Below, in pieces: positions 1-64,000 of a DNA stretch of 64,000 bases. The stretch is taken from contig CAZWMJ010000004.1 of assembly GCA_964635045.1 (NCBI GenBank), forward strand, positions 2,205-66,204, in the 5' to 3' direction. Positions within the stretch are counted from its first letter, which is position 1. Every line of letters starts with the position of its first letter. The translations under genes were made by a program, and so were the position numbers. The DNA is from an uncultured Gammaproteobacteria bacterium. Lineage in GTDB: Bacteria > Patescibacteriota > Microgenomatia > Levybacterales > UBA12049. The notes under the pieces were generated by a model. The model did no database searches, was not told where the DNA came from, and was given only the letters and a program-made list of their open reading frames with translations.

Positions 1-2
1 AT

Positions 3-587
3 GTGGGAGTAAGCGTTGGCACTATTTTCTCCATCTACCATAACGGCGGAGAGTTTTTGCAGCCGGGCATTAAACAGGTGGCTTCGGGCTATATTCTTTA
101 TGGCACCAGTATAATGTTTGTGTTAAGTCATGGAAATGGAGTTAACGGCTTTACTCTGGATCCGGCCATAGGCAGTTTCCTGCTTTCACATCCAAATATA
201 AAAATTCCCCAAAAAGGCAATATCTATTCTGTCAATGAATCCCAGTCTCCGCTCTGGGATAAAAAATTATATCAATATATTAAGAAGCTTAAAGAAAACG
301 GCGCCTATAAACTTCGTTATGTCGGTTCTATGGTAGCCGATGTTCACCGAACCCTTTTGAAAGGAGGAATTTTTCTTTATCCCGAAAATCAAAAAAATCC
401 GCAAGGGAAACTGCGCCTCATGTATGAAGTAAATCCGTTGTCGTTTATCGTTCAACAAGCGGGAGGAAAAGCGGCAAGCGGCTCAAAAAATCCATTGGAT
501 ATAATACCCGAAAGCCTGCATCAGCGAGTGCCCATCGTTCTTGGCAGTCCCGATGATGTAGACTACTATCTCTCCCAAACCCACTAA
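3..587 (+). CDS. fbp: fructose-1,6-bisphosphatase class 1, C-terminal part (5' end lies outside the window)
   Basis: The ORF is open to the window edge. Motifs GYILYGTSIMFVL, KLRYVGSMVADVHRTLLKGGIFLYP and GKLRLMYEVNPLSFIVQQAGG match class-1 FBPase by eye. Confidence 0.85.
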   Translation: MGVSVGTIFSIYHNGGEFLQPGIKQVASGYILYGTSIMFVLSHGNGVNGFTLDPAIGSFLLSHPNIKIPQKGNIYSVNESQSPLWDKKLYQYIKKLKENGAYKLRYVGSMVADVHRTLLKGGIFLYPENQKNPQGKLRLMYEVNPLSFIVQQAGGKAASGSKNPLDIIPESLHQRVPIVLGSPDDVDYYLSQTH

Positions 588-598
588 CAAAAATACTT

Positions 599-1036
599 TT
601 ACTCTTCCTTTTCCAAATTAGAATAGAGATTCCAGAAGTCGTAGATTAGGCAACCGGAGATTAAAAGTACGGCAAGTATTGAAAAAGGAAACATAAGTTT
701 GGGTACCGCCATTACTCCTAACAGAGTTGAAAAAGAAATAGCAAAACAAATAATAGTTAAAAAGATGAAAGTAGCTAAATCAGCTAAAATTCTATGATTA
801 GAAGATTTTAAATTCGTTTCCGAATAGGAAAAGGCAAAATATCCAAACATTGCTCCCAGAGGAAAAATGCTTAAAAACACAAAAATATTAACTATGTCTT
901 TTTCAAGCCCCTGAGTATAAGGTTTTACCCAAAGAGCAAGAACTACTGTTAAAAATACCACCGTAAGATTCTTTAAAATATTTTGCTTTATTATCCAAAG
1001 CCGCATGTCTTTACTTACTTTCATATTATTTTGCAT
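599..1036 (-). CDS. small polytopic membrane protein, unknown function
   Basis: 145-aa ORF with 3-4 hydrophobic helices. It overlaps the stop of the upstream transporter gene by 11 nt, which suggests an operon. Confidence 0.55.
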   Translation of the reverse strand: MQNNMKVSKDMRLWIIKQNILKNLTVVFLTVVLALWVKPYTQGLEKDIVNIFVFLSIFPLGAMFGYFAFSYSETNLKSSNHRILADLATFIFLTIICFAISFSTLLGVMAVPKLMFPFSILAVLLISGCLIYDFWNLYSNLEKEE

Positions 1037-2489
1037 TTGCTAGATTTTTATTAGCTTTAAAAATATAAATGTAAACAATTAATGCAAGTAAAGGAGAGAG
1101 TATTGTTCCTAAACCATCTAAGGAAGGGTCTATAAAATTATTTTGGATGTACAAAGGATTTGGGAGACCAAAAAGTGTTGGAGTAAGGATGGCAAAAATT
1201 ATTCTTGAAACTCCCCCAACAATTATTGCGTAAAGGGCGGCTTGCGCATCATTATATTTGGTGAAAGCGAAAACAAAAGGAACAAGAAGGGCGGCAAATG
1301 TAATATCAAAAGCTATTGAAAGAAGGGCGCCGGGCGATGGCATAAGAATTGCAAAAATCATGGCGGCAAAAGCGATTGGCAGAAGAGACAGTCTTAGAAA
1401 ATATAAGGCTGTTTTTTCCGCTTCCTCTGGTTCCTTTGTATTAGTTTCCGGTTTAATTTGAAGAATATTTCTGGTTAAAATGTTTCCCATGCTTAACATT
1501 CCTCCGTCTACTGTTGACATAGCTGAATTGACTAAGCCTGCGATAAGAACGGCGGCAATTGAAGGTGGTAGAATTTTTGTGGCAAAAGTTATTAGGACAG
1601 GGGTATCAGAAACCACCGAAATATTTAATTGCAGGATATAAAATATAAGAAGTGAAAAAGGAATTCCTAAAATAAGACTAAGAAAACCCCCTAGATAACA
1701 ACCTCTCACTGCGTCTTTTGGAGATTTGGCAGAAAAAATTCTTGAACCGAAATCTATGGCAATTAGATTGCCAAAACCCAATGCTATAATTGTCGCCCAG
1801 TTTATTAAAGCTCCGTCTGTTATTGAAGACAATTGACTTAAGCTAAATTTTTGAAGAGCAATCTGCGAAAGAGAAAAATCAATTAACCCGTAATTCGCTA
1901 TAAGAAAAACAAAGGTCAAAATTATTCCCGCGGTCAAAACTCCCATTTGAAAAAGATCGGAATAAATATCTGATATAATTCCGCCTCTTATAATATAAAG
2001 CAGAATAACCAGTACTATTATTATTACCGCTGTTTCGTATTTTATGGAGAAAAAAAATTTTAATAAAATCCCAACCGTGGCAATGTTCCCTGCCAGCAAA
2101 ACGCCAAATCCAAAAAGCAAAATTATGGAAACTATAAAGGCAATTTTTTGATTATATTTTTTTTCAAAAAGATCAGCCATTGTTGTAAGCTTAAGACTGT
2201 TCAGATGGCCGGCAAAAAACTTTCCCAGGATAAAAAGAGATATTGCAAGTCCAATTGGCAAAGAAGCGCCCGCCCAGAAACCAAAATCAAAAGATAAAGA
2301 AGTATTTCCTAAAGTAGCATTGCCATCTATGCTCTGGGCAAGAAGAGCAAAACCAACCAGAAAAAAGGGCAGACTTCGTCCGGCAACAATAAAGTTTTCG
2401 GTTTTCCCTTTTATACGGTTACCGCCGATTAAGCCCAAAATAATGGCGATGATAAAAGATAGAATAATACCAAGCCCAATCAAGCTCAT
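1026..2489 (-). CDS. sodium:solute symporter (SSS) family transporter
   Basis: 487 aa with about 12-13 TM helices. The N-terminal pattern GRSLPFFLVGFALLAQSIDGNATLG is typical of SSS family permeases. Confidence 0.7.
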   Translation of the reverse strand: MSLIGLGIILSFIIAIILGLIGGNRIKGKTENFIVAGRSLPFFLVGFALLAQSIDGNATLGNTSLSFDFGFWAGASLPIGLAISLFILGKFFAGHLNSLKLTTMADLFEKKYNQKIAFIVSIILLFGFGVLLAGNIATVGILLKFFFSIKYETAVIIIVLVILLYIIRGGIISDIYSDLFQMGVLTAGIILTFVFLIANYGLIDFSLSQIALQKFSLSQLSSITDGALINWATIIALGFGNLIAIDFGSRIFSAKSPKDAVRGCYLGGFLSLILGIPFSLLIFYILQLNISVVSDTPVLITFATKILPPSIAAVLIAGLVNSAMSTVDGGMLSMGNILTRNILQIKPETNTKEPEEAEKTALYFLRLSLLPIAFAAMIFAILMPSPGALLSIAFDITFAALLVPFVFAFTKYNDAQAALYAIIVGGVSRIIFAILTPTLFGLPNPLYIQNNFIDPSLDGLGTILSPLLALIVYIYIFKANKNLANAK

Positions 2490-2550
2490 AATTGTAAATT
2501 ACTTCTCCCCTATTTTATTCATTCTCCCCGTCAATTGCAAATTACGCAAA

Positions 2551-5202
2551 TTATTTTTTGGAGAAGTTGATAAAAATTTCATCGTCCGACAAGAGATATT
2601 GCGACAGAGATACTATCCCCTCTTTTTTGATAATCTCGGGCGAGTTGGAAACAATATTATATGATAAAGGGTAGGACAGGGAAAAAGTAAACGGGTAGCT
2701 ATCTGTTCCCGGCTGCTTAAAAAGCTTAAGATTATAGGAGAAAGAAGAAATATCGGAAGTGATGGTTTTGGGTAAAATGTAGGATATGTTGATGGTCTTA
2801 AGCGTATCCGGCGGAATAATAATCAAAAGCCCATAGATGGTCTTTCCATTCTCTTCCGTTTGCTCCACCTCCAGTTCTTTCGGCGGAGTAAAATTTCTGT
2901 CTTCATAAATAAGAGGGTCGGTGACGGCCGGGGCCAAAGGTTGACTTTTGCCATCAATTATTACTTCGGAAAGTGTGGCCGAAAGAGGGAGAATAAGCCG
3001 CAGGTAATTTTTATAATCTCCTCCAAAGGCAGATGTTTTGGTACTGGTATTTTTATAATAAATAGTGAGAGTGGCCGAGGCGCTCCCCTCTTTATCAAGA
3101 CTTACCTTATAATTCACTTTTCGCTTTACTAAATAATTTACCTTGTTTACTCCCAGATTGGCTTCGCTGACTCCAATAAAATCGTTTATGGAAGAGTTGT
3201 TTGTCTCTCTGTCGTCCCACAAAGTTGAAGACATACCGTTGACGGTAAATAAATTTTGCAAACTTGCATCGGAAAAAGCAAAAAGCAGATGTTTCTCTAA
3301 AATGGCATCGCCAATTGTTTCTAGCAGGGCAAAATAGGGTATCTTTTTCCTTTCTTGAATATTTAACTGCATGGCATTAAAAAGAGAGCGGAGGAATTGC
3401 TTTTTCTGCGACGAACCCGGAAAAAAATCTTTTTCGGCATGCGCTTCGGCAAGCAGAAACAAATTATCCGCATTTACCGTTTCGTTGTAATCCAAAACTT
3501 TAATCGGGCCTAATACCGCCAGCAGTTTTTGCACAAAAGTAAGATCCACTCCAATCACGCCATCTACAATTTTTCCGGTTTCTTGATTCAGTAAAAAAGC
3601 GGAAGCAGAGGCGCTTTTGACAAAATCCACATCAAAATTACTGTCGCGAAGATACCAATGAACTTGAGGCAAATAACGTCTGATGGCAAAAGGCGGCTCC
3701 ACATGTCCCTTAAGCTGTCCATCCGCATCATAAACATCATGGATTAGAAAATCTGTTATTTTCCCCTTGTCCGCAGTCAAGAGTCCATACGAACCGATAA
3801 ATCCTCCGCCTGGCCTAAGCTCGGTGTTGTTTTGAAAAAGAATAAGGTAGTTGCGCGCGCTATCAAATCCCAAAAGCTTTGGAGAAACATCCATCACGCT
3901 TTCAATTAAATTTACGGGGATAGAAAAATTAGTTATGTCTCCTTCTGTTTGTATTTTTTGGAGAATGGAAAACGCATTTTTTACATTATTTAAGCCTCGC
4001 ATATAATCCTCTTTTGGCTTGCTGCTTTTACCCGAAAAAACATCTCTAAAATCCAAGATACCGTCCAGTGAATACCCTGCCGCTCTGGCCACTTCCCCAC
4101 CCATGTCAATGCGTCGCACAAGGGGGACAATAACATCGCTCTTGCCAAAAAATCCAAACTCCGAAGTCAAAATGGCCGATGTTTGTTTTGACAAATTAAA
4201 AAAATTTTGGGAAAGAGTAAGCGCCGATCTTAAACCTGCTAAATCTCCCCTCTCCATATTATCTTTTGCGCTGTTAAACGTTATTAATCCTGCCAGCGAG
4301 AATACCAGCGTTAGAATAATAGGAAAAAGCACGCTTACAAAAAGGGCGTAGGCAATAAAAAGAAAACTTTGTTTAACAAAATTATTATTTTCCCCTCCCT
4401 CTTGTTTTTGTTTTTTAAGATTATGGACAATCGGACCGGTCCAGTCGGATGTAAAGACCTGTCTAAGTTTTCTTGCCAATTGATAATCATCGCCCAATAT
4501 GTATTCCCCTTCCTTGGGTAAAACAAAATCCATTACTTCCCGTCCGTCTTCATAATTAAAATCAATTTTTAGCGTCGGCTCAATTTTTTGCAGCATGTGA
4601 GCTATTCTAAGTCCTGTTGGAGGATGTTTGGGAAAGGCAAAAAAGATGGAAAAGTTTTTAAGTCTGGTAAATGCCGCCTTTATCAGCGCCTCTATGAGAT
4701 CATCGATAAAAACCGGAAAGGTCGGATAAACACCCATGTTGGAAAGTGAGATTTTACCCGCCTTTTTAGCCTGCGCCAGAATAATATTCGCGTTTGATGT
4801 TTGATCGAATGAATAATCTTCCCCAAGTATTTCCCCAAAAATAACAAGACTGATATTTTTATAAGAGGATGCCAAGTCGCTGGCAAAAGAAACATCGTAG
4901 TCTTTAAGGGCAAGTCCGATAATTAATCTGGCGCCGTCTTTTTTGGCCTTCTGAACAAAAAGAGGCAGAAATTCCGATATTACATTCTTTTCATGACTGA
5001 TAAAAAAGATGGTTGAATAGACAAGATCGGGAATGGCGGGAATTTTTTTTCCCAGCTGAAAAAAAAACACCTGCCAGTCGGAAAAATCTTTGGTAATTTT
5101 CTCATTCAGTTTCTCTCCGATAAATTCACCCTTGTCAACAATTAATATTTTCTCTTGACTGCCATTCTTCTTTTCTATAACTTCCAGCATTGGTTTTTTC
5201 AT
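2551..5202 (-). CDS. DUF4012-type large membrane-anchored protein
   Basis: 883 aa with a central TM segment (FLFIAYALFVSVLFPIILTLVF). The block ELRPGGGFIGSYGLLTADKGKITDFLIHDVYDADGQLKGHVEPP is characteristic of DUF4012 proteins common in CPR and Actinobacteria. Confidence 0.7.
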   Translation of the reverse strand: MKKPMLEVIEKKNGSQEKILIVDKGEFIGEKLNEKITKDFSDWQVFFFQLGKKIPAIPDLVYSTIFFISHEKNVISEFLPLFVQKAKKDGARLIIGLALKDYDVSFASDLASSYKNISLVIFGEILGEDYSFDQTSNANIILAQAKKAGKISLSNMGVYPTFPVFIDDLIEALIKAAFTRLKNFSIFFAFPKHPPTGLRIAHMLQKIEPTLKIDFNYEDGREVMDFVLPKEGEYILGDDYQLARKLRQVFTSDWTGPIVHNLKKQKQEGGENNNFVKQSFLFIAYALFVSVLFPIILTLVFSLAGLITFNSAKDNMERGDLAGLRSALTLSQNFFNLSKQTSAILTSEFGFFGKSDVIVPLVRRIDMGGEVARAAGYSLDGILDFRDVFSGKSSKPKEDYMRGLNNVKNAFSILQKIQTEGDITNFSIPVNLIESVMDVSPKLLGFDSARNYLILFQNNTELRPGGGFIGSYGLLTADKGKITDFLIHDVYDADGQLKGHVEPPFAIRRYLPQVHWYLRDSNFDVDFVKSASASAFLLNQETGKIVDGVIGVDLTFVQKLLAVLGPIKVLDYNETVNADNLFLLAEAHAEKDFFPGSSQKKQFLRSLFNAMQLNIQERKKIPYFALLETIGDAILEKHLLFAFSDASLQNLFTVNGMSSTLWDDRETNNSSINDFIGVSEANLGVNKVNYLVKRKVNYKVSLDKEGSASATLTIYYKNTSTKTSAFGGDYKNYLRLILPLSATLSEVIIDGKSQPLAPAVTDPLIYEDRNFTPPKELEVEQTEENGKTIYGLLIIIPPDTLKTINISYILPKTITSDISSFSYNLKLFKQPGTDSYPFTFSLSYPLSYNIVSNSPEIIKKEGIVSLSQYLLSDDEIFINFSKK

Positions 5203-5270
5203 GTCTAACTCATTTTATTGTACCATGAATGAAGAGCCTCCGAGAAGATTTTTACTGCACCATGTAGAAT

Positions 5271-5717
5271 TTACATTTCATTATCCAGCGCTTGGTTAAC
5301 CAGTTTATCGGCCTGTTGGTTTTTTTCTCTGGGAATATGATGATAATGAATAGGCAGTGAAACTTGCGCTTCTTCTTGCCTAATTTGAAAAATTAACTCC
5401 CGCAGTTTGGCATTTTTAATCTTAAAAAGTCCTGTTAGTTGTGAATATACCAATTGTGAATCAACAAAAAAATTAATGCCGGAATACGCGCTAACTATTT
5501 CTTTATTTTCAACTAGCCAGGAAAGCGCCGCAATCACCGCCTCATACTCCGCCACATTATTGGTGGCAATGCCAATGGCGCGGCCAAAAGAAACCAGTAT
5601 TTTACGGTTTTGATTAACAATGTAAACTCCGATAGCCGAAGGCCCGGGATTGCCGCGCGCTCCGCCGTCGGTAAAAACGCTAATCGTGTTCATAGGTGTG
5701 TTCGGGAAATTTTTCAA
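5271..5717 (-). CDS. rnhA: ribonuclease HI
   Basis: 148 aa. Motifs FTDGGARGNPGPSAIG, NNVAEYEAVIAAL and REKNQQADKLVNQAL carry the RNase H DEDD-type residues. Confidence 0.85.
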   Translation of the reverse strand: MKNFPNTPMNTISVFTDGGARGNPGPSAIGVYIVNQNRKILVSFGRAIGIATNNVAEYEAVIAALSWLVENKEIVSAYSGINFFVDSQLVYSQLTGLFKIKNAKLRELIFQIRQEEAQVSLPIHYHHIPREKNQQADKLVNQALDNEM

Positions 5718-5783
5718 AATAATATAGGCTGTTTTTCTAAATTAGGGACACCGTAATAAGAAAACCAGACTGCTCAAAGAATG

Positions 5784-7100
5784 TCAAGCCCCGCCTTTGG
5801 CGGGGCGCAGACCCGTTTTGTTTTTCTTTATAAACGGTGACCAGGCAAGTCCGAAAACTAATGCCAACAAAAGTTGTCCCTGCTGCAGTGTCAAAAAGTA
5901 ATGATCAAACAAACCAAGAATCAAGATTACAAATAAAATGATGAATTTTTTATCCTTAATCCTTAAGTATGTCTTGACAATAAACCAAACAAAAAGTAAA
6001 AAACCCACCAGTCCGGTTTCTGCCAAGATAAGAAGGTAAATATTGTGCGCCGGCTGAATGGACAAGAATCCTGCCGGATATTTTTGATAACGGGGGAGGT
6101 TTACCAGAAAATTATTTAGGCCGACACCAAAAATCGGCGAGCTCTTAAACATTTCCATTGCCGCGCCGTTCAGTTGCTGGCGAAGAATAACCGGTTCTCT
6201 GTCCGTTGTTGCTATTGACGCAAAACGGGAGGGAAGGGGAGTTAACCAAATACTACCAATAAATACCAATACTACCAATAACCCAATAAATAAAAATCTC
6301 CGCCATTTCATTAGAAACCACACGCCGGCAACTATCAACCATAAAATTATTGCCACCCGGCTTAAGGTCAAAAATAAGGCAATTGTTCCAATAATAAGTG
6401 AAGCCGTAAATATTGCCGGTTTGAGGTTTAAGGTTTGAAGTTTAAGGTTTGAGGTTACCATCGCCATGGCGATGGTTAGGTATCCTGCCAGCACATTGGG
6501 ATGGGGGAAAGTTCCGTATGGGCGAAGCACCAACCGTCCGTCTATATTGGCATTGGCGATGCCGGGCGTTTGAGCAGAAAACATCCGCTCTCCGAAAAAC
6601 CATAAAATGCCGCCAATTGATGATTGAGCCACAAACTGCCAGATACTCAAGGCTGACTCAAAAATAATACCTGCCGTGAGTAAAACTATCAGAACAGAAA
6701 AATCTTTTTTGGTGCGCATATTTTTGGCAACCATAAAACCAAAAAAAATAAACTCTAAAATTTTAATAAGTTTATAAATCCCCGCGATAGGGGAGAGGGA
6801 GAAAATAATACTACCAATACTACCAATAAATACCAATACTACCAATAACAAAATTAGAAATTGGAAATTGTCCGCCAGAGGCGGATCCACCTTTGGAGGA
6901 AAAATTGAAAATTTCCTCAGGGGAAAAATAAAAACAAAAAATAATAAAATAATAAATATATCTGTTAAATACAGGGTGGGGGAGAGGTAATCAACTCTTA
7001 CTCCCAACACGTAGGCAAAGCTTGGCCAGAAATGAAGACCCAGTTGGGTAGGCAAAAAAAGAACAATCAGATAAAACAACAGGGTTCTCAAGCGACTCAT
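5784..7100 (-). CDS. O-antigen ligase / Wzy-like polytopic membrane protein
   Basis: 438 aa with at least 10 TM helices and an external loop with G/P-rich turns, the usual layout of O-antigen ligase family proteins. It carries in-frame repeat insertions (see findings) and overlaps jag by 4 nt. Confidence 0.6.
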   Translation of the reverse strand: MSRLRTLLFYLIVLFLPTQLGLHFWPSFAYVLGVRVDYLSPTLYLTDIFIILLFFVFIFPLRKFSIFPPKVDPPLADNFQFLILLLVVLVFIGSIGSIIFSLSPIAGIYKLIKILEFIFFGFMVAKNMRTKKDFSVLIVLLTAGIIFESALSIWQFVAQSSIGGILWFFGERMFSAQTPGIANANIDGRLVLRPYGTFPHPNVLAGYLTIAMAMVTSNLKLQTLNLKPAIFTASLIIGTIALFLTLSRVAIILWLIVAGVWFLMKWRRFLFIGLLVVLVFIGSIWLTPLPSRFASIATTDREPVILRQQLNGAAMEMFKSSPIFGVGLNNFLVNLPRYQKYPAGFLSIQPAHNIYLLILAETGLVGFLLFVWFIVKTYLRIKDKKFIILFVILILGLFDHYFLTLQQGQLLLALVFGLAWSPFIKKNKTGLRPAKGGA

Positions 7101-7558
7101 TTCAAAGCCTGCGGCTTAATAACCAGAGTTCTATCTCTTCCCTCTCCTATGGATTCCGTCATTACTTCTTTATCCTCCTGCAGAAGAAGATGGACTACGC
7201 GCCTTTCCCATGATCGAAGAAGAGGCAGGGGAATTTCCTTGCGCTCTAAAATTGCCCGTTCTTTTGCCTGAATGGCCAAGGTTTTTAAAAATTCCGTTCT
7301 GTTCTTTTTATAATCTCCTACGTCAATCGACACCCGCACAAACCGACCGATGGAGTTGGAAACACACAAAGAAGAAATAAGACCAAGAGACTCCAGCACC
7401 TCTCCATGATATCCGATGACTATGCCGCTATCTTCGGTGGTAAGTACTACCTCGATGCTGTCTTCCTGAAAACTGCAACTAAAATCGCCGTCGATTCCTA
7501 ACAGACGAATCAGATCCGCCATCGCTTCTTTTGTTTTTTTTTGCTCTTTTTTATTCAT
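7097..7558 (-). CDS. jag: Jag/KhpB-type RNA-binding protein (KH + R3H)
   Basis: 153 aa. It has a KH-like segment (VVLTTEDSGIVIGYHGEVLESLG) and an R3H-like C-terminus (SWERRVVHLLLQE). Its position directly downstream of yidC is the conserved one. Confidence 0.8.
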   Translation of the reverse strand: MNKKEQKKTKEAMADLIRLLGIDGDFSCSFQEDSIEVVLTTEDSGIVIGYHGEVLESLGLISSLCVSNSIGRFVRVSIDVGDYKKNRTEFLKTLAIQAKERAILERKEIPLPLLRSWERRVVHLLLQEDKEVMTESIGEGRDRTLVIKPQALK

Positions 7559-8385
7559 TTTTTGAAACGCTCAATCCAGGGCTTTAATCCTCCCAGTCCC
7601 TGTATTCTATATTGCTGCAGTATACCAAAAATAGTAAAGGTGTTCCAATACAAAGACAGGCCTATGGGCAAACTGTATGAAAAAAATCCTATCATGACCG
7701 GAAATATGTACAGAGACTGTGATTGGAAAGCCGAGGCAAAATCACCCTTCCCTGCCTTGCCGGCAGGCAGGTTTTTTTCAGTATCTTTTCCCTCTCCTAC
7801 CGGTTTTGGAACCAGCATCATTTTTGACTGAATAAATTGCAAAAAAGCGGTAACAAGCGGCAGGAAAACAATCAGGGGCACAACCGAAATAAGATTTGAC
7901 GGGTGCTGGCCCAAGGGCAGACCGAAAAAACTCTGATCCCACGGTTTTGACAATTTGAAACTATCTGTATAAACAATTTTATTGATATAGGCCACTATGG
8001 CATTTTGATTAAGAGAAACGACGTTTTGTAAAACACTATACAGCGCCCAAATTAGAGGAAGCTGAATAATAATAGGCAAACAGCCAGCGGCCGGATTTAC
8101 CCCGTGTTCTTTGTAAAGCTTCATCGTTTCCTGCTGAAGTCTTTTGGCATCGCCCTTGTGTTTTTCTTTTAGTTTTGAGATGTGAGGAGCAACTTTTTGC
8201 ATTTTGGATGACATGTTAAGCTGGGCGGATGTCAGTGGGTATAAAATCAGCCGGATTACCACAGTCAGCCCAATAATGGAAAATCCCAAAGGATAGGGAA
8301 GATGAGCAAATAATAATAATTTATAAATTGCCACCAGAACGTTAATTATGGGAAACACCAAAAAAACATCAAAAGGATTATTCAT
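7555..8385 (-). CDS. yidC: membrane protein insertase YidC (short form)
   Basis: The block MQKVAPHISKLKEKHKGDAKRLQQETMKLYKEHGVNPAAGCLPIIIQLPLIWALY is the conserved YidC/Oxa1 core. Synteny with yidD and rnpA supports the call. Confidence 0.92.
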   Translation of the reverse strand: MNNPFDVFLVFPIINVLVAIYKLLLFAHLPYPLGFSIIGLTVVIRLILYPLTSAQLNMSSKMQKVAPHISKLKEKHKGDAKRLQQETMKLYKEHGVNPAAGCLPIIIQLPLIWALYSVLQNVVSLNQNAIVAYINKIVYTDSFKLSKPWDQSFFGLPLGQHPSNLISVVPLIVFLPLVTAFLQFIQSKMMLVPKPVGEGKDTEKNLPAGKAGKGDFASAFQSQSLYIFPVMIGFFSYSLPIGLSLYWNTFTIFGILQQYRIQGLGGLKPWIERFKK

Positions 8386-8386
8386 A

Positions 8387-8590
8387 TCAACTTAACGGCT
8401 GACACTTTAAAAGTCTAACCAGCGACAGATATCCGCCTTTTACCACTCCCTCTTTGACAATCTGCCGCTTGGCATAGTCAGAACAGGTGGGTGAGAAACG
8501 ACAAAAATTCCTAACTCCTAGAATATTTTTTAGAGTTGGGGAAACAACCGCTTGATAAAAAGCAATAAAGATAAGTAATATTTTTTTCAT
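8387..8590 (-). CDS. yidD: membrane protein insertion efficiency factor YidD
   Basis: 67 aa. Motifs FYQAVVSP and CRFSPTCSDYA are the YidD signature. Confidence 0.9.
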   Translation of the reverse strand: MKKILLIFIAFYQAVVSPTLKNILGVRNFCRFSPTCSDYAKRQIVKEGVVKGGYLSLVRLLKCQPLS

Positions 8591-8916
8591 ATCGCCATTT
8601 TTTCTTTATTAAACATTGTCTTTAATGCTCCGCTAATCTTTTCTAGTTTTTGTTTTGAAACGTCTGTTTTTACGATAAAAAGCATATCATAACCTGTTTT
8701 TATTTCTTTTTCCAAAAGCATCAGGGCAGTGCTAAAAAGTCTTTTTATCCTATTTCTGGCTACAGCGTGTTTATTGATTTTTTTAGAAATAACAAAGCCA
8801 TAACGATTATACAATAATCCATTTTCCCTAAAACGAAGTAAAAAAAGAGGGGTGGCTTGGGCGCCGGTAAATCTTATTCCTAAGTCAACGGGCAAACGGT
8901 ACTTTCTTTTGAACAT
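8587..8916 (-). CDS. rnpA: ribonuclease P protein component
   Basis: 109 aa, basic, with the RNR-like motif AVARNRIKRL. It lies between rpmH and yidD. Confidence 0.88.
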   Translation of the reverse strand: MFKRKYRLPVDLGIRFTGAQATPLFLLRFRENGLLYNRYGFVISKKINKHAVARNRIKRLFSTALMLLEKEIKTGYDMLFIVKTDVSKQKLEKISGALKTMFNKEKMAI

Positions 8917-8924
8917 CTCTTTGA

Positions 8925-9062
8925 CTAAACAGCCAGCTTTTTTCTCCCTCGATCTCTTCTGCGTTTAATTAATTTTTGTCCGTTATGAGTTTTCATTCGG
9001 CCTAAAAAACCGTGTTTTCTTTTTCTCTTTATCTTTTTAATCTTCGCCCTCATCTTTTCCAT
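8925..9062 (-). CDS. rpmH: 50S ribosomal protein L34 (not in the ORF track because it is under 60 aa)
   Basis: Manual translation of the minus strand gives MEKMRAKIKKIKRKRKHGFLGRMKTHNGQKLIKRRRDRGRKKLAV*. The block KRKHGFLxRMxTxxGxxxIxRRRxxGRKKL is the L34 signature. Start 9053 (MRAK) is an alternative. Confidence 0.9.
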   Translation of the reverse strand: MEKMRAKIKKIKRKRKHGFLGRMKTHNGQKLIKRRRDRGRKKLAV

Positions 9063-9094
9063 GAATAAAGTATAGCAGAAAAAACAACACCTGT

Positions 9095-11176
9095 CTATTT
9101 AGACTTGCCGAAAACAAGTCCCGTAAAGAATTCTCCCGGTTTCTTTCCCTGGGCCAAAACCGTATGCAGTTCCATGGCAAAACCTACTCTTTGCAGTTGT
9201 CCTTCACTAATATAGTTTTGTAAATAGAAAATTTTTTCAAATTCAGAAACGCTCATGCTTTTTATACGATCCGCTGCTTGCTGGTTACCAGCTCTTGTTA
9301 GTCCTTCCGCATAAATACTTTTTAATTGTGTTTGGTCTGGTAGAAGAACGTCTGTATCAAATTTATCTTTTGTAATACCTGTTTTCCCTCTATAAACGGC
9401 TTTTAGCATGCTTTCTGCCAAAATGCTTTTCATTTGATCGCTGCTAATTTCCTTTGGCCACATTCGACTATCAAGATATACTTCTCTAAAATACTGGGCC
9501 TCCGGCGAGACTAAAAAATCAGCTTCGTTTGGATATTTTGAGAATGCATCCAACACCTGCGCGTTTAATCGTTCTCTCATCGCCTGATCGATTCTCTGAG
9601 CGTTTATCTGTCCACCTGTCTTTCCATGCCCCGTAGCTGGGTTTTTCTCTCGATCTTGATATGCCAAACCAATACCGTCTCCTATTATAACTCCGCTGCT
9701 TCCCGGCACTGCTTTTCCCTGAAAAATTTCTGGATGTGTTTTGGCATGGATTGTTATAAAATCCAGAACCTGATCAACGTTGTCGTCTGAAAGATAGATA
9801 ACAATTTTGTCAAGGCGCCAAAGATCGTAGGGAGATTGTGTATCTGTAATTTTAAAATACAGCGGATTTGTTTTACCCCAATCAATCAGGGCTTGCACCA
9901 TGGCAGGATAATGTTCGTAATTAGGATTAAGATATATTCGATAGGTAGTATTCTCATGTTTTTTTTGATACTCGGGCGATTTATAATGAAGCCAGGGTAA
10001 ATCAGGTTCTACACTAAATCCATCTTTAGGCGCTGCCTGTTCAATATTCGCAAGACCCGTGCGGATGTTAGCTATGTGGGCGTTTGCTTCTTGAATATTC
10101 TCTGCCCGTTCAAATTCTTTTGGTCCAAACATCTGCTGTTCTACGATGCGTTGATAAAGACTTACTGAAAAGAAGTTTTTGGAAAGGGCAAGCACCAAAT
10201 CTTGCGGGGAAGTAGTCCCCTGTTGCTTAAAATGTTCGGCCGCTCTGTCAATTTGATCTTTTAAAATCCTGACTGGCGGGTCGGCGTCTGGAGTAAAACC
10301 TTTCTCCAAAATTTCTTTTGCTTTTAATCTCCTTTTCTCTATTACTGGTTTCGTTTCCCCCTCTGGGGGTTGAGTGGGAGTTGGGATGGGCTTGATGGTT
10401 GTTTGCGCTTGCCCGTCTGGCAACAGGAAGGTCAATAATTCTTTTTCTTTCTCTGTTAAGTTGTTAACACGAAGCGTCTCTTGTCCGTTACTGCTTGTGA
10501 CTTGATTTGCCCCCTCAATCAGAACTTGCGGTTGAGTTTTAAGTTTTGCTTCCGCCTCAGTCAGTTGGGCAATGACTTGGGAGGATTTATCACCAAAAAT
10601 ACCGGCCAGCCATTGCCAGGCAGGGAGGTCTTCATGAAGTCTTTGGTAGTCTATAGTAAATTCTGCTGTTTGGTAAGATTGCAATATGGTGGCGATGAAG
10701 CGCTGTACTCCCGTCTCTTGGGCTTGGGAGGCAAAGAAGACGCTATACAATTGTTCCGCCTGTGTTTGGGTAAACTCATGGGTATTGATATTGATGCGGG
10801 CAAACGCCTGTTTCCACAACTTACCTTTATCTGATGTTTCAAAAAATCGCTGGGCATTCTGAAATGTGGCGGTAGTTTGTTCCACCCACGCTTTTTTTTG
10901 CTCGTCAAATCCCTGTATTTCCTGTCTCTGCCACCACTCTTTCCGTTCATTGATAGAAGCATGATTGAGAAGCGAGTAAGCTCCATTGGGCTTAGTGATT
11001 CTTTCGGCAAGAGGGTGAAACATCTTCTCATCGATTTGGGAAAGCTGTACCTCATGATTTAAGGCATCCCCGTTAATCAACAGTCTTACTTGTAAACCAA
11101 CCAATCCTTCCTTAAAGGCAAGATGTTCATGGGAAACCGGAGGTTCTGTGGTTATGGCTGAGGGTGTTTCACTCAT
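9095..11176 (-). CDS. modular effector-like protein, family member A (shared N-module, unique C-module)
   Basis: 693 aa. Residues 1 to about 230 are roughly 80 percent identical by eye to the N-terminus of the 41134..42696 product and more distantly similar to 42712..44757. A Pro/Thr linker (PIPTPTQPPEGETKP) follows, then an unrelated C-terminal half containing YRIYLNPN...LDKIVIYLSDD. No signal peptide is present. Confidence 0.75.
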   Translation of the reverse strand: MSETPSAITTEPPVSHEHLAFKEGLVGLQVRLLINGDALNHEVQLSQIDEKMFHPLAERITKPNGAYSLLNHASINERKEWWQRQEIQGFDEQKKAWVEQTTATFQNAQRFFETSDKGKLWKQAFARININTHEFTQTQAEQLYSVFFASQAQETGVQRFIATILQSYQTAEFTIDYQRLHEDLPAWQWLAGIFGDKSSQVIAQLTEAEAKLKTQPQVLIEGANQVTSSNGQETLRVNNLTEKEKELLTFLLPDGQAQTTIKPIPTPTQPPEGETKPVIEKRRLKAKEILEKGFTPDADPPVRILKDQIDRAAEHFKQQGTTSPQDLVLALSKNFFSVSLYQRIVEQQMFGPKEFERAENIQEANAHIANIRTGLANIEQAAPKDGFSVEPDLPWLHYKSPEYQKKHENTTYRIYLNPNYEHYPAMVQALIDWGKTNPLYFKITDTQSPYDLWRLDKIVIYLSDDNVDQVLDFITIHAKTHPEIFQGKAVPGSSGVIIGDGIGLAYQDREKNPATGHGKTGGQINAQRIDQAMRERLNAQVLDAFSKYPNEADFLVSPEAQYFREVYLDSRMWPKEISSDQMKSILAESMLKAVYRGKTGITKDKFDTDVLLPDQTQLKSIYAEGLTRAGNQQAADRIKSMSVSEFEKIFYLQNYISEGQLQRVGFAMELHTVLAQGKKPGEFFTGLVFGKSK

Positions 11177-11219
11177 GCTGGTTTGAGTATATCATAATTA
11201 TTGTAACTCAATTTGCCAC

Positions 11220-11249
11220 TTGACAAAAAGTTATCCACATCATTAAACT
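11220..11249 (+). promoter_or_regulatory. putative sigma70-type dnaA promoter (TTGACA, 18 nt spacer, TAAACT)
   Basis: TTGACA lies at 11220-11225 and TAAACT at 11244-11249, 16 nt before the dnaA ATG. A consensus DnaA box sits inside the spacer. Confidence 0.45.
11231..11239 (+). promoter_or_regulatory. perfect consensus DnaA box TTATCCACA
   Basis: Exact 9-mer read directly in the sequence. It is embedded in the putative dnaA promoter spacer, the classical autoregulation layout. Confidence 0.7.
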
Positions 11250-11265
11250 TGAGGAACGAAAATCT

Positions 11266-12618
11266 ATGGATGCTAATCTTGCCAACATCTGGAAAACCGT
11301 TTTGGGAGAAATAGAGATCGAAGTCTCCCGCGCTAATTTTTTGACACTATTCAAAACAACCACCCTTTTATCTCTGGAGGAAAATGCCGCCACCATCGCC
11401 GCCCCCTCCATCATTCTCATTGACCTTCTTAAAAAACGATTTTTGGGAATTATAAAAAAAGCTCTTGACAAGCAAACCGGTAAAGATATCGAAATTATTT
11501 TTGTGCCAAAATCCATCCCGCCCGCTCAACGGGGAGAAAAACAGGAAAAAAACGGACCGTTGTTTGATCTGAGCGATAAGCAAAAGCCCACCGTTGGCCA
11601 TCTCCCCAGGGTCAGGGCGGATTTTACCTTTCAAACAATGGCCGTTTCATCAAGCAACCAACTGGCCTATGTGTCCGCCCAAACCGTGGCCAAAAATGTT
11701 GGCGGCGCGTACAATCCTCTTTTTATTTACGGACCGGTGGGGGTTGGCAAAACACACCTGATGCAGGCCATCGCCAATGAGGTTTATCAAAAAAACCCGG
11801 CTCGCAAAATCGTCTACATCACCAGCGAGGAGTTTACCAACGAAGTGGTTGAAGCCATCCGTTCAAATCAAACCGCCTCCATGAAAAAGAGATTTCGCAC
11901 AGCCAGCCTTTTGATTTTGGACGACGTCCAGTTTATAGCCGGCAAAGACAAAGTGCAGGAAGAGCTTTTCCACACTTTTAATATCTTGATTGATAACGGC
12001 TCACAGATTGTTTTATCCTCCGATCGGCCGCCCGAAGAAATAAAAAAACTGGAAAAGCGGCTGACTTCCCGCTTTTCCGGAGGGTTAACGGTAGACATAG
12101 AAATACCCGATTTTGAATTAAGAACGGCCATCCTTCTTATCAAGGCCAAGAAATACAACGTTAATCTTCCCATAGATATAGCAAAAACCATCGCCTTAAA
12201 AGTCCAGGATGTGAGGGCGCTGGAAGGAACATTGCTTAGGATAATTACAGAAATAGACAGACAGGAAGGCATTATGACAAGTGAAATGGCGGAGCAGATC
12301 CTTAATAATAAACAAAGCGCGGTTTCCGATCGCCTGCATCCAGACGACATAATAAAAAATGTCTGTTCTTTTTACGATGTAAAACCAACCTTGATAAAAG
12401 GGCCCAAGAGAGACGCTTATTTAGTGAAAGCAAGACAAACCGCCATGTATTTTTTAAAAAAGGAGTTGGGGATGACATATGTGGAAATTGGCAATTTACT
12501 GGGGGGAAGAGATCATACCACCATTATGTATGGTGTAGAAAAAGTGGAAAAGTTTTTATCTATAAATAAAGTCTTGGCTGACGATATATCAAGATTAAGT
12601 CTTGTCATTAATAAGTAA
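11266..12618 (+). CDS. dnaA: chromosomal replication initiator DnaA
   Basis: 450 aa. Walker A is GPVGVGKTHLMQAIAN and Walker B is LILDDVQFIAGK. The C-terminal DNA-binding helix region is DHTTIMYGVEKV. Confidence 0.97.
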   Translation: MDANLANIWKTVLGEIEIEVSRANFLTLFKTTTLLSLEENAATIAAPSIILIDLLKKRFLGIIKKALDKQTGKDIEIIFVPKSIPPAQRGEKQEKNGPLFDLSDKQKPTVGHLPRVRADFTFQTMAVSSSNQLAYVSAQTVAKNVGGAYNPLFIYGPVGVGKTHLMQAIANEVYQKNPARKIVYITSEEFTNEVVEAIRSNQTASMKKRFRTASLLILDDVQFIAGKDKVQEELFHTFNILIDNGSQIVLSSDRPPEEIKKLEKRLTSRFSGGLTVDIEIPDFELRTAILLIKAKKYNVNLPIDIAKTIALKVQDVRALEGTLLRIITEIDRQEGIMTSEMAEQILNNKQSAVSDRLHPDDIIKNVCSFYDVKPTLIKGPKRDAYLVKARQTAMYFLKKELGMTYVEIGNLLGGRDHTTIMYGVEKVEKFLSINKVLADDISRLSLVINK

Positions 12619-12656
12619 AATTTGTTTCAACATTTTATTCCCAATGTTTTCAACTT

Positions 12657-12719
12657 GTTTTCCACATTTTTTAACTCATTAATTACTTGCTGCTGCTTGC
12701 CCTATTGCTTTTTTCCACT
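12657..12719 (+). promoter_or_regulatory. DnaA-box-like motifs in the AT-rich dnaA-dnaN spacer (candidate oriC segment)
   Basis: TTTTCCACA at 12657-12665 has one mismatch to consensus and TTTTCCACT at 12711-12719 has two. The 139-nt intergenic region is AT-rich. Confidence 0.3.
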
Positions 12720-12757
12720 TTTCCCATTACACTACTACAACAACTAATGTAATATAT

Positions 12758-13897
12758 ATGAAATTAGATCTTCTTTCAGAAAATCTGCAAAAAAAATTAT
12801 CTTTTGTTAACCACGCCGTCTCTCCAAGAAGCCAGCTACCGGTATTATTAAATATTTTACTCGTTGCTAAAAACGGAAAGTTGATAATCAGCGCCACCGA
12901 TTTAGAAATAGGAATACAAACAGAAATACCGGCCAAAGTGGACGAAGAAGGAGCGGTGACCGTTCCGGCTAAAATATTCACCGAGCTTATCTCCACCATT
13001 TCAACCGGTAAAATAACGCTTCGGACAAAAGAAAAAACACTAGAGGTACTTAGTCAAAAAACGCAAAGTTCTTTTCAAACAATCGCCGCAGAAGAATTCC
13101 CCAAACTATATGAAGACAAAGGAGAAAACATACTTGTTTTGGACAAACAAATAATACAAAAAGATTTCTCTTTGGTGGTTTTGTCAGCTAGTCTTGATGA
13201 CGGCAGGCCGGCCCTTTCCGGCGTTCTTATCAAAACAGGAGAAGCAGGAAGCGATGAATTGTTATTTGTGGCAACGGACGGGTTTAGATTGTCTCTTAAA
13301 AAAAAGAGCGTTCATCTTAAAAAGGCCGAAAACAAAGAAATATTTGATAAACTGATAATCGTTCCGGCCAGAGTTATTAAAGAGATTGCCCTGATGAAAC
13401 AGGCGGAAGGCGAGGTAGGGGTGGCGATATCGAAAAAAAATAATCAAATCTTATTTTTTCAGGAAGATACGGTTTTGGTGGGAAGATTGATAGACGCGGA
13501 TTTCCCTCAATTTGAAAAAATTATTCCGGCCGATTTTAACACTCAAGTTTTTTTTGACCGGGAAGAGATGCAGAAGGCGGTAAAATTATGCGCTATTTTC
13601 GCGCTGGGTTCAGGCAATGTTATAAAACTTTCTTTTCAGAAAGAAAAAATCAAAGTATGGGCTAAATCTCCCTCTGTGGGGGAAAACGAAGTATGGATTG
13701 ATGCTAGGCTAACAGGGGAGGAAAACGAGATTGCTTTCAACGCCCGCTATCTTTTGGATATTTTGGCAAACGTGGAAGAAGGGGAGATGGTTTTTGAAAT
13801 GACAGGGCCGTTAAACCCCGGAGTTTTTAAGATAAAAGACGACCCCGCATTTCTACATCTAATCATGCCCATCCGCATCCAGGCGGAGACCACATAA
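12758..13897 (+). CDS. dnaN: DNA polymerase III beta sliding clamp
   Basis: 379 aa directly downstream of dnaA. The length fits three clamp domains, with typical blocks LIISATDLEIGI, FVATDGFRLS and FNARYLLDIL. Confidence 0.93.
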   Translation: MKLDLLSENLQKKLSFVNHAVSPRSQLPVLLNILLVAKNGKLIISATDLEIGIQTEIPAKVDEEGAVTVPAKIFTELISTISTGKITLRTKEKTLEVLSQKTQSSFQTIAAEEFPKLYEDKGENILVLDKQIIQKDFSLVVLSASLDDGRPALSGVLIKTGEAGSDELLFVATDGFRLSLKKKSVHLKKAENKEIFDKLIIVPARVIKEIALMKQAEGEVGVAISKKNNQILFFQEDTVLVGRLIDADFPQFEKIIPADFNTQVFFDREEMQKAVKLCAIFALGSGNVIKLSFQKEKIKVWAKSPSVGENEVWIDARLTGEENEIAFNARYLLDILANVEEGEMVFEMTGPLNPGVFKIKDDPAFLHLIMPIRIQAETT

Positions 13898-13912
13898 GTT
13901 AAGATATAGTTT

Positions 13913-14398
13913 TTATTGTTTGTTTTCACAAAAACTCAAACGGTATATTGTTCCAGCATAATCCGGATTGGCAAAATAAGGCGTGGTTATATCAACACCT
14001 AACCGGCAGGCATCTGGTTGGCTAACCCCCAAAAACTTAAGAAAGTCCCCTTCGGCCTCACTTCTGACCTCAGAAAACGGAGAAGAGAGAATGGAAATTA
14101 AGAATTTATTCTCCGGGGAAAAATAAACAAACTGATAGAGTCCTTGATCCTTGATAAGGATATCACCCCTGTTGGTGGTTTCTTTTGCTGACAGGAAAAA
14201 ATTGTTGACTAAAACACCGGAAATATTAATTTTCCCCCCAGCTGGAAGAGTTAAGGAGGGAGTCGGGATTGGGGTGAGGAGGGGAGGAACGGGCGCTGGT
14301 TTATTTTTTGACTGCGATAAAAAAAATATAGTAATAATGCTTATTATAAAGACAAACAAAAGAACCAAAAACATTTTTTTTCTCATATCGTGTTTCAC
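13913..14398 (-). CDS. membrane-anchored exported protein, last gene of the T4SS-like operon
   Basis: 161 aa with an N-terminal TM anchor, a Pro-rich linker (PAPVPPLLTPIPTP) and a small globular domain. Its start overlaps the stop of the upstream gene by 4 nt. Confidence 0.6.
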   Translation of the reverse strand: MKHDMRKKMFLVLLFVFIISIITIFFLSQSKNKPAPVPPLLTPIPTPSLTLPAGGKINISGVLVNNFFLSAKETTNRGDILIKDQGLYQFVYFSPENKFLISILSSPFSEVRSEAEGDFLKFLGVSQPDACRLGVDITTPYFANPDYAGTIYRLSFCENKQ

Positions 14399-16209
14399 CT
14401 AATAATACCACACACGCGCGCGGCTGACCAAGCAGACCAATTGTTACCGCTACCTGAAATTGCTACAGCCTTGTTAATATTGTTATCGGAATCTTTAAGG
14501 CCTATTTCGCATGTGTTTAGCTTAGCTTGATCACTAATTTCACACCATGGAGGCTTAAGACCATAATCCTTGAATGCCCCGGGGCAACGAGTTGAGGGCA
14601 AAAGATTTATTTGAAAAAGACCAACGCTATAGTCTGCGGTCGCCCCCTTCCTCTTGGTGTCTTCTTCTTTATCGTTGGGATCTCCTCTTAGGCATCTATT
14701 ATTGAGAGCAAAGGGATTACTCCCGCTTTCTCTTTGACAAATCATCGAGGCATTCTTGACTGCTGTTTCATCCGGGAAATATTTCCTTAAATTATCAACA
14801 GAGCAAGGTCCTGATCCCACAGGACAAGTCCCTATCTGTGGATTAGGAGGTGTTGTGGTTGGAGAAGAACCGCCGCCTCCGGGAGTGAGAGGGGAGGAGC
14901 TAGGGAGGATATCCCTTGGGGCAAAGCCGACAATGGCAAAAGTACCGGTAAGGATAAATATAATAATAAGAATTGGGGTGGAGGCAGCTAAAAACGTCAA
15001 TAGAGTTCTGATAAATTGCATCAATAGTTTATTACGCAACTGATTAAGAGGATTACCGGGGGTTTTGGGCAGCGGCGGTTTCTTTTTCTTTGGCAGGAAA
15101 CGATTGGCCAGATCCATGCCCCGCGACCGCCCGCCATGCCCTCCTCCTTGTGGCGGTGAAGGTTCTTGCGGTTGTTCGCCGCCGCCATCATCACCGCCAA
15201 GTCCTGAAGGAATTGATTGGCCGGAGGGCATGACCAAGCCGCCGGATGGGGCGGTTGGCTGTTGGCTTAGGGCTTGCTGTAAACGTCGGTCAATCTCTTC
15301 TCGTGAGATTCCTGAATAAGCGGGGCGCGTTCTTTCCGCCACCCTGATTTGCCTTCCTCCGGTACTAGCCATTTGTTCGGTCTCTTTGATATCTTGAGCG
15401 GCTTTTATTTGGTCGTTAGACATGGCGTATTGTTTGGCCTTGTCTTCGTATTGATAAGCAAACTTTAGATATGATCTTCTTTCAACGGCCCGGCGGACAT
15501 CCTCTAGTCTGGTTGCGGGGTTAATTTTTTGTAAGTGGGCAAATCTTGCTTGTGTGTGTTCGTCAATTTCCAAGCGCAGTCTTTTAACTTGCGGGTCATC
15601 GTCGGGATTTTTGTAAATTTTCGCTTTCTCTTTATCATAACGTTTAACTCTGCCGGCAAATTTTTTATTATTCCTAAATTCTTCTTCCGTCTCTTGATCT
15701 ATCGGCGGTTTATCGCTGTTATCTAAAGAGCCATAGAGGTAATCCAAGCCTTCTTTGGAAGTGAAATCTTTGCCCGGATTTTTTTCCAGCCATTCTTGTT
15801 TTTTTCTCTCCAAAATAGCCCGATAATCTTCATCGTCCTGCATGATTTTTGGCCGGTTGAGGAACATGGCGGCTAAAAAAGGAAGCATGGCTAGATCGGA
15901 AATAGCGGAAGGCGCGCCATGTGAAGGAAGCCCCAGTTGCTTATCGAGTTCTTGTCTTTCTTCTCTTTGCTCCCGAACGTAAGAATAGGCCTCTATGACT
16001 TCTTTGCCCACCCAAATGCTGGTATCAACATGAAGTTCGGGATGTTTCTGCGCCCAAGCGAAAAATCTTTCTCTGGTGGTAAAAAACATTCTATCCTGAG
16101 GATGCATTTCTGCAAATTGATGCCAGGAAGCGGCCAGTTTATCCGCTTCTTTGGGTCTTTTTCTGATGAGGTCTTCCAGCTCTTGGAAATTTCTGATATC
16201 TGGTTCCAT
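14395..16209 (-). CDS. bitopic protein with C-terminal lysozyme-like (VirB1-type lytic transglycosylase-like) domain
   Basis: 604 aa. The layout is a charged helical N-region of about 380 aa, one TM helix (LLTFLAASTPILIIIFILTGTFAIVGF), a Gly/Pro/Thr linker, then a Cys-rich domain. That domain has QRESGSNPFALNN (candidate catalytic Glu-Ser) and ADYSVGLFQIN, which resembles the lysozyme/SLT motif DYGxxQIN. Confidence 0.6.
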   Translation of the reverse strand: MEPDIRNFQELEDLIRKRPKEADKLAASWHQFAEMHPQDRMFFTTRERFFAWAQKHPELHVDTSIWVGKEVIEAYSYVREQREERQELDKQLGLPSHGAPSAISDLAMLPFLAAMFLNRPKIMQDDEDYRAILERKKQEWLEKNPGKDFTSKEGLDYLYGSLDNSDKPPIDQETEEEFRNNKKFAGRVKRYDKEKAKIYKNPDDDPQVKRLRLEIDEHTQARFAHLQKINPATRLEDVRRAVERRSYLKFAYQYEDKAKQYAMSNDQIKAAQDIKETEQMASTGGRQIRVAERTRPAYSGISREEIDRRLQQALSQQPTAPSGGLVMPSGQSIPSGLGGDDGGGEQPQEPSPPQGGGHGGRSRGMDLANRFLPKKKKPPLPKTPGNPLNQLRNKLLMQFIRTLLTFLAASTPILIIIFILTGTFAIVGFAPRDILPSSSPLTPGGGGSSPTTTPPNPQIGTCPVGSGPCSVDNLRKYFPDETAVKNASMICQRESGSNPFALNNRCLRGDPNDKEEDTKRKGATADYSVGLFQINLLPSTRCPGAFKDYGLKPPWCEISDQAKLNTCEIGLKDSDNNINKAVAISGSGNNWSAWSAARVCGIIR

Positions 16210-16224
16210 AAATTAATGATAACA

Positions 16225-18108
16225 CTAAATGACGACCGGTTTTGCCGATTGAGGTGGTTGAGCTGTAATCGGGGGAGTTTTTAAGGGAGCCGTAGGTGTG
16301 GGCGTGGGGGGAGGAGGGGGTTGGACTGCTTGTTTTTGCATTTCCGCAGGATTGGTGGTGATCATCTCGTGTTCAAAAGGAGCGGCCACCACCCGAATGG
16401 CCACGTGATTTTGTCCGGCGAAAAACAGTCCTTCTCCAATGTTTGCCGAAAGAAGAAGCTCTTTTTCCCCCTCTGTCAGATAAAATGTTTTGGCTACCAG
16501 ATCAACTTCGGAAGTGCCCTGTTTTAACAATAATTGCAGCGAGGAGTTGGACAAAACCGCCTTGCCGTAATCCGTGGAGAGAAAATCTTCCACGTCTTGG
16601 GTGGCGGTGGTTAGCCCCAGATAATACTTGCGCGCCCGCTTGGCGATGCCATAGACAAAAGAGGCGGAATCTTCATATTTCATCATGTACCAAGCCTCGT
16701 CCAGCACCAACAGCCGTTTTTTGAGGGTTTTTCTAATTCTTGTCCAAACAAAATCCAAGATGATATGCATGGCAATAGGACGAAGTTCTTCCTCTAAGGC
16801 CTTAATGGAAAAGACGGTTAGAGGATTTTTGATGCTAAAGTTTGACTGCTGATTAAAAATGCCGGACAGACTGCCTTTGATAAATTTTTCCAAACGCAAA
16901 GCCAGATCTTTGGCGCTGTTATCTTCCATACCCAGCAGCGTTTTGTAAAGATCTTCCATCAGGGGCGGTTCTTTGCTTTGTGTTGCCGGATCCAGAGTGA
17001 TGCCTTTTTGCTGATAAGTTGAAACTAACGCCCTGTCTAAAATTGCATCCTGCCCCGCATCCAGCTCTCCCAAAACAATTCGCAGCAGGCCGTGAAGGGA
17101 GAGAATTTTAATACCAAGCTCATTTTCTCCCTCTTCATAAAGAGCTGACAGATCAAACGGATTTATTTTTATCGGGGCAGAAGGAGTAAAAGCCACATGT
17201 TCTCCTCCCAGCGTTGTGCAAAGAGCCTCATATTCTCCTTCCGGATCCACCACGATAACCTCAGTCCCAAACATTAGTTGTCTGGTAACTTCCAGTTTGA
17301 TAAGATACGATTTTCCGGCACCGGATTTTCCCAAAACCACCTCATTGGCATTTTCCAGTGAGAACCGGTCAAAGATAATCAGGGAATTGTTTTGGGCGTT
17401 GATGCCGTATAATACTCCCTTGTCTTGAGTGAGGGTGGCCGAGGTAAAGGGAAAGGTTGATGCCAAGGACGTGGTATCCATGTTTCTGGTAATAAAAAGT
17501 TTATCCTGCCCCATTGGCAGACTTGACTTAAAGCCTTCTTCTGTTTGAAGAGTGGCTGTTTTGGCCACCAGCAGAAGAGAAGAAAGTGTAATAGTTAATC
17601 TTTTTGACGCTTCTTCCAGCTCCTGTTGTGTTTTGGCAATGATGGTGACATACAAACTAAATTGAAAAAAACGCTCCACTCCTTTGGCCAGTTCGTCTTG
17701 AAGACCCATGGCATCTTCCAGGGCCGCTCTTACTTTTGGATCAATCACCTGATTTTCTTCAACCTGAGAGGATAGGGTGGCTTCCATCTCGGCGATTTTC
17801 CGTCTCAGGTCGGATAAAACATCGGCCGAGGTGGCAGGATAGATAAACATGGAAACATACAGTTCGTGATCAAAATCAATAACGGGAGATAGCCAGTTGG
17901 GAGACACAAATCGGGGATAACCGACCACAAAAAATGTTTTGTAAAATTTCTCTCCTACCCGAATAGAGCGAAAGTCAACCTCGATAGAGGATGGAGCGAT
18001 CACGTCGGTAAGCCCCACCATGCCTTTTTCTATGGGGACTGAGGCCGCGTTTGACGGGGTGGCCTTTTTCTCGGGTTGGTTTTTGTTTTTTTTAGAGCCA
18101 AAAATCAT
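16225..18108 (-). CDS. virB4: type IV secretion ATPase, VirB4/TrbE/PrgJ family
   Basis: 627 aa. Walker A is VLGKSGAGKSYLIK and Walker B is LLVLDEAWYMM. The N-terminal domain is typical of Gram-positive VirB4 homologs, and the tail is Pro-rich. Confidence 0.88.
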   Translation of the reverse strand: MIFGSKKNKNQPEKKATPSNAASVPIEKGMVGLTDVIAPSSIEVDFRSIRVGEKFYKTFFVVGYPRFVSPNWLSPVIDFDHELYVSMFIYPATSADVLSDLRRKIAEMEATLSSQVEENQVIDPKVRAALEDAMGLQDELAKGVERFFQFSLYVTIIAKTQQELEEASKRLTITLSSLLLVAKTATLQTEEGFKSSLPMGQDKLFITRNMDTTSLASTFPFTSATLTQDKGVLYGINAQNNSLIIFDRFSLENANEVVLGKSGAGKSYLIKLEVTRQLMFGTEVIVVDPEGEYEALCTTLGGEHVAFTPSAPIKINPFDLSALYEEGENELGIKILSLHGLLRIVLGELDAGQDAILDRALVSTYQQKGITLDPATQSKEPPLMEDLYKTLLGMEDNSAKDLALRLEKFIKGSLSGIFNQQSNFSIKNPLTVFSIKALEEELRPIAMHIILDFVWTRIRKTLKKRLLVLDEAWYMMKYEDSASFVYGIAKRARKYYLGLTTATQDVEDFLSTDYGKAVLSNSSLQLLLKQGTSEVDLVAKTFYLTEGEKELLLSANIGEGLFFAGQNHVAIRVVAAPFEHEMITTNPAEMQKQAVQPPPPPTPTPTAPLKTPPITAQPPQSAKPVVI

Positions 18109-18746
18109 ACGTTTCCACCGGTTGTAATAATTGACGGTTTTTCATCGGTTTCAATATGGACTTCCTGATAATCGTCGTTATAGAAACTATAAAAAAGCGA
18201 AACCAGCTCTTCTCTTTTTAAGATTTTTGACCGAAGACCAAGTCTGCCGAATTGTTCACTAAGAGAAGTGGCTTTGGTGTGAAGGCCGGTTTTGGCCGAA
18301 GATCTAAAATCGTTCCTGCCAAACGCTCCGCCAACGCCTTTCTCCAAAGAGGTGTAGGGCAAAACAATATAGAATTTTTTATCTAAAACAGCGTTAACGC
18401 TGACCAGATTTTCCACGAAATCTTTATAAAGTGTTCTATAAGATTTTGTCTTTTCGTCTTGGGCTTTTTCCAGTTCCTCATTCAGCAGTTTAACATAAGA
18501 GCCGATGCTGACCCGTTTATTTTTAATCAAAATTTGAATAGGGAACGGCAGGGAGTTTAAAAGCGAGGCGTAAGCATAAATTTTGCTGTTTTGTTCTTCT
18601 CTGGAAAGAAGAGCAAAATTGGCCGCCTGTATTTCGATGATTAAGCAGGCGTTGCCGGAGGAAAAAAAGACCATATCTTCCACGATGTCTTCTATTTCCG
18701 TAAACTTTTGGGTTGATGATTTAGTTTTTTGAATTTTATCTGCCAT
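18105..18746 (-). CDS. T4SS operon protein, possibly a VirB4 N-terminal-domain-like accessory protein
   Basis: 213 aa and soluble. It overlaps the virB4 start by 4 nt. The segment IEDIVEDMVFFSSGNACLIIEIQAANFALLSREEQ resembles the opening of VirB4 N-domains. This is a weak by-eye call. Confidence 0.5.
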   Translation of the reverse strand: MADKIQKTKSSTQKFTEIEDIVEDMVFFSSGNACLIIEIQAANFALLSREEQNSKIYAYASLLNSLPFPIQILIKNKRVSIGSYVKLLNEELEKAQDEKTKSYRTLYKDFVENLVSVNAVLDKKFYIVLPYTSLEKGVGGAFGRNDFRSSAKTGLHTKATSLSEQFGRLGLRSKILKREELVSLFYSFYNDDYQEVHIETDEKPSIITTGGNV

Positions 18747-18749
18747 AAT

Positions 18750-19964
18750 TTAATTAAAAAGCGACCTGCGCAGTTCCTCCCGCTCATCCGTTGAAATAAC
18801 CTCCAGCGGCAACATAGCAACGCCTTCGGCGATTATTTCCACAGCGTCGAATTTATGCTGGCCTTTGGGATCTTCAAAAACCACGGTGTAGGTGCCATTG
18901 CTAAGAGAAGTTGCCGAGGAGAATTGGCCTAAGGCGTTGGTCTTAAAAGCCCTGACCGCATTGCCGTCTTTGTCTTTTACCTCAACTAAAATATTGGGCA
19001 GGACATTATTTCGAGAATCCTTGATGATCCCGCTTATCAAGTTGGGAAAGTCCGCTCCGGCGATGATTGGCGCGCCGACAGTTTTACTTAAGTCTTTGGG
19101 CACGGTTCTGACATTGGGAGTGACTGTTTTGGTGGGGGTAAAACCTGTTTGTTTTTGCAGATTAAATTGTTTCTGCAAAGTCAGCATCTGATCTTCAAGC
19201 GCTTTTTTCTCCGACAAAGTTTGCTGCAACTGCGCTTCCAGCTCCAGCACTTTTTCATGAATACCGGGAGCGGAGACGACATCCTTTTTTTCTTCCTCTT
19301 GTTTTTTGGCGGCCTTAAGCGCTTCTTTAATAAGGTTTGTTTCCTTTTCTAGCTCTTCGCTGGTTTTTTGCTCCATGACATTAGTCGGTTTTTCTTCTTC
19401 AAATTGCGGCTCTGTTTGTTCTGTTGGTAATTGATTCCCTATTTCTTTAATTGTTAATAATCGGGGTTTGTCGTTAGCTGGCTGTTTCGTATTCTTACCG
19501 GGAGAAAAAAGCGAGGAAATGCTGCTAAAAAAAACCGTTTCTTTTTCATCGAGTTTGCCGGCCGGTTTTTTAGCGGTAGCGCTTAAAAAACGTTCCAGCT
19601 TTTCTTTGCTTTCGGGAGCGGTTGTTTTTGCTTTGGGATGAGATTTTTTGGGTGGAGGAGGAAAAGACAGGCTCACTCCCGCTTTTTGAAAAAGATATTG
19701 ATTGGGGCTAAACATGGCTCTTAAGAAATAAGAAACCATGGTATCCAATGGTCGTCCGTCAATGGGAACGAAAGATAGGGAAAAACCAAAGCCGGCGCAA
19801 AAAAACGAGATAAAAATTTTTATAAAAAATGGCAAAGGAGAGATAAAAAACAAGTAGGCCAAAAATGCGCCGCCGGCCAAATAAGCAAACTGCTTAATGG
19901 TCATATCTCCGATCAGCTTAAACTGAAAGCCGGTGATGTCTTGCGGAATGGGATGATTTTCCAT
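18750..19964 (-). CDS. PrgI/VirB3-like membrane protein fused to a coiled-coil and a CarboxypepD_reg-like beta-sandwich
   Basis: 404 aa. The N-terminus PIPQDITGFQFKLIGDMTIKQFAYLAGGAFLAYLFF plus two TM helices matches the PrgI family pattern. The C-terminus ISGIIKDSRNNVLPNILVEVKDKDGNAVRAFKTNALGQFS...GTYTVVFEDP is a typical carboxypeptidase-regulatory-like fold motif. Confidence 0.65.
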   Translation of the reverse strand: MENHPIPQDITGFQFKLIGDMTIKQFAYLAGGAFLAYLFFISPLPFFIKIFISFFCAGFGFSLSFVPIDGRPLDTMVSYFLRAMFSPNQYLFQKAGVSLSFPPPPKKSHPKAKTTAPESKEKLERFLSATAKKPAGKLDEKETVFFSSISSLFSPGKNTKQPANDKPRLLTIKEIGNQLPTEQTEPQFEEEKPTNVMEQKTSEELEKETNLIKEALKAAKKQEEEKKDVVSAPGIHEKVLELEAQLQQTLSEKKALEDQMLTLQKQFNLQKQTGFTPTKTVTPNVRTVPKDLSKTVGAPIIAGADFPNLISGIIKDSRNNVLPNILVEVKDKDGNAVRAFKTNALGQFSSATSLSNGTYTVVFEDPKGQHKFDAVEIIAEGVAMLPLEVISTDEREELRRSLFN

Positions 19965-20002
19965 TACAAACAGTGTACCTCGTGAAAAATCCTATTGCAA
20001 GA

Positions 20003-20083
20003 TTATCAAAATAGGTCAAAATCGCGTCTGACGCGATCAAAACCAAGTCCGACTTGGTCAAAACCAAGCTGAGCGTGGTAAAA
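20003..20083. repeat. array of three short stem-loops separated by TCAAAA (copy 1 of an intergenic repeat)
   Basis: The three stem-loops are CGCG-TCTGA-CGCG, CCAAG-TCCGA-CTTGG and CCAAG-CTGAG-CGTGG, each followed by (G/A)TCAAAA or TAAAA. About 45 nt are identical to 21070..21130. Confidence 0.75.
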
Positions 20084-20102
20084 CGGGGTTAAACTAATAG
20101 TA

Positions 20103-20768
20103 CTAAAACGGTGGTTTTGCCTCAAGAAGAAGTTTATGAGCTAGAGATACGAAGTAATGCTCAAGCGCTCTTTTTTGTAACGGTACAAGCATTTCTGGAA
20201 AGTTTTGCAGCGTTTTTACTTCAAGAAATAGGTGCGCGAGGTAAAAGTTTGAAAGTCCCAAGTCTTTTTTCTTCGCGTCTTGCAAGAGCCTGTTAAAGGT
20301 AAGCTGATTTTGTTTTTTAAGGATAAAATAGAGATCAATGAAGTCCTTGGCCTCGGTTCTGCCGAATATGGCGGTAATTTTATTGCTTCCAATATTCTCA
20401 ACGGAATCAACGCGAATCTTGCCGAAGGTTTTTATGCGGCCAAAGTGCACAGGCTGTTCTCTTACAAGGTCTATTTTTAGTTCTTCACTTTTGTTAATAA
20501 GGAAAAATTTGTGGTATCCCTCTGTTGCCAGACGGTGATCAAGTTTTGTTTTTGTCTTCTCTGCAACGGATGTTAGCATTTGTTTTACAGGAGCAATCTC
20601 GATATCCTCAAAAGTAAAGAGGTCAAGGTCAACGCTTTTTCTGTGGTGAAAATAAAACCCGGCAAGGGCGGTACCACCAGTAAGAAAGTACGTTTGGCCA
20701 GCCGGCCATTCGAAGAAGTTTTGGAGAACCTCCTCTTGAAGCCTAGTGAGTGGATTTTTCTTTTTCAT
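20103..20768 (-). CDS. AbiEii/AbiGii-type nucleotidyltransferase toxin (type IV TA family)
   Basis: 221 aa. The motif FLTGGTALAGFYFHHRKSVDLDLFT matches the AbiEii (DUF1814) nucleotidyltransferase core. It is paralogous to 40219..40851. Confidence 0.7.
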   Translation of the reverse strand: MKKKNPLTRLQEEVLQNFFEWPAGQTYFLTGGTALAGFYFHHRKSVDLDLFTFEDIEIAPVKQMLTSVAEKTKTKLDHRLATEGYHKFFLINKSEELKIDLVREQPVHFGRIKTFGKIRVDSVENIGSNKITAIFGRTEAKDFIDLYFILKKQNQLTFNRLLQDAKKKDLGLSNFYLAHLFLEVKTLQNFPEMLVPLQKRALEHYFVSLAHKLLLEAKPPF

Positions 20769-21018
20769 ACTTGCTCCAGAGATTAAGCGTATACTGCCAG
20801 ATTTTTTTAATCTTTGGGCGTAGGTGAACAGAGGAGAATAATTCGCGAAGCTGTGGGAGCGTTATATACTTCCAGAGCGTATCGAAAGGAAGATTCTCAA
20901 GCATTCTCCCAATAGCCCAAGCCTTCTCCTTCCTTGTTCCTCTTTGAAGTTTCGCCAGAAGTTCCTTTTCGCTAAAATTGTAGTCCCAAAACGCCTGTTT
21001 TAACAACATATGTTTCAT
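20743..21018 (-). CDS. small partner protein of the AbiEii-like toxin (putative antitoxin)
   Basis: 91 aa. It overlaps the toxin start by 26 nt and shares the FWDYNFS motif with 40803..41102 (FWDIDFS). Confidence 0.55.
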   Translation of the reverse strand: MKHMLLKQAFWDYNFSEKELLAKLQRGTRKEKAWAIGRMLENLPFDTLWKYITLPQLRELFSSVHLRPKIKKIWQYTLNLWSKYEKEKSTH

Positions 21019-21069
21019 AAGAGTAGTATAGTGAAAAAATGAGAAAATCGCAAGCGAAGGGCGGTTTTT

Positions 21070-21130
21070 TTAGAGAAAATATCAAAATAGGTCAAAATCG
21101 CGTCTGACGCGGCCAAAACCAAGCTGAGCT
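21070..21130. repeat. stem-loop array, copy 2 (two units)
   Basis: The sequence ATCAAAATAGGTCAAAATCGCGTCTGACGCG..CAAAACCAAGCTGAGCTTGGTCAAAA repeats the 20003..20083 element, so the TA pair is flanked on both sides. Confidence 0.75.
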
Positions 21131-21163
21131 TGGTCAAAATTAGGCAAAAGAAACAATTATAAT

Positions 21164-24058
21164 CTAAGGAGCAGAGGAGACAATTTCCACCCCTTGTTTT
21201 TTCGCTTCTTCCAGGGCTCTTCCATCTGTGAGGTAGACAGCATTTTGACTAGTAAAATCAACTTTATCAAGATCGGTTATTCTAGGGGCAAGATGCGAAG
21301 CGCTAGATCTGTCAATCGCGGGATAGAGGGTTGCTGTCGGAAAATATAATACTTTGTCTGGTTTTCCTTCCCCCACCATTGATAATCTATCTCTTTTTAG
21401 CAAGAGAGCTCCTGATACTTGATTAATCATTGCCTCCCTATCAACATAGGTGAAACTACCATCGTCACGATATACCCCTTGACCTTTAATATTCCATCCC
21501 CAGGCCATAATCATGCCAAGCTTTCCTCCGTTCTGTCTTGAGAGATCGTTGACAATATCAATATTTTGTAGCGCTTCATTTACCCCTCCCTTATTTGTAG
21601 ACTGACCCGCCAAACCCCAGCTATTGGCAGAGGTCCAAAGCATAAGGGGTTTTTCATAGGTTTTTGATAACCAGCCCAAGGTTCGCACCATGCCGGACAG
21701 GAGATTAATATCCTGTTTGGTTAATGGCCAATTAGAAGGATTGTCATGCAAGTGGGTATCGGCAGAAAAAATGAATGTATCTGGTGTTTCTCTAAAAATC
21801 CGTTCAACATCGGGGAAAAATGGGGTATCACGTTGTATGTGAAAAGTCATCATGGTTCGCAAGCTGGGATTTAACTCCTTCCATAAATTTGCACTCCAGG
21901 CTGCATAGTCGGCAATAACTCCCGATGTAAACTCTCCGCGTTGATATGGGGAGGCTTCTGCAAACTTTACACCGTACCGTTGTTCAAATGCGGCCATTGC
22001 ATGGGGGGAGAAGTCAGAACCCATTGGTTCGTCAGCCAAATTGATAGCAATAACATGAGGATATTTTTTAATAATAGTTTCGTTAACCCAACGATAGTAA
22101 TCGCCAATGTCTTTCTTGTACTCTAGTGAATATGGGCTGGTTGTTTCTCCGCTTTTCCATTGGTTCATCAGATTGCCATTTACGTCTCTCCGTAATTCTC
22201 CAGGATGTTTGTCATTCCATTCCTGACCCATTTGTATTTGATAGCCAATTGGTAAAACAACATTTAAACCAATTTCAGCGCTAGCATCGAGCGCATTAAC
22301 AATTGCTTGATGTATCTTTTCAGCATTCTCTTTATTGGGAGTATTTTTTTGCAGAGCAAACCAGACGGCAGGAGCAAGACCTGGTTCACTGCCATTTGGA
22401 TCTGTATTACCCGGATTATTATGTCCAATGTAAATAACATTTGCTCCTAAATCTTTCATTCGACGCATGTCTTTAGCCATCTCTTCCTTTGAGGTTCCGG
22501 GTATTGCGGTGTAGGCCCAGCCCACTTTATTTTCGAAGGGAATCAATCTCTCCCTGCCTTCTGCTTTCATTTCTTCCATGACATACTCCAGAAGCGGTCC
22601 AATTTGGGCTGTCATCCAGGAAGCTTGTCCGCTTTTTTCGTCAAGATTGATATAGCCCCATTTTTCGGGCTCACCCTCATTCTTTAATTCAAATCCTTTG
22701 TCTCTTAACTGAAAAACAATTACCGCCTGGGCGCCATATTTTCTGGCCTCCTTTATAATTTGAACGGTTCTTTGGCCCCTATCTTTGGGATCATTTGACC
22801 CGCCTTCGGAAATAATAAAAGGAACGCTGTCGCCAAATTCTTTTTTAAGAGCCTCAACCTGTTTTTTTATCCGAGAGGGATCATGAAAGACGTGGAGGGA
22901 AAAAACAAACTGACTAAGATCAACACCCTGATTTCTTAATTGTTTAGCAAGTTCTGCTGTCCTCCCATTTATCTTCTCATCTTCCCAATAGTCGAGGAGA
23001 CTTCCTATGATTAAATTTACATTTACTCCTTTTCTTTTTAAGATGTCGGACGTCTGTGAAATAAACTTGGCAAAACTTTCCAGAGTTCTATCTTCCTGTA
23101 TTTCTTCCTCCCAGAATTTAGGTAAATCCGGCTCGTTACCCAGTTCTAAAGCAAAATTTTTGTAATTTCCCATTAAAGATAAAATCCGATCAAGTCTTTT
23201 AGCGGCTTCCTCATCCGGCAATAATCTGGTGGGATTGTAGGCGATGATAATTTTTAAGTTTAGCTGCTTGGCTTTATTGATGGTTTTTAAGGCCTCGGAT
23301 TTTCGTTGGAAATCTTTTTCATTGGCTTGATCAAGGGAAAGTCTGACAATACCCGCTCCTATTTGGGGGATTTTTTCAACAAGCTGCGGGTATTCGGAGT
23401 CAAAACCAAGCCAGGAAAGAGCTTGTTTACCCTCAATCCAGAGGACCTCTTTTAGCTGGATATCGCCGAATGGAACTTCGAAATCTCCGTTTTCTGTTCT
23501 GACTAAAAATCTGCCATTGCCGGCCGGTCCTAAAACCTCTAAATCTTTATTGGTAATTTCAACTTCTGCCGGCGTATTGGCGCCGGGAAGAAAAAATGTC
23601 GGTTTTTCCACGGCAATAGTGGCCTGTGACAGCCGTGTTGGGTTTGTTTCCTTTTCTTCATGGATAGTTTGGGCGCTCAAGATAGCAGGGGTTAACAGCC
23701 CCGCCGCTACTTTTGGCAATACATCTTGAGCTGCCGTGCCTGCCATTAAGGCCGCCATGCCCGCCGCCGCCAACCGCTTAGCGTTCCTTTGTTTCCAGGA
23801 AAGCATTTTGGTTGGTTTTTTTCCGATGACCCTGACAAGTTCATCTGCCGGAACATACTTTGGAGTTTTTTGAGCGGTTTGTGATTCTCTAAAAGCCGCC
23901 AATGTCGTAGTTAGCGTGTCAGGATTAACACGGGAAAAATCAGGAGCGGTGGGAAATTCTCTGAAAGCTGCTAATGTTGTATTTAGCGTGTTGGGGTTAA
24001 CACGAGAAAAATCGGGGGTAGGAGGCGAACCAGAAATTATTTCTGTCATTATTATCAA
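21164..24058 (-). CDS. bitopic protein with two TIM-barrel glycoside-hydrolase-like domains (clan GH-A signatures)
   Basis: 964 aa. The N-terminus holds a tandem 20-aa motif (PDFSRVNPxTLxTTLAAFRE, two copies) followed by one TM helix. Domain 1 has ALELGNEPD and IISEGGS. Domain 2 has AINLADEPMG. NEP/DEP acid-base motifs are typical of GH5/GH42-like enzymes. Confidence 0.6.
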   Translation of the reverse strand: MIIMTEIISGSPPTPDFSRVNPNTLNTTLAAFREFPTAPDFSRVNPDTLTTTLAAFRESQTAQKTPKYVPADELVRVIGKKPTKMLSWKQRNAKRLAAAGMAALMAGTAAQDVLPKVAAGLLTPAILSAQTIHEEKETNPTRLSQATIAVEKPTFFLPGANTPAEVEITNKDLEVLGPAGNGRFLVRTENGDFEVPFGDIQLKEVLWIEGKQALSWLGFDSEYPQLVEKIPQIGAGIVRLSLDQANEKDFQRKSEALKTINKAKQLNLKIIIAYNPTRLLPDEEAAKRLDRILSLMGNYKNFALELGNEPDLPKFWEEEIQEDRTLESFAKFISQTSDILKRKGVNVNLIIGSLLDYWEDEKINGRTAELAKQLRNQGVDLSQFVFSLHVFHDPSRIKKQVEALKKEFGDSVPFIISEGGSNDPKDRGQRTVQIIKEARKYGAQAVIVFQLRDKGFELKNEGEPEKWGYINLDEKSGQASWMTAQIGPLLEYVMEEMKAEGRERLIPFENKVGWAYTAIPGTSKEEMAKDMRRMKDLGANVIYIGHNNPGNTDPNGSEPGLAPAVWFALQKNTPNKENAEKIHQAIVNALDASAEIGLNVVLPIGYQIQMGQEWNDKHPGELRRDVNGNLMNQWKSGETTSPYSLEYKKDIGDYYRWVNETIIKKYPHVIAINLADEPMGSDFSPHAMAAFEQRYGVKFAEASPYQRGEFTSGVIADYAAWSANLWKELNPSLRTMMTFHIQRDTPFFPDVERIFRETPDTFIFSADTHLHDNPSNWPLTKQDINLLSGMVRTLGWLSKTYEKPLMLWTSANSWGLAGQSTNKGGVNEALQNIDIVNDLSRQNGGKLGMIMAWGWNIKGQGVYRDDGSFTYVDREAMINQVSGALLLKRDRLSMVGEGKPDKVLYFPTATLYPAIDRSSASHLAPRITDLDKVDFTSQNAVYLTDGRALEEAKKQGVEIVSSAP

Positions 24059-24145
24059 TTATATGTCTTTTTATTTTTTAAGCAAACGCGATACAACAGG
24101 CGTCAGTTACCGCTTTTAAGGCTGTAAGGTTTCTATCAAAGTCAC

Positions 24146-26527
24146 TCAGCGACCTTCTTTTCTTGATAAATTTCGATCCAGTTTGGGTGAACCCAGGGCA
24201 ATATAGGGACCTTTCACACTGTCGGAATTTTCAGCTGGCTGCCTTTTATCCGGATCTACTTTGGCTCCCCGGTCAATTGCCTCGTAACCTTCTTCTTTCA
24301 AAGCTTGAACAATTTCCTGCTGCAGCAGTCTAGCTAAAGCTTCGCTGGAAACCCGATGCTTTGCATCTGCCATGGCATACTCATTGGGAAAGTACGTTTC
24401 AGCTCCCACTGCATTGGGATTATCCAGGCCGTTAAAATGGAGCGACACGTAAGCCACTTTTCGATCTTCTCTCTCATCAGGAATTCGCAGGGCTTCGGCC
24501 ATGGCCAAGAGCAGAGCTTTTCTTTTTTGCAGTCTTTCAATGTTGGAGACCAAACCGTCTCCGTCAATATCTTCATCATTGGGGTTTTCGGGGCGTAACA
24601 CGACAATATCATATCTGCCTTTGCTTTCCCTTAATAATTCCTGTGCTGTTAGTCGGGCTAGCTCCCACGTCATATCTTTTTCCGCCAGCTTTTCCCCTTC
24701 GACACTGGTAGTCCCTGCTCCTATGTCTGCGGCCCCATGCCCGGGATCCAGGCCGATAACTGCGTGAGAGTCTCCGTAATGCTCTGCTATGGCTTTGGCA
24801 TGAGCCCTGGCCAGACCGTATAAAATCTTATTTCTTCTGTCCTGGGGAAATTGGGCCAGCTCTTTTAAGAATAAGCTTTCGGTTAAGACCGCATCGTGGC
24901 TTCCTCTCAACATACCGATCCATGGAGCCACTTCCCCGTAACTTAACTCCCGGGGGTAATAGATCTTTGATTCGGGCAATTTGGGTATTTCCTCTTCTTC
25001 TCTGTCTTGGGTCATTTTGAGAAGCTGCCTTCGTACCTCCTCCCTGATCGGTTTCCAATAATTTTCTCTGGGATTTGATGATCCGGGATTACCGCCTCGG
25101 ATCTTGGTAATGGCTACTCCTTCTATGCCGGCGCCGACCACAAAATTGCGATTGTTAATAACTAACCCGGCCATTTCCGGAGTGCCCAGCTCCCAACCGC
25201 CCGAAAACTGTTGTAAAATACCCTCTCCTGTCATTTTGACAATTTCTTCCAAAGCAGGCGAGAGCATACCCTCCAGATCAAAATCCGGATTGAGTCTGCC
25301 TTGTTTGATTTTCGCAAGCACTATATCTCGCAAGGCTAGCGCCAGACGACCTTTATTAAAAGGGTTTTTCTGAGATTCTTCTACCAACCTTTTGAAAAAT
25401 GCCACTAAAACTTCCTGCTGGCGGCCGGCCCTGACATAATCACTGCCTCCCTGGTGCGTACGGCTGCGCGAATATTTTAAGGCAGTGGCTCCGTTTAGTT
25501 TCTGTCTGCCTTTGGCCAGATAAAAAGGGTCAATGCCGGCCCCTTCTTTGGTGGGATATTTTTTATCATCAATTGTGCTTTCAACATCAACTTCCACATA
25601 CCCCACTGTTTTATCAATCATATCCTCCAAAACATCGAAACGCGATACGCTGGCGAGATCTATGGACAAACCGGTGGCATTTTCCAAGACTTCTTTAACC
25701 AGATTAATGCCACCCAGTTGATGAGCGAAATTAATGCGCGACCAGGCCTCGTTTTTACCCTCCCGCCACACTTCCGGGGACTGCAAATCGCGTGGAAGAG
25801 AAAGAAAAAAAACAGTGTTGGTGGGCAAATGATAAGAAAAAACCATCATGGAATCTGTCATGGTGCCTTCCTTGCCAATCCCCAACAACACTCCATTGAT
25901 TCTACTTTCATTAAGTTCCTTATCAATTCTTTTTAAATAATCCGGGTCTTCTTTGACTCTTTTATCTCTAATTTGTCTTACTTCCGATATGATCCTGGGC
26001 AAAATCATTTCCCGCAAAATTTCCCTCTTGGTTGGCTCAACTTTGGCCGCTTCCAGGAGCACTCCCCCTACAGGCGCAGCTTCTGCCTCAAGATGTTTGA
26101 TGATTTGAGGTATTTCCGGAGTGGGTAAAACTTCCCCCGCCTCCGCGGCCGGCACTCCCATCATCATGGGCTCGGCAGTTCTAACAGGAGCAGGAGCAGG
26201 CGCCAAAAGCGGCCCCATCAATCTCTGGAAGACTTGATCTGCTGCTAATCCGGCTCCCACACCGGCCGCTATTGCCAGAAGCTTTCTTCTGGAAATACCT
26301 TGTTTTCTGACCTGCGGAGACAGGGGAAGTTCTTCTTTGGTTGGTTTTCGAGCGGCTGGCTTTTCTCGAACAGCGACTAAGGTTGTCCTTAGCGTGTCAG
26401 GATTAACACGGGAAAAATCAGGATCGGCTGGGGGTTCTCTGAAAGCTGCTAATGTTGTAGTTAGCGTGTCAGGATTAACACGGGAAAAATCAGGAGTAGA
26501 AGGTGGAGCGGAAATTGTTTCTGCCAT
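24146..26527 (-). CDS. bitopic LytR-CpsA-Psr (LCP) domain + N-acetylmuramoyl-L-alanine amidase (amidase_3) fusion protein
   Basis: 793 aa with the same tandem N-terminal motif and a TM helix. LCP blocks are MTDSMMVFSY...LSLPRDL, GGINLVKEVLENATGLSID and LNGATALKYSRSR...RAGRQQEV. Amidase_3 blocks are GLDPGHGAADIGA, VSLHFNG and GAETYF. Confidence 0.75.
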   Translation of the reverse strand: MAETISAPPSTPDFSRVNPDTLTTTLAAFREPPADPDFSRVNPDTLRTTLVAVREKPAARKPTKEELPLSPQVRKQGISRRKLLAIAAGVGAGLAADQVFQRLMGPLLAPAPAPVRTAEPMMMGVPAAEAGEVLPTPEIPQIIKHLEAEAAPVGGVLLEAAKVEPTKREILREMILPRIISEVRQIRDKRVKEDPDYLKRIDKELNESRINGVLLGIGKEGTMTDSMMVFSYHLPTNTVFFLSLPRDLQSPEVWREGKNEAWSRINFAHQLGGINLVKEVLENATGLSIDLASVSRFDVLEDMIDKTVGYVEVDVESTIDDKKYPTKEGAGIDPFYLAKGRQKLNGATALKYSRSRTHQGGSDYVRAGRQQEVLVAFFKRLVEESQKNPFNKGRLALALRDIVLAKIKQGRLNPDFDLEGMLSPALEEIVKMTGEGILQQFSGGWELGTPEMAGLVINNRNFVVGAGIEGVAITKIRGGNPGSSNPRENYWKPIREEVRRQLLKMTQDREEEEIPKLPESKIYYPRELSYGEVAPWIGMLRGSHDAVLTESLFLKELAQFPQDRRNKILYGLARAHAKAIAEHYGDSHAVIGLDPGHGAADIGAGTTSVEGEKLAEKDMTWELARLTAQELLRESKGRYDIVVLRPENPNDEDIDGDGLVSNIERLQKRKALLLAMAEALRIPDEREDRKVAYVSLHFNGLDNPNAVGAETYFPNEYAMADAKHRVSSEALARLLQQEIVQALKEEGYEAIDRGAKVDPDKRQPAENSDSVKGPYIALGSPKLDRNLSRKEGR

Positions 26528-26529
26528 TA

Positions 26530-29500
26530 TTATTGCGCGGTAGATTTAGCTCTTTCAAGAAGTTCTACGCTTTTTATAATAGCTAGGAGCTCGCCCTGTC
26601 TGCTCCCAATATATTCGTCTAATCGGTGGGGAAATCCTGCCTGCGATCCACTAGCAAACATCACATATATTTGTCTGGCTCGAACTTTGGGTTCTTGAAT
26701 ACCTGCTTCTGCAAAGAATGTTTCCAAAGCTTCAACCTTAGTCCTATCACCGCTAAACATTATACGACGATTGGGGTCTGATACTTCTTCGGCTTCCCTA
26801 GCTTGTTGAATAGTTCTCAATGAATTACTTGATAGTTCCAAGATGCTTCTTAAGGTTCCTTTGTCAACGGTTGCTAACGACGGGTCACCGTAATAGGCTG
26901 TTTTTAGTTCTTCTCCCAGACGGTTTATTTCAACATTTGTTAATCCGACCTCATGTCTAACAGAAGAAAGCAGACTGGCCGGAATTTCTGCAGTGGGCGT
27001 AGCGCGCGGGGCTGGTGTTTCAGTTGTCGCCGGCGCCGGTGCAGCCGGAGCGGTTGGAGCTGATGGTTCTGGGAGTGGGGGAGCTTGAGTTTTCTCATTT
27101 AATATTCCATTAACAATTTCTACTTCGGCCGCTTCTGCCAGTTTTCCAAAATAGTCTGCTCTTTTTTCTGCAACATTATTGACAGCCCTCAAATGTGTCA
27201 CCTCGGCTTGGTTTCTTGCCAAAAGAGCATCCAAAAACAGCGTGTCTGATACTGATTTTCCTTCTTTAAGTTGAGTAATAAGTTTAGCAAAAGTTGTGTT
27301 TTTTTCTTTCAATGTCTTCCGCAATTTATCTATCTGTCCTCTGTCTCTAGAATCTATTCCAGCTTGACTATCAAAGAGCCCAGTAAACGCATCGAATGCT
27401 TGGTCGCGTTTATTGTAATCTCTGTCGTTTTTCTTGCTCTGCAGATAGGTGTCATAGGCAGTGCAGGCTTTTTGAAACGCATTCTGTAAAGGGGTATTGT
27501 TAAAAACTCTTTGAGCTAACAACTGTTGGTGATACACTAAGTCCCAAGTGGCGAAATAGTCAGCTGTATTATAGGGCAGACGAGAGGCTATAACACTCTT
27601 ATTCTCTTGCTCTTGTTGAATAGTCGTCCTTCTTGCTTCTTCGGGATGATTTAGTTGTTCAGCTAATGTACTTTCTAGAACGTCAGCAGTATCTGCGGCC
27701 CCTCTCATATAGGTTTGTTTGAGTTGAGCGATAAGCGGTTCTGCCGCCCTAAGTTCTTCTTCAAATGGAGTCGGTGGTTTTTCCCGGCGGCCAAAACTCG
27801 GTTTTGGAACTTGAGCTCTTAGGCTTTCCCAACGCTCTCCCGCCGTTTTTCTTGCTTGAGCCAGTCTTTCCCCCATACCTGCAAATGGCCGTCTTGGTGA
27901 TGGTGGAGAAGATGGTGTAGCCGGAGGCGCTTCGGCTGCTCCCGGTGCAACAGGAACTGCGGCTTCCAGCGCTTCGGTTGGTATTGCTACTCCCACTCTT
28001 TGAAGAGGTTCTAAATAGATGATTCTACTTATTTCCAATCCCGCTCTTTGTGCGGCGCCAAGTAATAATTCCAATTCTTTCTGTGCCCAACTATTAGTTG
28101 CCCTTTGATAAATAATCATTTTGCGATTTTTTTCAGCAAAATCCCGGGATAAATCTAAAATTTGCGCCTCGGGGATGCTTTCTTCGGATATTCTTTTAAG
28201 GAGAGATTGAAAGTTAACAACCCTAAGGTTAGCGTCCGAGGAAAGTCTATTAGTTTCATCTTTGTCTATACCGAGAACATCATCGAGCGTTGTGAAGAAG
28301 GCGGCGTTGGCTTGATTATATCTAGCCTCATTAGTAACGTCAGCGATTGAACCCGTTCTATACGCCCTGTCGGCATCTTTTAGTTCTTGAAACACTGTTT
28401 GCAATTTTTCTGACTCCGGAAATATTTGAGCCGGGGTGATTCCTTCAAGACCAATAATCGCACCAAGAATAGTGCCCGCTTTAAACCGGAAACCCAGAAG
28501 CATCCCTCTTTCTTCTTCCTGAAGTATAGTTTCTATCGTCTCATCTTCTCCAAGGCCTAAAGTCTTCCCTATCTGCATTTGTAATTCATCGGTTCTTTTC
28601 TCTGTCTCTAATGCTGTTTCCATAGGTTTTTCTCTGTATGCGTCACGGAGTTGGCCAAATAATTCTTGAGCGCGCGTTGTTTGCTCGGCAGTTAATGCGG
28701 CCGCTTCAGCCGTCACAGGAACTGCTTCAGCCGCTCCAGCAGCCGGTTCAGCCGGTGGGGGAGTTGCTGGCGCAACTGCCGCTTCAGTTGCTGGGGGTGG
28801 TTCTGCTGCTGCCACTGTACTTTCAACAGTTTCAGCTGCTGGTTCAGTTACTGTTGATACTGGAGCAGTTGCAGCCGGGGTTGCCGGTTGTGGGGGCCCA
28901 GACGAGGGTCTCCTCATGGCCTCTTCCATGTCCCGATTTAACCTTTCAAGGTCTCCTCCTGCGGTTGTTTGTATTTGTTCTGTCCTCTCTCGTAATCTGT
29001 CAAGCGCTCCGGCCGTATCTGCGGGAGGTACTACCCCGGCCGCGGGCGCGGCTGGAGGTTCTCCACTAGTCGCGGGCGGAATTGCTGGCCTAGCAGATGG
29101 GAGAGGTGGAAGGGTTAATTCTGCCTGTTCTATCCCCTCCGGCTGTCTGGGAGTTGATTCTTCTTCGGTGGGAATGCCTGCTTCTGCTCTTGTCCCCGGA
29201 TAATCTTTCCAGTAGTTAAGTTCTTCAGCTGTTTTTGGTTCTACTACAGGTGGTTGACCAACTGCCTCAGGCTCAATTGTAAATGGAATTGTCGTTGGTA
29301 TAACCCCCGTTGCAGCTTTATAAACATCCTCATCTGGTAGTTTTATCTCTCCCGCCGGTTTGCCGCTTTCCCCCCAGAGATCAATTTCCGGTTGAGGTTT
29401 TCGAGTAATCCCCCCCAGTCTATCTGCCGCCTGTTCGGCAGTCATTGGCCCGGTGGGTGGTTGCGGTAATTCCTCGGCAGAGGGTATTGGTTGGCCTTGT

Positions 29501-32049
29501 TCGTTTACTAATCCGCTGGGGTGTTCAGCTTGTTGAAGACGCAAAGCCGCCTCAAGTCTTTGCTCTATTTCCGCCGGCGATATTTGTGGAGCGGGACGAT
29601 GGGTTTTATCCGGTTCTCTTAAGAAATAATCGTCTAGCCATTTAGTGATAAGCTCTTCTCCAGCAGACCTTGGTACTAGGGGCTCTTCCTTGCCGAACGC
29701 TCTTTTTATTATGGTATTGTAATCTTTTTCTGAAAGAATACTCTGGAGTTTTTTCAGCAGAGGATTATCAGGAGTCACTTTAGCCGACACAAGAGAATTA
29801 GCGATGAGGTCATGGCTTAACAATGTTCGATCGTTTACATACTGTTCGGGATTGTCTAGGCTTCTTATATAATCTGCTTCGTGGTCTCTGACAAAGTCTT
29901 TGATATCAACTTTTTCACCGGTTTTTTCTTGCCATTGTGCGAAGGCCCGTAAATTATTCTCCAAATAATCTCGTGCCTGTTGCATCTCGGCTTCTCTTCT
30001 AAGTTTGGCATTTTCCATCGCGTGTGCCGAAACCACAGCATCTAGATTTTCTTTGGGGATTTCTGTCGGTCGCGGTTCATGAACTATTCTTTCTCTCAGC
30101 CCCGGCCCGCCGGGAGGAATTATCAGTTCTTCCGGAGGAGTGGTCGGTGGAGTAATCCCCCCAAGTCTATCTGCCGCCTGTTCGGCAGTCATTGGCCCGG
30201 TGGGTTCTGCTGCTGGCTCTCCAACTATGGTGGAGGGGATTTCCTGACCTTGTTCGGTTACTAATCCGCTTGGATGTTCAGCTTTCTGTTTTTCCAAAGC
30301 GTCTTTTAATCGTTGATCTATTTCTTCCGGCGGTATTCCGGAAAAAGGCGGGTGTACTTTTAGTGGAGGAGCCGGAGAAAGAGTCTCATCTAATAGTTTT
30401 TTCCCTTCCGCCGGTTTACCACTCTCCCCCCAGAGATCAATGGTGGGTTCTTGTCCGGTTGGTGGCGTCGGCGCAGGCGTAGTTGTCTTAACCGGCGTAA
30501 TAGTTTCTGCCTCTTGTTCTATTCCTTCCATATCCCTGCGAATAAATGGTTCTTTAGTAGTGGCAGCAGGCTCTCTTGGACCAAAATCTTTCCAATAACC
30601 AATCTGTGGAGGAGCAGTTCCTGCCTCCTCTTTTATTCCCTCCGGCTGTCTGGGAGTTGGTTTTTCTCCGGCAGAAGTATCAGCGTCCGCTCTCCACCCC
30701 GGAGAATCTTTCCAATAACCAATCTCTGGTTTTTGTCCGGGCGGTGGTGTTACTACTGTTGGTTCCGTTGGCGGCTTGACTACTGTTGGTGTTCTTCCTC
30801 CCCCCGTAGGTTCCTGTGTCCCTCCCTCAATGAATCTTTTTCTGGTAACCTGGGGGTTTCTCTCCAGTTTGATGGGGGTTTTCACCCCTCTCTCAAACCG
30901 CTCTTCTCCTTTGAGGGCCAGAAGAAACAGGTGGAGGCTTAAGGCATCTATCTCTCCTTTCATCTGTTCTTGAAGTTTTTGTTTGCCAATATCCTGGTTA
31001 AATCCCTGGTAGTTATCAATCATAGTTTCAAGACCGGGTTTGCTGAAATCTATCTCTTTTAAGATGTCTGCCATATCTAAAGCTACCGGGGTGAGAGTTG
31101 ACAGATCTGCTGTTGATGCTCCAGCTGGTGCCGTATCCACATTTCTTTTATGCTGAAGAGCTTCTTTAATGTTGCGGTAGAATCTGCCTCTGACTTCCGC
31201 ATAGGTTAGTTTGGTGGTAAATCTATCTTCCGCTGATTGAGGCTTGGCCAGTCTTTCTCTAAGAGACTGGATCATATTTCTATAGGAGGGAGGTTTACCT
31301 TCCTGTTTGAGAGTATTGGCAATATCCGTAATGACAATACCTACTCCCGGATATCGTTTCTCCGGAAAGGCAGTCATCAGGGTGGGGTCTTCCACATCTG
31401 CCAGCCTATCTTCAATTAGTCTAAAGGCCAGGAAATCCTGTCTGGCTTCCCTTAACATCTCTCTCGGTTTGCCTTCATCATCCAGATAGTAGGCCACATA
31501 AGGTCCTTCTGCCTGATCTCTCACTCCCAGTTCTCCCACCTGGGTAAGTACGGTATTAGGCCTGTTCTCCGCAAATTGAGTACGCAGATCCTCAATCATT
31601 CTTTGTTGTTCTTCCTGCCGCATGGTAGTAAAGTGAGCTTCAATTGTGCGGGCCAGTTCTCTCAGATCAGGATGATTTTCCCCCATCAGAATCTGTTTCA
31701 CCCAATCATCACCGGAATATGCTTCTGAATCCCTAACTCTCTTATCTATCTCTCCCAGCTTTCTCTTTCGATACTGATCATCATTCTCCCCCGTATTCTT
31801 GGGAAGATGAGAGGCAATCTTATCATCGGCAAACTTATCTCCCAGATAGGCATCTGCCCTTTTAAATTCTGCAGACTTTTTATATGCCTCAAGGGGAATA
31901 CCTAAATCTCTTCTCTCATCATGAATTTTTAAAGAAGCCGGTCTTCCCTGTTGGGCAGGAACTGTGTCTGGTTGGGGAGAGGTTTGGCTTCCCTCTCCTG
32001 AGGGGGCGGGGGGAGGGGAAGTTGGTTGTTCTGGTGTCGGATCTGCCAT
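26530..32049 (-). CDS. giant protein 1 (1839 aa): shared N-module + repeat-rich Pro/Ala/Glu body + helical C-region
   Basis: One uninterrupted ORF. The N-terminal region of about 420 aa is identical to giant protein 2. There is no signal peptide and no TM helix. It contains internal repeated linear motifs (see findings). Its stop is 2 nt from the start of 24146..26527. Confidence 0.8.
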   Translation of the reverse strand: MADPTPEQPTSPPPAPSGEGSQTSPQPDTVPAQQGRPASLKIHDERRDLGIPLEAYKKSAEFKRADAYLGDKFADDKIASHLPKNTGENDDQYRKRKLGEIDKRVRDSEAYSGDDWVKQILMGENHPDLRELARTIEAHFTTMRQEEQQRMIEDLRTQFAENRPNTVLTQVGELGVRDQAEGPYVAYYLDDEGKPREMLREARQDFLAFRLIEDRLADVEDPTLMTAFPEKRYPGVGIVITDIANTLKQEGKPPSYRNMIQSLRERLAKPQSAEDRFTTKLTYAEVRGRFYRNIKEALQHKRNVDTAPAGASTADLSTLTPVALDMADILKEIDFSKPGLETMIDNYQGFNQDIGKQKLQEQMKGEIDALSLHLFLLALKGEERFERGVKTPIKLERNPQVTRKRFIEGGTQEPTGGGRTPTVVKPPTEPTVVTPPPGQKPEIGYWKDSPGWRADADTSAGEKPTPRQPEGIKEEAGTAPPQIGYWKDFGPREPAATTKEPFIRRDMEGIEQEAETITPVKTTTPAPTPPTGQEPTIDLWGESGKPAEGKKLLDETLSPAPPLKVHPPFSGIPPEEIDQRLKDALEKQKAEHPSGLVTEQGQEIPSTIVGEPAAEPTGPMTAEQAADRLGGITPPTTPPEELIIPPGGPGLRERIVHEPRPTEIPKENLDAVVSAHAMENAKLRREAEMQQARDYLENNLRAFAQWQEKTGEKVDIKDFVRDHEADYIRSLDNPEQYVNDRTLLSHDLIANSLVSAKVTPDNPLLKKLQSILSEKDYNTIIKRAFGKEEPLVPRSAGEELITKWLDDYFLREPDKTHRPAPQISPAEIEQRLEAALRLQQAEHPSGLVNEQGQPIPSAEELPQPPTGPMTAEQAADRLGGITRKPQPEIDLWGESGKPAGEIKLPDEDVYKAATGVIPTTIPFTIEPEAVGQPPVVEPKTAEELNYWKDYPGTRAEAGIPTEEESTPRQPEGIEQAELTLPPLPSARPAIPPATSGEPPAAPAAGVVPPADTAGALDRLRERTEQIQTTAGGDLERLNRDMEEAMRRPSSGPPQPATPAATAPVSTVTEPAAETVESTVAAAEPPPATEAAVAPATPPPAEPAAGAAEAVPVTAEAAALTAEQTTRAQELFGQLRDAYREKPMETALETEKRTDELQMQIGKTLGLGEDETIETILQEEERGMLLGFRFKAGTILGAIIGLEGITPAQIFPESEKLQTVFQELKDADRAYRTGSIADVTNEARYNQANAAFFTTLDDVLGIDKDETNRLSSDANLRVVNFQSLLKRISEESIPEAQILDLSRDFAEKNRKMIIYQRATNSWAQKELELLLGAAQRAGLEISRIIYLEPLQRVGVAIPTEALEAAVPVAPGAAEAPPATPSSPPSPRRPFAGMGERLAQARKTAGERWESLRAQVPKPSFGRREKPPTPFEEELRAAEPLIAQLKQTYMRGAADTADVLESTLAEQLNHPEEARRTTIQQEQENKSVIASRLPYNTADYFATWDLVYHQQLLAQRVFNNTPLQNAFQKACTAYDTYLQSKKNDRDYNKRDQAFDAFTGLFDSQAGIDSRDRGQIDKLRKTLKEKNTTFAKLITQLKEGKSVSDTLFLDALLARNQAEVTHLRAVNNVAEKRADYFGKLAEAAEVEIVNGILNEKTQAPPLPEPSAPTAPAAPAPATTETPAPRATPTAEIPASLLSSVRHEVGLTNVEINRLGEELKTAYYGDPSLATVDKGTLRSILELSSNSLRTIQQAREAEEVSDPNRRIMFSGDRTKVEALETFFAEAGIQEPKVRARQIYVMFASGSQAGFPHRLDEYIGSRQGELLAIIKSVELLERAKSTAQ
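30786..32040. repeat. 1255-bp direct repeat, copy 1 (5' coding module of giant gene 1)
   Basis: The offset to copy 2 is exactly 7667 nt. Protein sequences and even off-frame shadow ORFs are identical (31237..31419 = 38904..39086; 31307..31489 = 38974..39156), which implies DNA identity wherever it was checked. Confidence 0.9.
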
Positions 32050-32073
32050 AGCAATAATTATGGTTACTAATTT

Positions 32074-32102
32074 ATTGTGAAGGAAGAAAAACCAAAAGTC
32101 AA
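32074..32102 (-). promoter_or_regulatory. putative promoter of giant gene 1 (minus strand TTGACT, 17 nt spacer, CACAAT)
   Basis: Read on the minus strand. The same hexamer pair and spacing occur upstream of giant gene 2. Confidence 0.35.
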
Positions 32103-32119
32103 ATAGCGTGTTGTTCTCA

Positions 32120-33118
32120 TCACGTCTCGCGAATTACATCATACCCTTTCACGTTCCCTACCAGAGCAAATGCGATAATATGTTTTGCTATTTTTGCCGC
32201 TTTTATCTTCTTGGCCGTCTCGTTAAAAGAAGCGCCTGATCCTACCACGTCATCAATAAGTAAGATATTTTTGTAATAAGGCCCGGCGATACTTTTTAAA
32301 TAAATTGAATCCCGGGCATTAATTATTCTTTCTTCAAGACTGGCTAATGTTTTTTGTGGAATGGGAATATCTCCGGGAATAACTTTTACCAGAGCAATTT
32401 TGGGTGTTGACAGATCAAGCTGCCTGGCAAACTCATCCATAAACTGTAATGGTCTGGGCACTGTGGGAGGAATATAGGCAATTGCAGAAATTGAATAGGC
32501 CTTGATAACCTTTTCTATTACCGGTTTAGCTATTGCCGCTGTTTGATCAATAAGCGTTCTTGTTCCTGTCTGTTTGGCATACATAACCAGTTTTGCCAGC
32601 TTCGTTCTCCCAAATACTCGGTAGCTGTAGATATCCTGGAACAACAAATGATCAATATATGATTTGGTAAAGGCATTTTTAATCTTTTCCCCCGCGTCAA
32701 TCCATCCCCCTTTGGCGAAATGCTTTTTTTGTTCCTTCCAAACAGCGGCATATTCTTCCGCCGCTTCTATATAAGACCTTCTCTTCCCGTATTGCCCTAC
32801 CCAATAATTAAATCCTTCTATTCCATATAGCAGTCTTCCGTTGGGAGTAATTGAGAGAAAATTTTCCGAGATGATACGTTGGGTATGTTCCAATAATTTT
32901 TCAGTATCAATGGAGCGAAATTTTTCTTTCGCGGGAAAGGTGTAAAAAACAATTGGTGGTTTGCCTTCCCTTTTAATAAGCCCATCATCAAGCAATCTTT
33001 TTAATTGCTTATGAACAGCTACATTACTAATACCCAGCAAGCGCACCAAATCATGCGCTCTTGCTTGTCCATGATAGCCAATATAGTTGAGAATTTTATC
33101 TCTTGTGTCTGTTAACAT
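32120..33118 (-). CDS. winged-helix HTH + type I phosphoribosyltransferase-domain protein (ComF/PurR-like architecture)
   Basis: 332 aa. The N-terminal HTH is ARAHDLVRLLGISNVAVHKQLKRLLDDGLIKREG. The C-terminal PRT motif is NILLIDDVVGSGASFNETAKKIK. Confidence 0.7.
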   Translation of the reverse strand: MLTDTRDKILNYIGYHGQARAHDLVRLLGISNVAVHKQLKRLLDDGLIKREGKPPIVFYTFPAKEKFRSIDTEKLLEHTQRIISENFLSITPNGRLLYGIEGFNYWVGQYGKRRSYIEAAEEYAAVWKEQKKHFAKGGWIDAGEKIKNAFTKSYIDHLLFQDIYSYRVFGRTKLAKLVMYAKQTGTRTLIDQTAAIAKPVIEKVIKAYSISAIAYIPPTVPRPLQFMDEFARQLDLSTPKIALVKVIPGDIPIPQKTLASLEERIINARDSIYLKSIAGPYYKNILLIDDVVGSGASFNETAKKIKAAKIAKHIIAFALVGNVKGYDVIRET

Positions 33119-33200
33119 AGTTTATGGTTAGTAGTTTACTATAAACTATTAATCATGTCAAGTGAGGTTAGTGGTTGGGAAAAAAACCAAAAGTCAAATA

Positions 33201-36200
33201 CTAAGCGGTTTTTAGGTACTCCTGAATTACTGGGATTTTACTAAGATAATTCGTAAACATATCCACATATTGGCTTGACCTGTCGGCCTCGTTTCCATAG
33301 CCACCTGTTTGATCGACATCGGCTGTTTTATATTCATAAGCGGGCGTTGTTAAATCACCGGCTTTAATCCATGTTTTTCTTAGGCCAACTGTCTGAATCT
33401 CACTGTCATCCTCAACTCCTCCTATCCAGGCCCGTCCTTTTCCGTCACGGCAAAACATATATTGCAGTTTTCCATCTTTTGAAGGAAACACCTCTATGGT
33501 TACATCTCCATAAAGACTTGTTTTCTGTTTCCAACTGGTTAGTTTTTTATTAAAGTCAGGCGACATAGAGGGATTTGTAAACTGAAGTTGTTCTGGTTTG
33601 TTTTTACTATCTTCAGTCGGAGGATAAAAATCACCCTCTAATTTTTTCGGTTCTGCTTCTACTGTCAGCACTAATGTGCCGGGAGAATTTCTATCTCTGG
33701 CTGTACCGGCAAAAATCAGATTTGGATTACTAACATTAAGTATTGGAGCGCTTTCTTTAGAGAACTCTGCCAGCGCTTGTTGAAGCATTATTGGTAAAGT
33801 AACGCTTTCCTCACCATACCCTTTGTCATACCAATCGATATCCCCCTTGTTTTTACCGGGCGTGTAATTAGGTAAATATCTCCAAACACCCTGTGAGTTG
33901 CTGCGGTAGAATGTTCTAGCAACAATTTGTCCCTCTTTTTCTACATAACCAACTACGGCAATTCTTCCATCTGCTAAATTATAGGGGGTAGAGGATAGGA
34001 AAACAGTCGTATTGCCAAGTTTTATTTTGTGTTTAGGAGCTAAACCTTCTTGTTGTAAAATTTGAGCAGTCAGCATGTCGCCGTGGAAGGAATGACCGTG
34101 AATTGCTACCTTACCCATAATCTCCTGACTTTCCGCATCGCTAACTTGTTCTATGGGAATCCGTCCGGTCGCCAGTCCCGCTTCCAGGGCGGTAAGTTCG
34201 GGGAAGACCGAGTGGGCGGCCTCTTTGGTTTGATTAAAGTACTGTTCCAGCTTGGCCGGATCTCCCAAACCATAAACTTTACCGTTTGCAATAAACTTTT
34301 CCCTTAATTCAGGCGTGAGAGTTTCCGGCAGAAGAACTGTTTTTAGAGTTTTCCCAACCTCGGTTTTTTCCTCAGGCGTAAGCTGATCATACCAAACTTT
34401 TACTCTACGCAGTCTGTCGGTAAAACCTTTAACGGTATCTGCATATATTGAACCGGCCATATCTCCCTGTTTTTCATAAATGGCAAGATCAAGTTCGCGA
34501 TCAAGTTTCATTAACTGGGGAATTTCTGGCCTGTTTTCAACCTTTTGATAGAGAGGATAGGGACGTGGCCGCGGCACACCGGTGAGTTCTCCTTCAGCTG
34601 GCGGGACAGTGATAAGTTGATTAAATCCGACTGCTTCAGGAGGGAGAATTTTGGCTGGCGGTCGATGGATGAATCCGCCCACAGCCAGATTTCCCCAAAT
34701 AGTGCTTAATGCTTCAGGAGAAAAAATCTCTCCGGGGATATTTTCGATGGCATCACCATCTCTGGCAAAAGGAGTCGGAGCTTTGATGACCACAAAAGCC
34801 GTCCCGTCTTTTAATTCTTCAGGGTGGAACTTGGTGGCATCCTCGGCATACAAAGTGACGGTTCTTTCCTTTCCCGCCCAGTCAAACTTAATGACTCTTT
34901 TACCCCCCTTGCCAAGTACGCCCGTGTCAGTTGTTGATTTTATATTGCCGCCAATGTCTTTAATTTCGTTTTCAACACTTTCGGTTGTAGGTTTACCATT
35001 TTTATCTACATAACCGGCATAGTCCACAAAAACAAAATTAGCACCATTGGTAAAGGCTAGAGGATAGGTGATATCAAAAAAAGCTCCTGGATAATATATT
35101 GGAAGTCCGCGTTTAATAACTTCTGAATTAGCGGCAATTTGGCGAATTTGCGACAGATTATCCCATATCTCTTCTGTTCCGCGGCTTTTTTTTAATTTTT
35201 CCCAATCCGGATGGGCAAAAGCGATCTGCGATTCCAGTTCTTCAGTCTTCTTTTTTTCTTCTTCCTTCTTTTTTTCTGTAGCTTTTTCTGTTTCGGCGGG
35301 TGTTTTCCCCTTTCCTTGTTCAATTGCCGGTTTACCCGCGCGCTCCGGGGCCTCCGGAGGACGGCGGCGCCAGGGAATGGGCAGGCCCCAGTCAACTCTG
35401 GTAAAGGTTAGTTCTGTAGGCGGAATGTATTCGGTGGCGGTGGGGGGAGTGAAATGAAAGAGAAACGGATTTTTGAGCGGATCTGGTTGATCAATACCCC
35501 ATGCTTCCGTATCCATCAACTGAAGCATGTTTTTAATAGGAGTATTGGGAGTATTACTTAGACCGAGATCAACATTGCCGTAATGATTAAAATCCACGTC
35601 AAATGTACCATCCGGTCTCATAAATCCATGAAGCATGGTGCCGTCGGGAGCGGTAATTGACATTTTTCCAATCTCGGTAAGTCCGGTGGCAGGGTCAATT
35701 CTGCCTGCTTCCTGAGCCCACACATCGTATGGTTTGCCCTCGGGGTTTAGCCAATTAGACTGGGTGATGTCATGGGTGTTAACCAGGAAACTTCCTCTGA
35801 AATCGCCCCCGCCCAGCACCTCATCCGGAGTTTGTCCCACCCCGCCCCGGGTGATATCCTGCATGTGGTTTAAGAAATTGTGGACATCTGTTAGTTGATT
35901 CCGCCAGTTGGCCAGGGCGGTTTGGATGTCTGAAGGTAAATCTTTGGGTTCGCCGGCAATAATCAGATTAGTCTGTCCATCAGCTTGCTGATGAAGCCAC
36001 ATGGGAGGAGCGGGCAGAGGCACTTTATTGCCGTTGGGGTCAGTTTGGATAATCGTGAGGACCCGATCGCCGCCGCTTGCTACCCCTACCTCTAGCTCCT
36101 GACCCGGTCCAATAGAAATGTTTTGGGGATTTGGATCAGCGGAGACATTTTTCAAATCAACACCAAACAGTCTTCTGACAGGAGTTCTGGCCACCCAGGC

Positions 36201-39200
36201 TCCGATATCGGCCAGCCGATCGCCGATACCCAAGGGATTATATTTGGTGGCCACTTCCAGCGCTAAATTCATCGCTTCCCGGGTAGCAAAAGCCCCGGCT
36301 CCTCCCAAAACTAACGTTGTGACTCCGGCTTTGGTCGCCCTAAGTATTCGCTGATTTCGCGCTCTCTTGATGGTGTTTTTGACTGCCTCCCTTCGATTGG
36401 CTATCAGCCGATCTCCCAGGGCTGTCTGAAGATTTTGGGAGATATTATCGGCGCCCGTTTCCAGATTGGCCGCCAAAGTATCGGTTAACAGATTAACTCC
36501 TGCTTCCACCAATTGTTGGCTGGTTAAGTTTTGGGTGGTTACTCCTAATCCAGACAACTGCTGGCGCATGGTATCAAGAGCTGGCTGGTTGGCGTTAAGA
36601 TAATCAACCAGTTGCTTCTGCGCTCCCGCGCTGGAGCTTTCCATGTCTGTTTGTAAACGCTGATAACCCTGGGTATTGCCATTATCTACTTTGAAAAGAT
36701 CAATGCCCCTCTCGCCCATCAGGCGAAATCTGGCGTTCACATCTGAGATCAGGGCCATCACCCGCATTGAGTCTTGCGGCGCTGTTGTTTCAAACTGTTG
36801 AGTTATCTCAGCCATGCCGCGTTTGCTAAAGGCCACCCGGGCCAATTCATTTCTTCGTCTGGCATCGGGAGCAAAGGTATATCCCAAGGCCTCCTCCACA
36901 TTGTGGTGCTGTATTTCCACTCCCGATCTTTCCCACTCCTGGGCTCCTCGCATCAGGGCAAATGCTCCAATACCTCCCATCATGCCTCCTGCACCTGCTA
37001 CCAAACCTCCGCCAATAAAGCTGCCGGCGGTTTTTCCTCCCCATTCTCCCAGCTTTGTACCCAGGAAGACACCACCGGCCCAGCCAATGGGTTGAGCTTT
37101 TATAAGTCCCTGCAAAAGAAGAGCCCGGTTCCCCGCCGTGCTAAGATACATATCGGGTACCACGGCGCCCGTTCGGCCATCTCTTATCTGCTGATACAAT
37201 TGCAATACCCGTTCGTGGGTGGGACCGCGTTGGGCGGCGAGGCGCTCCAGCAGGGTATGGCCCAGTTCGCCTCTGGTTTCCGCCAGCAGTGTTCCCACGT
37301 TTACTTTTAATACCACATCTTTAAGATAATTATCGATGTCAGCATTGGTTTGGAGAACCTCCTTCATCTGGGACAGTTGCGGTTCGTACACCTCTTGAAA
37401 CACTTTTACCAGATCGCTGCCGTAGCTTAAGGACAAGCGAAAATTCTGTGCAAAATCCGGATTTTTGCTTTGGGCATCGTACCAATCTAAAAACTTCTTG
37501 CTGAAGAAAAATTCCTGCATTTCTCGCTGGACGCCAAGATAGGTGTTGTTGTTGAGGGTGCCGGCGATGCCCTCTCTCAGCAGGGGAGTGAGGACGCGAT
37601 CTATGTAAAAGTCTCGCATGGGGCCTTCCAGCACCAGTTGTTGAGCCAGACGGCTTTCTCCGGCATCGGTATGGACTTCAAACTGTTGCCTGACGCTGTC
37701 TGTTAATCTCTTGGCCACTGCCTGTGAAGCGGCGTAGTCGCCTGTCACAATGGTTTTAAGCTGATTATAGAGATCTGTCATGCCGTTTTGATTTAGTAAA
37801 TCTTGTGATTGCTGTGAGAGTTGAGGTTGGTTTATCTCCTCCTCCTCCATAACCTGCCGCAGCTGCCCGACCAGTTGCACTCGTCTTTGCTCCCGTTCTG
37901 TTTCGGAAGAGGTGATATCGTGAAAGCGGTCTCGCGCCCAGCCGGTGGCTCTTCTTAAACCTCTTCCTCTTTCTCCCCTGACTCGGGCGTCAATCACGTC
38001 GTCAAGCTGATGAATAAACTCAACGGGTAGGGCAGTGGTATTTATGCCTGTTTGGGCCATCAGCTTCATGGCATTTTTGCGGTCCTTGTCATACAGGCCT
38101 GCGGCTGCGAATGTACTTTGCCATAAACGCCTGATGATGCGGTTGGGTCTAAAACCTTTTGCTTCCCATTCTTTTCTTCGTTCTTCGCCAAGTTGGACGG
38201 CCACCAGGTCTGCCAAAAAGGCCATAACTTCCTGTTGATTTTCTTTCCCTTTTTCCCCTGCCTCTTTAATTTTTTGCTTTTCTGAAACAACGGAAGATAC
38301 GAGTTCCGTAGGAAGGGTGGGCGGAGGGGGTTTCTCTCCATCTTTTGTTGGCCCGGGCGGTAAGTCTCCCGGCGGTCCCTCTTCTTTAATCGGCGGTTCT
38401 ACCGGTCCCGTCGGTGGTTCTGTGGTATCCGGCCCCGGCCCCTTTTTCTCCGGTGGTGTTCTTCCTCCCCCCGTAGGTTCCTGTGTCCCTCCCTCAATGA
38501 ATCTTTTTCTGGTAACCTGGGGGTTTCTCTCCAGTTTGATGGGGGTTTTCACCCCTCTCTCAAACCGCTCTTCTCCTTTGAGGGCCAGAAGAAACAGGTG
38601 GAGGCTTAAGGCATCTATCTCTCCTTTCATCTGTTCTTGAAGTTTTTGTTTGCCAATATCCTGGTTAAATCCCTGGTAGTTATCAATCATAGTTTCAAGA
38701 CCGGGTTTGCTGAAATCTATCTCTTTTAAGATGTCTGCCATATCTAAAGCTACCGGGGTGAGAGTTGACAGATCTGCTGTTGATGCTCCAGCTGGTGCCG
38801 TATCCACATTTCTTTTATGCTGAAGAGCTTCTTTAATGTTGCGGTAGAATCTGCCTCTGACTTCCGCATAGGTTAGTTTGGTGGTAAATCTATCTTCCGC
38901 TGATTGAGGCTTGGCCAGTCTTTCTCTAAGAGACTGGATCATATTTCTATAGGAGGGAGGTTTACCTTCCTGTTTGAGAGTATTGGCAATATCCGTAATG
39001 ACAATACCTACTCCCGGATATCGTTTCTCCGGAAAGGCAGTCATCAGGGTGGGGTCTTCCACATCTGCCAGCCTATCTTCAATTAGTCTAAAGGCCAGGA
39101 AATCCTGTCTGGCTTCCCTTAACATCTCTCTCGGTTTGCCTTCATCATCCAGATAGTAGGCCACATAAGGTCCTTCTGCCTGATCTCTCACTCCCAGTTC

Positions 39201-39722
39201 TCCCACCTGGGTAAGTACGGTATTAGGCCTGTTCTCCGCAAATTGAGTACGCAGATCCTCAATCATTCTTTGTTGTTCTTCCTGCCGCATGGTAGTAAAG
39301 TGAGCTTCAATTGTGCGGGCCAGTTCTCTCAGATCAGGATGATTTTCCCCCATCAGAATCTGTTTCACCCAATCATCACCGGAATATGCTTCTGAATCCC
39401 TAACTCTCTTATCTATCTCTCCCAGCTTTCTCTTTCGATACTGATCATCATTCTCCCCCGTATTCTTGGGAAGATGAGAGGCAATCTTATCATCGGCAAA
39501 CTTATCTCCCAGATAGGCATCTGCCCTTTTAAATTCTGCAGACTTTTTATATGCCTCAAGGGGAATACCTAAATCTCTTCTCTCATCATGAATTTTTAAA
39601 GAAGCCGGTCTTCCCTGTTGGGCAGGAACTGTGTCTGGTTGGGGAGAGGTTTGGCTTCCCTCTCCTGAGGGGGCGGGGGGAGGGGAAGTTGGTTGTTCTG
39701 GTGTCGGGCTTTCTCCGGCCAT
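33201..39722 (-). CDS. giant protein 2 (2173 aa): shared N-module + unique body with glycine-zipper hydrophobic segments
   Basis: One uninterrupted ORF. The N-terminal region of about 420 aa is identical to giant protein 1. The body is non-repetitive. Gly-rich hydrophobic stretches are GGLVAGAGGMMGGIGAFALM and GVTTLVLGGAGAFA, and there is a K/E-rich spacer. I recognise no catalytic domain by eye. Confidence 0.8.
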   Translation of the reverse strand: MAGESPTPEQPTSPPPAPSGEGSQTSPQPDTVPAQQGRPASLKIHDERRDLGIPLEAYKKSAEFKRADAYLGDKFADDKIASHLPKNTGENDDQYRKRKLGEIDKRVRDSEAYSGDDWVKQILMGENHPDLRELARTIEAHFTTMRQEEQQRMIEDLRTQFAENRPNTVLTQVGELGVRDQAEGPYVAYYLDDEGKPREMLREARQDFLAFRLIEDRLADVEDPTLMTAFPEKRYPGVGIVITDIANTLKQEGKPPSYRNMIQSLRERLAKPQSAEDRFTTKLTYAEVRGRFYRNIKEALQHKRNVDTAPAGASTADLSTLTPVALDMADILKEIDFSKPGLETMIDNYQGFNQDIGKQKLQEQMKGEIDALSLHLFLLALKGEERFERGVKTPIKLERNPQVTRKRFIEGGTQEPTGGGRTPPEKKGPGPDTTEPPTGPVEPPIKEEGPPGDLPPGPTKDGEKPPPPTLPTELVSSVVSEKQKIKEAGEKGKENQQEVMAFLADLVAVQLGEERRKEWEAKGFRPNRIIRRLWQSTFAAAGLYDKDRKNAMKLMAQTGINTTALPVEFIHQLDDVIDARVRGERGRGLRRATGWARDRFHDITSSETEREQRRVQLVGQLRQVMEEEEINQPQLSQQSQDLLNQNGMTDLYNQLKTIVTGDYAASQAVAKRLTDSVRQQFEVHTDAGESRLAQQLVLEGPMRDFYIDRVLTPLLREGIAGTLNNNTYLGVQREMQEFFFSKKFLDWYDAQSKNPDFAQNFRLSLSYGSDLVKVFQEVYEPQLSQMKEVLQTNADIDNYLKDVVLKVNVGTLLAETRGELGHTLLERLAAQRGPTHERVLQLYQQIRDGRTGAVVPDMYLSTAGNRALLLQGLIKAQPIGWAGGVFLGTKLGEWGGKTAGSFIGGGLVAGAGGMMGGIGAFALMRGAQEWERSGVEIQHHNVEEALGYTFAPDARRRNELARVAFSKRGMAEITQQFETTAPQDSMRVMALISDVNARFRLMGERGIDLFKVDNGNTQGYQRLQTDMESSSAGAQKQLVDYLNANQPALDTMRQQLSGLGVTTQNLTSQQLVEAGVNLLTDTLAANLETGADNISQNLQTALGDRLIANRREAVKNTIKRARNQRILRATKAGVTTLVLGGAGAFATREAMNLALEVATKYNPLGIGDRLADIGAWVARTPVRRLFGVDLKNVSADPNPQNISIGPGQELEVGVASGGDRVLTIIQTDPNGNKVPLPAPPMWLHQQADGQTNLIIAGEPKDLPSDIQTALANWRNQLTDVHNFLNHMQDITRGGVGQTPDEVLGGGDFRGSFLVNTHDITQSNWLNPEGKPYDVWAQEAGRIDPATGLTEIGKMSITAPDGTMLHGFMRPDGTFDVDFNHYGNVDLGLSNTPNTPIKNMLQLMDTEAWGIDQPDPLKNPFLFHFTPPTATEYIPPTELTFTRVDWGLPIPWRRRPPEAPERAGKPAIEQGKGKTPAETEKATEKKKEEEKKKTEELESQIAFAHPDWEKLKKSRGTEEIWDNLSQIRQIAANSEVIKRGLPIYYPGAFFDITYPLAFTNGANFVFVDYAGYVDKNGKPTTESVENEIKDIGGNIKSTTDTGVLGKGGKRVIKFDWAGKERTVTLYAEDATKFHPEELKDGTAFVVIKAPTPFARDGDAIENIPGEIFSPEALSTIWGNLAVGGFIHRPPAKILPPEAVGFNQLITVPPAEGELTGVPRPRPYPLYQKVENRPEIPQLMKLDRELDLAIYEKQGDMAGSIYADTVKGFTDRLRRVKVWYDQLTPEEKTEVGKTLKTVLLPETLTPELREKFIANGKVYGLGDPAKLEQYFNQTKEAAHSVFPELTALEAGLATGRIPIEQVSDAESQEIMGKVAIHGHSFHGDMLTAQILQQEGLAPKHKIKLGNTTVFLSSTPYNLADGRIAVVGYVEKEGQIVARTFYRSNSQGVWRYLPNYTPGKNKGDIDWYDKGYGEESVTLPIMLQQALAEFSKESAPILNVSNPNLIFAGTARDRNSPGTLVLTVEAEPKKLEGDFYPPTEDSKNKPEQLQFTNPSMSPDFNKKLTSWKQKTSLYGDVTIEVFPSKDGKLQYMFCRDGKGRAWIGGVEDDSEIQTVGLRKTWIKAGDLTTPAYEYKTADVDQTGGYGNEADRSSQYVDMFTNYLSKIPVIQEYLKTA
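38453..39707. repeat. 1255-bp direct repeat, copy 2 (5' coding module of giant gene 2)
   Basis: See 30786..32040. The copies diverge only in the first few codons (MADPTPEQ versus MAGESPTPEQ) and downstream of ...GGGRTP. Confidence 0.9.
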
Positions 39723-39745
39723 AAAAATATTCCTATTCTATATTG

Positions 39746-39774
39746 ATTGTGCTTAATGTTGGACAAAAAGTCAA
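39746..39774 (-). promoter_or_regulatory. putative promoter of giant gene 2 (minus strand TTGACT, 17 nt spacer, CACAAT)
   Basis: The hexamers and spacing match 32074..32102, although the surrounding sequence is not part of the 1255-bp repeat. Confidence 0.35.
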
Positions 39775-39822
39775 GGCCTTTGAGGGATTGACAAACAGGC
39801 GGGAGTTATCTATCATCAAATT

Positions 39823-40212
39823 ATGGATGATCAAAGTATCGAACAAAACAAATCCATAGAGGCTTTTGTGGACAAGCTGATTGAAGAAAAGGGATTTGTC
39901 GATCTTTTGCCCGAAGTAAGAGACCAGCTCAAAAAGGATATTTTACAAAGACTTGATGATTTTATCACCGCCCGCATTATTGCCGCTCTTTCAGATCAGG
40001 ATATAGTCATTTTTGAAAATATGCTGAAAGAAGGAAAGCCGCAAGAAGAAATACAGCAATTCACGTCAACGCATATTGCGGATTTTGCCGATTTTCTTAC
40101 AAATGTTTTACTAGAGTTTAGGGGAGTATATTTGGGTATTCTGACAGCGCCAATCGGCGGTAGCGCTCCCCCTCCAACTCCCCCCGCCCCGGTAGCAGAA
40201 GAGAAAAATTAG
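39823..40212 (+). CDS. small acidic helical protein with Pro-rich tail, unknown function
   Basis: 129-aa ORF divergent from giant gene 2. No family recognised by eye. Confidence 0.5.
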   Translation: MDDQSIEQNKSIEAFVDKLIEEKGFVDLLPEVRDQLKKDILQRLDDFITARIIAALSDQDIVIFENMLKEGKPQEEIQQFTSTHIADFADFLTNVLLEFRGVYLGILTAPIGGSAPPPTPPAPVAEEKN

Positions 40213-40218
40213 AGATTT

Positions 40219-40851
40219 TTAAATCTTTAATTTAGTCCTTGCAAGTTTAAGGGCTTCGCTTTGGAAAAATTTTTTAATCTCCTCCCAGGAAGTTGAGATT
40301 AACATTTTAGGCATCTGGTCCATTTCTGCATCTGCAAAATAATTTAAGCTCCTGATTACCGAGTATATATGCTCTTTTAAAACGCCATATTTTTGATCAT
40401 AAAATTTAAGCATCTCCTCTAAAGAAAACTCTTTTGCTAGAAAAAATAAATCAATAAAATCTCTTTTAGTTCCTCTATCTTCTAAGGCATGAACTTTCAT
40501 AGCTGCAATGTCTTCTTTTTGGAGAATTTGAATGCCCTCAAAATCTACAGTTTTTTTGATGAGCTGGTACTGATAATAAAACAGGCTGAATTTTGTCTGC
40601 CCAACCTTACCCCAGACAGTTCTCCATGCCGTGCCTTCTTCCTTGTATTCTGGTAATTGATCAAGCTCTCCGGACAATGTTTTTTCATCAAAAACTTCCC
40701 GGGTAAAAAAATCCAAATCAACAGAAATTCTATGGTTTAAATGTAGAGCCAATGCGGTACCACCAGCCAGATAGCTTTTTTTAACAATGCTTATTTTAGA
40801 TACTAGCTTGAGAGCCCGAATGGTATCCGGGAGTAAGGCTTTTGTAAGCAT
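40219..40851 (-). CDS. AbiEii/AbiGii-type nucleotidyltransferase toxin, second copy
   Basis: 210 aa. The motif YLAGGTALALHLNHRISVDLDFFT and the C-terminal DFIDLFFL block parallel 20103..20768 (DFIDLYFIL). Confidence 0.7.
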   Translation of the reverse strand: MLTKALLPDTIRALKLVSKISIVKKSYLAGGTALALHLNHRISVDLDFFTREVFDEKTLSGELDQLPEYKEEGTAWRTVWGKVGQTKFSLFYYQYQLIKKTVDFEGIQILQKEDIAAMKVHALEDRGTKRDFIDLFFLAKEFSLEEMLKFYDQKYGVLKEHIYSVIRSLNYFADAEMDQMPKMLISTSWEEIKKFFQSEALKLARTKLKI

Positions 40852-41102
40852 GGCACTTTTTTATGATCTAACCTCAAATAATCCGCCCAAAAATTGGCTG
40901 TTTTTCGCGAGATATCTCTGCTTGTTAAAATTAGCCGTTTAATCTCCTCTTTGGTATAATTTTGGAGTAACCAGTTTAATGCTTTAGTGTCGCCTCTGTC
41001 CAATACACGTTTCAGAATAAATATCTTGGACTCTTTCAAATTGAGCAGACTAAAATCAATATCCCAAAAATATTTTTTTAAGAACTTGGGCACCTTTGCC
41101 AT
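40803..41102 (-). CDS. small partner protein of the AbiEii-like toxin (putative antitoxin), second copy
   Basis: 99 aa. It overlaps the toxin ORF by 49 nt and carries the FWDIDFS motif, like 20743..21018. Confidence 0.55.
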   Translation of the reverse strand: MAKVPKFLKKYFWDIDFSLLNLKESKIFILKRVLDRGDTKALNWLLQNYTKEEIKRLILTSRDISRKTANFWADYLRLDHKKVPCLQKPYSRIPFGLSS

Positions 41103-41133
41103 AAAGTAATTATATCATAGCAGAAGAGAAAAA

Positions 41134-42696
41134 TTAAGCTTTTTCATTTAGTATTTCTTCCAAAGTTCTTATTCTTATGCCAAAATCTTGGGCAAATTGA
41201 GGAATACCAATTCGTTTAAATTCACTATCACCGGGTTTTAGAGCATTGAGCAATGCTCCCACAAAATGACAGTAGGGGATGCAATTTTTGGCGTCCTGCT
41301 GTAAATGTGCCAATTTACCTTGCATAAACATCTCTTGGTAGGATTTTAGTTTTGGATTGCCGGAAACGGAAATATCGTATTGTCCTTGGTGAATTTGGGC
41401 AACTGCCAAATCATTAGCGCGAATATTATTAAGTTCTAATCTATGTTTAGTTTTATATTGCTCCGGCACTTGCGGATCGGTTAGTATATCATCTGTTTGT
41501 TCATAGTTTGGCAAAATTCTTTCCTCCTCACCTTCTTTGAAGGGATTGTATATTAGTATTCTCCAGTTTCCGTCAGGGCTTTTATAAGGAGTTTTTAGCA
41601 GAAGCATGGCGTGATTTGCCTCAATCAGCATTGCCAAGGGTAATTTATGTCTCTGCCCTGCCACTTCTAAAGATTGGGTAGAAAACCAGACATTCTCAAG
41701 AGGGGTGGACTTATCCACTCGATAGCCCAAATTATGTATGATAAAATTGTTGTCGTTGGGATCTTCTTTGTAGCGACTCGGATCTCTTAACACCTGAATA
41801 AATTGATTGGCGGCCCTTATATTTTCTCCCACATTAACATTGGGAATCTTTTGCTCTTGTTGAGGTTTTGTTTCCGCCTCTGGGGTTTGGGTGAGAGGCG
41901 GGGTGGCGGTTTCAGCGGTGGCTGGCGCTTGTCCGTTTGGCAACAGGAAGATTAATAATTCTTTTTCTTTATCTTCTAAATTGTTCACGCGAAGTATTTT
42001 CTCTCCCTCCCGATCGGCAGCCTGATTAGCCCCATCAATCAATATCTGCGGTTGGGTTTTAAGTTTCACTTCCGCATCGGTGAGTTGAGCAATAATTTGG
42101 GAGGATTTGTCGCCAAAAATACCAGCCAGCCATTGCCAGGCAGGGAGGTCTTCATGAAGTCTTTGGTAGTCTATGCTATTTTCTCCTGTTTGGTAAGATT
42201 GCAATATTGCGGCAATGAAATGCTGCACTCCTGTTTCCTGAGCTGGGGAGGCAAAAAAGGTGTTATACAATTGTTCCGCCTGTGTTTGAGTAAACTCATG
42301 GGTATTAATTCCAATGCGGGCAAATGCTTGTTTCCAGTGAATTCCCTTATCTGATGTTTCAAAAAATCGCTGGGCATTTTGAAATGCGGCAGCAGTTCGT
42401 TCCGCCCATGCTTTTTTTTGCTCGTCAAATCCCCGGATTTCCTGTTTCTGCCACCAGTCTTTTCGTTCATTGATAGAGGCGCGGTTGAGAAGAAAGTAGG
42501 TTCCATCGGGTTCAATGATTCTTTCGGCAAGAGGGTGAAACATGCTTTGCTCGATTTGGGGAAGTTGTGTCTGATGATTTAGGGCATCTTTACTAATCAA
42601 TAGTCTTACCTGCAAACCAACCAATTCCTCTTGAGGGGCAAGATGTTCGTGGGAGACAGGAAGTTCTGTAGTTACAGATGGCGGTGCTTCGCTCAT
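41134..42696 (-). CDS. modular effector-like protein, family member B (shared N-module + CE-clan-like cysteine peptidase pattern)
   Basis: 520 aa. The N-module is near-identical to member A, including at the DNA level (10560-10640 versus 42090-42170). The linker is PPLTQTPEAETKP. The C-module carries ANHAMLLL...WRILIYNPF...LQQDAKNCIPYC, which follows the His / Asp-or-Asn / Gln / Cys order of Ulp1/adenain-type (clan CE) peptidases. Confidence 0.7.
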   Translation of the reverse strand: MSEAPPSVTTELPVSHEHLAPQEELVGLQVRLLISKDALNHQTQLPQIEQSMFHPLAERIIEPDGTYFLLNRASINERKDWWQKQEIRGFDEQKKAWAERTAAAFQNAQRFFETSDKGIHWKQAFARIGINTHEFTQTQAEQLYNTFFASPAQETGVQHFIAAILQSYQTGENSIDYQRLHEDLPAWQWLAGIFGDKSSQIIAQLTDAEVKLKTQPQILIDGANQAADREGEKILRVNNLEDKEKELLIFLLPNGQAPATAETATPPLTQTPEAETKPQQEQKIPNVNVGENIRAANQFIQVLRDPSRYKEDPNDNNFIIHNLGYRVDKSTPLENVWFSTQSLEVAGQRHKLPLAMLIEANHAMLLLKTPYKSPDGNWRILIYNPFKEGEEERILPNYEQTDDILTDPQVPEQYKTKHRLELNNIRANDLAVAQIHQGQYDISVSGNPKLKSYQEMFMQGKLAHLQQDAKNCIPYCHFVGALLNALKPGDSEFKRIGIPQFAQDFGIRIRTLEEILNEKA

Positions 42697-42711
42697 GTTG
42701 GTTTAAGTATA

Positions 42712-44757
42712 TCATGCAGCCCTGGGGAGTTGTAGTCGCAGTTTTTCGGCAAGGTGTTTTATGGCGGCGGGGGAGAGGGAGATTGCCTGGTCGTTTTCAA
42801 GAATTGAACGTTGAATTATTTCTCTCATGGCCGCCTTTTCCACATTAGTCAGGTTCTCGACCTGCCCTTTGTTTTGAATAACGGACAATGTTAAGCCATA
42901 GTCCGGAAAGCGATTTTGGTTTTTTGCTTTTTCCGCCTCATAATTCATCGTGGCATAAATAATTTGCATAAAATAGGGGCGAGTGTTTCGAGGGGCGAGT
43001 GTCTCGTTTAAGTGGCGAAAACCATGACGGGTAAAATAGCCGTTGACAAAATATTTAAAAGCCTCATGGGGCGTGATTTGTTGCTCTTGGGCGATAAGAC
43101 TAATAAGTTTATGAAGGACTACTCGTTCCTCAGAGTAGGCCGGATTATCCAGTCTGGCATTAAAACTTTTTACCCACTGGTTGGTTAATTCAACAGTCAC
43201 CGCCTCCATCAAACCCCGGCCTCTTTCTTTAATTGTCAGGTTTTCTTCGGGAGTAAAGTAGGGCGGAACCGGTTTGGTCGTCATCAGCCCTATTCTACCA
43301 GGCCTCCGATCGATAGTTCTTCCCTGGTGTTGTAGCTGCCAAAAGGTCAATTCGGCAGAAAGGTGAGTGAGTTCGTGGGGATTAGTTTCCATCAGCAGTC
43401 GCTCTACCAAACCACCGATTTGATCCTTAGTCATGGCGCGAAGTTCCTGTCTGCCAATTTGTCTGGCTAATTGTTCCATCACTCCCATATCCAGAAAAAT
43501 AACCGAGAATTTTGGATTAACAAAGGCCAGGGCTCCTTGGGGATTGAGAAGCTGGGCTGTTTTACCACGGAAGATGACCAGCCGGAGTGGTCTGACTGCT
43601 GGCAGGTCAAGCTGATACTGCTGCCGCAAAAAACCTTCATAGTGCTCCAGATTTTTCCCAACAATTTGACTAAGGTAGGTATCATTTAAACCGACACTCC
43701 TCATCCATTGCTTAAGCGAGTCGTCCTCTTGCCTGATTTGTTGAGCTAAATCCTGCTTGGAAAGAGCGCCATATTGATGAGGGTAAATTCTTTTCAACTC
43801 TGTGGCTATTAGTTCGGGGTTTAAGTCTTGATCAACATTGACTCCTTCCGGAAAGACCCGCGGTCGGCCGAGGCGCTCATAATGAATCTCCTGTCCGGCT
43901 GGTAAGTGGCGGGAGCCATGATCGCCCATTTGGGTAGGGTCATGGCGCTGCCAGGCTGGTTGTTGTCTCCTCTGCCGAGTTCTTCGCGGAGTTGGTCCGG
44001 TTGGTTCTGGTTCTACCGGTTTTTCAGTTGTTGTTTGTCTTCCTGACCAGAGGAAAGTAAGTAAGCGCTGTTCATCGGAATTAAGATTATTTATTCGATT
44101 TTCTTGATTGGCTTGTTCAACTAGAGTCTGCGGTTGGGTTTTCAGTTTCACTTCCGCATCGGTGAGTTGGGCAATCACCTCCGAGGAGGTTCCCCCAAAG
44201 ATGTTGGCCAGCCACTGGACTGCCTCAAGGTTATCCGAGGTGTTGGAGGGGGAGCTGACAAAATCTTTGACGAACTGTTTGATGTTTGATTGTTTTTCTC
44301 CGGTGGTAAAATATTTACCATACAATTGCTCTGCCTGTTGTCTGGCCTCATCCTCTGTGGTAAACTCATCGGTGTTTATTCCTACGATGGCAAGGGTTTT
44401 ACTCCACTTTCTTCCTTTGTCTGTTTCTTGAAAGAATTTATGAGACTTATTAAAAACACTTGTCGTTTCCCTAATCCACGCTTCTTTTTGTTTGTCAAAG
44501 TCATCATCTTCTTTACCTCTCCAGTGATCTTTCCTTTCTCTGGCTGAGGCCCCATTAAAAACACCATAGTCTCTTCCTTCAAAACTGCCTAAAGATTCCG
44601 GAGTGACCGGTGGCAGATCTATTTTGGCGGGGTTGAGGGTGTCGCCTGTCATCAAAAGACGCGGATGAAGTCCGGCCCAGTGATGCGGCGGCAATAATTG
44701 TTCTTTGGCCGAGTCAGACTCGGCCGGTATGTGAGGAGGGCTCTCCGAGTTTTCCAT
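42712..44757 (-). CDS. modular effector-like protein, family member C (diverged N-module + HExxH metallopeptidase-like C-module)
   Basis: The ORF track gives 42712..44781. The start at 44757 (MENSESPP) aligns with the paralog N-termini. The N-module is recognisably homologous (ERKDHWRGKEDDDFDKQKEAW...QQAEQLY...VQWLANIFGG.SSEVIAQLTDAEVKLKTQPQ). The C-module has NPHELTHL (coordinates 43363-43377) and a downstream GLMEAVTVE. Confidence 0.7.
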   Translation of the reverse strand: MENSESPPHIPAESDSAKEQLLPPHHWAGLHPRLLMTGDTLNPAKIDLPPVTPESLGSFEGRDYGVFNGASARERKDHWRGKEDDDFDKQKEAWIRETTSVFNKSHKFFQETDKGRKWSKTLAIVGINTDEFTTEDEARQQAEQLYGKYFTTGEKQSNIKQFVKDFVSSPSNTSDNLEAVQWLANIFGGTSSEVIAQLTDAEVKLKTQPQTLVEQANQENRINNLNSDEQRLLTFLWSGRQTTTEKPVEPEPTGPTPRRTRQRRQQPAWQRHDPTQMGDHGSRHLPAGQEIHYERLGRPRVFPEGVNVDQDLNPELIATELKRIYPHQYGALSKQDLAQQIRQEDDSLKQWMRSVGLNDTYLSQIVGKNLEHYEGFLRQQYQLDLPAVRPLRLVIFRGKTAQLLNPQGALAFVNPKFSVIFLDMGVMEQLARQIGRQELRAMTKDQIGGLVERLLMETNPHELTHLSAELTFWQLQHQGRTIDRRPGRIGLMTTKPVPPYFTPEENLTIKERGRGLMEAVTVELTNQWVKSFNARLDNPAYSEERVVLHKLISLIAQEQQITPHEAFKYFVNGYFTRHGFRHLNETLAPRNTRPYFMQIIYATMNYEAEKAKNQNRFPDYGLTLSVIQNKGQVENLTNVEKAAMREIIQRSILENDQAISLSPAAIKHLAEKLRLQLPRAA

Positions 44758-44804
44758 ACGGCAAACTATATTATATCCCATTTTTTGCTATACTCAAAAC
44801 AGTT

Positions 44805-45476
44805 ATGATTTTTCTTATCTTATTTTTAGCGGAGATCTTGATGCTTTTTTTCCTGTCCCGTTTTGTAACGCGTTTGCTGTCGCAGGTTTTTTTCCGCCTA
44901 AGCCGCAGTCAAACAAAAACCATCTATCTTCTGTCTTTTCTTTTTCTGCCGGGTGTAGTTATTCACGAATTAGCCCATTTGTTAACGGCGGCGGTGTTGT
45001 TGGTGCCGGTGGGAGAGGTGGAGTTTATACCAAAAGTCACTGATGGGGGAGTCAAGCTGGGCAGTGTAAACATCGGCAAAACAGATCCGTTTAGAAGAGC
45101 TATTATCGGGGTGGCGCCGGTTTTGATCGGGATGATGATACTGTTGGGAATTGGCTACTATTTTATACAGAGTAATTCCATTATTTATACTATCGAGTCG
45201 GGAGCTTTAAGAGTATTTTTATACGCGATAATTGTTTATTTCCTGTTTGCTATTAGCAATACCATGTTTTCCAGCAGGAAAGACGTGGAGGGATTGTTGG
45301 AAGTGGGTTTGGTGGTCATTATTCTTTTTATAGCTCTTTATTTTACCGGTTTTCGCGTCAACTTTTCACTATCTGAAAATTTATCCCAATTCTTGAAAAC
45401 ATCGGATGTTTTCTTACTAATACCTCTTTCTATAGATGTGGTCTTGTGGGGAATTATCAAAATTTTCCGTGGATGA
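44805..45476 (+). CDS. polytopic membrane protein with HExxH motif (M50/DUF3267-like putative metalloprotease)
   Basis: 223 aa with 5-6 TM helices. The motif VVIHELAHLLTA lies within or next to a TM segment. Confidence 0.55.
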   Translation: MIFLILFLAEILMLFFLSRFVTRLLSQVFFRLSRSQTKTIYLLSFLFLPGVVIHELAHLLTAAVLLVPVGEVEFIPKVTDGGVKLGSVNIGKTDPFRRAIIGVAPVLIGMMILLGIGYYFIQSNSIIYTIESGALRVFLYAIIVYFLFAISNTMFSSRKDVEGLLEVGLVVIILFIALYFTGFRVNFSLSENLSQFLKTSDVFLLIPLSIDVVLWGIIKIFRG

Positions 45477-46272
45477 TTGGTCCATGACCTTTGCCAATTT
45501 TTAATGTTTGGCCTTTTTTAATAGCAACGTTTACATAATTTTTGGCAGTTCCCACCGCTTCTTTAATATTTTTTCCTTTGGCCAACTCGGCGGCGATGCA
45601 AGAGGCTAGTGTACAGCCCGTGCCGTGTGTGTTTTGAGTATTAATTTTTGGCGCGGTAAACTCATGAAAGCGCTTACCGTCAAATAAAATGTCGATAACA
45701 ATCGAATGATGAATGATAAGTGATGAAGGATGAATTTTTTCAAGGTGGCCGCCTTTTATCAATACATTTTTAGCGCCCATTTTATGCAGGATGACAGCGG
45801 CCTTTTTCATCTCGTTAACATTTGTAATTTTTAGACCGGTTAACTCCTTTGCTTCGTCAATGTTGGGGGTAACAATAGCGGCCAGAGGCAGTAATTTTTT
45901 AACCAATGATTTAAGCGCCTCTTTTTCCAAAAGCCGCCCGACTGTTTTGGAAACCATGACCGGATCAACCACCAGTTGTTTTATTTTGTAACGCGCTGCT
46001 TCTTCAACCACTGTTTCCACAATTTTTTTGTTAACCAGCATGCCGGTTTTCCAAACGTCGGCTCCGATATCCGACATCACCGAGCTAATCTGCAGTTTAA
46101 CAAACTCCGCCGGCAGCGGAAACACGCCGTCCAAACTGACCGTATTTTGGGCGGTTACCGCCGTTACAGCGCTTAGGCCATAAACTCCTCTGGCAAAAAA
46201 GGTTTTCAAATCCGCCTGTATTCCTGCCCCTCCGCAAGGGTCGGATCCGGCAATAGTGAGAACTTTATACAT
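45457..46272 (-). CDS. thiD: hydroxymethylpyrimidine/phosphomethylpyrimidine kinase
   Basis: 271 aa. Motifs are [22 protein letters not shown] and [17 protein letters not shown]. Confidence 0.93.
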
Positions 46273-46358
46273 AAAATATAATTTTCAATTTACAATTTAT
46301 AATTCTCAATAAATTTACAATGTTTCAATTTGAAAATTAGGTCATTGAAAATTAATAA

Positions 46359-47270
46359 TTAAAAATTTTTAAGATGGTTGAAGCCTCTTGCCTCTAACCG
46401 TTTTTTTCTTCCTTTGACATCCACAATCCACCACCCATCCTTTTTATCAATAATTTCTCCAATCACAGTAATCTTTGTTCCGGTTTTCTTAAATATTTCC
46501 GTGATTAATTTCTCTGTACTTGCCGGCGATGCGGTAAAGCACAGTTCGTAATCTTCTCCTCCATTGAGAGCCGCATCGAAGGAGGCAGAAGGAGCAATGG
46601 GCAGTTTATCGGCAAAAATACGAACTCCGACAGCGCTTTCCTCGCAAATATGAAGCAAGTCCGAAGACAATCCATCGCTTAGATCAATCATGGATGTAAC
46701 AACGCTGCTTCTCGCAAGAATTTGTCCTTCTCTTATCCTTGCCGCCGGCACTACCGCTTTACGTCCCAGCGCACCTGTTAACAATACCGCATCTCCCACC
46801 TTTGCCCCATTTCTTAAAACCAAATGTTTTTTATCAATTTCTCCCAAAACAAAAATATCAATCACGAGTTGTTTACCTGATGAGATATTCCCGCCGATAA
46901 GTGAGACGCCGTAGTCCTTGCACGCCTTCCCAAAACCTTCATAAAGTTCCTCCAGAAAATCTCTATTTTTCGGAATCACCAGCGAAACCAGAATATGTTT
47001 TGGTGTTCCTCCCATGGCCGCAATGTCGGAAAGGGCCACCGCCACCGCCCGCTGTCCCAATTGTTTACCCGAACCCGCGCAAATTTTGTTAAAATTTGTT
47101 CGGGCGCGGGTAAAATGCACTCCCTCAACCTGAGTGTCTGTTGTGACTAAAAGATATTTATCACTTCTGCAAAGCAAAACAGCCGCATCATCGCCTATAC
47201 CGACAATCACGTCGTTGCCATAGGCAGGTAATAACTTTTTGACTTTTTCAATAAAAGAAAACTCGTTCAT
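46359..47270 (-). CDS. thiL: thiamine-monophosphate kinase
   Basis: 303 aa. Motifs IGDDAAVL, TTDTQVEGVHF and GGNIS are AIR-synthase-like ThiL signatures. Confidence 0.9.
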   Translation of the reverse strand: MNEFSFIEKVKKLLPAYGNDVIVGIGDDAAVLLCRSDKYLLVTTDTQVEGVHFTRARTNFNKICAGSGKQLGQRAVAVALSDIAAMGGTPKHILVSLVIPKNRDFLEELYEGFGKACKDYGVSLIGGNISSGKQLVIDIFVLGEIDKKHLVLRNGAKVGDAVLLTGALGRKAVVPAARIREGQILARSSVVTSMIDLSDGLSSDLLHICEESAVGVRIFADKLPIAPSASFDAALNGGEDYELCFTASPASTEKLITEIFKKTGTKITVIGEIIDKKDGWWIVDVKGRKKRLEARGFNHLKNF

Positions 47271-47899
47271 TTAATTAATTCCCGTAATCTGCGCGTTGCC
47301 TCTCTGGGATTCTCCGCTGCCATCACTGCCGAGATGACGGCAATTCCCCCCGCTCCGGCTTCTATCACCGAGGCGGCGTTATCAGTATTGATGCCGCCAA
47401 TGGCAATGACAGGGATTGATACTGCCTCCGCGATTTCTCTTAATCTCTCAAGTCCGATCGGCTCTCCGGCGTCTTGTTTGCTATTAGTTGCAAAAACCGG
47501 ACCAACTCCCAGATAATCCGCTCCATCTTTTTGGGCTGTTAGCGCTTCGGCAACAGTGCTGACCGATACCCCCAAAATTTTATCCTGCCCCAACTTTATT
47601 CGCGCTTCTGCTACCGGCATATCATTTTGCCCAATGTGCAAACCCGCGGCTCCAATTAAGAGCGCCACCGTCAGATTATCATTGACAATCAGGGGAACGG
47701 CAGAGGGCTGAAGGACAATAAGAAGTTTAAGTCCCAGCCTAACAAAATCTTTTTCCTGAGCTTCTTTTTCCCGCAACTGCACCATGGTAGCCCCGCCTTC
47801 TACCGCCTGTTTGACAATGTCAACCAGCGGGCGATTTTGGGCGGCGGCGCGGTCGGTAATAACACAGAGACGAGGGTTAAATTCTTTCATTATCCGCAA
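47267..47899 (-). CDS. thiE: thiamine-phosphate synthase
   Basis: 210 aa. Motifs are LCVITDR, MVQLREK, YLGVGPVFATNSK and IAIGGI. It overlaps thiL by 4 nt. Confidence 0.92.
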   Translation of the reverse strand: MRIMKEFNPRLCVITDRAAAQNRPLVDIVKQAVEGGATMVQLREKEAQEKDFVRLGLKLLIVLQPSAVPLIVNDNLTVALLIGAAGLHIGQNDMPVAEARIKLGQDKILGVSVSTVAEALTAQKDGADYLGVGPVFATNSKQDAGEPIGLERLREIAEAVSIPVIAIGGINTDNAASVIEAGAGGIAVISAVMAAENPREATRRLRELIK

Positions 47900-48210
47900 T
47901 TATCGAAGCCAAAAACGGTAATACAGTTGGCGCCGGTGACAAAACCGATGAGATTAATTATCAGAAAAGAAAGCAGAATTATCAGCAGTCCAAGAATGGC
48001 ATACATAATAGTATGTCTGGCCGACTCGATTTTTTTGGGGTCGCCTCCCGAGGTGATAAATTTTATACCGGAGAAGATGATGAAAAAAACAGCGGCCGCG
48101 CTGGCAAAAATCAATGCCGCCTTGACCGCGTTTTGAAAGACGGCGGGGATGCAATTAAGCGTGGCAACGCCGTTGACAACGCAACCTTTAACAATATCGT
48201 TCCAGTCCAT
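47890..48210 (-). CDS. VirB2/TrbC-like T4SS pilin-type mini protein, paralog 1
   Basis: 106 aa. It has a two-TM hairpin with a conserved turn (IIFSGIKFITSGGDPKKIESARHTIMYAILGLLIILLSFLI) and Cys pairs at both ends. Its stop overlaps the thiE start by 10 nt. Confidence 0.65.
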   Translation of the reverse strand: MDWNDIVKGCVVNGVATLNCIPAVFQNAVKAALIFASAAAVFFIIFSGIKFITSGGDPKKIESARHTIMYAILGLLIILLSFLIINLIGFVTGANCITVFGFDNCG

Positions 48211-48282
48211 AATGTAAGATTATCAGAGAAGCGCCGAAAAGGCAAGAAAGAAGAGGGTTTAGAGAACTAGGACCTAGAGGAA

Positions 48283-48636
48283 CTAAGGTAAGGTAGGAAG
48301 CTTAAGATCAAAAATTGGACTTCCAGTGAAGAAGAAAACCAACAGGTTCAGAATGAAAAAGACTAAAAATACTATAACCAGTCCAACGATGGCCGCCACC
48401 ACGTGATTGCGGGCTTCTTCCAGAGCTGTTTTATCTCCGCCCGACATAATCCATTTGATGCCTCCCCAGATTAGGAAGATCAGGGCAACGACGATTGCGA
48501 GGATAAAGGCCAAAGTGATAAGACTGCCAAGGGTTGATCCAAAATTGCTTGATGTCAGTCTGCAAAGCTTTTCAAACTGTCCCGGCGGACAGGCCAGAAC
48601 ATTGCCGGTTGTAACTGGTATAGGTGTAGGCGTCAT
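48283..48636 (-). CDS. VirB2/TrbC-like T4SS pilin-type mini protein, paralog 2
   Basis: 117 aa with the same hairpin core: IFLIWGGIKWIMSGGDKTALEEARNHVVAAIVGLVIVFLVFFI. Confidence 0.65.
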   Translation of the reverse strand: MTPTPIPVTTGNVLACPPGQFEKLCRLTSSNFGSTLGSLITLAFILAIVVALIFLIWGGIKWIMSGGDKTALEEARNHVVAAIVGLVIVFLVFFILNLLVFFFTGSPIFDLKLPTLP

Positions 48637-48653
48637 ATTTTTTCGTTATCACT

Positions 48654-48682
48654 ATAATATTCAGAATTTCCCCGTTTGTCAA
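48654..48682 (-). promoter_or_regulatory. putative sigma70-type promoter for pilin paralog 2 (TTGACA, 17 nt spacer, TATTAT)
   Basis: Minus-strand reading gives TTGACA aacggggaaattctgaa TATTAT, ending 17 nt before the ATG at 48636. Confidence 0.45.
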
Positions 48683-48709
48683 GAGGCAACTAGTTAAAAT
48701 TGTTGCCTC
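48683..48709 (-). terminator. 8-bp stem-loop between pilin paralogs 3 and 2 (weak terminator or attenuator candidate)
   Basis: GAGGCAAC at 48683-48690 pairs with GTTGCCTC at 48702-48709 across an 11-nt loop. No clear U-tract follows on the minus strand. Confidence 0.3.
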
Positions 48710-48783
48710 GCAGACCCGCCATAAATCGCAACATGAGCCGCGCTACGAATAGTAGGTAAGGCGAATGCTAAGATTAGGCTGGG

Positions 48784-49104
48784 TCAAACCAGCGGGATGC
48801 CAAAAAAGTAATTGATGATTCTCACCAGTAAAAATGACAGCAGTATGACTACCAATCCAAAAATGGAGTAAATTAGCGTCTGTCGGGCTTTCTGCAGATT
48901 TTCTTTGTTTCCCTGCGATGTGATCCAGCCAATTCCTCCCCAAATCAAAAAAACAAGCGCCAGCGCAATGGCGGAGAGAAACAGAATTTCAACGCCTAGT
49001 TTAAGAATATTTTGACCGAAAGGCCCGGCCTTATCGGACAACTGTTTTACGCCGGTGGGAACGGGAACATCAAAACCCGGTATGGACAAAGATATATATT
49101 TCAT
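48784..49104 (-). CDS. VirB2/TrbC-like T4SS pilin-type mini protein, paralog 3
   Basis: 106 aa with core VFLIWGGIGWITSQGNKENLQKARQTLIYSIFGLVVILLSFLL. Its start overlaps the stop of 49101..50630 by 4 nt. Confidence 0.65.
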   Translation of the reverse strand: MKYISLSIPGFDVPVPTGVKQLSDKAGPFGQNILKLGVEILFLSAIALALVFLIWGGIGWITSQGNKENLQKARQTLIYSIFGLVVILLSFLLVRIINYFFGIPLV

Positions 49105-50630
49105 TTAAATCCCGGAATATGCAAAATATCCACTCCTATCACTTTTAATATTACCACGGAAAAGATGATAAATAACAGCCCTACAATGGCGGAAGTCAGC
49201 GTTTCTCTGGCTCCCTGAATGGCCTCCGGATTGCCCTGAGCCAGCATCAGCTTGTAGCCGGAGTAAATAATAAGTATTAAGGCGATGCCGCCGGAGATAC
49301 CTAATAGAATTCCAAAAATTCTGCCGATAAATTTAGCCGGATCGACATTAATTTGGCCTAGAGCAGTATCCACCGCCTGACATTTTCCATTACTGATTGT
49401 TTTGCAGGGTGGAGGGAAGGGGCTTAGGGTAGGATTGCCGCTGGGGAAGATAATTGTTGGGATTGCCGGGACTAGCGAGGATGCCGAAACAACTGTAAAA
49501 GTGGGTCTGGGGGTACACACTTCGCCATTTGAATCTTTGCCTATGGCCGTATATTGTCCGGCAGGAAGATTATCCCCCAGCTTTAATATGACAGTTCCGT
49601 TAGCGTCTGCCTGTTTTCCAGGTTCGATGATTTCTGGGTTTGGATCGCCCGGTTTTATCAACTGACTTTGGTATTGAGCATTAGGATTTGCATTTATGAT
49701 AACCAAACTTACCGGTTTATTTATTTCAGGCTGGGTAGGCATGATTTTGCATGATAAATTCTTAGTGGGAGAAGTGAGGACAAACTTAAACTTAGAATTT
49801 AATCCGACTCTAGTACAATCAAGCCCGAATTGGTTACCAGGGTTTTTGCCGGTAATAAAAATATCCATACATAATGTCTGTTCTTCTTTGTATTCGTTGG
49901 GTTTATTGAGAGAGACTATGACAATATCGTTGGAGTTTGCACTTGGATAGATGGCTGCAAATCCGGGTCCATATGGCGGTTGTTTTTCTCCATGCCACCA
50001 AAAAACATAGTTGTTACCGGTTTTTACGTCGTTAAGAATAACTTGGGGCGTGTCGTTCTTTCCAAACTGTGGGTCTGTGGGTGTTTGCTCTGCCCGACCT
50101 CCGCCTACTTGTTGGACAACAAGTAGGCTATTATAAATCACTTGGCCCCCCTCAAATTTTCCCTTGCCTGCACTTATGCCGAACATTATTTTTTTTGTCC
50201 CAACTCCTTGACATTTTGGACCTAGTCCATAGGGAGTTAATAAAGTAGCATTTATTTCATCTTCTGAAGAACGAATAACTTCGCCCTCATTTTTTTGACC
50301 TTGGTTGGGATTGGATAATGATGCAACACATGGATCTTTAGAACCTTGATCCGCGGTAGTCAAGTCAAATCTATAACGATTAGTTGGGTCTTTTGAGTAA
50401 TCGGGAAAATGATCATTGATATCGCTATTAGTGAGCTTCATGGATATTTTCGCAGTATCCAGTCGGGGAGTGTCGGTTGTTTGACCTTGAGCATCTTCAT
50501 AGGTAAATTTGGCAGTTACCGCCACAGCGTAAGCGGGGGATTTGAGAAACAGGGGAGAGAGAAAAATACTACCAATCCCGCTAAGCGGGACCAATACTAC
50601 CAATAACCCAATAAAGAAAACTTTGTTCAC
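49101..50630 (-). CDS. large exported protein ending in a pilin-type two-TM module (adhesin-pilin fusion candidate)
   Basis: 509 aa. The layout is an N-terminal signal anchor, a Thr/Asn/Gly/Pro-rich domain of about 400 aa that looks beta-rich, then LILIIYSGYKLMLAQGNPEAIQGARETLTSAIVGLLFIIFSVVI. That last block is homologous to the three mini pilins. Confidence 0.65.
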   Translation of the reverse strand: MNKVFFIGLLVVLVPLSGIGSIFLSPLFLKSPAYAVAVTAKFTYEDAQGQTTDTPRLDTAKISMKLTNSDINDHFPDYSKDPTNRYRFDLTTADQGSKDPCVASLSNPNQGQKNEGEVIRSSEDEINATLLTPYGLGPKCQGVGTKKIMFGISAGKGKFEGGQVIYNSLLVVQQVGGGRAEQTPTDPQFGKNDTPQVILNDVKTGNNYVFWWHGEKQPPYGPGFAAIYPSANSNDIVIVSLNKPNEYKEEQTLCMDIFITGKNPGNQFGLDCTRVGLNSKFKFVLTSPTKNLSCKIMPTQPEINKPVSLVIINANPNAQYQSQLIKPGDPNPEIIEPGKQADANGTVILKLGDNLPAGQYTAIGKDSNGEVCTPRPTFTVVSASSLVPAIPTIIFPSGNPTLSPFPPPCKTISNGKCQAVDTALGQINVDPAKFIGRIFGILLGISGGIALILIIYSGYKLMLAQGNPEAIQGARETLTSAIVGLLFIIFSVVILKVIGVDILHIPGFK

Positions 50631-50671
50631 TCTTTCATGGTAAACGACCTGGGAAATTTTTGCAACATCTA

Positions 50672-51802
50672 TTATCTTCTTCCCGTGGCTATTGGCTCCA
50701 GAAATTGATCGTACATGGGTTTCATCACGATATATCCTAGTATTGCCAGCAATCTAAAAATCAAACCGAGAGGTCCTTTTTGGTCTTTTAATCTTAAGTA
50801 TTCCGCCAAACGAGCCAGTTCTTGGAAATCTTTGAATTCTTGGCTGTTTTCGTCAAGACCTCTTTTTTGGGCTTCTTCTTTAATGCTGTCAGAAATTTTT
50901 TTGTTGTTTTCAACATTTTTCCACAGTCTGTTTTTTTTCATATCTTCATTAACCTGCCCCATGTCGCGGGTGGCCTCCGCTTTTTGACGGTAGTATTCTG
51001 TTTCCGTTTGTCTACCTATTTCTTTTTCATTAAGGGTTATTCCTTTTTCTGCCATCTTAATTCGTATCCGATCTCTGATCAGGCCCCGATAATACCGGGG
51101 ATCTATTTTGTCATTCTTTAAGAAAATATTTGCTCTCTCTCTTTTTACTTCATCAGTTAGTTGTTGAGCGCCTGCCGGTTGTTCTGGGCCATCAGCCGAG
51201 TCAGGCTTGGCTTCTGCTGCGTCTGGCGCGGGTTCTTCGGGACGCTCGGCATCGGCGGCCTGAGCGGTTGACGCAGTTTCACCATTTGCTGGGGTTTCTC
51301 CCTCGGCAGCAGTGGGGGATGCTAGTCCGCCTTCGGCAGGTGTTGATGATCCTACTGGTTCTCTAGAATCTGCTGGTCTAGCCTGAAGATCTTCTCTCAT
51401 TTGCGCCATATCACCGCCTACAGGAAAAGGAGGTCTTTCTGCGGCAACGCTCGCGGCTGGTTGTGGCACTTCTCCATCTGTTGGCGCTTGGTCGCCGGCT
51501 ATCTCGTGTAGGGCGGCATCAGCGCCTTTTCCTTCAAGATTTCTCGCTGTACCATCCGCAAAAATTTGGTTTGCTTCCGCTACCGCCGCCGCTTTTTCTG
51601 CGTCCGATGGTCCGGCGCCGTCTTTTTTTCCTCCCTCCGCGTCTGTATCTGTTGATTGTTCAGCCCCGCCGGCGACTGGGGCGGGTTTTCCGCCTTCTGC
51701 CGCAGTCCCGCTTAGCGGGGCGGCTGGCGCTCCTCCGCCTGTATCTACTGCCGCTGGCGGCGGTGGAGCTCCTGTATCTGGTGATGCTACTCCTGCTGCC
51801 AT
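50672..51802 (-). CDS. tail-anchored protein with Ala/Gly/Pro/Glu-rich disordered N-half
   Basis: 376 aa. The C-terminal 150 aa, including the TM tail (AEYLRLKDQKGPLGLIFRLLAILGYIVMKPMYDQFLEPI), are paralogous to 53641..54354. Confidence 0.6.
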   Translation of the reverse strand: MAAGVASPDTGAPPPPAAVDTGGGAPAAPLSGTAAEGGKPAPVAGGAEQSTDTDAEGGKKDGAGPSDAEKAAAVAEANQIFADGTARNLEGKGADAALHEIAGDQAPTDGEVPQPAASVAAERPPFPVGGDMAQMREDLQARPADSREPVGSSTPAEGGLASPTAAEGETPANGETASTAQAADAERPEEPAPDAAEAKPDSADGPEQPAGAQQLTDEVKRERANIFLKNDKIDPRYYRGLIRDRIRIKMAEKGITLNEKEIGRQTETEYYRQKAEATRDMGQVNEDMKKNRLWKNVENNKKISDSIKEEAQKRGLDENSQEFKDFQELARLAEYLRLKDQKGPLGLIFRLLAILGYIVMKPMYDQFLEPIATGRR

Positions 51803-51810
51803 ATTTTTAA

Positions 51811-52146
51811 TTAATTATTTGTTTGCAACGATTTAGCCGTTGTAATAGCTCCTTCCATATTGCCTTGTTTAATATAATCTCGCATGGAATTTAAGGCGTC
51901 GTCTCTTTTTTGATCGCTGATTTTTCTAAATTCTTCCACATACAATTCTTGCGCCTCTTTATATTTTCCTCCCAGCGTCTTTAATTTATTTAACAAATCC
52001 TGCCAGTCCGTAATGGGCAGAACCGCCAAAAAATCCGCCGCCAGCTGACGGCTTTTATCAACATCAATTTTATTTTCCCGCAGATGAACAATTATTAATT
52101 CCACCAATTCTTTTTTGACCTGTTCCACTTCCTGCTGAAGATCCAT
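51811..52146 (-). CDS. small helical protein, unknown function
   Basis: An internal Met (MDLQQEVEQVKK...) is chosen as the start. The longer track ORF (to 52305) would overlap the upstream regulator gene by 113 nt. Confidence 0.5.
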   Translation of the reverse strand: MDLQQEVEQVKKELVELIIVHLRENKIDVDKSRQLAADFLAVLPITDWQDLLNKLKTLGGKYKEAQELYVEEFRKISDQKRDDALNSMRDYIKQGNMEGAITTAKSLQTNN

Positions 52147-52192
52147 CAATTTAATGGTGGCACAAAAGAGAAGTTGTGTCAATGTTTGCGAC

Positions 52193-53425
52193 TTACGGTA
52201 AAAATCTAAATCCCCGACCCTTGACGGTGAGAAGATGTTTGGGGTTGTCCGCTTCATCCTCGATTTTTTTGCGCAGTCTGTGAACCATCTGATCCAGCGC
52301 CTCATCGCTGACTCCGGTTTGGGTTTTACTGTCTGTCCAAACAGTATTTATGACCTCATCCCGCTCCACCACCCGATTGGGATGACCAATTAAAAATTTG
52401 AGCAGTTTGAATTCTTGGGCTGTCAGGTCAACAATTGGATCATCTCCAAAATAAATCTCGTTGGAAGAATCATTAAGTCTGATTGTTTTTGGCACCAGCG
52501 TTTGGGGAAGACCAAGTTTGACAAATTCATTGTAAAGAGGCGGGGCGGGCTTATTTCTATCTTGGGTGGGCAGCGACTGCCAAATTTCCAGCAAAGAGTT
52601 TTTGATAAGATTATGGGAAAGTAAAAAGTCGGTCAACCCTTCGACTCCCTTCGGTCGCTCAGGATTGCCTAGGGCAATTTGCGCTGACAGTTTCATCAAT
52701 TTGCTGTGGCCGCCGGTTAATCTAACAATTTCTTTTTTGACCGTTTCAGGAAGCGATTTACCATATTCTTTTTCTAAAACAGCAAGCCTAAAGTTATTGG
52801 CGACTTCATCGTAGGGTTCAAGATAGATCAGATTTTCCGCAAAAAATTCATAGAAGGCCTTCATAACATTTTCCGCTAACAGCTCTTTCATAGGCCTATG
52901 AGTGGAGAAAACAATCGGTATTTTGCCGCCTCTAACTCGCAGGCTATAGAGACCGGCATAAAAATCGGGGGGAATTTTATCGGTAAATTCGGAAAAGCGG
53001 TCGAAGAGAAAAACGACGGTCAACTGCTGGATGGCCTTTTTGAAGTTTTGGAAAAGAACCAGGGGGTCAGCCAGTTTGAGCGCTTCTCTGAAAAGCGGAT
53101 ATATTTGATTGTGTAGTTTTTTATCTTTCTCAACACCGGTAAGTAAAGCTAAGAATAAAAATTTGATTAATTCCACAGTTTCAAAGCTGGGGATTTCGGC
53201 AAAATTGACATAAACAAAGAGATAGCCTCGAAAGGCGTCCCCTTTTGAAGCTAAATGATAGTTTCGTAGTTTCTGATGGTAAGCGAGGAGGCGCAGCACC
53301 GTTGAGCGGCCGGCGCCGGGAGGGGAGATGAGTTGGCAGGACTGACCATGGATGACAAAGCCTAAAATCTGGCTTATTTCCTTTTCTCGGGCAGTGATGG
53401 GATATTGTGTTTCGAAATGGTCCAT
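52193..53425 (-). CDS. AAA+/STAND-like ATPase fused to an OmpR/PhoB-type winged-helix DNA-binding domain
   Basis: 410 aa. The P-loop is ISPPGAGRSTVLRLL and a Walker B-like motif is VVFLFDRF. The C-terminal trans_reg_C pattern is LTAQEFKLLKFLIGHPNRVVERDEVINTVW...LDQMVHRLRKKIE...LLTVKGRGFRF. An in-frame mini-repeat is inserted (GNPERPKGVEGL). Confidence 0.75.
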   Translation of the reverse strand: MDHFETQYPITAREKEISQILGFVIHGQSCQLISPPGAGRSTVLRLLAYHQKLRNYHLASKGDAFRGYLFVYVNFAEIPSFETVELIKFLFLALLTGVEKDKKLHNQIYPLFREALKLADPLVLFQNFKKAIQQLTVVFLFDRFSEFTDKIPPDFYAGLYSLRVRGGKIPIVFSTHRPMKELLAENVMKAFYEFFAENLIYLEPYDEVANNFRLAVLEKEYGKSLPETVKKEIVRLTGGHSKLMKLSAQIALGNPERPKGVEGLTDFLLSHNLIKNSLLEIWQSLPTQDRNKPAPPLYNEFVKLGLPQTLVPKTIRLNDSSNEIYFGDDPIVDLTAQEFKLLKFLIGHPNRVVERDEVINTVWTDSKTQTGVSDEALDQMVHRLRKKIEDEADNPKHLLTVKGRGFRFLP

Positions 53426-53430
53426 AATGA

Positions 53431-53553
53431 TAGACGGTAGAAGATTGAAAATAGAAGGTAGATTTTTGAAGGTAGAAGCTGGAAGATAGACAAATCAGAT
53501 CTAACTTCTATCATCCATCTTCAAATTACCATCTTCTACTTTCTACATTCTAT
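53431..53553. promoter_or_regulatory. purine-tract / pyrimidine-tract motif array in divergent intergenic region (candidate operator array)
   Basis: GGTAGA(AG) occurs at 53436, 53457 and 53471, and GATAGA at 53485. Inverted counterparts follow: CTTCTATC at 53505, CATCTTC at 53516, CCATCTTCTAC at 53529, and further TTCTAC/TTCTAT repeats. Confidence 0.4.
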
Positions 53554-53640
53554 AGTCTTTCTTAATTATCGTCAATCTGTAATCTATCTGTCATGTAAAT
53601 ATCAAGCACTTCGGCTTCGTTCAGGTTAAACTGCCCTCAT

Positions 53641-54354
53641 ATGGAAAAAGCAGCAGTAGAACAGCAAATTTATCCGGCGGCTCAACCCGTCTCTGACGCG
53701 GTTGTAGCTTTGCCTTTAACAGCAGAACAACAAAGAGCGGAAGAACAGCAAGCCGTGATGGAGGCGGAGCGATTATTGAGAATGGAGCCGAAGAATGCTT
53801 TGGAAGAGATTAGAGGGGAACTTCGGCGCTCGGCATTGGACAAAAATCAAACTCCCGATGAAGAAGAAATCGGTCAAGCGGCGGAAGGTGAATTAAGTCA
53901 AAGAACAAAACCGGCAGTAGAAAAGCGCGAGGCGGAAGCTTTCCTAAAAATGCCCAAAGAAGCGGCTTTGCAGGTGATAAAAGAGACGCTTAGAAATAAA
54001 TATCTGCTGGAAGGTAAAGGGGTGGTAAGCGATGGGCAGTTGTTGAAGGAGGCGGAAGACCAGTTTTACTACCAAAAAGCGCAGGCTCTCACTATATTGG
54101 GAAAGGTTAATCGGAAAATTACCGAAGACAAGCTATACCGAAAATTGACCAAGGATACAAGACTGATGGGCAGAATTGCCAAAGAGGCTAAAGAGGGCAA
54201 AGATCCTAACGTACTTCTTTTGGCCGAGTATCTGAAGAAAAAAGATAAGAAAGGATTAACCATGTGGCTGATGCTGGCTATCTTGGCAATATTCGGCAAG
54301 GTTATCTACGATAATCTGTTTGAACCAATGACTTTGGGAAAGGACAAAATATGA
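53641..54354 (+). CDS. tail-anchored helical protein, paralog of the 50672..51802 C-half
   Basis: 237 aa. The C-terminus is AEYLKKKDKKGLTMWLMLAILAIFGKVIYDNLFEPM. Its stop overlaps the next start (ATGA). Confidence 0.6.
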   Translation: MEKAAVEQQIYPAAQPVSDAVVALPLTAEQQRAEEQQAVMEAERLLRMEPKNALEEIRGELRRSALDKNQTPDEEEIGQAAEGELSQRTKPAVEKREAEAFLKMPKEAALQVIKETLRNKYLLEGKGVVSDGQLLKEAEDQFYYQKAQALTILGKVNRKITEDKLYRKLTKDTRLMGRIAKEAKEGKDPNVLLLAEYLKKKDKKGLTMWLMLAILAIFGKVIYDNLFEPMTLGKDKI

Positions 54355-57300
54355 AAGAGGAAAAAGCACTTGCAAATCATGGTCAAACCGTATACTCTGA
54401 AAGGGGAAAGGATAATATGGCAGAGCCGGTAGCAACTTTAGAACGACCTAGCGGGCGGGTCTCCAATGGAGACTCCAATGGAGAAGCGCGTGCAGCTTTA
54501 AGAGTCACGAATAAAGCCGTTTCGAAGGAGGAACAAGCAAAAGAAGAAATTGGGAAAGCGATCAAGCAGTTTGTCAAAGAAGAGGTTGATAGAGAGGAAG
54601 CTCCACGTTTAATTGAGCAGGAGGCGCAAGCCGCCACAGTACCGGATGGCGTAAAAAATTATTTCCCCCATATTCCTGCGGGAATGGGAGGCGCTGTTTC
54701 GGATTTTTACCAAGAGCTGGGAAAATTAACAACCAAAGACGCCTATATCTACTATAAATATATCCCCGCCGAATTTTTCATCAGACACTATCTTAGGCTG
54801 AGAAAGCAGGCGGAGGAAAAAGGTCAGGACATTTCCTTTCTGTCGGAGATTAAGAAAGAACTGGCAGACCGCAAGATAAACGCGGACAGCTTATACAGTC
54901 AAGCTAAGGGATCCCTGACCATGGAGCGGCAGAGGAGAAGGCATTGGAGAGGGGAGGTAAAGGCGGGAAGAGTCAGCGCGCAGGATGCGGCATTTGCCAT
55001 CGGTCGTGATGTGGCCATGGCAGGCGGAGGGGCGAGCGGACTTGATTTAAGCGGCATCACCGACCCCATACTTCGGGCAAAAGGAGAGGAAATAAATGAT
55101 CAAATAGCCATACTGGGTGAGCAATATAACGAGCTTCGTAGCCGTTGGGGTGAAGTAAGCGGCCTAAACGGGACAGTACCCCACGATCAAAAAAAGCTTC
55201 TTCTTAATCAGATAAATGAGGCGATGAAAAGAGCGCGGGAAGAACAGCGTAAAGAGGAAGAAAAATATCGATATACCAAGCCGGGAGTAGGTATTAGCGG
55301 AGAACGTACCCTTTTTCCAGAAGATATTGCGAAGATTGAAGCGGATATAGATGAGTTGACGAAAAAAGCAGTGGAAAAAGCCAAACTTCCCGATGGCAGA
55401 GAGCTTAAAGGAGAGAATATTGATTACTATTTTAATCGCATATTTAACAGGGTAGATTCATTAAGAAGCTTAGAGTTTGACAAGGCGATGGGTTATGGAG
55501 CAAACAGAGAGCATGAGGATTTTACCAGAGAACTTAGTAGCATGAAAAATGAAGCAAGCAGAAAGTATCAGGAAGCAACTGATCCCAAAGAGCGTAAGCA
55601 TCAGGAGTATAAACGGGAAATAATTCAGCGATTTCTGGATAAATATTCGGAGGAGACTGATGTGAGAAGACTTTTACATAATGCCTTTTTTATCGCAGAT
55701 ACAGAGGGAGAATTCAAGGATTTTGCCGGGTATTGCAAGTCTTTTGCTTCAAAGTATGCCGATCAGGCCTTTTTGGACAAGCCGGAGGTGGCGGTGGCCT
55801 TGCGTGTTCGGGAATATATACTGTATGAAATAAAACGGGAGAATAAGGGGCTGATACCGCCGGAGCTGGTTAGTTATTCGCCAGAAAGAGGAGAGAGTGT
55901 TTGGGAACAGCGCTCAAAAGAACTGCTTACAATAGAAAATAATAATGGCACATTTGGCAGAACACTTGATGATTGGGAGATTGACAGAGCTATGTCTCTT
56001 TCCCGGGGCCTGGGTATGGTATTTTTGCGTTTTCCGGAGATTATAGCGGAAATAGCCACTCCCACCCCCACAGGAACGATGCAGTCTAAAAAAAGTATAG
56101 TTTGGGAAAAACTGGCTTGGGATTTAAATCCGCTGGATCATCGCATCAAGCGCTACGAAACCCAGTTTGGGTTAAGAGCTATTCTTTACGCGGCCAAAAA
56201 AAGGATGCAAGGACAAAAGCTGTGGAATCAAGACGAGCTTCATAATTTTGTGGCGCTGGATGCCGTGGCCACCATGGTTGGGAGGATTATTGACTTTAGA
56301 AATATCTTCAGAAACGGCGGACCTTTCACTTGGGTACCATGGAGACCATTTGTGGCCGCCATAGATGAAGGTGTAGATATAGACGGATCTGCCGGCGATG
56401 CCATCGAAAAATATCGGGGTTTTTTGGGCACAGATCCCGGTATAGCGGCCAAAATGTTTTTTAACAGATATAAATATAAAAATATGACTTTCGATAAACT
56501 TGAGTTTATGAGGGATGCCCCAAAACAACAATACTCAAGTGATAAGGCTAAGCTTGAGGCGTGGCAGGGTAAAGACGGTAAAGGTGGAAAAAAGAAAGAG
56601 CTGGAAGGTAAATATAAAGGAGAATGGGGAAAGGCAAACGAAGAAATGTGGAAAGGCGCCGCCAACAGAGTGCCTCATGTGATCTTAAGACTGATGCTGG
56701 ATGAGCATAACGGACTTTTATCGGAAAAAGAGCGGTTAGATTTAATTGAAAAAATATCTGGCAACTTGGGGGTAAGCTATTTTTCTACGGACTTCTCTAA
56801 AATTGAAAGAGATTTAGTCGCTGCCAAAGAAAATATGATGAAGCGAAGAAGAGAAAAGGGAAAGGATTTTACAGAGGCCGAAAACCAGTTGTTGGAAGAA
56901 GATTTTAAGATTATAGGAAAAGGTGAGGAGCCAGAGCAAGATCCAGCAAAGGAACAGAGGCGACAAGAAGAAATAAATAGACGAATAGAAATGGCCAAAG
57001 AGCTGCGGAAGATGGTGGTAGACCGTCTTGACAAGGATGATGATTTAATGAAAAAGCTTTTGGAAAGAGACGGAGTTGACCAGGATGTCAATACCAACTG
57101 GTCCTATTGTCCAACCCTGGAAGACACCGCTTTGGACGAATATCGTTATGAGCAGACGGGAGCAAGAGGGTTTTTCTCCAGAAAAATCACCGACGCCTTT
57201 TCGGTGTCCGAGGCTGGAGATGAGCTTCTTAATTTAATTAAGCAGATGCCCAATTTTCGCAATGCCGAGGATATTGTGGAGCAGCTTAAGAAAATTTATT

Positions 57301-57719
57301 ACAAAGTGGAAGGCTATAACAAAGAGGCGGCTCAGGATGCTATTGGCACCATAGCTATTGGCATTATTCGCTTTTTTGAGAAAGACGGCATCTTGAAAGT
57401 GCCCATTTATGGAGAAATGAAGCAGTTTCTGAACGCATGGCGTCCTGGAGACAAGGCCAGAGGCAATTCTTTTGCCCAAACCATCTATGGGGGCAGGGCG
57501 ATGGCGTGGGACTCGGACGATATTTATAATTTTACCGAGATGCTTAAAACCATGCTGGTGGATAAAGACCTAGGCGCCAAGCTTATTAAAAATATAAGGA
57601 ATGAAACAGGAGGGACGGCCCTGAAGGGATTTTTCCGAAAAAGCAAATTGGCCATATATCTGCTAATTCTTTTTGGTTTCTACGAATTTGCCAGTAAACT
57701 GATGACGGAGAAACAGTAG
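54351..57719 (+). CDS. large (1122 aa) charged helical protein with a single C-terminal TM anchor, unknown function
   Basis: One uninterrupted ORF, translationally coupled to 53641..54354. The C-terminal TM is KLAIYLLILFGFYEFASKLM. No nucleotide-binding motif seen. Confidence 0.65.
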   Translation: MKEEKALANHGQTVYSERGKDNMAEPVATLERPSGRVSNGDSNGEARAALRVTNKAVSKEEQAKEEIGKAIKQFVKEEVDREEAPRLIEQEAQAATVPDGVKNYFPHIPAGMGGAVSDFYQELGKLTTKDAYIYYKYIPAEFFIRHYLRLRKQAEEKGQDISFLSEIKKELADRKINADSLYSQAKGSLTMERQRRRHWRGEVKAGRVSAQDAAFAIGRDVAMAGGGASGLDLSGITDPILRAKGEEINDQIAILGEQYNELRSRWGEVSGLNGTVPHDQKKLLLNQINEAMKRAREEQRKEEEKYRYTKPGVGISGERTLFPEDIAKIEADIDELTKKAVEKAKLPDGRELKGENIDYYFNRIFNRVDSLRSLEFDKAMGYGANREHEDFTRELSSMKNEASRKYQEATDPKERKHQEYKREIIQRFLDKYSEETDVRRLLHNAFFIADTEGEFKDFAGYCKSFASKYADQAFLDKPEVAVALRVREYILYEIKRENKGLIPPELVSYSPERGESVWEQRSKELLTIENNNGTFGRTLDDWEIDRAMSLSRGLGMVFLRFPEIIAEIATPTPTGTMQSKKSIVWEKLAWDLNPLDHRIKRYETQFGLRAILYAAKKRMQGQKLWNQDELHNFVALDAVATMVGRIIDFRNIFRNGGPFTWVPWRPFVAAIDEGVDIDGSAGDAIEKYRGFLGTDPGIAAKMFFNRYKYKNMTFDKLEFMRDAPKQQYSSDKAKLEAWQGKDGKGGKKKELEGKYKGEWGKANEEMWKGAANRVPHVILRLMLDEHNGLLSEKERLDLIEKISGNLGVSYFSTDFSKIERDLVAAKENMMKRRREKGKDFTEAENQLLEEDFKIIGKGEEPEQDPAKEQRRQEEINRRIEMAKELRKMVVDRLDKDDDLMKKLLERDGVDQDVNTNWSYCPTLEDTALDEYRYEQTGARGFFSRKITDAFSVSEAGDELLNLIKQMPNFRNAEDIVEQLKKIYYKVEGYNKEAAQDAIGTIAIGIIRFFEKDGILKVPIYGEMKQFLNAWRPGDKARGNSFAQTIYGGRAMAWDSDDIYNFTEMLKTMLVDKDLGAKLIKNIRNETGGTALKGFFRKSKLAIYLLILFGFYEFASKLMTEKQ

Positions 57720-57722
57720 TTA

Positions 57723-59495
57723 TTATGATTGTTGACCCCCGCCTCCTCCTTGGCTTGGATAAGGAGCCACACCTCCGCCCCCTACTGCCGCATTGAGGGC
57801 GCCGCTCCAATCTCCTTTTTTCAAAAACCCAAAGGCCGAACCGGCCCTTTTCATACTGACCAGACCGCCATAGGGAGAGAAGACATTATGGGCGATATCT
57901 TTTCCCATCATCGGAGCGATCATCGCTCCCTGACCGATGCTGGCTCCGAACTTGAACTGGGGGGCTTTAAGGGCTTCTTTCATCATGTTCACTACCTGGG
58001 GAGTTAAAAGCAGTATGGCAAGACCAATCAAAGAACCGAGAGGACTGAATTGCGCTCCCGATGGATTGCCAACAAGGGGAGGCACAAATATTTCCTTAGC
58101 CGTACCCGGTTGGTTGAAGGCTTCCATAAAAACCTTTCCCAGAAGCAGCATGCCGATGGTGACCGGAAAAGCGGACAGATTGGCCAGAATGTCTTTCAGC
58201 CAGGCCCCAAAACCGACCGGACTGCCCGGTATCAGCCCAAAAACAATCCAAAAAGGAGCCATCACCACATCAATCAGGATAAAAACATAGGCCTTGAGAA
58301 GCTCGAAGCCAAGCCGAACAAGGGCAAAAAAAATAGCTATGAGCATAAATATAAATACAATTAGAAATGGTAGTCCCCATCTCAAAATCGTTTGCATAAG
58401 TGGATACATTACACCTGCGGCAATCCAGCCCGCAACGGGTCCAGTGGGTATTTTAACCCCAAGCCATGTTCCAGTGTCCGATAAATCGTTAATATGACTT
58501 CCAAACGCGAAGGCTGAAAATAAACTAATCAGATTCACCATAGTATCTACGATACTAAAATCTCCACTGCCAGTAACAAACTGCCCAATATTTCCTATGA
58601 AACTGAGAGGATTAAAGACAGCACCAAAATCCGTCTTTAAATTCAAAGAACTGGCTATAATTTCCCGAAAAGACAGGGCTAGGTCTTTACTCATACCGGA
58701 AATGCTTATCAAACCGCCCATTCCGTCTACAGGGTTTTTCCCCTGTAAGTTCGCAGGATTTAAATCCTTGAAAACATTAGGATCAAGTTTCATAAGCGGC
58801 GCGCTGCCCGAAATGATATTAAATACCAGATAAATCATCACCCACATCAAGTCAATCAAAAATCCGGCAATGGCAAAGGAAAAAGTGACCAGGATAAGAC
58901 CGATAATTATTTTGGGGATTTGATTTTCAATGGTCATGACAGTTCTGGGATCAATTTTGACTCTCAGCATAATGGCCAAACCGATAAAAACAAAAGCTAC
59001 CACAAAGCCCAGATAGACGATGTTTCTGAATGTTGACCACAGACCCATCAACGGAGAAAGAGAAGTAAAGCCGGTTCCCTGAGCATAGGTTTTTTTGACG
59101 AAACCGAAGTTGTCAGCCAGATAGCGGAAATAATCGCCGCTGTGAAGCGGCGGAGTAAACAGGGTACTCATTAATTGGGTTGTAACTCCAATTGCCCCTC
59201 CACCCTGTCCTGAGTTTGCCGAAGGGACAAATCCTATATTGCCTGTTTGTTGATCTATTCCCAGACATGGTTGTTGGGGATTGGTGGGGTCAATGCCGGC
59301 CAGCTGGCAACTCATGGCTGCCATGACTTCAATCATCACGTTTTGAGTCCAATTGTGCAGATTATTGGGTACATTGGGGGGAGCGTAGGGATTGGGTGCT
59401 TGGGCTGACACCGGCAGGGCGGCTAGTAACAAGTAACAAGTAACAAGTAACAAGGAGGCGAGAAAAAATAATTTTATTCGGGCAGGAAAACGCAT
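57723..59495 (-). CDS. polytopic membrane protein, VirB6/TrbL-like T4SS channel candidate
   Basis: The start is chosen at MRFPARIKLFFLASLLLVTCYLLLAALPVSAQA, a signal peptide. At least 8 TM helices follow, with a Gly-rich C-tail. The track ORF extends to 59609 through a mini-repeat. Confidence 0.5.
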   Translation of the reverse strand: MRFPARIKLFFLASLLLVTCYLLLAALPVSAQAPNPYAPPNVPNNLHNWTQNVMIEVMAAMSCQLAGIDPTNPQQPCLGIDQQTGNIGFVPSANSGQGGGAIGVTTQLMSTLFTPPLHSGDYFRYLADNFGFVKKTYAQGTGFTSLSPLMGLWSTFRNIVYLGFVVAFVFIGLAIMLRVKIDPRTVMTIENQIPKIIIGLILVTFSFAIAGFLIDLMWVMIYLVFNIISGSAPLMKLDPNVFKDLNPANLQGKNPVDGMGGLISISGMSKDLALSFREIIASSLNLKTDFGAVFNPLSFIGNIGQFVTGSGDFSIVDTMVNLISLFSAFAFGSHINDLSDTGTWLGVKIPTGPVAGWIAAGVMYPLMQTILRWGLPFLIVFIFMLIAIFFALVRLGFELLKAYVFILIDVVMAPFWIVFGLIPGSPVGFGAWLKDILANLSAFPVTIGMLLLGKVFMEAFNQPGTAKEIFVPPLVGNPSGAQFSPLGSLIGLAILLLTPQVVNMMKEALKAPQFKFGASIGQGAMIAPMMGKDIAHNVFSPYGGLVSMKRAGSAFGFLKKGDWSGALNAAVGGGGVAPYPSQGGGGGQQS

Positions 59496-59539
59496 TCTGT
59501 TTTGAGTATGAAGATTTTTTAATCGGATGTCAAGCGTAA

Positions 59540-59601
59540 GCGCCGACACTGAGCCCTGAGCCTGCCTGCCCTGAACCTGCTGAATGGGTCGAAGGGTCGA
59601 A
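59540..59601. repeat. GC-rich mini-repeat of the CCTGAGC...GTCGAAGG family
   Basis: The sequence CCTGAGCCTGCCTGCCCTGAACCTGCTGAATGGGTCGAAGGGTCGAA has related copies at 52637-52663 (minus orientation), 60705-60722 and 62416-62434. Confidence 0.6.
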
Positions 59602-59620
59602 TGTGTCAAGTAAAGCGTTT

Positions 59621-60322
59621 TTAGCGGATTCGTTGAAGATGGGTAACGCCGGCTTTGGCCAAATCAGCTATTTTTTTCATCCGGGTTCCTTGATCGTTAT
59701 CCGTTGCTCCCATCACAAATGCCAAAATAGTAATATTACCATGTCGAGTGATAGCGAGAGCACCAGACTCGAATATACTAATAGGCTCGCCAGGAGGATT
59801 TGGTACAGTGGCGATAGATGGCGATGGTGGAGAAGCATTAAGGCTTGCGGTTGCATCTGCTTCATTACGATAAACTACAAATGCAATAAATATTCTGTCT
59901 AAATCACCAAACATTGAACCGGGTTCTGAAAAAGCCGCATTAACTTGACCGACAGCGCCTAGCGCTTTAGCGGCAGGAGAAAGATTGTCAGGGGATCGTC
60001 CTTTTATTTTCAAACCTGACACCGATCTTAGTTCATCAGGTGTAAATGGCGTTGCTAACAAAGCATCATATAGTTGTTTTGGAGATTTTTCTGGAGCGGT
60101 TGCCCTGAATCCGCCATCTGCAGCTCTTGTTGGAGTAGCTGTCGGATTTAGTGGAGGAATTGGTCGGCCATCCGGTGTTGCAGTTACAACTATTACTATT
60201 CGTTGAGGTGTTGGTGGGGGAGGTGATGCCAAATCGCATCCGGCTGTGCCTATAGCGGTAGTAGCAAGAAGAGCGGCTGCCATTCTTAATCGTGGTCGAG
60301 CCTCTTGTATCGCGCTCATCAT
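59621..60322 (-). CDS. putative lipoprotein, unknown function
   Basis: 233 aa. It has a lipobox-like signal (LLATTAIGTAGC) followed by a Pro-rich linker. Confidence 0.55.
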   Translation of the reverse strand: MMSAIQEARPRLRMAAALLATTAIGTAGCDLASPPPPTPQRIVIVVTATPDGRPIPPLNPTATPTRAADGGFRATAPEKSPKQLYDALLATPFTPDELRSVSGLKIKGRSPDNLSPAAKALGAVGQVNAAFSEPGSMFGDLDRIFIAFVVYRNEADATASLNASPPSPSIATVPNPPGEPISIFESGALAITRHGNITILAFVMGATDNDQGTRMKKIADLAKAGVTHLQRIR

Positions 60323-60402
60323 TTACAGGATAAAGATTTTTTATCCGCTTGTCAAGAGTGTTGCGGCAGGTATAATTATATACCTGCCAGCCAAGTTTGA
60401 CT

Positions 60403-60487
60403 TGGCGGAGGAAGAGGGATTCGAACCCACATGTCCTTTCGGACCCCAGTTTTCAAGACTGGTGAGCCACCATTGCTCAATTCCTCC
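60403..60487 (-). tRNA. tRNA-Ser (anticodon UGA), CCA encoded
   Basis: Manual fold. Acceptor GGAGGAA pairs with TTCCTCC. The anticodon arm is CCAGT-CTTGAAA-ACTGG. There is a long variable arm and T-loop TTCGAAT, with one U-U mismatch in the T stem. Confidence 0.8.
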
Positions 60488-60520
60488 AATGTTTACACTG
60501 AGGAGTGAAACGACGAAGTG

Positions 60521-60608
60521 CGGAGAGTACAGGATTCGAACCTGTGCGAGCGAATTTACGCTCAAGGGGTTAGCAACCCCTCGCTTTGGACCACTCAGCC
60601 AACTCTCC
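60521..60608 (-). tRNA. tRNA-Ser (anticodon GCU)
   Basis: Manual fold. Acceptor GGAGAGT pairs with ACTCTCC. The anticodon arm is AGGGG-TTGCTAA-CCCCT. There is a long variable arm and T-loop TTCGAAT. Confidence 0.85.
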
Positions 60609-60683
60609 CTGACTTGATTATACAATAAAATCCATCTGGTGAACATCTTGACTCCCACAACAATATGTTATACTGTAAAAGCA

Positions 60684-61304
60684 ATGACTGTCCAAAATCA
60701 AAATCCTGAGCTTGTCGAAGGACAAACATATTTACCCAAAGAACCTCTCGACCTGCCCAGAGAACCGTTGGATTTACCAAGTCCTTCATTCAACAGCCCA
60801 AACGAAGTAAAAACTCTTCTTTCCTGGAGCGCTCCCGGGCGGCCTTTTAGAAAACGGGGGAAGGAATATTATTTAAGCAGTCTTCTGATTATGTTTTTGG
60901 TGGAAATTATTCTTTTTCTTTTTTCGCAGTACGCTTTGATGGCGGTGGTTCTTAGTTTGGTTTTTGTGGCATTTGCCTTGGTGACTGTGCCGCCGCACGA
61001 TTTCCGCTATCGGATCAGCACGGAAGGGATAACAATTGAGGATCATTTTTTTCTATGGCAGGAACTGTATGATTTTTATTTCAAAAAAAGAGACGGAGTT
61101 GAAGTTCTTCATATCCGAACAGAGGCCTTTCTTCCGGGAGAGCTGACGCTGACGTTGGGAGAGGCAGACAAAGAGCGGATAAAGTCTGTTTTGCTTTCTT
61201 ATCTTCCTTACCGGGAAGTAGTCAGACCGACTTTTATGGAGAAATCCGCCAACTGGCTGTCCCGCAATTTTCCCCTGGAGCGGCAAACCTCTCAGCACAG
61301 TTAG
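60684..61304 (+). CDS. membrane protein, unknown function
   Basis: The start is moved to MTVQNQ. The N-terminus contains the mini-repeat-encoded NPELVEGQ and a PREPLDLP duplication. A two-TM hairpin and a soluble domain follow. Confidence 0.55.
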   Translation: MTVQNQNPELVEGQTYLPKEPLDLPREPLDLPSPSFNSPNEVKTLLSWSAPGRPFRKRGKEYYLSSLLIMFLVEIILFLFSQYALMAVVLSLVFVAFALVTVPPHDFRYRISTEGITIEDHFFLWQELYDFYFKKRDGVEVLHIRTEAFLPGELTLTLGEADKERIKSVLLSYLPYREVVRPTFMEKSANWLSRNFPLERQTSQHS

Positions 61305-61360
61305 TAAAATTTGTTTAGTGCGCCCGAAACGGCATCAGTAGTCCGAGTCTCTCTTCGCAC

Positions 61361-61804
61361 TTAGATTTTTGTAACATCTGTTCTTTTTGGATTTGATTTA
61401 TCTCCGAAAGCATCAGCTATGATATCATACAATTTTGTTTTGAAGGGAGCAGCGTGTGTAGCTACAAAGTCAACAAACGTTTCAGGTTCCGTAGGCCACC
61501 CGGCCTCCAAAAGAATAGAAGCATTAAGCGATAGCAGTCTTGCAAGAGCATCTTTATCTGCAACAAAGAGAGTATCACCAGGTCCGTTAAGTGACCCATC
61601 TTCTATTCTGAAAGATTTAACTAATTGACCTTTTCTTTCTGCTTCCCGTCTAATCATTTCAGGATCTCCGCCCAGAGTTTTTATTCTTTCTACGACTAAA
61701 TAACCCAAGGGTTTTTCAGGTCCAACGTTTAAATCGGCAAGAGAAGGTATTCGAGTTAGTGGATCTGCATATTCTCCTGTAATACCGGAACCGGCTTCAG
61801 CCAT
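61361..61804 (-). CDS. hypothetical soluble protein
   Basis: 147-aa ORF with non-repetitive, protein-like composition. It lies immediately downstream of tRNA-Arg(CCG) on the same strand. Confidence 0.5.
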   Translation of the reverse strand: MAEAGSGITGEYADPLTRIPSLADLNVGPEKPLGYLVVERIKTLGGDPEMIRREAERKGQLVKSFRIEDGSLNGPGDTLFVADKDALARLLSLNASILLEAGWPTEPETFVDFVATHAAPFKTKLYDIIADAFGDKSNPKRTDVTKI

Positions 61805-61845
61805 AATTTATTTTAGGAAAAAAATGAAAGGTTTGTCAAGAATTG

Positions 61846-61920
61846 TGTCCTCGGAGGGATTCGAACCCTCAAGTCTTCAGGTTCGGAACCTGACGCTCTA
61901 TCCAGTTGAACTACGAGGAC
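61846..61920 (-). tRNA. tRNA-Arg (anticodon CCG)
   Basis: Manual fold. Acceptor GTCCTCG pairs with CGAGGAC. The anticodon arm is TCAGG-TTCCGAA-CCTGA and the T-loop is TTCGAAT. Confidence 0.8.
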
Positions 61921-61925
61921 AGTTG

Positions 61926-62007
61926 CGGAGGGTAGAGGATTTGAACCTCTGAGGGATTACTCCCACTGGTTTTCGAAACCAGCGCCTTACCGCTCGGCCA
62001 ACCCTCC
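61926..62007 (-). tRNA. tRNA-Ser (anticodon CGA)
   Basis: Manual fold. Acceptor GGAGGGT pairs with ACCCTCC. The anticodon arm is CTGGT-TTCGAAA-ACCAG. There is a long variable arm and T-loop TTCAAAT. Confidence 0.85.
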
Positions 62008-62226
62008 ATTGCCCCCAGCTGGAGGCTTCTGTTCACTTACAAAAGTCTTTAATGCCTGCATGGCGCCATCTAAAGTTGAAAAAGGATTTCCTGGTAAAAA
62101 TTGCATTTCATAATCACCATCAACGTCTAAAGCCACTGTTCCAAAAACTTGAACAGGGCGAAACCCTTCATTTGTCCTAACAGTATCAAAACCAGATGGA
62201 ATTGGACCTTCTTTTAGATTTGCCAT
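61987..62226 (-). CDS. hypothetical 79-aa protein filling the gap between two tRNA genes
   Basis: The ORF spans the whole inter-tRNA spacer. Its ATG abuts the CCA end of tRNA-Arg(GCG), and its last 21 nt overlap the 5' end of tRNA-Ser(CGA). Composition is protein-like, but coding status is unproven. Confidence 0.35.
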   Translation of the reverse strand: MANLKEGPIPSGFDTVRTNEGFRPVQVFGTVALDVDGDYEMQFLPGNPFSTLDGAMQALKTFVSEQKPPAGGNGGLAER

Positions 62227-62302
62227 TTGGCGTGCCCGAGAGGAATCGAACCTCCAACCGCCTGGACCGCAACCAGGTGTTCTATCCGTTGAACTACGGG
62301 CA
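62227..62302 (-). tRNA. tRNA-Arg (anticodon GCG), CCA encoded
   Basis: Manual fold. Acceptor GTGCCCG pairs with CGGGCAC. The anticodon arm is CCTGG-TTGCGGT-CCAGG and the T-loop is TTCGATT. Confidence 0.75.
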
Positions 62303-62367
62303 CAAGATATTACTATTTTATCTTATTGCCAACTTTGAAGCAAATGCAGTACAATTGCACCATCTTT

Positions 62368-62865
62368 ATGAAATTTGAATTTTCAGCAGGTGGGGTTGTC
62401 TTCCGACAAGCCCATCCTGAGCGAAGTCGAAGGATACAAGATAAATTTACCAAAGATAATATTGTAGTTTTAGTTTGCCAACATTCTCAGCATCATGGCT
62501 GGGTATTTCCCAAAGGCTTGATTGGTGATAAGCAAAAAGGCGAGAAAAAGGAAGATACGGCTGTTAGGGAAGTAGAGGAGGAGACCGGCGTGGTTGGCAA
62601 GATAACAAAAGAATTGGACCCGGTCAGTTATTGGTATAATTTTTCCGGGGAAAAAGTTAAAAAAACTGTCTATTATTTTTTGATGGAATATGTATCGGGC
62701 GATATTAAAAATCATGATTGGGAAATGGAAAATGTGGAATGGCTGCCGGTTGAGGAAGTTGAAAAGAGGTTGACCTATAAGTCTGATAAAGAAGTTTGGA
62801 AAGAAGCGAAAAAGCTATTAGCAACCCCGGCCTCGCCGAGCAAAGCGGGGCGGGCTAGCCATTAG
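62368..62865 (+). CDS. Nudix hydrolase
   Basis: The Nudix box is GKQKGEKKEDTAVREVEEETGV. The start is chosen at MKFEFSAGGVVF. An in-frame mini-repeat (AHPERSRRIQ) interrupts the N-terminal strand. Confidence 0.8.
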   Translation: MKFEFSAGGVVFRQAHPERSRRIQDKFTKDNIVVLVCQHSQHHGWVFPKGLIGDKQKGEKKEDTAVREVEEETGVVGKITKELDPVSYWYNFSGEKVKKTVYYFLMEYVSGDIKNHDWEMENVEWLPVEEVEKRLTYKSDKEVWKEAKKLLATPASPSKAGRASH

Positions 62866-62883
62866 CAATTAGCTACCAGCTTT

Positions 62884-62967
62884 GGAGGAGTCGCATAGCG
62901 GCCCATTGCACGTGCTTGGAAAGCACGCGAGCGCAAGCTCACGTGGGTTCAAATCCCACCTCCTCCG
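62884..62967 (+). tRNA. tRNA-Ser (anticodon GGA)
   Basis: Manual fold. Acceptor GGAGGAG pairs with CTCCTCC. The anticodon arm is CGTGC-TTGGAAA-GCACG. There is a 15-nt variable arm and T-loop TTCAAAT. Confidence 0.85.
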
Positions 62968-63009
62968 CTTAGATAATGGCAAAAATCGCCAAAGCATTGG
63001 GCATTTCAT

Positions 63010-63636
63010 ATGGAAAACCTCGTCTTAATCAGCACAATTTTAGCTATTCATGTTTTTGTATGGTTTACACCTGGCCCTCTTTTTGTGTTAATCGTTAGAA
63101 ACTCGTTGATGTATTCGCGCAAGACCGGCATATGGACGGCAGTTGGAATCGCGGTGGGAAATGTTATTCATATCACATACTCTGTTACTGGAATTGCGCT
63201 CATTATTTCAACGTCCGATATAGCATTTAGCATCATCAAATTTCTGGGAGTTGGGTATCTTACCTATCTCGGTATAAAAACGATATTTTTAAAAATTAAA
63301 TTACAAAAAACAGACGCCGCATTTAACGAACATAAAAATATTTCGCCCTTTAGTGCTGTCAAAATCGGGTTCTTAACAAACATATTGAGCCCAATGGCGT
63401 CGCTATTCTTCGCAAGTATTTTTGCAACGGTAATGGGGTCAGGCGCGCCATTTTGGGTTGTCGTGTTCTTATGGATTGCAATGCCGCTCAATTCGTTTGT
63501 GATGGCCTCACTTCTTTCAGTGTTTCTCACACAGAAAAGCATCAGATTTATTTACGCAAAATATGAAAACATCGTTAACAAGTTCCTTGGAGCGGCATTG
63601 CTAGTATTTGCAATAATAATTGCACTTCACAAATAG
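63010..63636 (+). CDS. LysE/RhtB family amino-acid exporter
   Basis: 208 aa with 6 TM helices. The N-terminal PGPLFVLIVRNSL...G pattern is typical of the LysE family. Confidence 0.75.
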   Translation: MENLVLISTILAIHVFVWFTPGPLFVLIVRNSLMYSRKTGIWTAVGIAVGNVIHITYSVTGIALIISTSDIAFSIIKFLGVGYLTYLGIKTIFLKIKLQKTDAAFNEHKNISPFSAVKIGFLTNILSPMASLFFASIFATVMGSGAPFWVVVFLWIAMPLNSFVMASLLSVFLTQKSIRFIYAKYENIVNKFLGAALLVFAIIIALHK

Positions 63637-63685
63637 AAATAATTTGCCGCCGCCTCATCAGCAGGAATTGGTTTATAATATAGTT

Positions 63686-64000
63686 ATGAGATTTGTTTTG
63701 CGCTCAAAAATTCACAAGGCAATTGTGACTGAAGCTGATTTGGATTACATCGGCAGTATCACCATTGACGAAGATCTCATCGAAAAAGCCGGTTTTTGGG
63801 TTGGGGAGAAAGTGCTGGTGGTCAGCAATACCACAGGCGCCCGTTTGGAAACTTACCTCATTATTGGTGAGCGTCACAGCGGAATTATCTGCATGAATGG
63901 GGCCGCCGCCCATCTTATTAAGAAAAATGAGGAGATTATTGTGATGGGATTTGAACTGACAGACAAACCTATAAAATCTAAGAATATATTGGTTGACAGA
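63686..64000 (+). CDS. panD: aspartate 1-decarboxylase (3' end outside the window)
   Basis: Manual translation gives MRFVLRSKIHKAIVTEADLDYIGSITIDEDLIEKAGFWVGEKVLVVSNTTGARLETYLIIGERHSGIICMNGAAAHL. It includes the self-processing G-S site (YIGSITID). It is absent from the ORF track because no stop codon falls in the window. Confidence 0.88.
   Translation, partial: MRFVLRSKIHKAIVTEADLDYIGSITIDEDLIEKAGFWVGEKVLVVSNTTGARLETYLIIGERHSGIICMNGAAAHLIKKNEEIIVMGFELTDKPIKSKNILVDR

Follow-up and report, generated by a model that had tools for sequence, protein, structure and literature searches.

A probable lineage-specific insertion of a gene with a HopA1-like domain between rpmH and dnaA in a Levybacteria chromosome

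A 2.1-kb gene encoding 693 amino acids (gene A; 9095–11176, minus strand) separates rpmH from dnaA in the stretch of DNA analyzed here, which is 64 kb long and is referred to as the window. The encoded protein consists of an N-terminal family domain, a Pro/Thr-rich linker, and a HopA1-like domain. In our main reading, to which we assign a probability of roughly 0.6, gene A was inserted at this site, its N-terminal module was copied from a paralogue and functions in delivery or docking, its C-terminal part is a HopA1-like lyase, and the replication origin did not move. That gene A is a lineage-specific insertion, and that the origin stayed where it was, probably in the dnaA–dnaN spacer before and after the event, is the part of this reading that we consider highly probable.

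Gene A occupies a spacer that is short in related genomes

In the ORF list, rpmH (8925–9062, minus strand; encoding L34 and also recognized by tblastn matches in relatives) is the first gene of an rpmH–rnpA–yidD–yidC–jag operon, followed on the same strand by rnpA (8587–8916), yidD (8387–8590), yidC (7555–8385), and jag (7097–7558). On the other side of gene A, dnaA (11266–12618; 57–73% identical to Levybacteria DnaA) and dnaN (12758–13897) are encoded on the plus strand. Gene A is 32 nt from the start of rpmH, and its own start is separated from dnaA by 89 nt (11177–11265) that contain a perfect DnaA box, TTATCCACA, at 11231–11239. The accessory gene at this position and the box-containing gap beside dnaA were both described correctly in the original prediction.

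For comparison, 104 dnaA loci were fetched from relatives, including 52 Levybacteria loci with DnaA at least 56% identical. The rpmH–dnaA spacer was no longer than 170 bp in 46 of these 52 loci (approximately 81–170 bp in the insertion-free relatives), and the short spacers were very similar in length and conserved in sequence. The two flanks that remain in the window (32 and 89 nt) sum to approximately the ancestral spacer length of 122–128 nt. The search for gene A at the corresponding site in relatives had been set beforehand as the refuting test for its accessory nature; the 104 loci yielded no homologue of it, which favors an insertion. Neither rpmH nor the gene A protein matched any contig when looked up by exact sequence.

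The rpmH–dnaA spacer is a recurrent target, and the cargo differs in other lineages. In the closest relative (L071), a 2.3-kb expansion of the site carries a restriction–modification pair, composed of an N6/N4 methylase and a 373-aa ORF, and two further loci contain a NadD-like gene (L040) and an RHH/MazF-like toxin–antitoxin pair (L083). Neither flanking direct or inverted repeats nor a nearby tRNA were found around the insertion of gene A, and an origin as a transposon or genomic island was rejected, given that it is a single ORF without repeats, target duplication, integrase, transposase, or tRNA. That a promoter-to-promoter spacer of approximately 125 bp beside the initiator gene can accommodate foreign genes, and has taken them up repeatedly, with the dnaA operator kept, bears on the evolution of gene order near the origin in very small genomes.

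Divergent promoters beside the insertion

The insertion would have landed between two divergent promoters, both of which stayed usable. For rpmH, a promoter scan predicted a promoter at 9069–9097 (minus strand), with the −35 element TAGACA (9097–9092), a 17-nt spacer, and the TG-extended −10 element TATACT (9074–9069). The −35 element overlaps the TAG stop codon of gene A and is unlike the TTTTAA/TTTTCA of relatives, a difference that would place the left insertion junction at about 9080–9094. Relatives share the −10 element and its distance from the ATG and, because this distance is only 6 nt, the rpmH mRNA is probably leaderless. For dnaA, the scan identified a promoter at 11220–11249 (plus strand), in which the −35 element TTGACA and the −10 element TAAACT are separated by an 18-nt spacer enclosing the perfect DnaA box; the whole block, CTTGACAAAAAGTTATCCACATTATTAAACT, is conserved in the insertion-free relatives.

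The 5′ module of gene A resembles a paralogue in the same window

Two paralogues of gene A are arranged in tandem on the minus strand, namely B (41134–42696; 520 aa), a donor-like copy of the N-terminal module, and C (42712–44781; 689 aa). The first approximately 283 amino acids of gene A are 75% identical to B and approximately 40% identical to C. At the nucleotide level, the segment at 10347–11195 (minus strand) matched window positions 41864–42715 in blastn, with 81% identity between A and B over 853 nt, the aligned segment beginning 19 nt ahead of the ATG. The dN/dS ratio between A and B was 0.22, indicating that both copies are under constraint, and dS was 0.66, indicating that the insertion of gene A was not recent. 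Positive selection between the two copies, expected from an amino acid identity lower than the nucleotide identity, was rejected on the basis of this ratio.

When the sequences upstream of A and B were compared, a putative extended −10 element, TGATATACT (11186–11194, minus strand), was also apparent 9 nt before the ATG of gene A; in the C–B tandem, this element shares nucleotides with the stop codon of paralogue C. The element came with the gene from that tandem and may be the promoter of gene A. In our main reading, the 5′ module, comprising the N-terminal domain and its own putative extended −10 promoter, is a paralogous copy of the C–B tandem at 41–45 kb, the 3′ module encodes a HopA1-like enzyme, and gene A recombined into the short rpmH–dnaA spacer of the Levybacteria chromosome.

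These observations also bear on the alternative that the rpmH–dnaA site originally carried gene A and that every relative sampled has since lost it, or that the locus is an assembly chimera. Such explanations draw on the facts that the nearest relative available has a DnaA of only approximately 73% identity and that the window is from a metagenome-assembled contig. However, the length and sequence conservation of the spacers in 46 of the 52 loci, the unrelated genes in the expansions of other lineages, and the derivation of the 5′ module from a within-genome paralogue, including upstream sequence that overlaps the stop codon of another gene, all argue against them, as does the G+C content of gene A (42.7%, versus 42.9% for dnaA). 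An identity of 81% is, moreover, too low for a repeat-induced misassembly. We consider ancestry with loss, or a chimera, very improbable, and retain the lineage-specific insertion.

The N-terminal domain is joined to varied C-termini

The N-terminal domain (aa 1–262; 10391–11176, minus strand) was predicted by AlphaFold2 to be all-alpha (pLDDT 88). It corresponded to no Pfam family when 68 members were examined, Foldseek detected no structural homologue (best probability 0.16 in PDB and 0.10 in BFVD). The NCBIfam search gave no meaningful match. A word-indexed homologue search returned three matches for the gene A protein, one for the N-domain profile, and four for the C-domain profile, and the families were revealed only by an exhaustive HMMER search of representatives. 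In that search, the domain of approximately 260 amino acids was common to approximately 250 protein clusters with varied C-termini, whose members ranged from 200 to 1354 amino acids; two clusters could be traced to named organisms, Levybacteria and Roizmanbacteria. The predicted membership of gene A in a multi-copy family was thus confirmed, both by the paralogues in the window and by the HMMER homologues, and tandem arrays occur within the family.

The cargo recognized by Pfam included helicase, ABC1, M54, GT2, and HopA1 domains. Cargo modules of the family also occur in other large proteins and, at one syntenic locus (Pth, a GalT-like gene, an N-domain gene, and a Zn-ribbon gene), the cargo varies between genomes. 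The N-terminal domain may be a common delivery or docking module joined to interchangeable cargo domains.

Polymorphic toxin and effector families, such as LXG, Rhs, and CdiA-CT, combine a conserved N-terminal trafficking domain with variable C-terminal cargo. The gene A family likewise has a conserved N-terminal module, which is helical, a Pro/Thr-rich linker, and swappable C-terminal domains, and it resembles those families in its multiple and tandem copies and in the sharing of cargo modules with other large proteins. In contrast, the N-terminal domain is unrelated to known trafficking domains in both sequence and fold, and the recognized cargo is not typical of toxins. The family also differs in lacking a downstream immunity gene: rpmH lies directly after A, and B directly after C.

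The C-terminal domain resembles phospho-Ser/Thr lyases

The C-terminal domain (aa 281–693; 9095–10336, minus strand) is a putative phospho-Ser/Thr lyase, with a PF17914 (HopA1) core at aa 405–526 (9599–9964, minus strand). The Pfam score exceeded the cut-off of 22.7 bits by a narrow margin (23.9 bits when the whole protein was searched, 25.1 bits with the C-terminal domain alone), and 11 of 17 family members matched PF17914, with a best E-value of 3.4e-8. PDB sequence searches with the gene A protein and the C-domain profile gave no match. The AlphaFold2 model of the domain (pLDDT 88, pTM 0.86) matched, in the Foldseek search of PDB, HopA1 (4rsx/4rsw), LxmY (9dk1_B), the lyase domains of the class III lanthipeptide synthetases CuvL, ThurKC, and PneKC, and OspF/SpvC, with a probability of 1.0. 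The top 24 matches all belonged to the HopA1, LxmY, LanKC lyase, and OspF–SpvC groups, with probabilities of 0.96–1.0, E-values of 2e-3 to 1e-1, and TM scores (target) of 0.12–0.49. E-values of 2e-3 to 5e-2 and target TM scores of 0.37–0.49 among these matches are modest and count against the main reading. With respect to domain type, the original label of an effector-family gene was apt, as gene A has a HopA1 "effector"-type domain.

OspF/SpvC, the LanKC lyase domains, and LanY/CaoY remove phosphate irreversibly by beta-elimination. A LanY-type lyase has a Lys as catalytic base, an Arg (or Lys) that stabilizes the enolate, an Arg that binds the phosphate, and a Tyr. In the alignment of 17 homologues, R413, K442, R454, D456, and Y461 were invariant and K457 was nearly so. 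The spacing of R413/K442/R454/Y461 (29/12/7) is similar to that of the catalytic residues R187/K219/R229/Y236 of CaoY (32/10/7; PMC9486802), the two sets being matched by spacing, and the invariant Arg…Lys…Arg…Tyr set of the family may correspond to that of LanY. The His general acid of OspF/LanKC was not evident in the domain. From this motif and the predicted fold, we slightly favor phospho-Ser/Thr lyase activity, by which the gene A protein would eliminate phosphate irreversibly.

Although gene A scores above the PF17914 cut-off and its predicted fold matches HopA1/LanY-type lyases first, its C-terminal domain differs from them in size, being approximately 410 amino acids long with extra helical regions on either side of the core, and in its fusion to an unrelated 260-aa N-terminal domain in a CPR bacterium. 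The putative lyase also lacks the partners of LanY-type enzymes in the window: no kinase (LanK/APH-like) was matched by Pfam among ORFs of at least 150 amino acids, and no precursor peptide or cyclase of a RiPP cluster was found. Unlike HopA1 of Pseudomonas syringae, gene A is accompanied in the window by neither T3SS genes nor a ShcA-type chaperone.

Possible roles beside the type IV secretion genes

The T4SS of CPR bacteria (Patescibacteria) is essential and widely conserved, and we know of no substrate for it. In the window, Pfam identified monoderm-type T4SS genes at 14395–19964 (minus strand), encoding a VirB1-like lysozyme-domain protein (14395–16209), VirB4 (16225–18108), and a PrgI/VirB3-like protein (18750–19964); these were the only secretion genes found there. 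The position of virB4 downstream of dnaN is conserved in relatives. This agrees with the report that in Microgenomatia virB4 and its partner genes adjoin dnaN/dnaA/rpmH/rnpA, in which a gene-dosage benefit was already proposed for origin-proximal T4SS genes (PMC12102498); that report describes neither cargo within the rpmH–dnaA spacer nor the gene A protein family. The maximal dosage that the original prediction suggested for gene A would extend the same idea to the inserted gene.

Genes A, B, and C all lie within a 40-kb T4SS/cell-surface region. Export of the gene A protein into a host bacterium via the adjacent T4SS is a proposal that we hold only tentatively and consider doubtful. Neither a signal peptide nor a recognized secretion motif is present in the protein, and no T4SS genes were adjacent to its homologues on the contigs seen from other genomes, those of the C-domain-only homologues being short. 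A broader version, in which Microgenomates possess an unrecognized polymorphic effector family whose N-terminal domain targets cargo, including the lyase, to the T4SS so that it is injected into the host bacterium, with the rpmH–dnaA spacer as a recurrent landing site, is more speculative still and rather unlikely. A multi-copy Microgenomates family that lies in the T4SS region and combines one N-terminal module with exchangeable enzymatic C-termini nonetheless offers concrete candidate T4SS substrates, and a phospho-lyase cargo would suggest that host Ser/Thr-phosphorylation signaling is silenced irreversibly.

Gene A could also encode a cytoplasmic enzyme of its own cell, acting for example as a regulator of the Ser/Thr-phosphoproteins of that cell or, as a LanY-type subunit, in the dehydration of a ribosomal peptide, with its proximity to dnaA and the T4SS being incidental; the finding would then reduce to a lineage-specific gene gain. 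We regard this as possible, albeit improbable. It accords with the absence of a signal peptide or known secretion domain, with the location of homologues elsewhere among genes for housekeeping and cell-wall functions (Pth, GalT-like, glycosyltransferases, and PGK), and with the fact that, Pseudomonas aside, the HopA1-like enzymes that have been characterized act as RiPP lyases (PMC9486802). However, the kinase, precursor peptide, and cyclase are all absent from the window, all three copies lie in the T4SS/cell-surface region, and the joining of the N-terminal domain to many unrelated cargo domains would be unusual for a dedicated metabolic enzyme.

The cargo at other dnaA loci raises a third option, that the spacer is a small hotspot for defence or addiction genes and that gene A serves in defence or as a toxin, for example as an abortive-infection effector, and is not directed at a host. 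The restriction–modification and MazF-like pairs at the same site are in keeping with this, as are the AbiEii toxin gene adjoining B and C and the PIN gene upstream of one homologue (P0004). Nevertheless, A, B, C, and a further homologue (P0003) matched no PADLOC family, no immunity-like ORF follows gene A before rpmH, and the metabolic NadD-like gene at the site means that the cargo there is not solely defence genes. We therefore consider a defence role quite unlikely.

The DnaA boxes and the replication origin

It had been proposed that the insertion displaced oriC from the rpmH–dnaA spacer. This was not supported by the relatives, because those without the insertion already have both the box in the dnaA promoter and a box cluster between dnaA and dnaN. 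In the insertion-free relatives, the same single TTATCCACA lies between the −35 (TTGACA) and −10 elements of the dnaA promoter, 25–35 nt upstream of the start codon. No DnaA-box cluster was found in the rpmH–dnaA spacer, which contains one box only, in the window as in relatives. TTATCCACA is the sole perfect DnaA box in the 64-kb window; one perfect 9-mer in this length is not significant as a count, and the box is meaningful by virtue of its conserved position. When up to one mismatch was allowed, 21 sites were detected, versus 13.6 ± 3.6 expected.

Autoregulation of dnaA through a DnaA box in its promoter is established for Escherichia coli and Bacillus subtilis. The box abutting gene A has the layout of such an autoregulatory operator, not that of an origin remnant, as judged from its single occurrence in the same promoter of relatives lacking the insertion. 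The likeness to E. coli and B. subtilis lies in the consensus box between the dnaA −35 and −10 elements; the differences lie in the single box and the very short spacer of this putative operator.

The dnaA–dnaN spacer (12619–12757, plus strand; 29.5% G+C) is the likely ancestral oriC region. The two DnaA-box-like 9-mers predicted there are present, TTTTCCACA at 12658–12666 (one mismatch) and TTTTCCACT at 12711–12719 (two mismatches), and the spacer contains three degenerate, phased DnaA-box-like 9-mers with two, three, and one mismatches, the last being TTTTCCACA. The insertion-free relatives have two to four such 9-mers in this spacer, phased approximately 11 bp apart, so an origin there would be ancestral. 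The dnaA–dnaN spacer was most likely the origin both before and after the insertion. GC skew across the whole window mostly tracks the coding strand and places no origin. The GC3 skew of same-strand (minus) genes flips in the dnaA–dnaN interval from one sign to the other (p = 0.01 locally and 0.07 against all right-hand genes), which weakly fits an origin between the two genes. The same spacer contains a conserved candidate for the dnaN promoter, composed of TTGCTT (12705–12710), 17 nt that include TTTTCCACT, and TACACT (12728–12733).

Gene A is an accessory insertion between rpmH and dnaA

The gene order of the origin region was classic, apart from a 693-aa ORF (gene A) between rpmH and dnaA. 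In the ORF list, jag (7097–7558), yidC (7555–8385), yidD (8387–8590), rnpA (8587–8916), rpmH (8925–9062), and gene A (9095–11176) were on the minus strand, followed by dnaA (11266–12618) and dnaN (12758–13897) on the plus strand. Gene A ends 32 nt from the start of rpmH and starts 89 nt from that of dnaA. A scan of the 64 kb found a sole perfect DnaA box, TTATCCACA (11231–11239), and the dnaA–dnaN spacer contained TTTTCCACA (12658–12666) and TTTTCCACT (12711–12719). The original prediction had therefore described the region correctly in every detail: the gene position, the 89-nt gap, the perfect box, and the two box-like 9-mers between dnaA and dnaN. The DnaA homologues (best matches 57–73% identical) identified the organism as Candidatus Levybacteria (Microgenomates, CPR).

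We compared dnaA loci from 31 species-representative genomes and 72 from metagenomes, placing rpmH, rnpA, yidD, yidC, and dnaN in each fetched locus by tblastn. Spacers were counted in 52 loci, namely those whose DnaA was ≥56% identical and whose upstream sequence was long enough; the independent loci are fewer, because some represent one genome recovered from both collections. The rpmH–dnaA spacer was ≤170 bp in 46 of these loci (typically 107–157 bp), 267–308 bp in four, and greatly expanded in two, a pattern that was uniform across loci despite the duplicate genomes. No homologue of the 693-aa protein was found at any fetched dnaA locus. The locus of the closest relative (L071; DnaA 72.5% identical) has a 2.3-kb expansion in which an N6/N4 DNA methylase stands next to a 373-aa ORF that presumably encodes its cognate endonuclease (L071:1710–3708); another expanded spacer encodes a NadD-like cytidylyltransferase (L040:5250–5993), and a more distant locus (DnaA 41% identical) a ribbon-helix-helix/MazF-like pair and a 191-aa ORF (L083:4382–5621). 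The lack of a homologue at the loci of relatives, together with the unrelated cargo in the expansions, argues that gene A is a lineage-specific gain, supporting the proposal that it is an accessory insertion rather than an ancestral gene. The rpmH–dnaA spacer has thus acquired accessory genes on several independent occasions. No flanking repeats, integrase, or tRNA marking a mobile element were found around gene A. Despite the cargo, L071, L040, and L083, all from other Microgenomates, retain the dnaA promoter including its DnaA box.

A by-eye alignment of the spacer with those of relatives and a promoter scan showed that both predicted divergent promoters, of rpmH and dnaA, survive the insertion. 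The predicted dnaA promoter reads CTTGACA-AAAAGTTATCCACAT-CATTAAACT, with the DnaA box in the 18 nt that separate the −35 from the −10; this is the autoregulatory operator arrangement of dnaA promoters. Almost all insertion-free relatives have the same block of promoter and box equally far (25–35 nt) from the start codon, indicating an autoregulatory layout and not an origin leftover. Relatives share the rpmH −10 element (TATACT), which lies 6 nt upstream of the ATG; the −35 element (TAGACA) overlaps the stop codon of gene A and differs from theirs, which places the left junction near 9080–9094. Homology with paralogue B ends at 11195/11196, which marks the right junction. A TG-extended −10 (TATACT) precedes the ATG of rpmH, A, and B by only 6–9 nt, and all three genes lack a Shine–Dalgarno sequence (9063–9074, 11177–11194, and 42697–42715), suggesting that their mRNAs are leaderless or near-leaderless.

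Position of the replication origin

The idea that the insertion displaced oriC into the dnaA–dnaN spacer was rejected, because the perfect box belongs to the dnaA promoter and insertion-free relatives already have two to four DnaA-box-like 9-mers, approximately 11 bp apart, in that spacer; an origin there would be ancestral. In these relatives, a conserved block resembling a dnaN promoter comes after the 9-mers, and a further box-like 9-mer lies within the promoter spacer. The dnaA–dnaN spacer of the window (29.5% G+C) has a degenerate version of this arrangement, with 2, 3, and 1 mismatches. In the alignment with relatives, this pre-dnaN block (12705–12757), a putative dnaN promoter, consists of TTGCTT, 17 nt with TTTTCCAC(T/A), TACACT, and then ACTACTACAACAAC; its run of CTA/CAA triplets recalls DnaA-trios on the other strand. 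The GC skew at the scale of the window mostly followed the coding strand. The third-codon-position skew of minus-strand genes switched sign between dnaA and dnaN (8 left-hand genes vs the 7 nearest right-hand genes, p = 0.01; vs all 21 right-hand genes, p = 0.07), which is consistent with, and not decisive for, an origin between the two genes.

Probable derivation from a paralogous array

Residues 1 to ~283 of gene A were 75% identical to B (41134–42696) and ~40% identical to C (42712–44781), two paralogues standing in tandem, supporting its assignment to their family. At the nucleotide level (blastn), 11195–10347 matched 42715–41864 with 81% identity over 853 nt. This match begins 19 nt upstream of the ATG of gene A and includes TGATATACT, an extended −10 element, suggesting that the 5′ module travelled with its own predicted promoter. 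In the C–B tandem, this element overlaps the stop codon of C, and the 5′ module of gene A looks to have been derived from a C–B-like array. The divergence between A and B is substantial (dS 0.66) and under constraint (dN/dS 0.22), which indicates that the event was not recent and that both copies have been maintained. The neighbourhood of B and C, with a LytR-amidase gene and giant proteins, resembles the one that surrounds members of the family in a complete Roizmanbacteria genome, which suggests that the B/C site is the older of the family's locations. C probably starts 8 codons (24 nt) further in than the listed ATG, at an internal Met (MENSES...) that lines up with the N-terminus of the family and has a TATAAT upstream; the listed start is only 23 nt from a divergent ORF (44805–45476).

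Domain architecture and possible roles of the protein

The N-terminal 260 aa form an all-alpha domain in a confident model (pLDDT 88), with no match among PDB or BFVD structures and no Pfam family. In an exhaustive HMMER search, 281 relatives were found among 1.84 billion representatives, and most of them share only residues ~10–280. Carriers of the N-domain range from 200 to 1354 aa and occur in tandem arrays; most of their C-termini match nothing recognisable, a few have Pfam matches to HopA1, DEAH helicase, ABC1, M54 peptidase, or GT2, and the cargo at one syntenic locus differs between genomes. This architecture is that of a polymorphic effector/toxin family, although no recognisable trafficking domain or immunity gene is present.

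The sole library match of the 693-aa protein was Pfam HopA1 (PF17914), at residues 405–526 and just above the gathering score. Approximately 15 relatives share only residues ~280–690, most of them stand-alone proteins of 409–594 aa; HopA1 was also matched by 11 of 17 C-domain homologues, and one homologue (P0005) shares the whole architecture of gene A. The AlphaFold2 model of residues 281–693 was confident (pLDDT 88, pTM 0.86). HopA1-like LanY proteins have been shown experimentally to be pSer/pThr lyases, of which CaoY uses Arg187, Lys219, Arg229, and Tyr236 (PMC9486802). In the modelled sheet, the family-invariant R413, K442, R454, and Y461 lie on successive strands, with a spacing similar to that of the CaoY residues. 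From the HopA1-like match and these residues, we propose phosphate beta-elimination as the chemistry of the C-domain. Gene A thus combines a predicted HopA1-like lyase domain with a novel modular scaffold.

Monoderm-type T4SS genes, encoding an SLT-like lysozyme-domain protein, VirB4, and a PrgI-like protein with CarboxypepD_reg, lie directly downstream of dnaN (14395–19964), and a T4SS-pilin domain forms the C-terminus of a 509-aa protein encoded 30 kb beyond this block (49101–50630). A, B, and C all fall within a 40-kb stretch that also holds these VirB1-like, VirB4, PrgI-like, and pilin-domain genes. The virB4–dnaN linkage is conserved in most relatives; the linkage of T4SS genes to dnaA and the idea of a gene-dosage effect, also raised in the original prediction, have already been published (PMC12102498). 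The most attractive reading, argued from architecture and proximity only, is that the N-domain would route its cargo to the neighbouring T4SS. No T4SS linkage of homologues was visible on other contigs. A rival reading is that the protein is an enzyme acting in the cytoplasm of its own bacterium. A second rival is a defence or addiction gene, suggested by the restriction-modification and toxin–antitoxin cargo of this spacer in other genomes and by the AbiEii and PIN neighbours; no PADLOC family was matched. Gene A is of value mainly as a member of a candidate CPR T4SS substrate family and as an illustration of a recurrent insertion site beside the initiator gene.

Other features of the window

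The AbiEii-type nucleotidyltransferase toxin genes (20103–20768 and 40219–40851) are mutually 27% identical; one ends the T4SS block and the other is directly downstream of B. Two giant ORFs (26530–32049, 1839 aa; 33201–39722, 2173 aa), neither with a Pfam match, are 93–97% identical over their N-terminal ~440 aa and then divergent, pointing to recent duplication or gene conversion. The C-terminal part of a Roizmanbacteria N-domain protein (P0010) is in part 46% identical to residues 1506–1843 of the 2173-aa protein. Adjacent ORFs of 964 aa (21164–24058) and 793 aa (24146–26527) have related N-terminal ~80–130 aa; the latter unites LytR_cpsA_psr and Amidase_3, which are two separate genes in a Roizmanbacteria locus (L110). 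A thiamine salvage/biosynthesis trio (ThiD-like Phos_pyr_kin, AIR-synthase-related ThiL-like, and ThiE TMP-TENI; 45457–47899) adjoins B and C. Six tRNA genes clustered at 60403–62968 serve two amino acids only, Ser (tga, gct, cga, and gga) and Arg (ccg and gcg).

Follow-up and report, generated by a model that had tools for sequence, protein, structure and literature searches.

Organization of the locus

The window, meaning the whole 64-kb stretch of DNA from an uncultured Microgenomates (CPR) bacterium that was analyzed (64,000 nucleotides, numbered from its first letter), contains two genes for predicted wall-active enzymes, which follow a giant gene on the minus strand and precede a T4SS-like cluster. 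Both enzymes open with two copies of a motif of ∼20 residues, PDFSRVNP[DN]TL.TTLAAFRE, called the tag below. The genes are arranged as follows.

33201-39722, minus strand: giant gene 2, 2173 aa
26530-32049, minus strand: giant gene 1, 1839 aa
24146-26527, minus strand: LCP-amidase gene, 793 aa, with two tags, a linker, SRRKLL plus a 14-residue hydrophobic run, an LCP domain, an accessory region, and an Amidase_3 domain
21164-24049, minus strand: second enzyme gene, 961 aa, with two tags, a linker, KR plus a 15-residue hydrophobic run, a small beta subdomain, a GH-A-like barrel, and domain B
13913-19964, minus strand: T4SS-like cluster, next to dnaN/dnaA
18750-19964, minus strand: PrgI-like gene of this cluster
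16225-18108, minus strand: VirB4/TraG P-loop gene of this cluster
within 13913-19964, minus strand: further genes of this cluster, namely, a 213-aa gene, the gene of a 604-aa protein (with a subthreshold SLT_3 match), and a 161-aa gene

The window is rich in recent duplications. The first 435 residues of giant protein 2 are 97.5% identical to giant protein 1, and the 520-, 689-, and 693-aa proteins are paralogous. Giant protein 1 has no relative in Pfam, NCBIfam, or the PDB and shows no clear transmembrane segment. As the first-pass annotation had described, its TAA stop codon (26530-26532) lies 2 nt from the ATG of the LCP-amidase gene. The gap between the LCP-amidase and the second enzyme is 96 nt, with no terminator match in the gap, and promoter and terminator scans were not above shuffle expectation. 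The single transcription unit proposed at that stage, running from giant gene 1 through the LCP-amidase to the second enzyme, is plausible as a putative operon in view of these gaps and the lack of a terminator match.

The T4SS-like cluster gives matches to PF19044 (98 bits) and PF12666 (35.4 bits), with dnaA and dnaN at 11266-13897. This placement of VirB4 and PrgI/VirB3-like genes near dnaA matches the arrangement of patescibacterial T4SS clusters near dnaA/dnaN (PMC12102498).

The second enzyme was at first taken to have 964 residues. Within its open reading frame (21164-24058), the start codon is most likely the ATG at 24049, giving 961 residues and a beginning, MTEIISGSPPTPDFS, that is parallel to the MAETISAPPSTPDFS of the other enzyme.

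A doubled tag in a shared 5' module

The tag copies and the modules that contain them lie at the following positions.

26345-26533, minus strand: shared 5' module of the LCP-amidase gene, comprising the start-codon context plus ∼55 codons and both tag copies with a 72-nt period
26435-26494 and 26363-26422, minus strand: tag copies of the LCP-amidase gene
23867-24055, minus strand: shared 5' module of the second gene, with both tag copies of this gene
23957-24016 and 23885-23944, minus strand: tag copies of the second enzyme gene

The doubled motif at the start of both proteins, noticed in the first reading of the sequence, is real: four peptide copies are mapped, two at each N terminus, and the 35-mer said to be identical in three of the four DNA copies is found exactly at 23911, 26389, and 26461, against an expectation of 0 in 100 shuffles, so that chance does not account for it. 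The copies belong to a colinear 5' module of 189 nt, common to both genes with 81% identity, which starts ∼9 nt before the ATG. The tandem tags have a period of 24 residues.

Copy 1 of the LCP-amidase and copy 2 of the second enzyme encode the same 20 residues, with four synonymous and no nonsynonymous codon differences, and the two copies of the second enzyme differ by eight synonymous and two nonsynonymous changes. Over the first 30 nt, both LCP-amidase copies equal copy 2 of the second enzyme; over the last 30 nt, LCP-amidase copy 1 is nearest to copy 1 of the second enzyme. This mosaic of identity indicates gene conversion and bears out the earlier suggestion that the motif is being homogenized. 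Together with the mostly synonymous differences, the pattern is consistent with conversion between the copies combined with selection for the peptide sequence.

The earlier proposal to look for further PDFSRVNP proteins, pursued across the six frames of the 64-kb window with an HMM built from the four copies, yielded no fifth copy (next best match, E=0.76), and the T4SS genes of the window contain no tag-like sequence. A degenerate DNA pattern for PDFSRVNP[DN]TL gave 0 matches in genome and metagenome contig collections, from both of which the source genome is absent. The tag profile found no match among 5.8 billion proteins, a weak negative because the known positive P0001 was also missed.

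Domains of the two enzymes

26240-26293, minus strand: export/anchor segment of the LCP-amidase (residues 79-96; Tat-like, of weak hydrophobicity), S-R-R-K-L-L and then LLAIAAGVGAGLAA
25385-25858, minus strand: LCP (LytR_cpsA_psr) domain, residues 224-381, with PF03816, TIGR00350, and PDB matches
24272-24757, minus strand: Amidase_3 domain, residues 591-752, with a PF01520 match and a weak LytH match
23729-23785, minus strand: export/anchor segment of the second protein (residues 89-107), NAKR and then LAAAGMAALMAGTAA
22547-23632, minus strand: domain A of the second protein, a small beta subdomain and a (beta/alpha)8 barrel of the clan GH-A type
21167-22561, minus strand: domain B, from a small unannotated exported family, with alternating beta/alpha secondary structure, an invariant D-E-P, and no Pfam family

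The assignment of the 793-aa protein as LCP plus Amidase_3 is confirmed by profiles above their cutoffs. PF03816 matches residues 224-381 with 90.4 bits (cutoff, 24.6; E=1.7e-25) and TIGR00350 scores 78.7 bits (cutoff, 62.3), while the PDB matches of this domain are TagV and TagT (E=7e-13) and also MsrR. PF01520 scores 52.9 bits (cutoff, 27; E=6e-14), covering profile positions 1 to 120 of 174. Inspection shows the zinc ligands (H, E, H) and the catalytic glutamate in DPGHG, an E, SLHFN, and GAETYF; the homologue P0005 has lost the amidase motifs. The pairing of the two activities, called unusual at first, proves to be recurrent in the clade: LCP and amidase are fused in five proteins (in the window, L013/P0002, P0003, P0004, and L014) and are adjacent genes with the same tag in L018. 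Here, L-numbers denote related loci, mostly short metagenomic contigs, and P-numbers denote homologous proteins. The contig index gave no record for an exact match to the LCP-amidase.

Neither Pfam nor NCBIfam gives any match to the second protein, and a search of the whole protein against the PDB gave nothing meaningful. The AF2 model of domain A (pLDDT, 79.7; pTM, 0.82) has GH5 mannanases/cellulases and GH30 as its top Foldseek matches (E of ∼1e-8; TM of ∼0.5). Two glutamates are invariant in 5 sequences: E167, which belongs to ELGNEP and follows strand 4 (160-164), and E276, which belongs to IISEGG and closes strand 7 (272-276). No GH family profile of Pfam or NCBIfam matches the window domain above its cutoff, and the homologue P0005 reaches 19 bits with PF00150, below the cutoff of 23.5. 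The modeled fold and both catalytic glutamates support a glycosidase-like domain of clan GH-A. Five sequences of this GH-A-like domain are known in all, and a metagenome scan for relatives of domain A found none.

Domain B homologues give subthreshold hints of GH42 and GHL6, and the domain B profile matches a GH2 TIM barrel in the PDB weakly (E=0.12). The D-E-P is invariant, the seventh strand has no invariant glutamate, and the single-sequence AF2 model (pLDDT, 39.5) is too poor for a fold search. Since hhalign shows no relation between domains B and A, a reading of the protein as a duplicated glycosidase domain is rejected. The label of a double glycoside hydrolase thus holds for the first domain, by fold and motifs only, but is not supported for the second. 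The domain B family comprises ∼100 clusters.

Each enzyme carries a short hydrophobic segment between the tags and the catalytic domains. The best 19-residue Kyte-Doolittle means are 1.38 for the LCP-amidase, with an uncharged run of 14 residues, and 1.33 for the second protein, with a run of 15 residues. Six K/R occur in the 20 residues before the run of the LCP-amidase and one occurs after it, a strong positive-inside bias, and the N-terminal regions of both proteins are net positive (+4 and +6). Of the architecture first described, a tag followed by one transmembrane helix, the hydrophobic segment stands, but it is a weak Ala/Gly-rich run of 14 to 15 residues after SRRKLL or KR, and in both enzymes it looks like a signal anchor or a Tat-like signal. 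The catalytic side would be extracytoplasmic because the LCP and amidase domains must work outside the cell.

Tags in related loci

Every homologue in the relatives has its own lineage-specific N-terminal motif, which is mostly doubled and usually common to neighboring genes. Among the carriers are a PP2C phosphatase and a 565-aa giant-like protein, both soluble, as well as the separate amidase and LCP proteins of Roizmanbacteria. Sharing was assessed by Smith-Waterman alignment of the first 110 residues with 500 shuffles. The N-terminal similarity is significant between the PP2C and the GH protein in L009 (p of ∼2e-6), the 565-aa protein and the GH-LCP protein in L010 (∼1.5e-5), the amidase and the LCP protein in L018 (∼6e-7), and neighbors in L020 (∼6e-5) and L012 (∼1.5e-5); it is not significant in six control pairs examined in the same way.

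The PP2C and the 565-, 641-, and 857-aa carriers lack a hydrophobic segment (maximal 19-residue Kyte-Doolittle mean below 1.0), which indicates that the tag is not part of an export signal. These carriers and the K/R bias support the predicted cytoplasmic location that was first assigned to the motif. In L018, the amidase and the LCP protein are encoded by adjacent separate genes with the same tag, RVLSIAERLK, and the two are fused in the window, so that tag sharing parallels gene fusion.

Some neighboring enzymes of one genome, in L006 and L007, bear two different tags (LCP507/515 versus P0003/P0005), which shows that there is no single tag per genome. A universal consensus was also rejected, as the clades differ in register ([IV]-[DN]-P-x-x-L, L-x-D-P-R-L, and RVLSIAERLK). 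Giant-protein homologues are conserved neighbors of the tagged enzymes and lie upstream of them in L010 and L018, which upholds the link first drawn between the giant gene and the enzymes. The 637-aa protein upstream in L001, considered as a homologue of giant 1, gave a single weak local match (E=0.001) and belongs to a different family common to L006 and L007.

A proposed cytoplasmic docking tag and its alternatives

The favored reading, in our judgment an even call, is that the doubled motif is a cytoplasmic docking (address) peptide through which a conserved module of giant proteins and wall enzymes co-assembles. Behind the tag pair at the extreme N terminus, each enzyme has basic residues and then the short export/anchor segment of weak hydrophobicity; with this layout, the tags are proposed to stay in the cytoplasm while the catalytic domains reach the outside of the membrane. 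The tags would probably form short N-capped amphipathic helices, with [DN]-P preceding the helix, and may recognize a single shared site in the cytoplasm, or one another, so that the LCP-amidase would meet the glycosidase-like enzyme at one location. A similar gathering in relatives could take in the PP2C phosphatase, the amidase and LCP proteins where these are separate, and paralogues of the giant proteins. The most likely candidate for the hub is the conserved, co-encoded family of giant helical proteins, in which the tag itself never occurs. The tag sequence would drift between lineages, while conversion and purifying selection would hold the copies of one genome alike. If a signal peptidase cuts the export segment, the mature enzymes would lose the tag, and any action of it would have to precede export or coincide with it.

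An alternative, which is unlikely, is that the tags belong to a Tat (or Sec) signal peptide as an n-region of exceptional length, read by a dedicated export chaperone or targeting factor ahead of translocation and then removed or left behind, so that they control export and not the placement of the mature enzyme. Tat signal peptides have dedicated chaperones such as TorD and DmsD, by which the N-terminal peptide is recognized before export. The SRRKLL of the LCP-amidase fits Z-R-R-x-hydrophobic-hydrophobic, with the arginine pair before the hydrophobic run conserved in P0002 to P0005 and thus kept in all five proteins of the LCP-amidase clade. The run itself is weak enough for a Tat h-region (Kyte-Doolittle mean below 1.5), and many domain B homologues in other bacteria have classical Tat signals. 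TatA and TatC have been reported in Microgenomatia (PMC9166423). Against this, the same tags occur on the soluble PP2C and on giant-like proteins, neither of which has a signal. The twin-arginine motif is not conserved in the GH clade (KR, PR, RR, and HR at this site; AKRLAA in the window protein), and profile searches matched no Tat-signal model in either enzyme. The n-regions comprise 78 to 92 residues in the window enzymes and 80 to 180 residues with repeated tags in the wider set, which is far beyond the range known for signal peptides.

Homotypic association, in which helical tags bind each other and same-tag proteins oligomerize without a hub while conversion keeps the surfaces identical, is distinctly unlikely. 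A self-recognizing module would need just such tandem duplication and within-genome homogenization; tag sharing takes the place of a covalent amidase-LCP fusion in L018, and no receptor has been found. However, the helical part covers only ∼12 residues, and the PP2C and the 565-aa protein of L010 carry a single copy.

A common intracellular partner, as first suggested, remains a reasonable reading, but the T4SS put forward as that partner does not hold in general. It is very improbable that the adjacent T4SS-like machine recognizes the tags as signals that mark the enzymes, the phosphatase, and the giants as its substrates or assembly factors. The LCP-amidase adjoins a PrgI/VirB4 cluster both in the window, near dnaA, and in Levyibacteriota L014. 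Patescibacterial T4SSs lack a relaxase and may have other roles, and VirB1-like hydrolases are rarely linked to virB4, so that other glycosidases might serve (PMC12102498). In contrast, no T4SS gene lies within 10 kb at L013, the locus of the closest orthologue (76% identical), or at L018 of Roizmanbacteria. The tagged enzymes have their own export segment, and the T4SS genes of the window are free of the tag. Known T4SS signals are, moreover, mostly C-terminal.

Scarcely probable at all is a shared 5' end that is a functionless by-product of recent segmental duplication or conversion, in keeping with the many duplications in the window, or a Thr-rich phosphorylation site, suggested by the TTT of the window tag and by neighboring PP2C (L008 and L009) and kinase-like (L010) genes, since synonymous changes outnumber nonsynonymous ones, doubled tags recur independently with unrelated sequences in many lineages, and most tags of relatives, such as IIDPGVLAEKAARYR, contain no Ser or Thr.

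Comparison with known systems

The docking reading has its nearest parallels in two adaptor systems. In Firmicutes, GpsB gathers wall enzymes through a short helical motif in their N-terminal cytoplasmic mini-domains, and this motif varies by species (PMC6335420). The window would resemble this system in bearing a predicted cytoplasmic N-terminal motif on two putatively single-pass wall enzymes. The GpsB motif, SRxxR(R/K), is single and near the membrane, whereas the tag has ∼20 residues, is doubled, and lies 30 to 130 residues from the membrane segment. The tag lacks SRxxR(R/K), and SRRKL before the hydrophobic run has a leucine at the fifth position. The tags also differ from the GpsB motif in being hypervariable between lineages and homogenized inside a genome, and in their occurrence on soluble proteins.

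Cellulosome enzymes, many of them glycoside hydrolases, dock by a tandem module of ∼22 residues, the dockerin, on a very large repetitive scaffold with cohesins, with species-specific pairing (PMC5429695). The tag pair with its 24-residue period and the giant protein would follow the same logic. Dockerins are C-terminal, extracellular, Ca-binding, and EF-hand-like, with recognizable cohesin domains as partners; the tags stand at the N terminus, on the predicted cytoplasmic side, and show neither a Ca-binding motif nor a Pfam dockerin match.

The LCP phosphotransferases TagT/U/V and MsrR and the membrane amidase LytH are N-in, membrane-tethered peptidoglycan enzymes, and the domains of the LCP-amidase match members of this group, LytH weakly. 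The window enzyme differs from them in fusing both activities and in its long tagged, predicted cytoplasmic region and Tat-like segment.

The recurrence of such tags across relatives suggests an undescribed docking-tag system. A wider proposal, tentative and on the improbable side, is that Microgenomates use cytoplasmic dockerin-like addressing, in which fast-evolving tags, matched inside each genome through gene conversion, dock wall enzymes (LCP, amidase, and glycosidases), Ser/Thr phospho-signaling enzymes, and giant paralogues onto giant scaffolds to build a lineage-specific machine for envelope construction or host contact. A large part of bacterial diversity belongs to CPR/Patescibacteria, whose envelope building and host attachment are almost unknown. 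Their giant proteins are functionally blank, and a tag common to wall enzymes, a phosphatase, and giant paralogues offers a testable handle. It could serve as bait for the hub, and scanning for tags would reveal which proteins of a given genome belong to the machine, with LCP-amidase fusion versus tag sharing as an internal control. Domains A and B represent uncharacterized exported enzyme families. If true, the case would show with unusual clarity how a short linear motif can evolve in concert in proteins that are unrelated.

The FtsZ C-terminal peptide DIPAFLR is a short docking handle of the acidic-Pro-hydrophobic-Leu type for many division proteins (PMC5125937, PMC4117426). The VNPDTL of the window tag falls outside D-I-P-x-F-L-[RK]; the tag of the 641-aa protein in L012, RDIPAFLDGLL, is similar to this peptide and is noted as a lead only.

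Gene Layout and Tag Copies

The peptide PDFSRVNP[DN]TL.TTLAAFRE, here called the tag, occurs exactly four times in the window in a fuzzy six-frame search, doubled at the N terminus of each of two proteins, and an HMM of the four copies reveals no further copies in any frame of the window. The 35-mer reported in the first-pass annotation matches exactly at 23911, 26389, and 26461, compared to 0 matches expected from shuffles, which confirms the motif with four peptide copies, three of them containing the identical 35-mer. The two tagged genes are co-oriented with giant gene 1 on the minus strand.

Features of the tagged gene group
26530-32049, minus strand: giant gene 1, 1839 aa
24146-26527, minus strand: LCP-amidase gene, 793 aa
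26435-26494 and 26363-26422, minus strand: tag copies of the LCP-amidase gene (fuzzy six-frame search)
21164-24058, minus strand: open reading frame of the second protein ("GH"), 964 aa as ORF
23957-24016 and 23885-23944, minus strand: tag copies of the second gene (fuzzy six-frame search)
22547-23632, minus strand: domain A of the second protein (structure model and Foldseek)
21167-22561, minus strand: domain B of the second protein (unannotated family, no Pfam model)

The 5' ends of both enzyme genes are colinear over 189 nt with 81% identity, beginning ~9 nt before the ATG. This parallel places the start of the second protein most likely at ATG 24049 (MTEIISGSPPTPDFS, parallel to MAETISAPPSTPDFS), leading to a length of 961 aa instead of the 964 aa first assigned. 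The TAA of giant gene 1 lies 2 nt from the ATG of the LCP-amidase gene, as originally noted, and a gap of 96 nt, in which a scan detected no minus-strand terminator-like site, separates the latter from the second gene. These gaps fit the single transcription unit proposed earlier; an operon of the three genes is plausible but unproven, because the counts of the terminator scan are not above those of shuffles.

Homogenization of the Tag

The four 60-nt tag copies were compared in separate halves. Over the first 30 nt, both LCP-amidase copies and GH copy 2 are identical, and five positions set GH copy 1 apart. Over the last 30 nt, LCP copy 1 has GH copy 1 as its nearest copy (one difference) and shows four differences from GH copy 2. 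This mosaic, with relationships incongruent between the halves, appears to be the signature of short-tract gene conversion and supports the earlier claim that the motif is being homogenized. LCP copy 1 and GH copy 2 encode an identical 20-aa peptide with 4 synonymous and 0 nonsynonymous codon changes; GH copies 1 and 2 differ by 8 synonymous and 2 nonsynonymous changes. Such mostly silent differences argue for selection on the peptide and for translation of the repeat.

Domains of the Two Tagged Proteins

The 793-aa protein contains LytR_cpsA_psr (90.4 bits) and Amidase_3 (52.9 bits) domains, each above threshold in the profile search, in agreement with its first assignment. It also matches TIGR00350 and the solved structures of TagV, TagT, and MsrR, and inspection of the sequence shows the zinc-ligand and catalytic motifs of Amidase_3.

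The second protein shows no family match in Pfam or NCBIfam. The model of domain A, built with five homologues (pLDDT, 79.7; pTM, 0.82), features a small β subdomain and a (β/α)8 barrel, for which GH5 mannanases and cellulases and GH30 take the top Foldseek ranks (E of about 1e-8). The invariant glutamates of ELGNEP, after strand 4, and of IISEGG, at the end of strand 7, correspond in the model to the catalytic layout of clan GH-A. Fold, ranks, and layout together indicate a predicted GH-A-like glycosidase outside every defined family. Domain B defines a small family of unannotated, exported proteins found across bacteria, whose members at E<=1e-3 form 102 clusters (clustering at 50% identity) and share the invariant residues D-E-P, SADTHxHD, WxxxNxWG, and WxxN. 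Members in other bacteria often begin with classical Tat signals, and extra modules occur, e.g., PA14 or LGFP-like repeats. The single-sequence structure model of domain B is too poor for use, comparison with domain A reveals no relation, and hints of homology to glycoside hydrolases stay at the sub-threshold level, so a glycosidase label is not justified. The description "double glycoside-hydrolase-like" thus holds for domain A but not for domain B.

The second protein (21164-24058) is absent from a collection of 5.8 billion proteins, where its best match covers 44% of the query at 68% identity, and the LCP-amidase is present there at 100% identity; the public annotation of the MAG may have missed the gene of the second protein or split it. 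The homologue P0005 (L007, 3406-6273) is a fusion of GH-A, LCP, and amidase-like parts in which the amidase zinc ligands are lost (DPGSGG, SIRFSD), making the C-terminal part a probable retained pseudo-enzyme domain.

Tags in Relatives

The window comes from a CPR bacterium of the Microgenomates group, and relatives are found in Levyibacteriota, Daviesbacteria, and Roizmanbacteria. A full-length search recovers the exact tag in the two window proteins only, and pattern scans of genome and metagenome contigs show 0 matches elsewhere; a dedicated tag search missed even a known positive and is hence uninformative. Each homologue carries a pre-membrane motif of its own, in most cases doubled.

N-terminal motifs of homologues
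P0004: LPF[NG]IDP..LVEKARRY, twice
P0015: I[ND]P..LAEKAARYR, twice
P0016 and the LCP proteins of loci L006 and L007: L.D.P.L..ILRGVEI, twice
P0017: two SLLADSRLASIIRG-like copies
P0003 and P0005: the same AEFDITKPYCNLPVAEAMEFYDWLE in both

Tags occur at N termini only, never internally, and are shared between neighbors. In locus L009, which shares synteny with the window (a GH gene, then a small gene and AbiEii), the gene before the GH gene encodes a PP2C phosphatase (PF00481, 49.5 bits) bearing the tag of the GH at its N terminus (IIDPMVLAEKAAKWR versus IIDPGVLAEKAARYR). In L010, a soluble 565-aa paralogue of giant protein 1 opens with the tag that the GH-LCP enzyme encoded downstream also bears. 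In L018, a complete Roizmanbacteria chromosome, RVLSIAERLK opens both the Amidase_3 protein (402 aa) and the LCP protein (465 aa), and giants of 1745 aa (divergent strand) and 1411 aa (same strand) precede this enzyme pair. Smith-Waterman comparison of the first 110 residues, with 500 shuffles as reference, yields p values of ~2e-6 (L009, PP2C/GH), 1.5e-5 (L010, 565-aa protein/GH-LCP), 6e-7 (L018, amidase/LCP), 6e-5 (L020), and 1.5e-5 (L012), with none of six control pairs from the same loci being significant. The soluble tag carriers contain no hydrophobic segment.

Ser/Thr phospho-signaling genes, for one kinase-like protein and two PP2C phosphatases, lie within tagged-enzyme neighborhoods of relatives (L010, 4080-5198; L009, 821-1801; L008, 1-1509). 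The kinase-like protein shows a sub-threshold Pkinase match (21 bits) and the motifs VIKVAR, DWK..N, and IDWG; the 64-kb window contains no kinase-like or PP2C genes. L013, L015, and L020 are CPR-like contigs with Microgenomates-type gene content filed as "uncultured Gammaproteobacteria bacterium," probably a submission labeling artifact. In some family members, P0002, P0015, and P0017 (e.g., L013, 9647-10020), the tags and the membrane segment are separated by a further conserved helical domain of ~85 aa on the cytoplasmic side (VW..I...LP...[DN]P...L...R ... RD[LI][ND]...L[VI].[FL][FY]L.R.G), which is missing from both window proteins.

Conserved Neighborhood

Homologues of both giants adjoin tagged enzymes in other lineages. 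Giant protein 1 matches L010 ORF1 (E=2e-34) and the N terminus of the 1745-aa protein of L018, and giant protein 2 matches a 1170-aa protein of L018 (E=2e-82). The window, L013, P0003, P0004, and L014 have LCP and Amidase_3 fused in one protein; in L018, the two are split into adjacent, same-tag genes. This distribution suggests that the pairing is a clade trait and that tag sharing parallels covalent fusion; the single polypeptide, initially called unusual, is real but recurrent. Behind a constant N-terminal module, the domains are shuffled: GH-A plus domain B, an unrelated C-terminal domain, LCP, or LCP plus degenerate amidase.

The N-terminal 435 aa of the two giants are 97.5% identical, followed by full divergence (30745-32049 versus 38418-39722), with 300 nt identical (30787-31086/38454-38753). 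The two genes, 7.7 kb apart, thus seem to carry a recently converted or duplicated 5' module, resembling the enzyme-tag pattern on a larger scale.

Topology and Function of the Tag

The single TM helix first described behind the tags corresponds to a hydrophobic segment, but a weak one that may be either a cleaved signal or an anchor, with uncharged runs of just 14 and 15 residues and best 19-residue hydropathies of 1.38 and 1.33. The N-terminal regions are net positive (+4 and +6), and the LCP-amidase has six Lys/Arg in the 20 residues before the segment and one after. From this charge bias, the N terminus should stay inside the cell; tags on soluble carriers likewise agree with the predicted cytoplasmic motif.

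The simplest account, with about an even chance of being correct, is that the tag would act as a cytoplasmic docking peptide co-localizing a set of co-encoded proteins, its sequence drifting between lineages and staying matched within a genome. As conserved neighbors with repeated modules and tagged paralogues of their own, the giant proteins would be the favored hub. The arrangement would then be of a known kind, in which wall enzymes share a motif for docking in the cytoplasm. In function, the closest systems are the motifs through which cytoplasmic mini-domains of Firmicute wall enzymes bind GpsB (PMC6335420) and the dockerin-scaffoldin logic of cellulosomes (PMC5429695); the tag belongs to neither, since it lacks the sequence features that define them. 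The tag RDIPAFLDGLL of a 641-aa L012 protein recalls the FtsZ C-terminal peptide DIPAFLR (PMC5125937), a possible lead; the sequence of the window tag departs from that peptide. What is unusual here is that the tag is doubled in tandem, evolves in concert, has spread to giant-protein paralogues and soluble enzymes, and is linked to the giant proteins of CPR bacteria.

Among the alternatives, an export-chaperone handle on a Tat-like signal carries the most weight, although it is unlikely. A twin arginine always precedes the segment in the LCP-amidase clade (SRRKLL, SRRRLL, TRRRFL, GRRKAL, SRRLVL), with KR, PR, RR, or HR at the matching place in the GH clade, and Tat components are reported in Microgenomatia (PMC9166423). 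A profile search of the window proteins shows no match to a Tat-signal model, the n-region of ~80 residues is atypical for a Tat signal, and the soluble tag carriers weaken this reading. Homotypic association of the tags is somewhat less probable still. A T4SS recognition signal is improbable: the LCP-amidase abuts the T4SS-like cluster in the window and L014 but not in L013 or L018. The earlier interpretation is partly supported and extended: docking to a common partner is a reasonable reading, and the T4SS is not a general candidate for that partner. Least probable is a neutral duplication relic or phospho-site, weakened by the substitution pattern, the recurrence of doubled tags in relatives, and Ser/Thr-free tags.

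Other Features of the Window

A T4SS-like cluster beside dnaA/dnaN is a known feature of Patescibacteria (PMC12102498). The chromosomal origin region (7097-19964) comprises jag/khpB, yidC, dnaA (11266-12618), and dnaN (12758-13897), with the cluster (PrgI-like, VirB4, and a protein whose SLT_3 match is sub-threshold) directly beside it; Levyibacteriota L014 shows the same gene order. A 509-aa protein (49101-50630, minus strand) carries a T4SS pilin domain at its C terminus (PF18895, 32 bits) and is far larger than the small tandem VirB2-like pilins of L014 (906-2467). Proteins of 693, 520, and 689 aa (9095-11176, 41134-42696, and 42712-44781, all minus strand) share an N-terminal module of ~280 aa (74% and 34-39% identity) with differing C termini; the first matches the HopA1 effector family just above cut-off (23.9 bits), and the three may form a polymorphic effector or toxin family.

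An AbiEii toxin gene (221 aa) and an overlapping 91-aa gene upstream of it (20103-21018) are flanked by 60-nt direct repeats of 88% identity (20004-20084 and 21080-21139), built of GTCAAAA-spaced small palindromes. This cassette appears to be an insertion that separates the second enzyme gene from the PrgI-like gene, and a similar AbiEii cassette occupies the corresponding position in L009. The window has a second AbiEii gene at 40219-40851.

Follow-up and report, generated by a model that had tools for sequence, protein, structure and literature searches.

A repeated-module giant orphan protein in a Patescibacteria-like type IV secretion locus, possibly a docking scaffold or secretion substrate

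The widespread type IV system of Patescibacteria has no relaxase and lies beside the replication origin. The published survey of this system, in the passages considered here, describes a locus that typically adjoins dnaA/dnaN, is related to the monoderm MPF-FATA class and, in the single strain examined, is cited as required for growth as an epibiont (PMC12102498). The window, that is, the whole 64,000-nt stretch of contig analyzed, matches those passages in having PrgI/VirB3-, VirB4- and VirB1-like (SLT_3) genes and a T4SS_pilin gene beside dnaA-dnaN (PMC12102498), all four on the same strand as the gene for a giant protein, P0001 (Table 1). No relaxase family was matched among the ORFs scanned, several of which match no Pfam family at all. 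Judged by gene content, the organism is probably an ultrasmall, Patescibacteria-like bacterium and P0001 belongs to an array with a monoderm-type (Patescibacteria-like, MPF-FATA-like) type IV secretion system, and the gene downstream of it encodes a LytR-CpsA-Psr/amidase membrane protein. To the question of what such a system does, the locus supplies candidates, namely an orphan protein with docking-type modules, a module shared with a peptidoglycan hydrolase, and two families of N-terminal cassettes.

The original prediction had reported a set of repeated peptide motifs between 28900 and 30800, and all of them are present within that interval in the reading frame of P0001. YWKD lies at aa 445, 485 and 946, PRQPEGI at aa 466 and 967, IDLWGESGKPA at aa 537 and 889, EI[DE]QRL at aa 576 and 827, AEHPSGLV at aa 590 and 841, and TGPMTAEQAADRLGGIT at aa 617 and 866. 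These motifs fall into three classes of module. Y, of about 40 aa, occurs three times, and W (IDLWGESGKPA) and the single 67-aa unit ET each occur twice. From the N- to the C-terminus they are arranged as Y1-Y2-W1-ET1-core-ET2-W2-Y3 and together span about 29110-30735, with at least one Y, W and ET in each arm. Module-bearing segments are proline-rich (17-18% Pro). The E module, predicted in ET1 to form an amphipathic helix, has the consensus I-x3-E-I-[DE]-x-R-L-x2-A-L-x2-Q-x6-G-L-V-x3-G-Q-x-I-P-S, and the two helical domains H1 and H2 are connected by a conserved PRRPFAG...PPTPFEE linker.

Table 1. Coordinates in the window of P0001, its modules and domains, and the surrounding genes.
Feature	Residues	Position	Strand	Description or basis
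P0001 gene	1839 aa	26530-32049	-	modular orphan protein; intact ORF
Family A domain (P0001)	4-421	30787-32040	-	N-terminal, all-alpha; identity to neighbor, homologues elsewhere
Y1	439-480	30610-30735	-	IGYWKD...TPRQPEGIKEE, subtype a; motif, blastp and profile search
Y2	479-518	30496-30615	-	IGYWKDFGPREP...FIRRDMEGIEQEA, subtype b; counterpart in P0007 (L001)
W1	533-552	30394-30453	-	IDLWGESGKPA
ET1	572-634	30148-30336	-	E (EEIDQRLKDALEKQKAEHPSGLV..GQEIPS) then T (TGPMTAEQAADRLGGIT)
Core domain	651-822	29584-30099	-	helical; model and homology to two L001 domains
ET2	823-883	29401-29583	-	T part identical to T1 at 55/56 nt
W2	885-904	29338-29397	-	
Y3	940-980	29110-29232	-	NYWKD...TPRQPEGIEQ, subtype a
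H1 and H2	1121-1355 and 1431-1655	27085-28689	-	helical, paralogous domains
P0002 gene	2173 aa	33201-39722	-	giant gene; family A N-domain and unrelated C-terminal region
Third E module	293-340 of 604	15190-15333	-	N-terminal part of SLT_3 peptidoglycan hydrolase
SLT_3 (VirB1-like) hydrolase gene		14395-16209	-	24 bits, under Pfam cutoff of 27
VirB4-like ORF		16225-18108	-	TraG P-loop E=5.7e-28; AAA_10, DUF87, TraC_F_IV
PrgI/VirB3-like gene		18750-19964	-	PrgI E=1.6e-8
T4SS_pilin (VirB2-like) gene		49101-50630	-	E=1.2e-7
dnaA		11266-12618		
dnaN		12758-13897		

Comparison of the N arm (aa 430-640) with the C arm (aa 820-990) by blastp aligned ET at 67% identity over 67 aa (E=1.6e-24) and Y at 48% over 56 aa (E=4.6e-14), and Y1 matched Y2 at 50% identity (E=1e-7). 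The Smith-Waterman score of arm against arm was 206, compared with 61 +/- 10 (maximum 115) in 500 shuffles that preserved the arm's proline-rich composition (z ~14), so that compositional bias does not explain the similarity and the predicted repeats stand. The internal DNA repeats comprise two of 110 and 105 nt, each 74% identical, one of 64 nt at 83% and one of 56 nt at 98%, with copies spaced 747-1503 nt start to start. The high conservation claimed for 29403-29460 against 30153-30210 is real, but that pairing is 3 nt out of register; correctly paired with 30150-30207, the first segment is identical at 55 of 58 positions. In a metagenome-derived contig with a perfect 1254-nt repeat (see below), an assembly or annotation artefact comes to mind, yet we find it scarcely credible as the source of these repeats. 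The internal modules have diverged (74-83% nucleotide identity) and are therefore not collapsed or duplicated reads, the reading frame is intact with a 33% identical homologue elsewhere, and an independent Logan assembly (k=31) reproduces window positions 32011-38483 at 100% identity, breaking exactly at both repeat boundaries, 30 nt inside both 1254-nt copies.

The mirrored order seen in the original prediction holds for three modules, Y-W-[ET] on one side of the core and [ET]-W-Y on the other, but not for four separate motifs, E preceding T in both arms as parts of one unit. Three module types can be ordered in six ways, of which one is the mirror, so the symmetry is itself no evidence of design. 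Of the two YWKD...TPRQPEGI units placed on the N-terminal side, Y1 fits the description but Y2 ends in RRDMEGIEQE and constitutes a distinct subtype. The central segment of ~190 aa is unique within P0001, as proposed, but has homologues in two domains of a relative encoded by a syntenic metagenomic locus, L001 (sample SRR22388089).

Searched with the motif region, a representative set of 1.84 billion proteins yielded P0007 of L001 as the sole relative, in which Y is again followed by W. ET turned up in no other genome. The Y-W pair is 54% identical between P0001 and P0007 (73% in the best stretch from the representative protein search) compared with 24-33% for the flanking domains. Between the two proteins 27 of 34 Y residues are kept with 8 synonymous codon changes, and 9-10 of 12 W residues with 5-6 such changes. 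Retention of residues while codons differ indicates that the peptide has been under purifying selection and that the resemblance does not stem from a recent transfer of DNA. In this single comparison, with L001, protein-level conservation over diverged codons is what functional linear motifs would be expected to show. H-type domains come after the Y-W pair in P0007 too, and H2 with its linker is 33% identical to L001 gene 1. Apart from the retained Y-W pair, modules are rearranged in L001 and split over different genes; the orthologue there has the E tail, lacks T, W2 and Y3, and has its two core-like domains at other positions. Neither the other window proteins nor loci L001-L006 yielded additional copies of Y, W or T, and no relatives were recovered with aa 1-1000 and the H2 alignment from species-representative genomes and JGI metagenomes. 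A whole-protein word-index search with P0001 returned only P0001 and P0002, the proline-rich words having probably swamped it.

E is the one module that recurs within the window outside P0001. When aa 422-1839 were compared with all reading frames of the window, the SLT_3 hydrolase provided the only other significant match, 49% identity over 43 aa (E=9.5e-6 against 40,361 aa), and a profile search gave the same module an i-E of 2.2e-6. All three E copies have the same invariant positions at 46-57% identity. In the hydrolase, E lies upstream of a lysine-rich stretch and a single membrane segment, and the part of the protein that bears it is cytoplasmic as predicted by the positive-inside rule. 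An additional resemblance between the P0001 core domain and the N-terminal part of the hydrolase was dismissed as not significant (z=2.2), and viral contigs gave no match to either the E alignment or the hydrolase. That both proteins carry E speaks for docking sites and against chance repeats; E in the hydrolase could also be a shuffled fragment without a common function.

Several features of the locus bear witness to recombination. The 1254 nt encoding the family A domain of P0001 are 100% identical to 38454-39707 in the neighboring giant gene P0002, and the junction of this cassette in P0001 lies 17 aa ahead of Y1, within a proline-rich linker. Homologues of the family A N-domain are found on other giant proteins and on putative membrane giants, and in P0010 they are fused to a Ser/Thr kinase domain. 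A second group of N-terminal cassettes with swappable C-terminal regions, family B, is present in the window at 9095-11176, 41134-42696 and 42712-44781, and one P0002 C-terminal region is found again in L003, attached to a family B protein. L006 and L001 have 1525 nt in common at 96.5% identity, with abrupt mid-gene breakpoints. Within P0001, T1 and T2 are identical in 16 of 17 codons and have a 42-nt perfect stretch in common, whereas the adjacent E sequences differ by 9 synonymous changes, a contrast that suggests patchy conversion. Assembly of the P0001 gene by module shuffling and gene conversion in linker-coding DNA, and not by one segmental duplication, is largely established by these alignments. 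This shuffling history most likely produced the mirrored order as a side effect; should that order prove functional, shuffling would under-explain it.

It could be argued from the same observations that the repeats are neutral recombination debris in a hypervariable, antigenic-variation-like locus, marking junctions and having no binding function. Such an account would accommodate the perfect 1254-nt repeat, the L001-L006 mosaic, the rearrangement of modules between the window and L001, and the T1/T2 stretch, which could support recombination, and domain reshuffling in large Patescibacteria proteins has already been proposed (PMC11809585). We consider it improbable because Y and W residues are kept between species despite many codon changes, the invariant positions of E are the same in all three copies, and the sequence between modules is far less conserved than the modules.

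Structural and domain searches agree in part with the original idea of a scaffold rather than an enzyme. A single-sequence AlphaFold model of P0001, of low confidence (mean pLDDT 48), predicts coil for Y and W and helices for E1, E2, T2 and the core, which suggests that the arms are disordered, although at this confidence it is weak evidence for the predicted disorder. The N-terminal family A domain was modeled with a pLDDT of 73 and had no PDB fold match by Foldseek (best E=0.35). No enzymatic or other known domain was significant in Pfam, NCBIfam or PHROGs for P0001 as a whole or for each segment, and PDB sequence searches with P0001 and P0002 returned no match. We rejected a helix-turn-helix assignment for the T motif (HTH_20 E=0.09, 13 bits, far under threshold) and also a solenoid, or structural tandem-repeat, protein, the copies being dispersed, of three kinds and in predicted-coil segments. 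Dispersed modules, proline richness and the lack of an enzyme domain are in keeping with a scaffold, but the symmetry is uninformative and the tether that the original prediction also entertained is, in an extracellular form, unlikely. P0001 lacks both a signal peptide (N-terminus MADPTPEQPTSPPP...) and an LPxTG motif, and hydropathy over 19 residues, which peaks at 1.53, indicates no membrane segment; a PrgB/PrgC-type Gram-positive surface adhesin, requiring both a signal peptide and a C-terminal LPxTG, was discarded for this reason. More generally, the great size of P0001, its proline-rich linkers and its position adjoining secretion genes and the LytR-CpsA-Psr/amidase gene recall the proline-rich proteins beside Gram-positive conjugation systems, but a cell-surface tether or adhesin of this kind is very unlikely in view of these missing features and of the hydrolase copy of E on the cytoplasmic side of the membrane.

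We infer, tentatively and with somewhat less than even confidence, that module shuffling gave rise, in P0001, to a multivalent docking scaffold or a secretion substrate and, as part of the same reading, to a non-enzymatic, lineage-specific modular protein. The modules would act as docking sites, consisting of linear motifs and, in E, one short amphipathic helix, and two copies per site would allow P0001 to bind its partners bivalently. Since E is also found in the cytoplasmic tail of the hydrolase, the likeliest partner is a cytoplasmic component of the secretion machinery, and P0001 may be an adaptor or scaffold at this machine or a substrate recruited there.

A different and rather unlikely possibility is that P0001 is a translocated type IV effector whose repeats mimic host binding motifs, as in CagA (EPIYA/CM) or the repeats of chlamydial Tarp. 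Its gene lies in a secretion array with no relaxase among the ORFs scanned, its probably disordered arms carry repeated motifs, and with no Sec signal its export would require a dedicated system; paralogues with a common N-domain and variable C-terminal regions, together with mosaic relatives, are moreover typical of effector repertoires subject to diversifying selection. However, a membrane-anchored component of the machine also carries E in its cytoplasmic tail, which is easier to reconcile with a partner in the producing cell than with one in the host, and homologues of the N-domain on a Ser/Thr kinase and on putative membrane giants suggest a cytoplasmic interaction domain. Extending the docking interpretation, E might be an internal recruitment signal of the Patescibacteria type IV machine, common to the hydrolase and to client proteins, with P0001 and the family A and B proteins as clients or substrates, Y-W-ET and ET-W-Y as a hairpin-like two-armed clamp pairing like modules, and in-frame recombination through the 42-nt T1/T2 stretch and the 1254-nt cassette producing variants. 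Taken as a whole, this extended scheme is speculative, with a low probability of being correct. Recruitment motifs, if that is what the modules are, would provide a sequence handle by which clients of the system could be sought in thousands of uncultivated genomes; failing that, the locus is still a record of rapid protein remodeling by recombination in a reduced genome.

Helicobacter pylori CagA is a type IV effector with a disordered tail whose EPIYA/CM repeats vary in number by recombination. P0001 is likewise large, type IV-linked and equipped with repeated short motifs in a probably disordered region, and its in-frame direct repeats could change in copy number through recombination. The P0001 modules differ in being of three kinds and dispersed around a folded core, not tandem, the host of the system would be a prokaryote, and P0001 has no sequence similarity to CagA and found no match in Pfam or among PDB sequences. 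In polymorphic toxin and effector systems such as Rhs, CdiA and LXG, exchangeable C-terminal regions follow a conserved N-terminal domain, and in the same manner the adjacent P0001 and P0002 have an identical 420-aa N-domain followed by unrelated C-terminal regions, as family B does with its own cassette. In contrast to those systems, P0001 contains no toxin family from Pfam, NCBIfam or PHROGs, no immunity gene was identified, the downstream position being occupied by the LytR-CpsA-Psr/amidase gene, and neither the sequence nor the fold of the family A N-domain matches a known trafficking domain.

P0001 is not a recognized component of the Patescibacteria type IV system as described in the passages of the survey covered, which mention no giant proline-rich proteins, N-terminal cassettes or hydrolase-shared modules (PMC12102498). 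The large orphan proteins of Patescibacterium danicum are thought to evolve by domain reshuffling and have FhaB-type exoprotein domains, from which they were inferred to be adhesins (PMC11809585). P0001 differs from them in having neither an FhaB-type domain nor an export signal, but resembles them in being very large, in its lack of full-length homologues in public data and in the signs that its sequence was reshuffled by homologous recombination.

The repeated peptide motifs lie within P0001, a 1839-aa modular orphan protein in which exact-motif mapping placed every motif type named in the original prediction. These repeats are real and significant. Compared by blastp, the N-side arm (aa 430-640) and the C-side arm (aa 820-990) share the ET unit as one continuous 67-aa match with 67% identity (E=1.6e-24) and the Y unit as a 56-aa match with 48% identity (E=4.6e-14); Y1 and Y2 are 50% identical (E=1e-7). 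The Smith-Waterman score of arm versus arm is 206, compared with 61 +/- 10 and a maximum of 115 in 500 shuffles that kept the arm's own composition, which rules out compositional bias as the cause. The suggestion that the repeats are an artefact is contradicted by the data. As DNA, the copies form direct repeats with lengths of 110, 105, 64, and 56 nt and identities of 74%, 74%, 83%, and 98%, respectively. The high identity first noted between 29403-29460 and 30153-30210 holds, but the pairing has to be shifted by 3 nt, so that 29403-29460 is matched with 30150-30207 (55/58 bases identical).

The modules run in the order Y1-Y2-W1-[ET1]-core(651-822)-[ET2]-W2-Y3, with Y present as two subtypes (Y1 and Y3 ending TPRQPEGI, Y2 ending FIRRDMEGIEQEA). 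The mirror order originally proposed is retained for three modules and fails for four motifs, because E precedes T in both arms and the two form a single unit. With three module types per side, one in six possible orders is mirrored (p ~0.17 for symmetry alone), so symmetry by itself is no evidence of design. Because one segmental duplication would leave the modules in direct order, several events are needed for the P0001 arrangement. Module shuffling gives the simplest account of the mirror order, which would then be its by-product; a functional two-armed clamp is a possible reason for the order, with nothing in the present data in its favor.

Location of the P0001 motifs and of features in the window and related loci (window positions unless stated).
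Feature	Position	Strand	Remark
P0001 ORF	26530-32049	minus	1839 aa, holds whole motif region
YWKD	P0001 aa 445, 485, 946		exact-motif mapping
PRQPEGI	P0001 aa 466, 967		exact-motif mapping
IDLWGESGKPA (W)	P0001 aa 537, 889		exact-motif mapping
EI[DE]QRL	P0001 aa 576, 827		exact-motif mapping
AEHPSGLV	P0001 aa 590, 841		exact-motif mapping
TGPMTAEQAADRLGGIT	P0001 aa 617, 866		exact-motif mapping
MarR-HTH/PRTase-like gene	32120-33118	same as P0001	between both giants
P0002	33201-39722	same as P0001	2173-aa giant
T4SS_pilin protein	49101-50630	same as P0001	
LytR-CpsA-Psr/amidase protein	start 3 nt past P0001 stop	same as P0001	
964-aa membrane protein		same as P0001	
PrgI/VirB3-like fusion	18750-19964	same as P0001	
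VirB4-like ATPase	16225-18108	same as P0001	
SLT_3 lysozyme-like protein	14395-16209	same as P0001	
dnaN, dnaA	beyond SLT_3 gene	opposite to P0001	
PDFSRVNPDTLxTTLAAFRE repeats	23911-24055 / 26389-26533 and 26350-26495		
Short shared stretches	6245-6282 / 6813-6849 and 6265-6295 / 50590-50620		
Family B elsewhere	L003 7884-9953, 17961-20459, 20476-22272; L005 14406-15911		

No domain was found in the whole of P0001 or in any segment of it with Pfam, NCBIfam, or PHROGs, and a PDB sequence search gave no match. The protein is built of helical domains alternating with linkers of 17-27% proline. A single-sequence, low-confidence AlphaFold model of aa 421-1000 (mean pLDDT 48) has helices only at E1, E2, T2, and the core and predicts Y and W as coil. 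The repeats lie in proline-rich segments that remain coil in this low-confidence model. P0001 has no signal peptide, no LPxTG motif, and no convincing membrane segment (19-residue hydropathy peaks at 1.53), and its interpretation as a surface adhesin is contradicted by the data. Downstream of the arms lie H1 and H2, helical domains that are paralogs of each other (window 27085-28689, 26% identity over 237 aa, E=5e-7), a second and older internal duplication; the same domain type follows the Y-W pair in the related protein P0007.

With P0001 aa 1-1000 as query, a HMMER search of 1.84 billion representative proteins gave ten matches. The N-terminal domain of ~400 aa is found on other giants (P0004, P0005, P0006), at the C-terminus of P0003, and after a Ser/Thr kinase domain in P0010; its model, from a 7-sequence alignment, is all-alpha (pLDDT 73) with no fold match in the PDB. 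The sole match to the motif region was P0007 (565 aa), in which IGYWKDLGPREPVATFEEPFIRRDLEGIEEEA and directly thereafter LDLWGETGKPAG represent Y (subtype b) and W, followed by two H-type domains. P0007 is encoded in L001, a metagenomic locus syntenic with the window. The LytR-type gene of L001 shares 50% and 32% identity with the two genes that follow P0001 in the window. Upstream of P0007, a gene cut at the contig end is a rearranged P0001 orthologue with 33% identity across the PRRPFAG linker and H2 (E=7e-34), an E-module tail, the IPFTIE motif, the DRLRE helix, and two differently placed core-like domains (z=9.3 and 5.1 against the P0001 core); this partial sequence is without T, W2, and Y3.

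Between the window and L001, Y keeps 27/34 residues, 8 of the 27 with synonymous codon changes, and W keeps 9-10/12 residues with 5-6 synonymous changes, whereas the flanking domains are only 24-33% identical. Such a pattern indicates that the peptide is preserved rather than the DNA, with purifying selection acting on Y and W at the peptide level. The rival explanation of the repeats as neutral recombination debris is to be weighed against this preservation. Within P0001, T1 and T2 are identical in 16/17 codons and have a 42-nt perfect stretch in common, whereas in the neighboring E module 9 of the 25 conserved residues have synonymous codon changes, a difference that suggests a recent conversion patch.

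The P0001 gene is a mosaic within a recombining locus. Its 5' end and that of the P0002 gene (aa 4-421 of both giants) form a 1254-nt direct repeat with 100% identity (30787-32040 and 38454-39707); in P0001 the junction is located 17 aa ahead of Y1, within a proline-rich linker. Window 32011-38483 is reproduced at 100% identity in an independent Logan assembly (L007, sample SRR12113383), which stops 30 nt inside both copies, as expected for a k=31 graph at a true repeat. The repeat is therefore genuine, and deletions or hybrids could arise through it. Loci L001 (3413-4937) and L006 (2149-3673) share 1525 nt at 96.5% identity between unrelated flanks, with abrupt breakpoints mid-gene and neighbors encoding a kinase-like protein and a PP2C phosphatase. 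In P0011, encoded in L006, the C-terminal H domain is retained next to an unrelated N-terminal half that has neither Y nor W. A second N-terminal-cassette family, family B, has three window members (9095-11176, 41134-42696, 42712-44781) with a ~250-aa N-terminal domain (78% and 40% identity within the window) and differing C-terminal regions; in L003 and L005, which come from other genomes, it likewise occurs alongside the giant genes. A weak HopA1-like match was obtained for one of the window members. A C-terminal region of P0002 (aa 1504-1843, 340 aa) has a counterpart with 40% identity in the C-terminal part of a family B protein from another genome (L003 18675-19685), so different N-terminal carriers have exchanged C-terminal regions. 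For large orphan proteins of another Patescibacteria lineage, domain reshuffling has been suggested (PMC11809585).

A type IV system of monoderm type next to dnaA/dnaN, as encoded here, is a published arrangement in Patescibacteria (PMC12102498), and the organism probably belongs to that group. The gene between the giants encodes a MarR-type winged helix and a C-terminal phosphoribosyltransferase-like region (PRTase-CE and Pribosyltran matches weak, below cutoff). Two tandem copies of PDFSRVNPDTLxTTLAAFRE open both the LytR-CpsA-Psr/amidase and the 964-aa membrane protein, and their L001 counterparts carry another repeated N-terminal motif (..ADPRLARLIRG..), also at the start of P0007. A 60-nt intergenic element with several TTTTGACC repeats and small hairpins occurs twice (20004-20063 and 21080-21139; 92% identity, identical 30-nt core), once upstream of the PrgI-like gene and once upstream of a small ORF preceding AbiEii, and may be an operator or promoter element. 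Two AbiEii-type toxin genes (20103-20768 and 40219-40851; 27% mutual identity) flank the block with both giants. The window also contains a six-tRNA cluster (60403-62968; four tRNA-Ser, tga, gct, cga, gga, and two tRNA-Arg, ccg, gcg) and 31-38-nt stretches with 97% identity within the Wzy_C-type gene and between the Wzy_C-type and T4SS_pilin genes.

The window and L001-L006 were searched in all six frames with profiles of Y, W, and ET. Y and W were found in P0001 and P0007 only, and the ET profile matched the SLT_3 hydrolase at aa 301-353 (i-E 2.2e-6). Hydrolase segment RTRPAYSGISREEIDRRLQQALSQQPTAPSGGLVMPSGQSIPS is 49% identical to P0001 564-606 by blastp (E=9.5e-6 against 40,361 aa), and is the sole significant window match of P0001 aa 422-1839. 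Across the three E copies, 16 positions are invariant. P0001 and a protein of the secretion locus therefore have the E module in common. In the hydrolase it precedes a lysine-rich stretch, a single hydrophobic segment (~aa 398-428), and the lysozyme-like domain, an order that by the positive-inside rule would make the module cytoplasmic. Similarity between the remaining N-terminal part of the hydrolase and the P0001 core was not significant (z=2.2).

We infer that the P0001 modules are docking sites conferring bivalent binding, in which case the partner of E would be cytoplasmic and tied to the type IV machine, and P0001 would serve as adaptor or scaffold or be recruited as a substrate. A rival explanation, also to be considered for a giant encoded among secretion genes, is that P0001 is a translocated effector with host-targeting motifs. 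The value of these findings is that they connect a conserved peptide module, in a way that can be tested, with the still enigmatic Patescibacteria type IV system. The P0001 protein family and its modules appear undescribed; the general kinds to which they belong are already known, namely motif-bearing disordered scaffolds or effectors and the reshuffled orphan giants of Patescibacteria.
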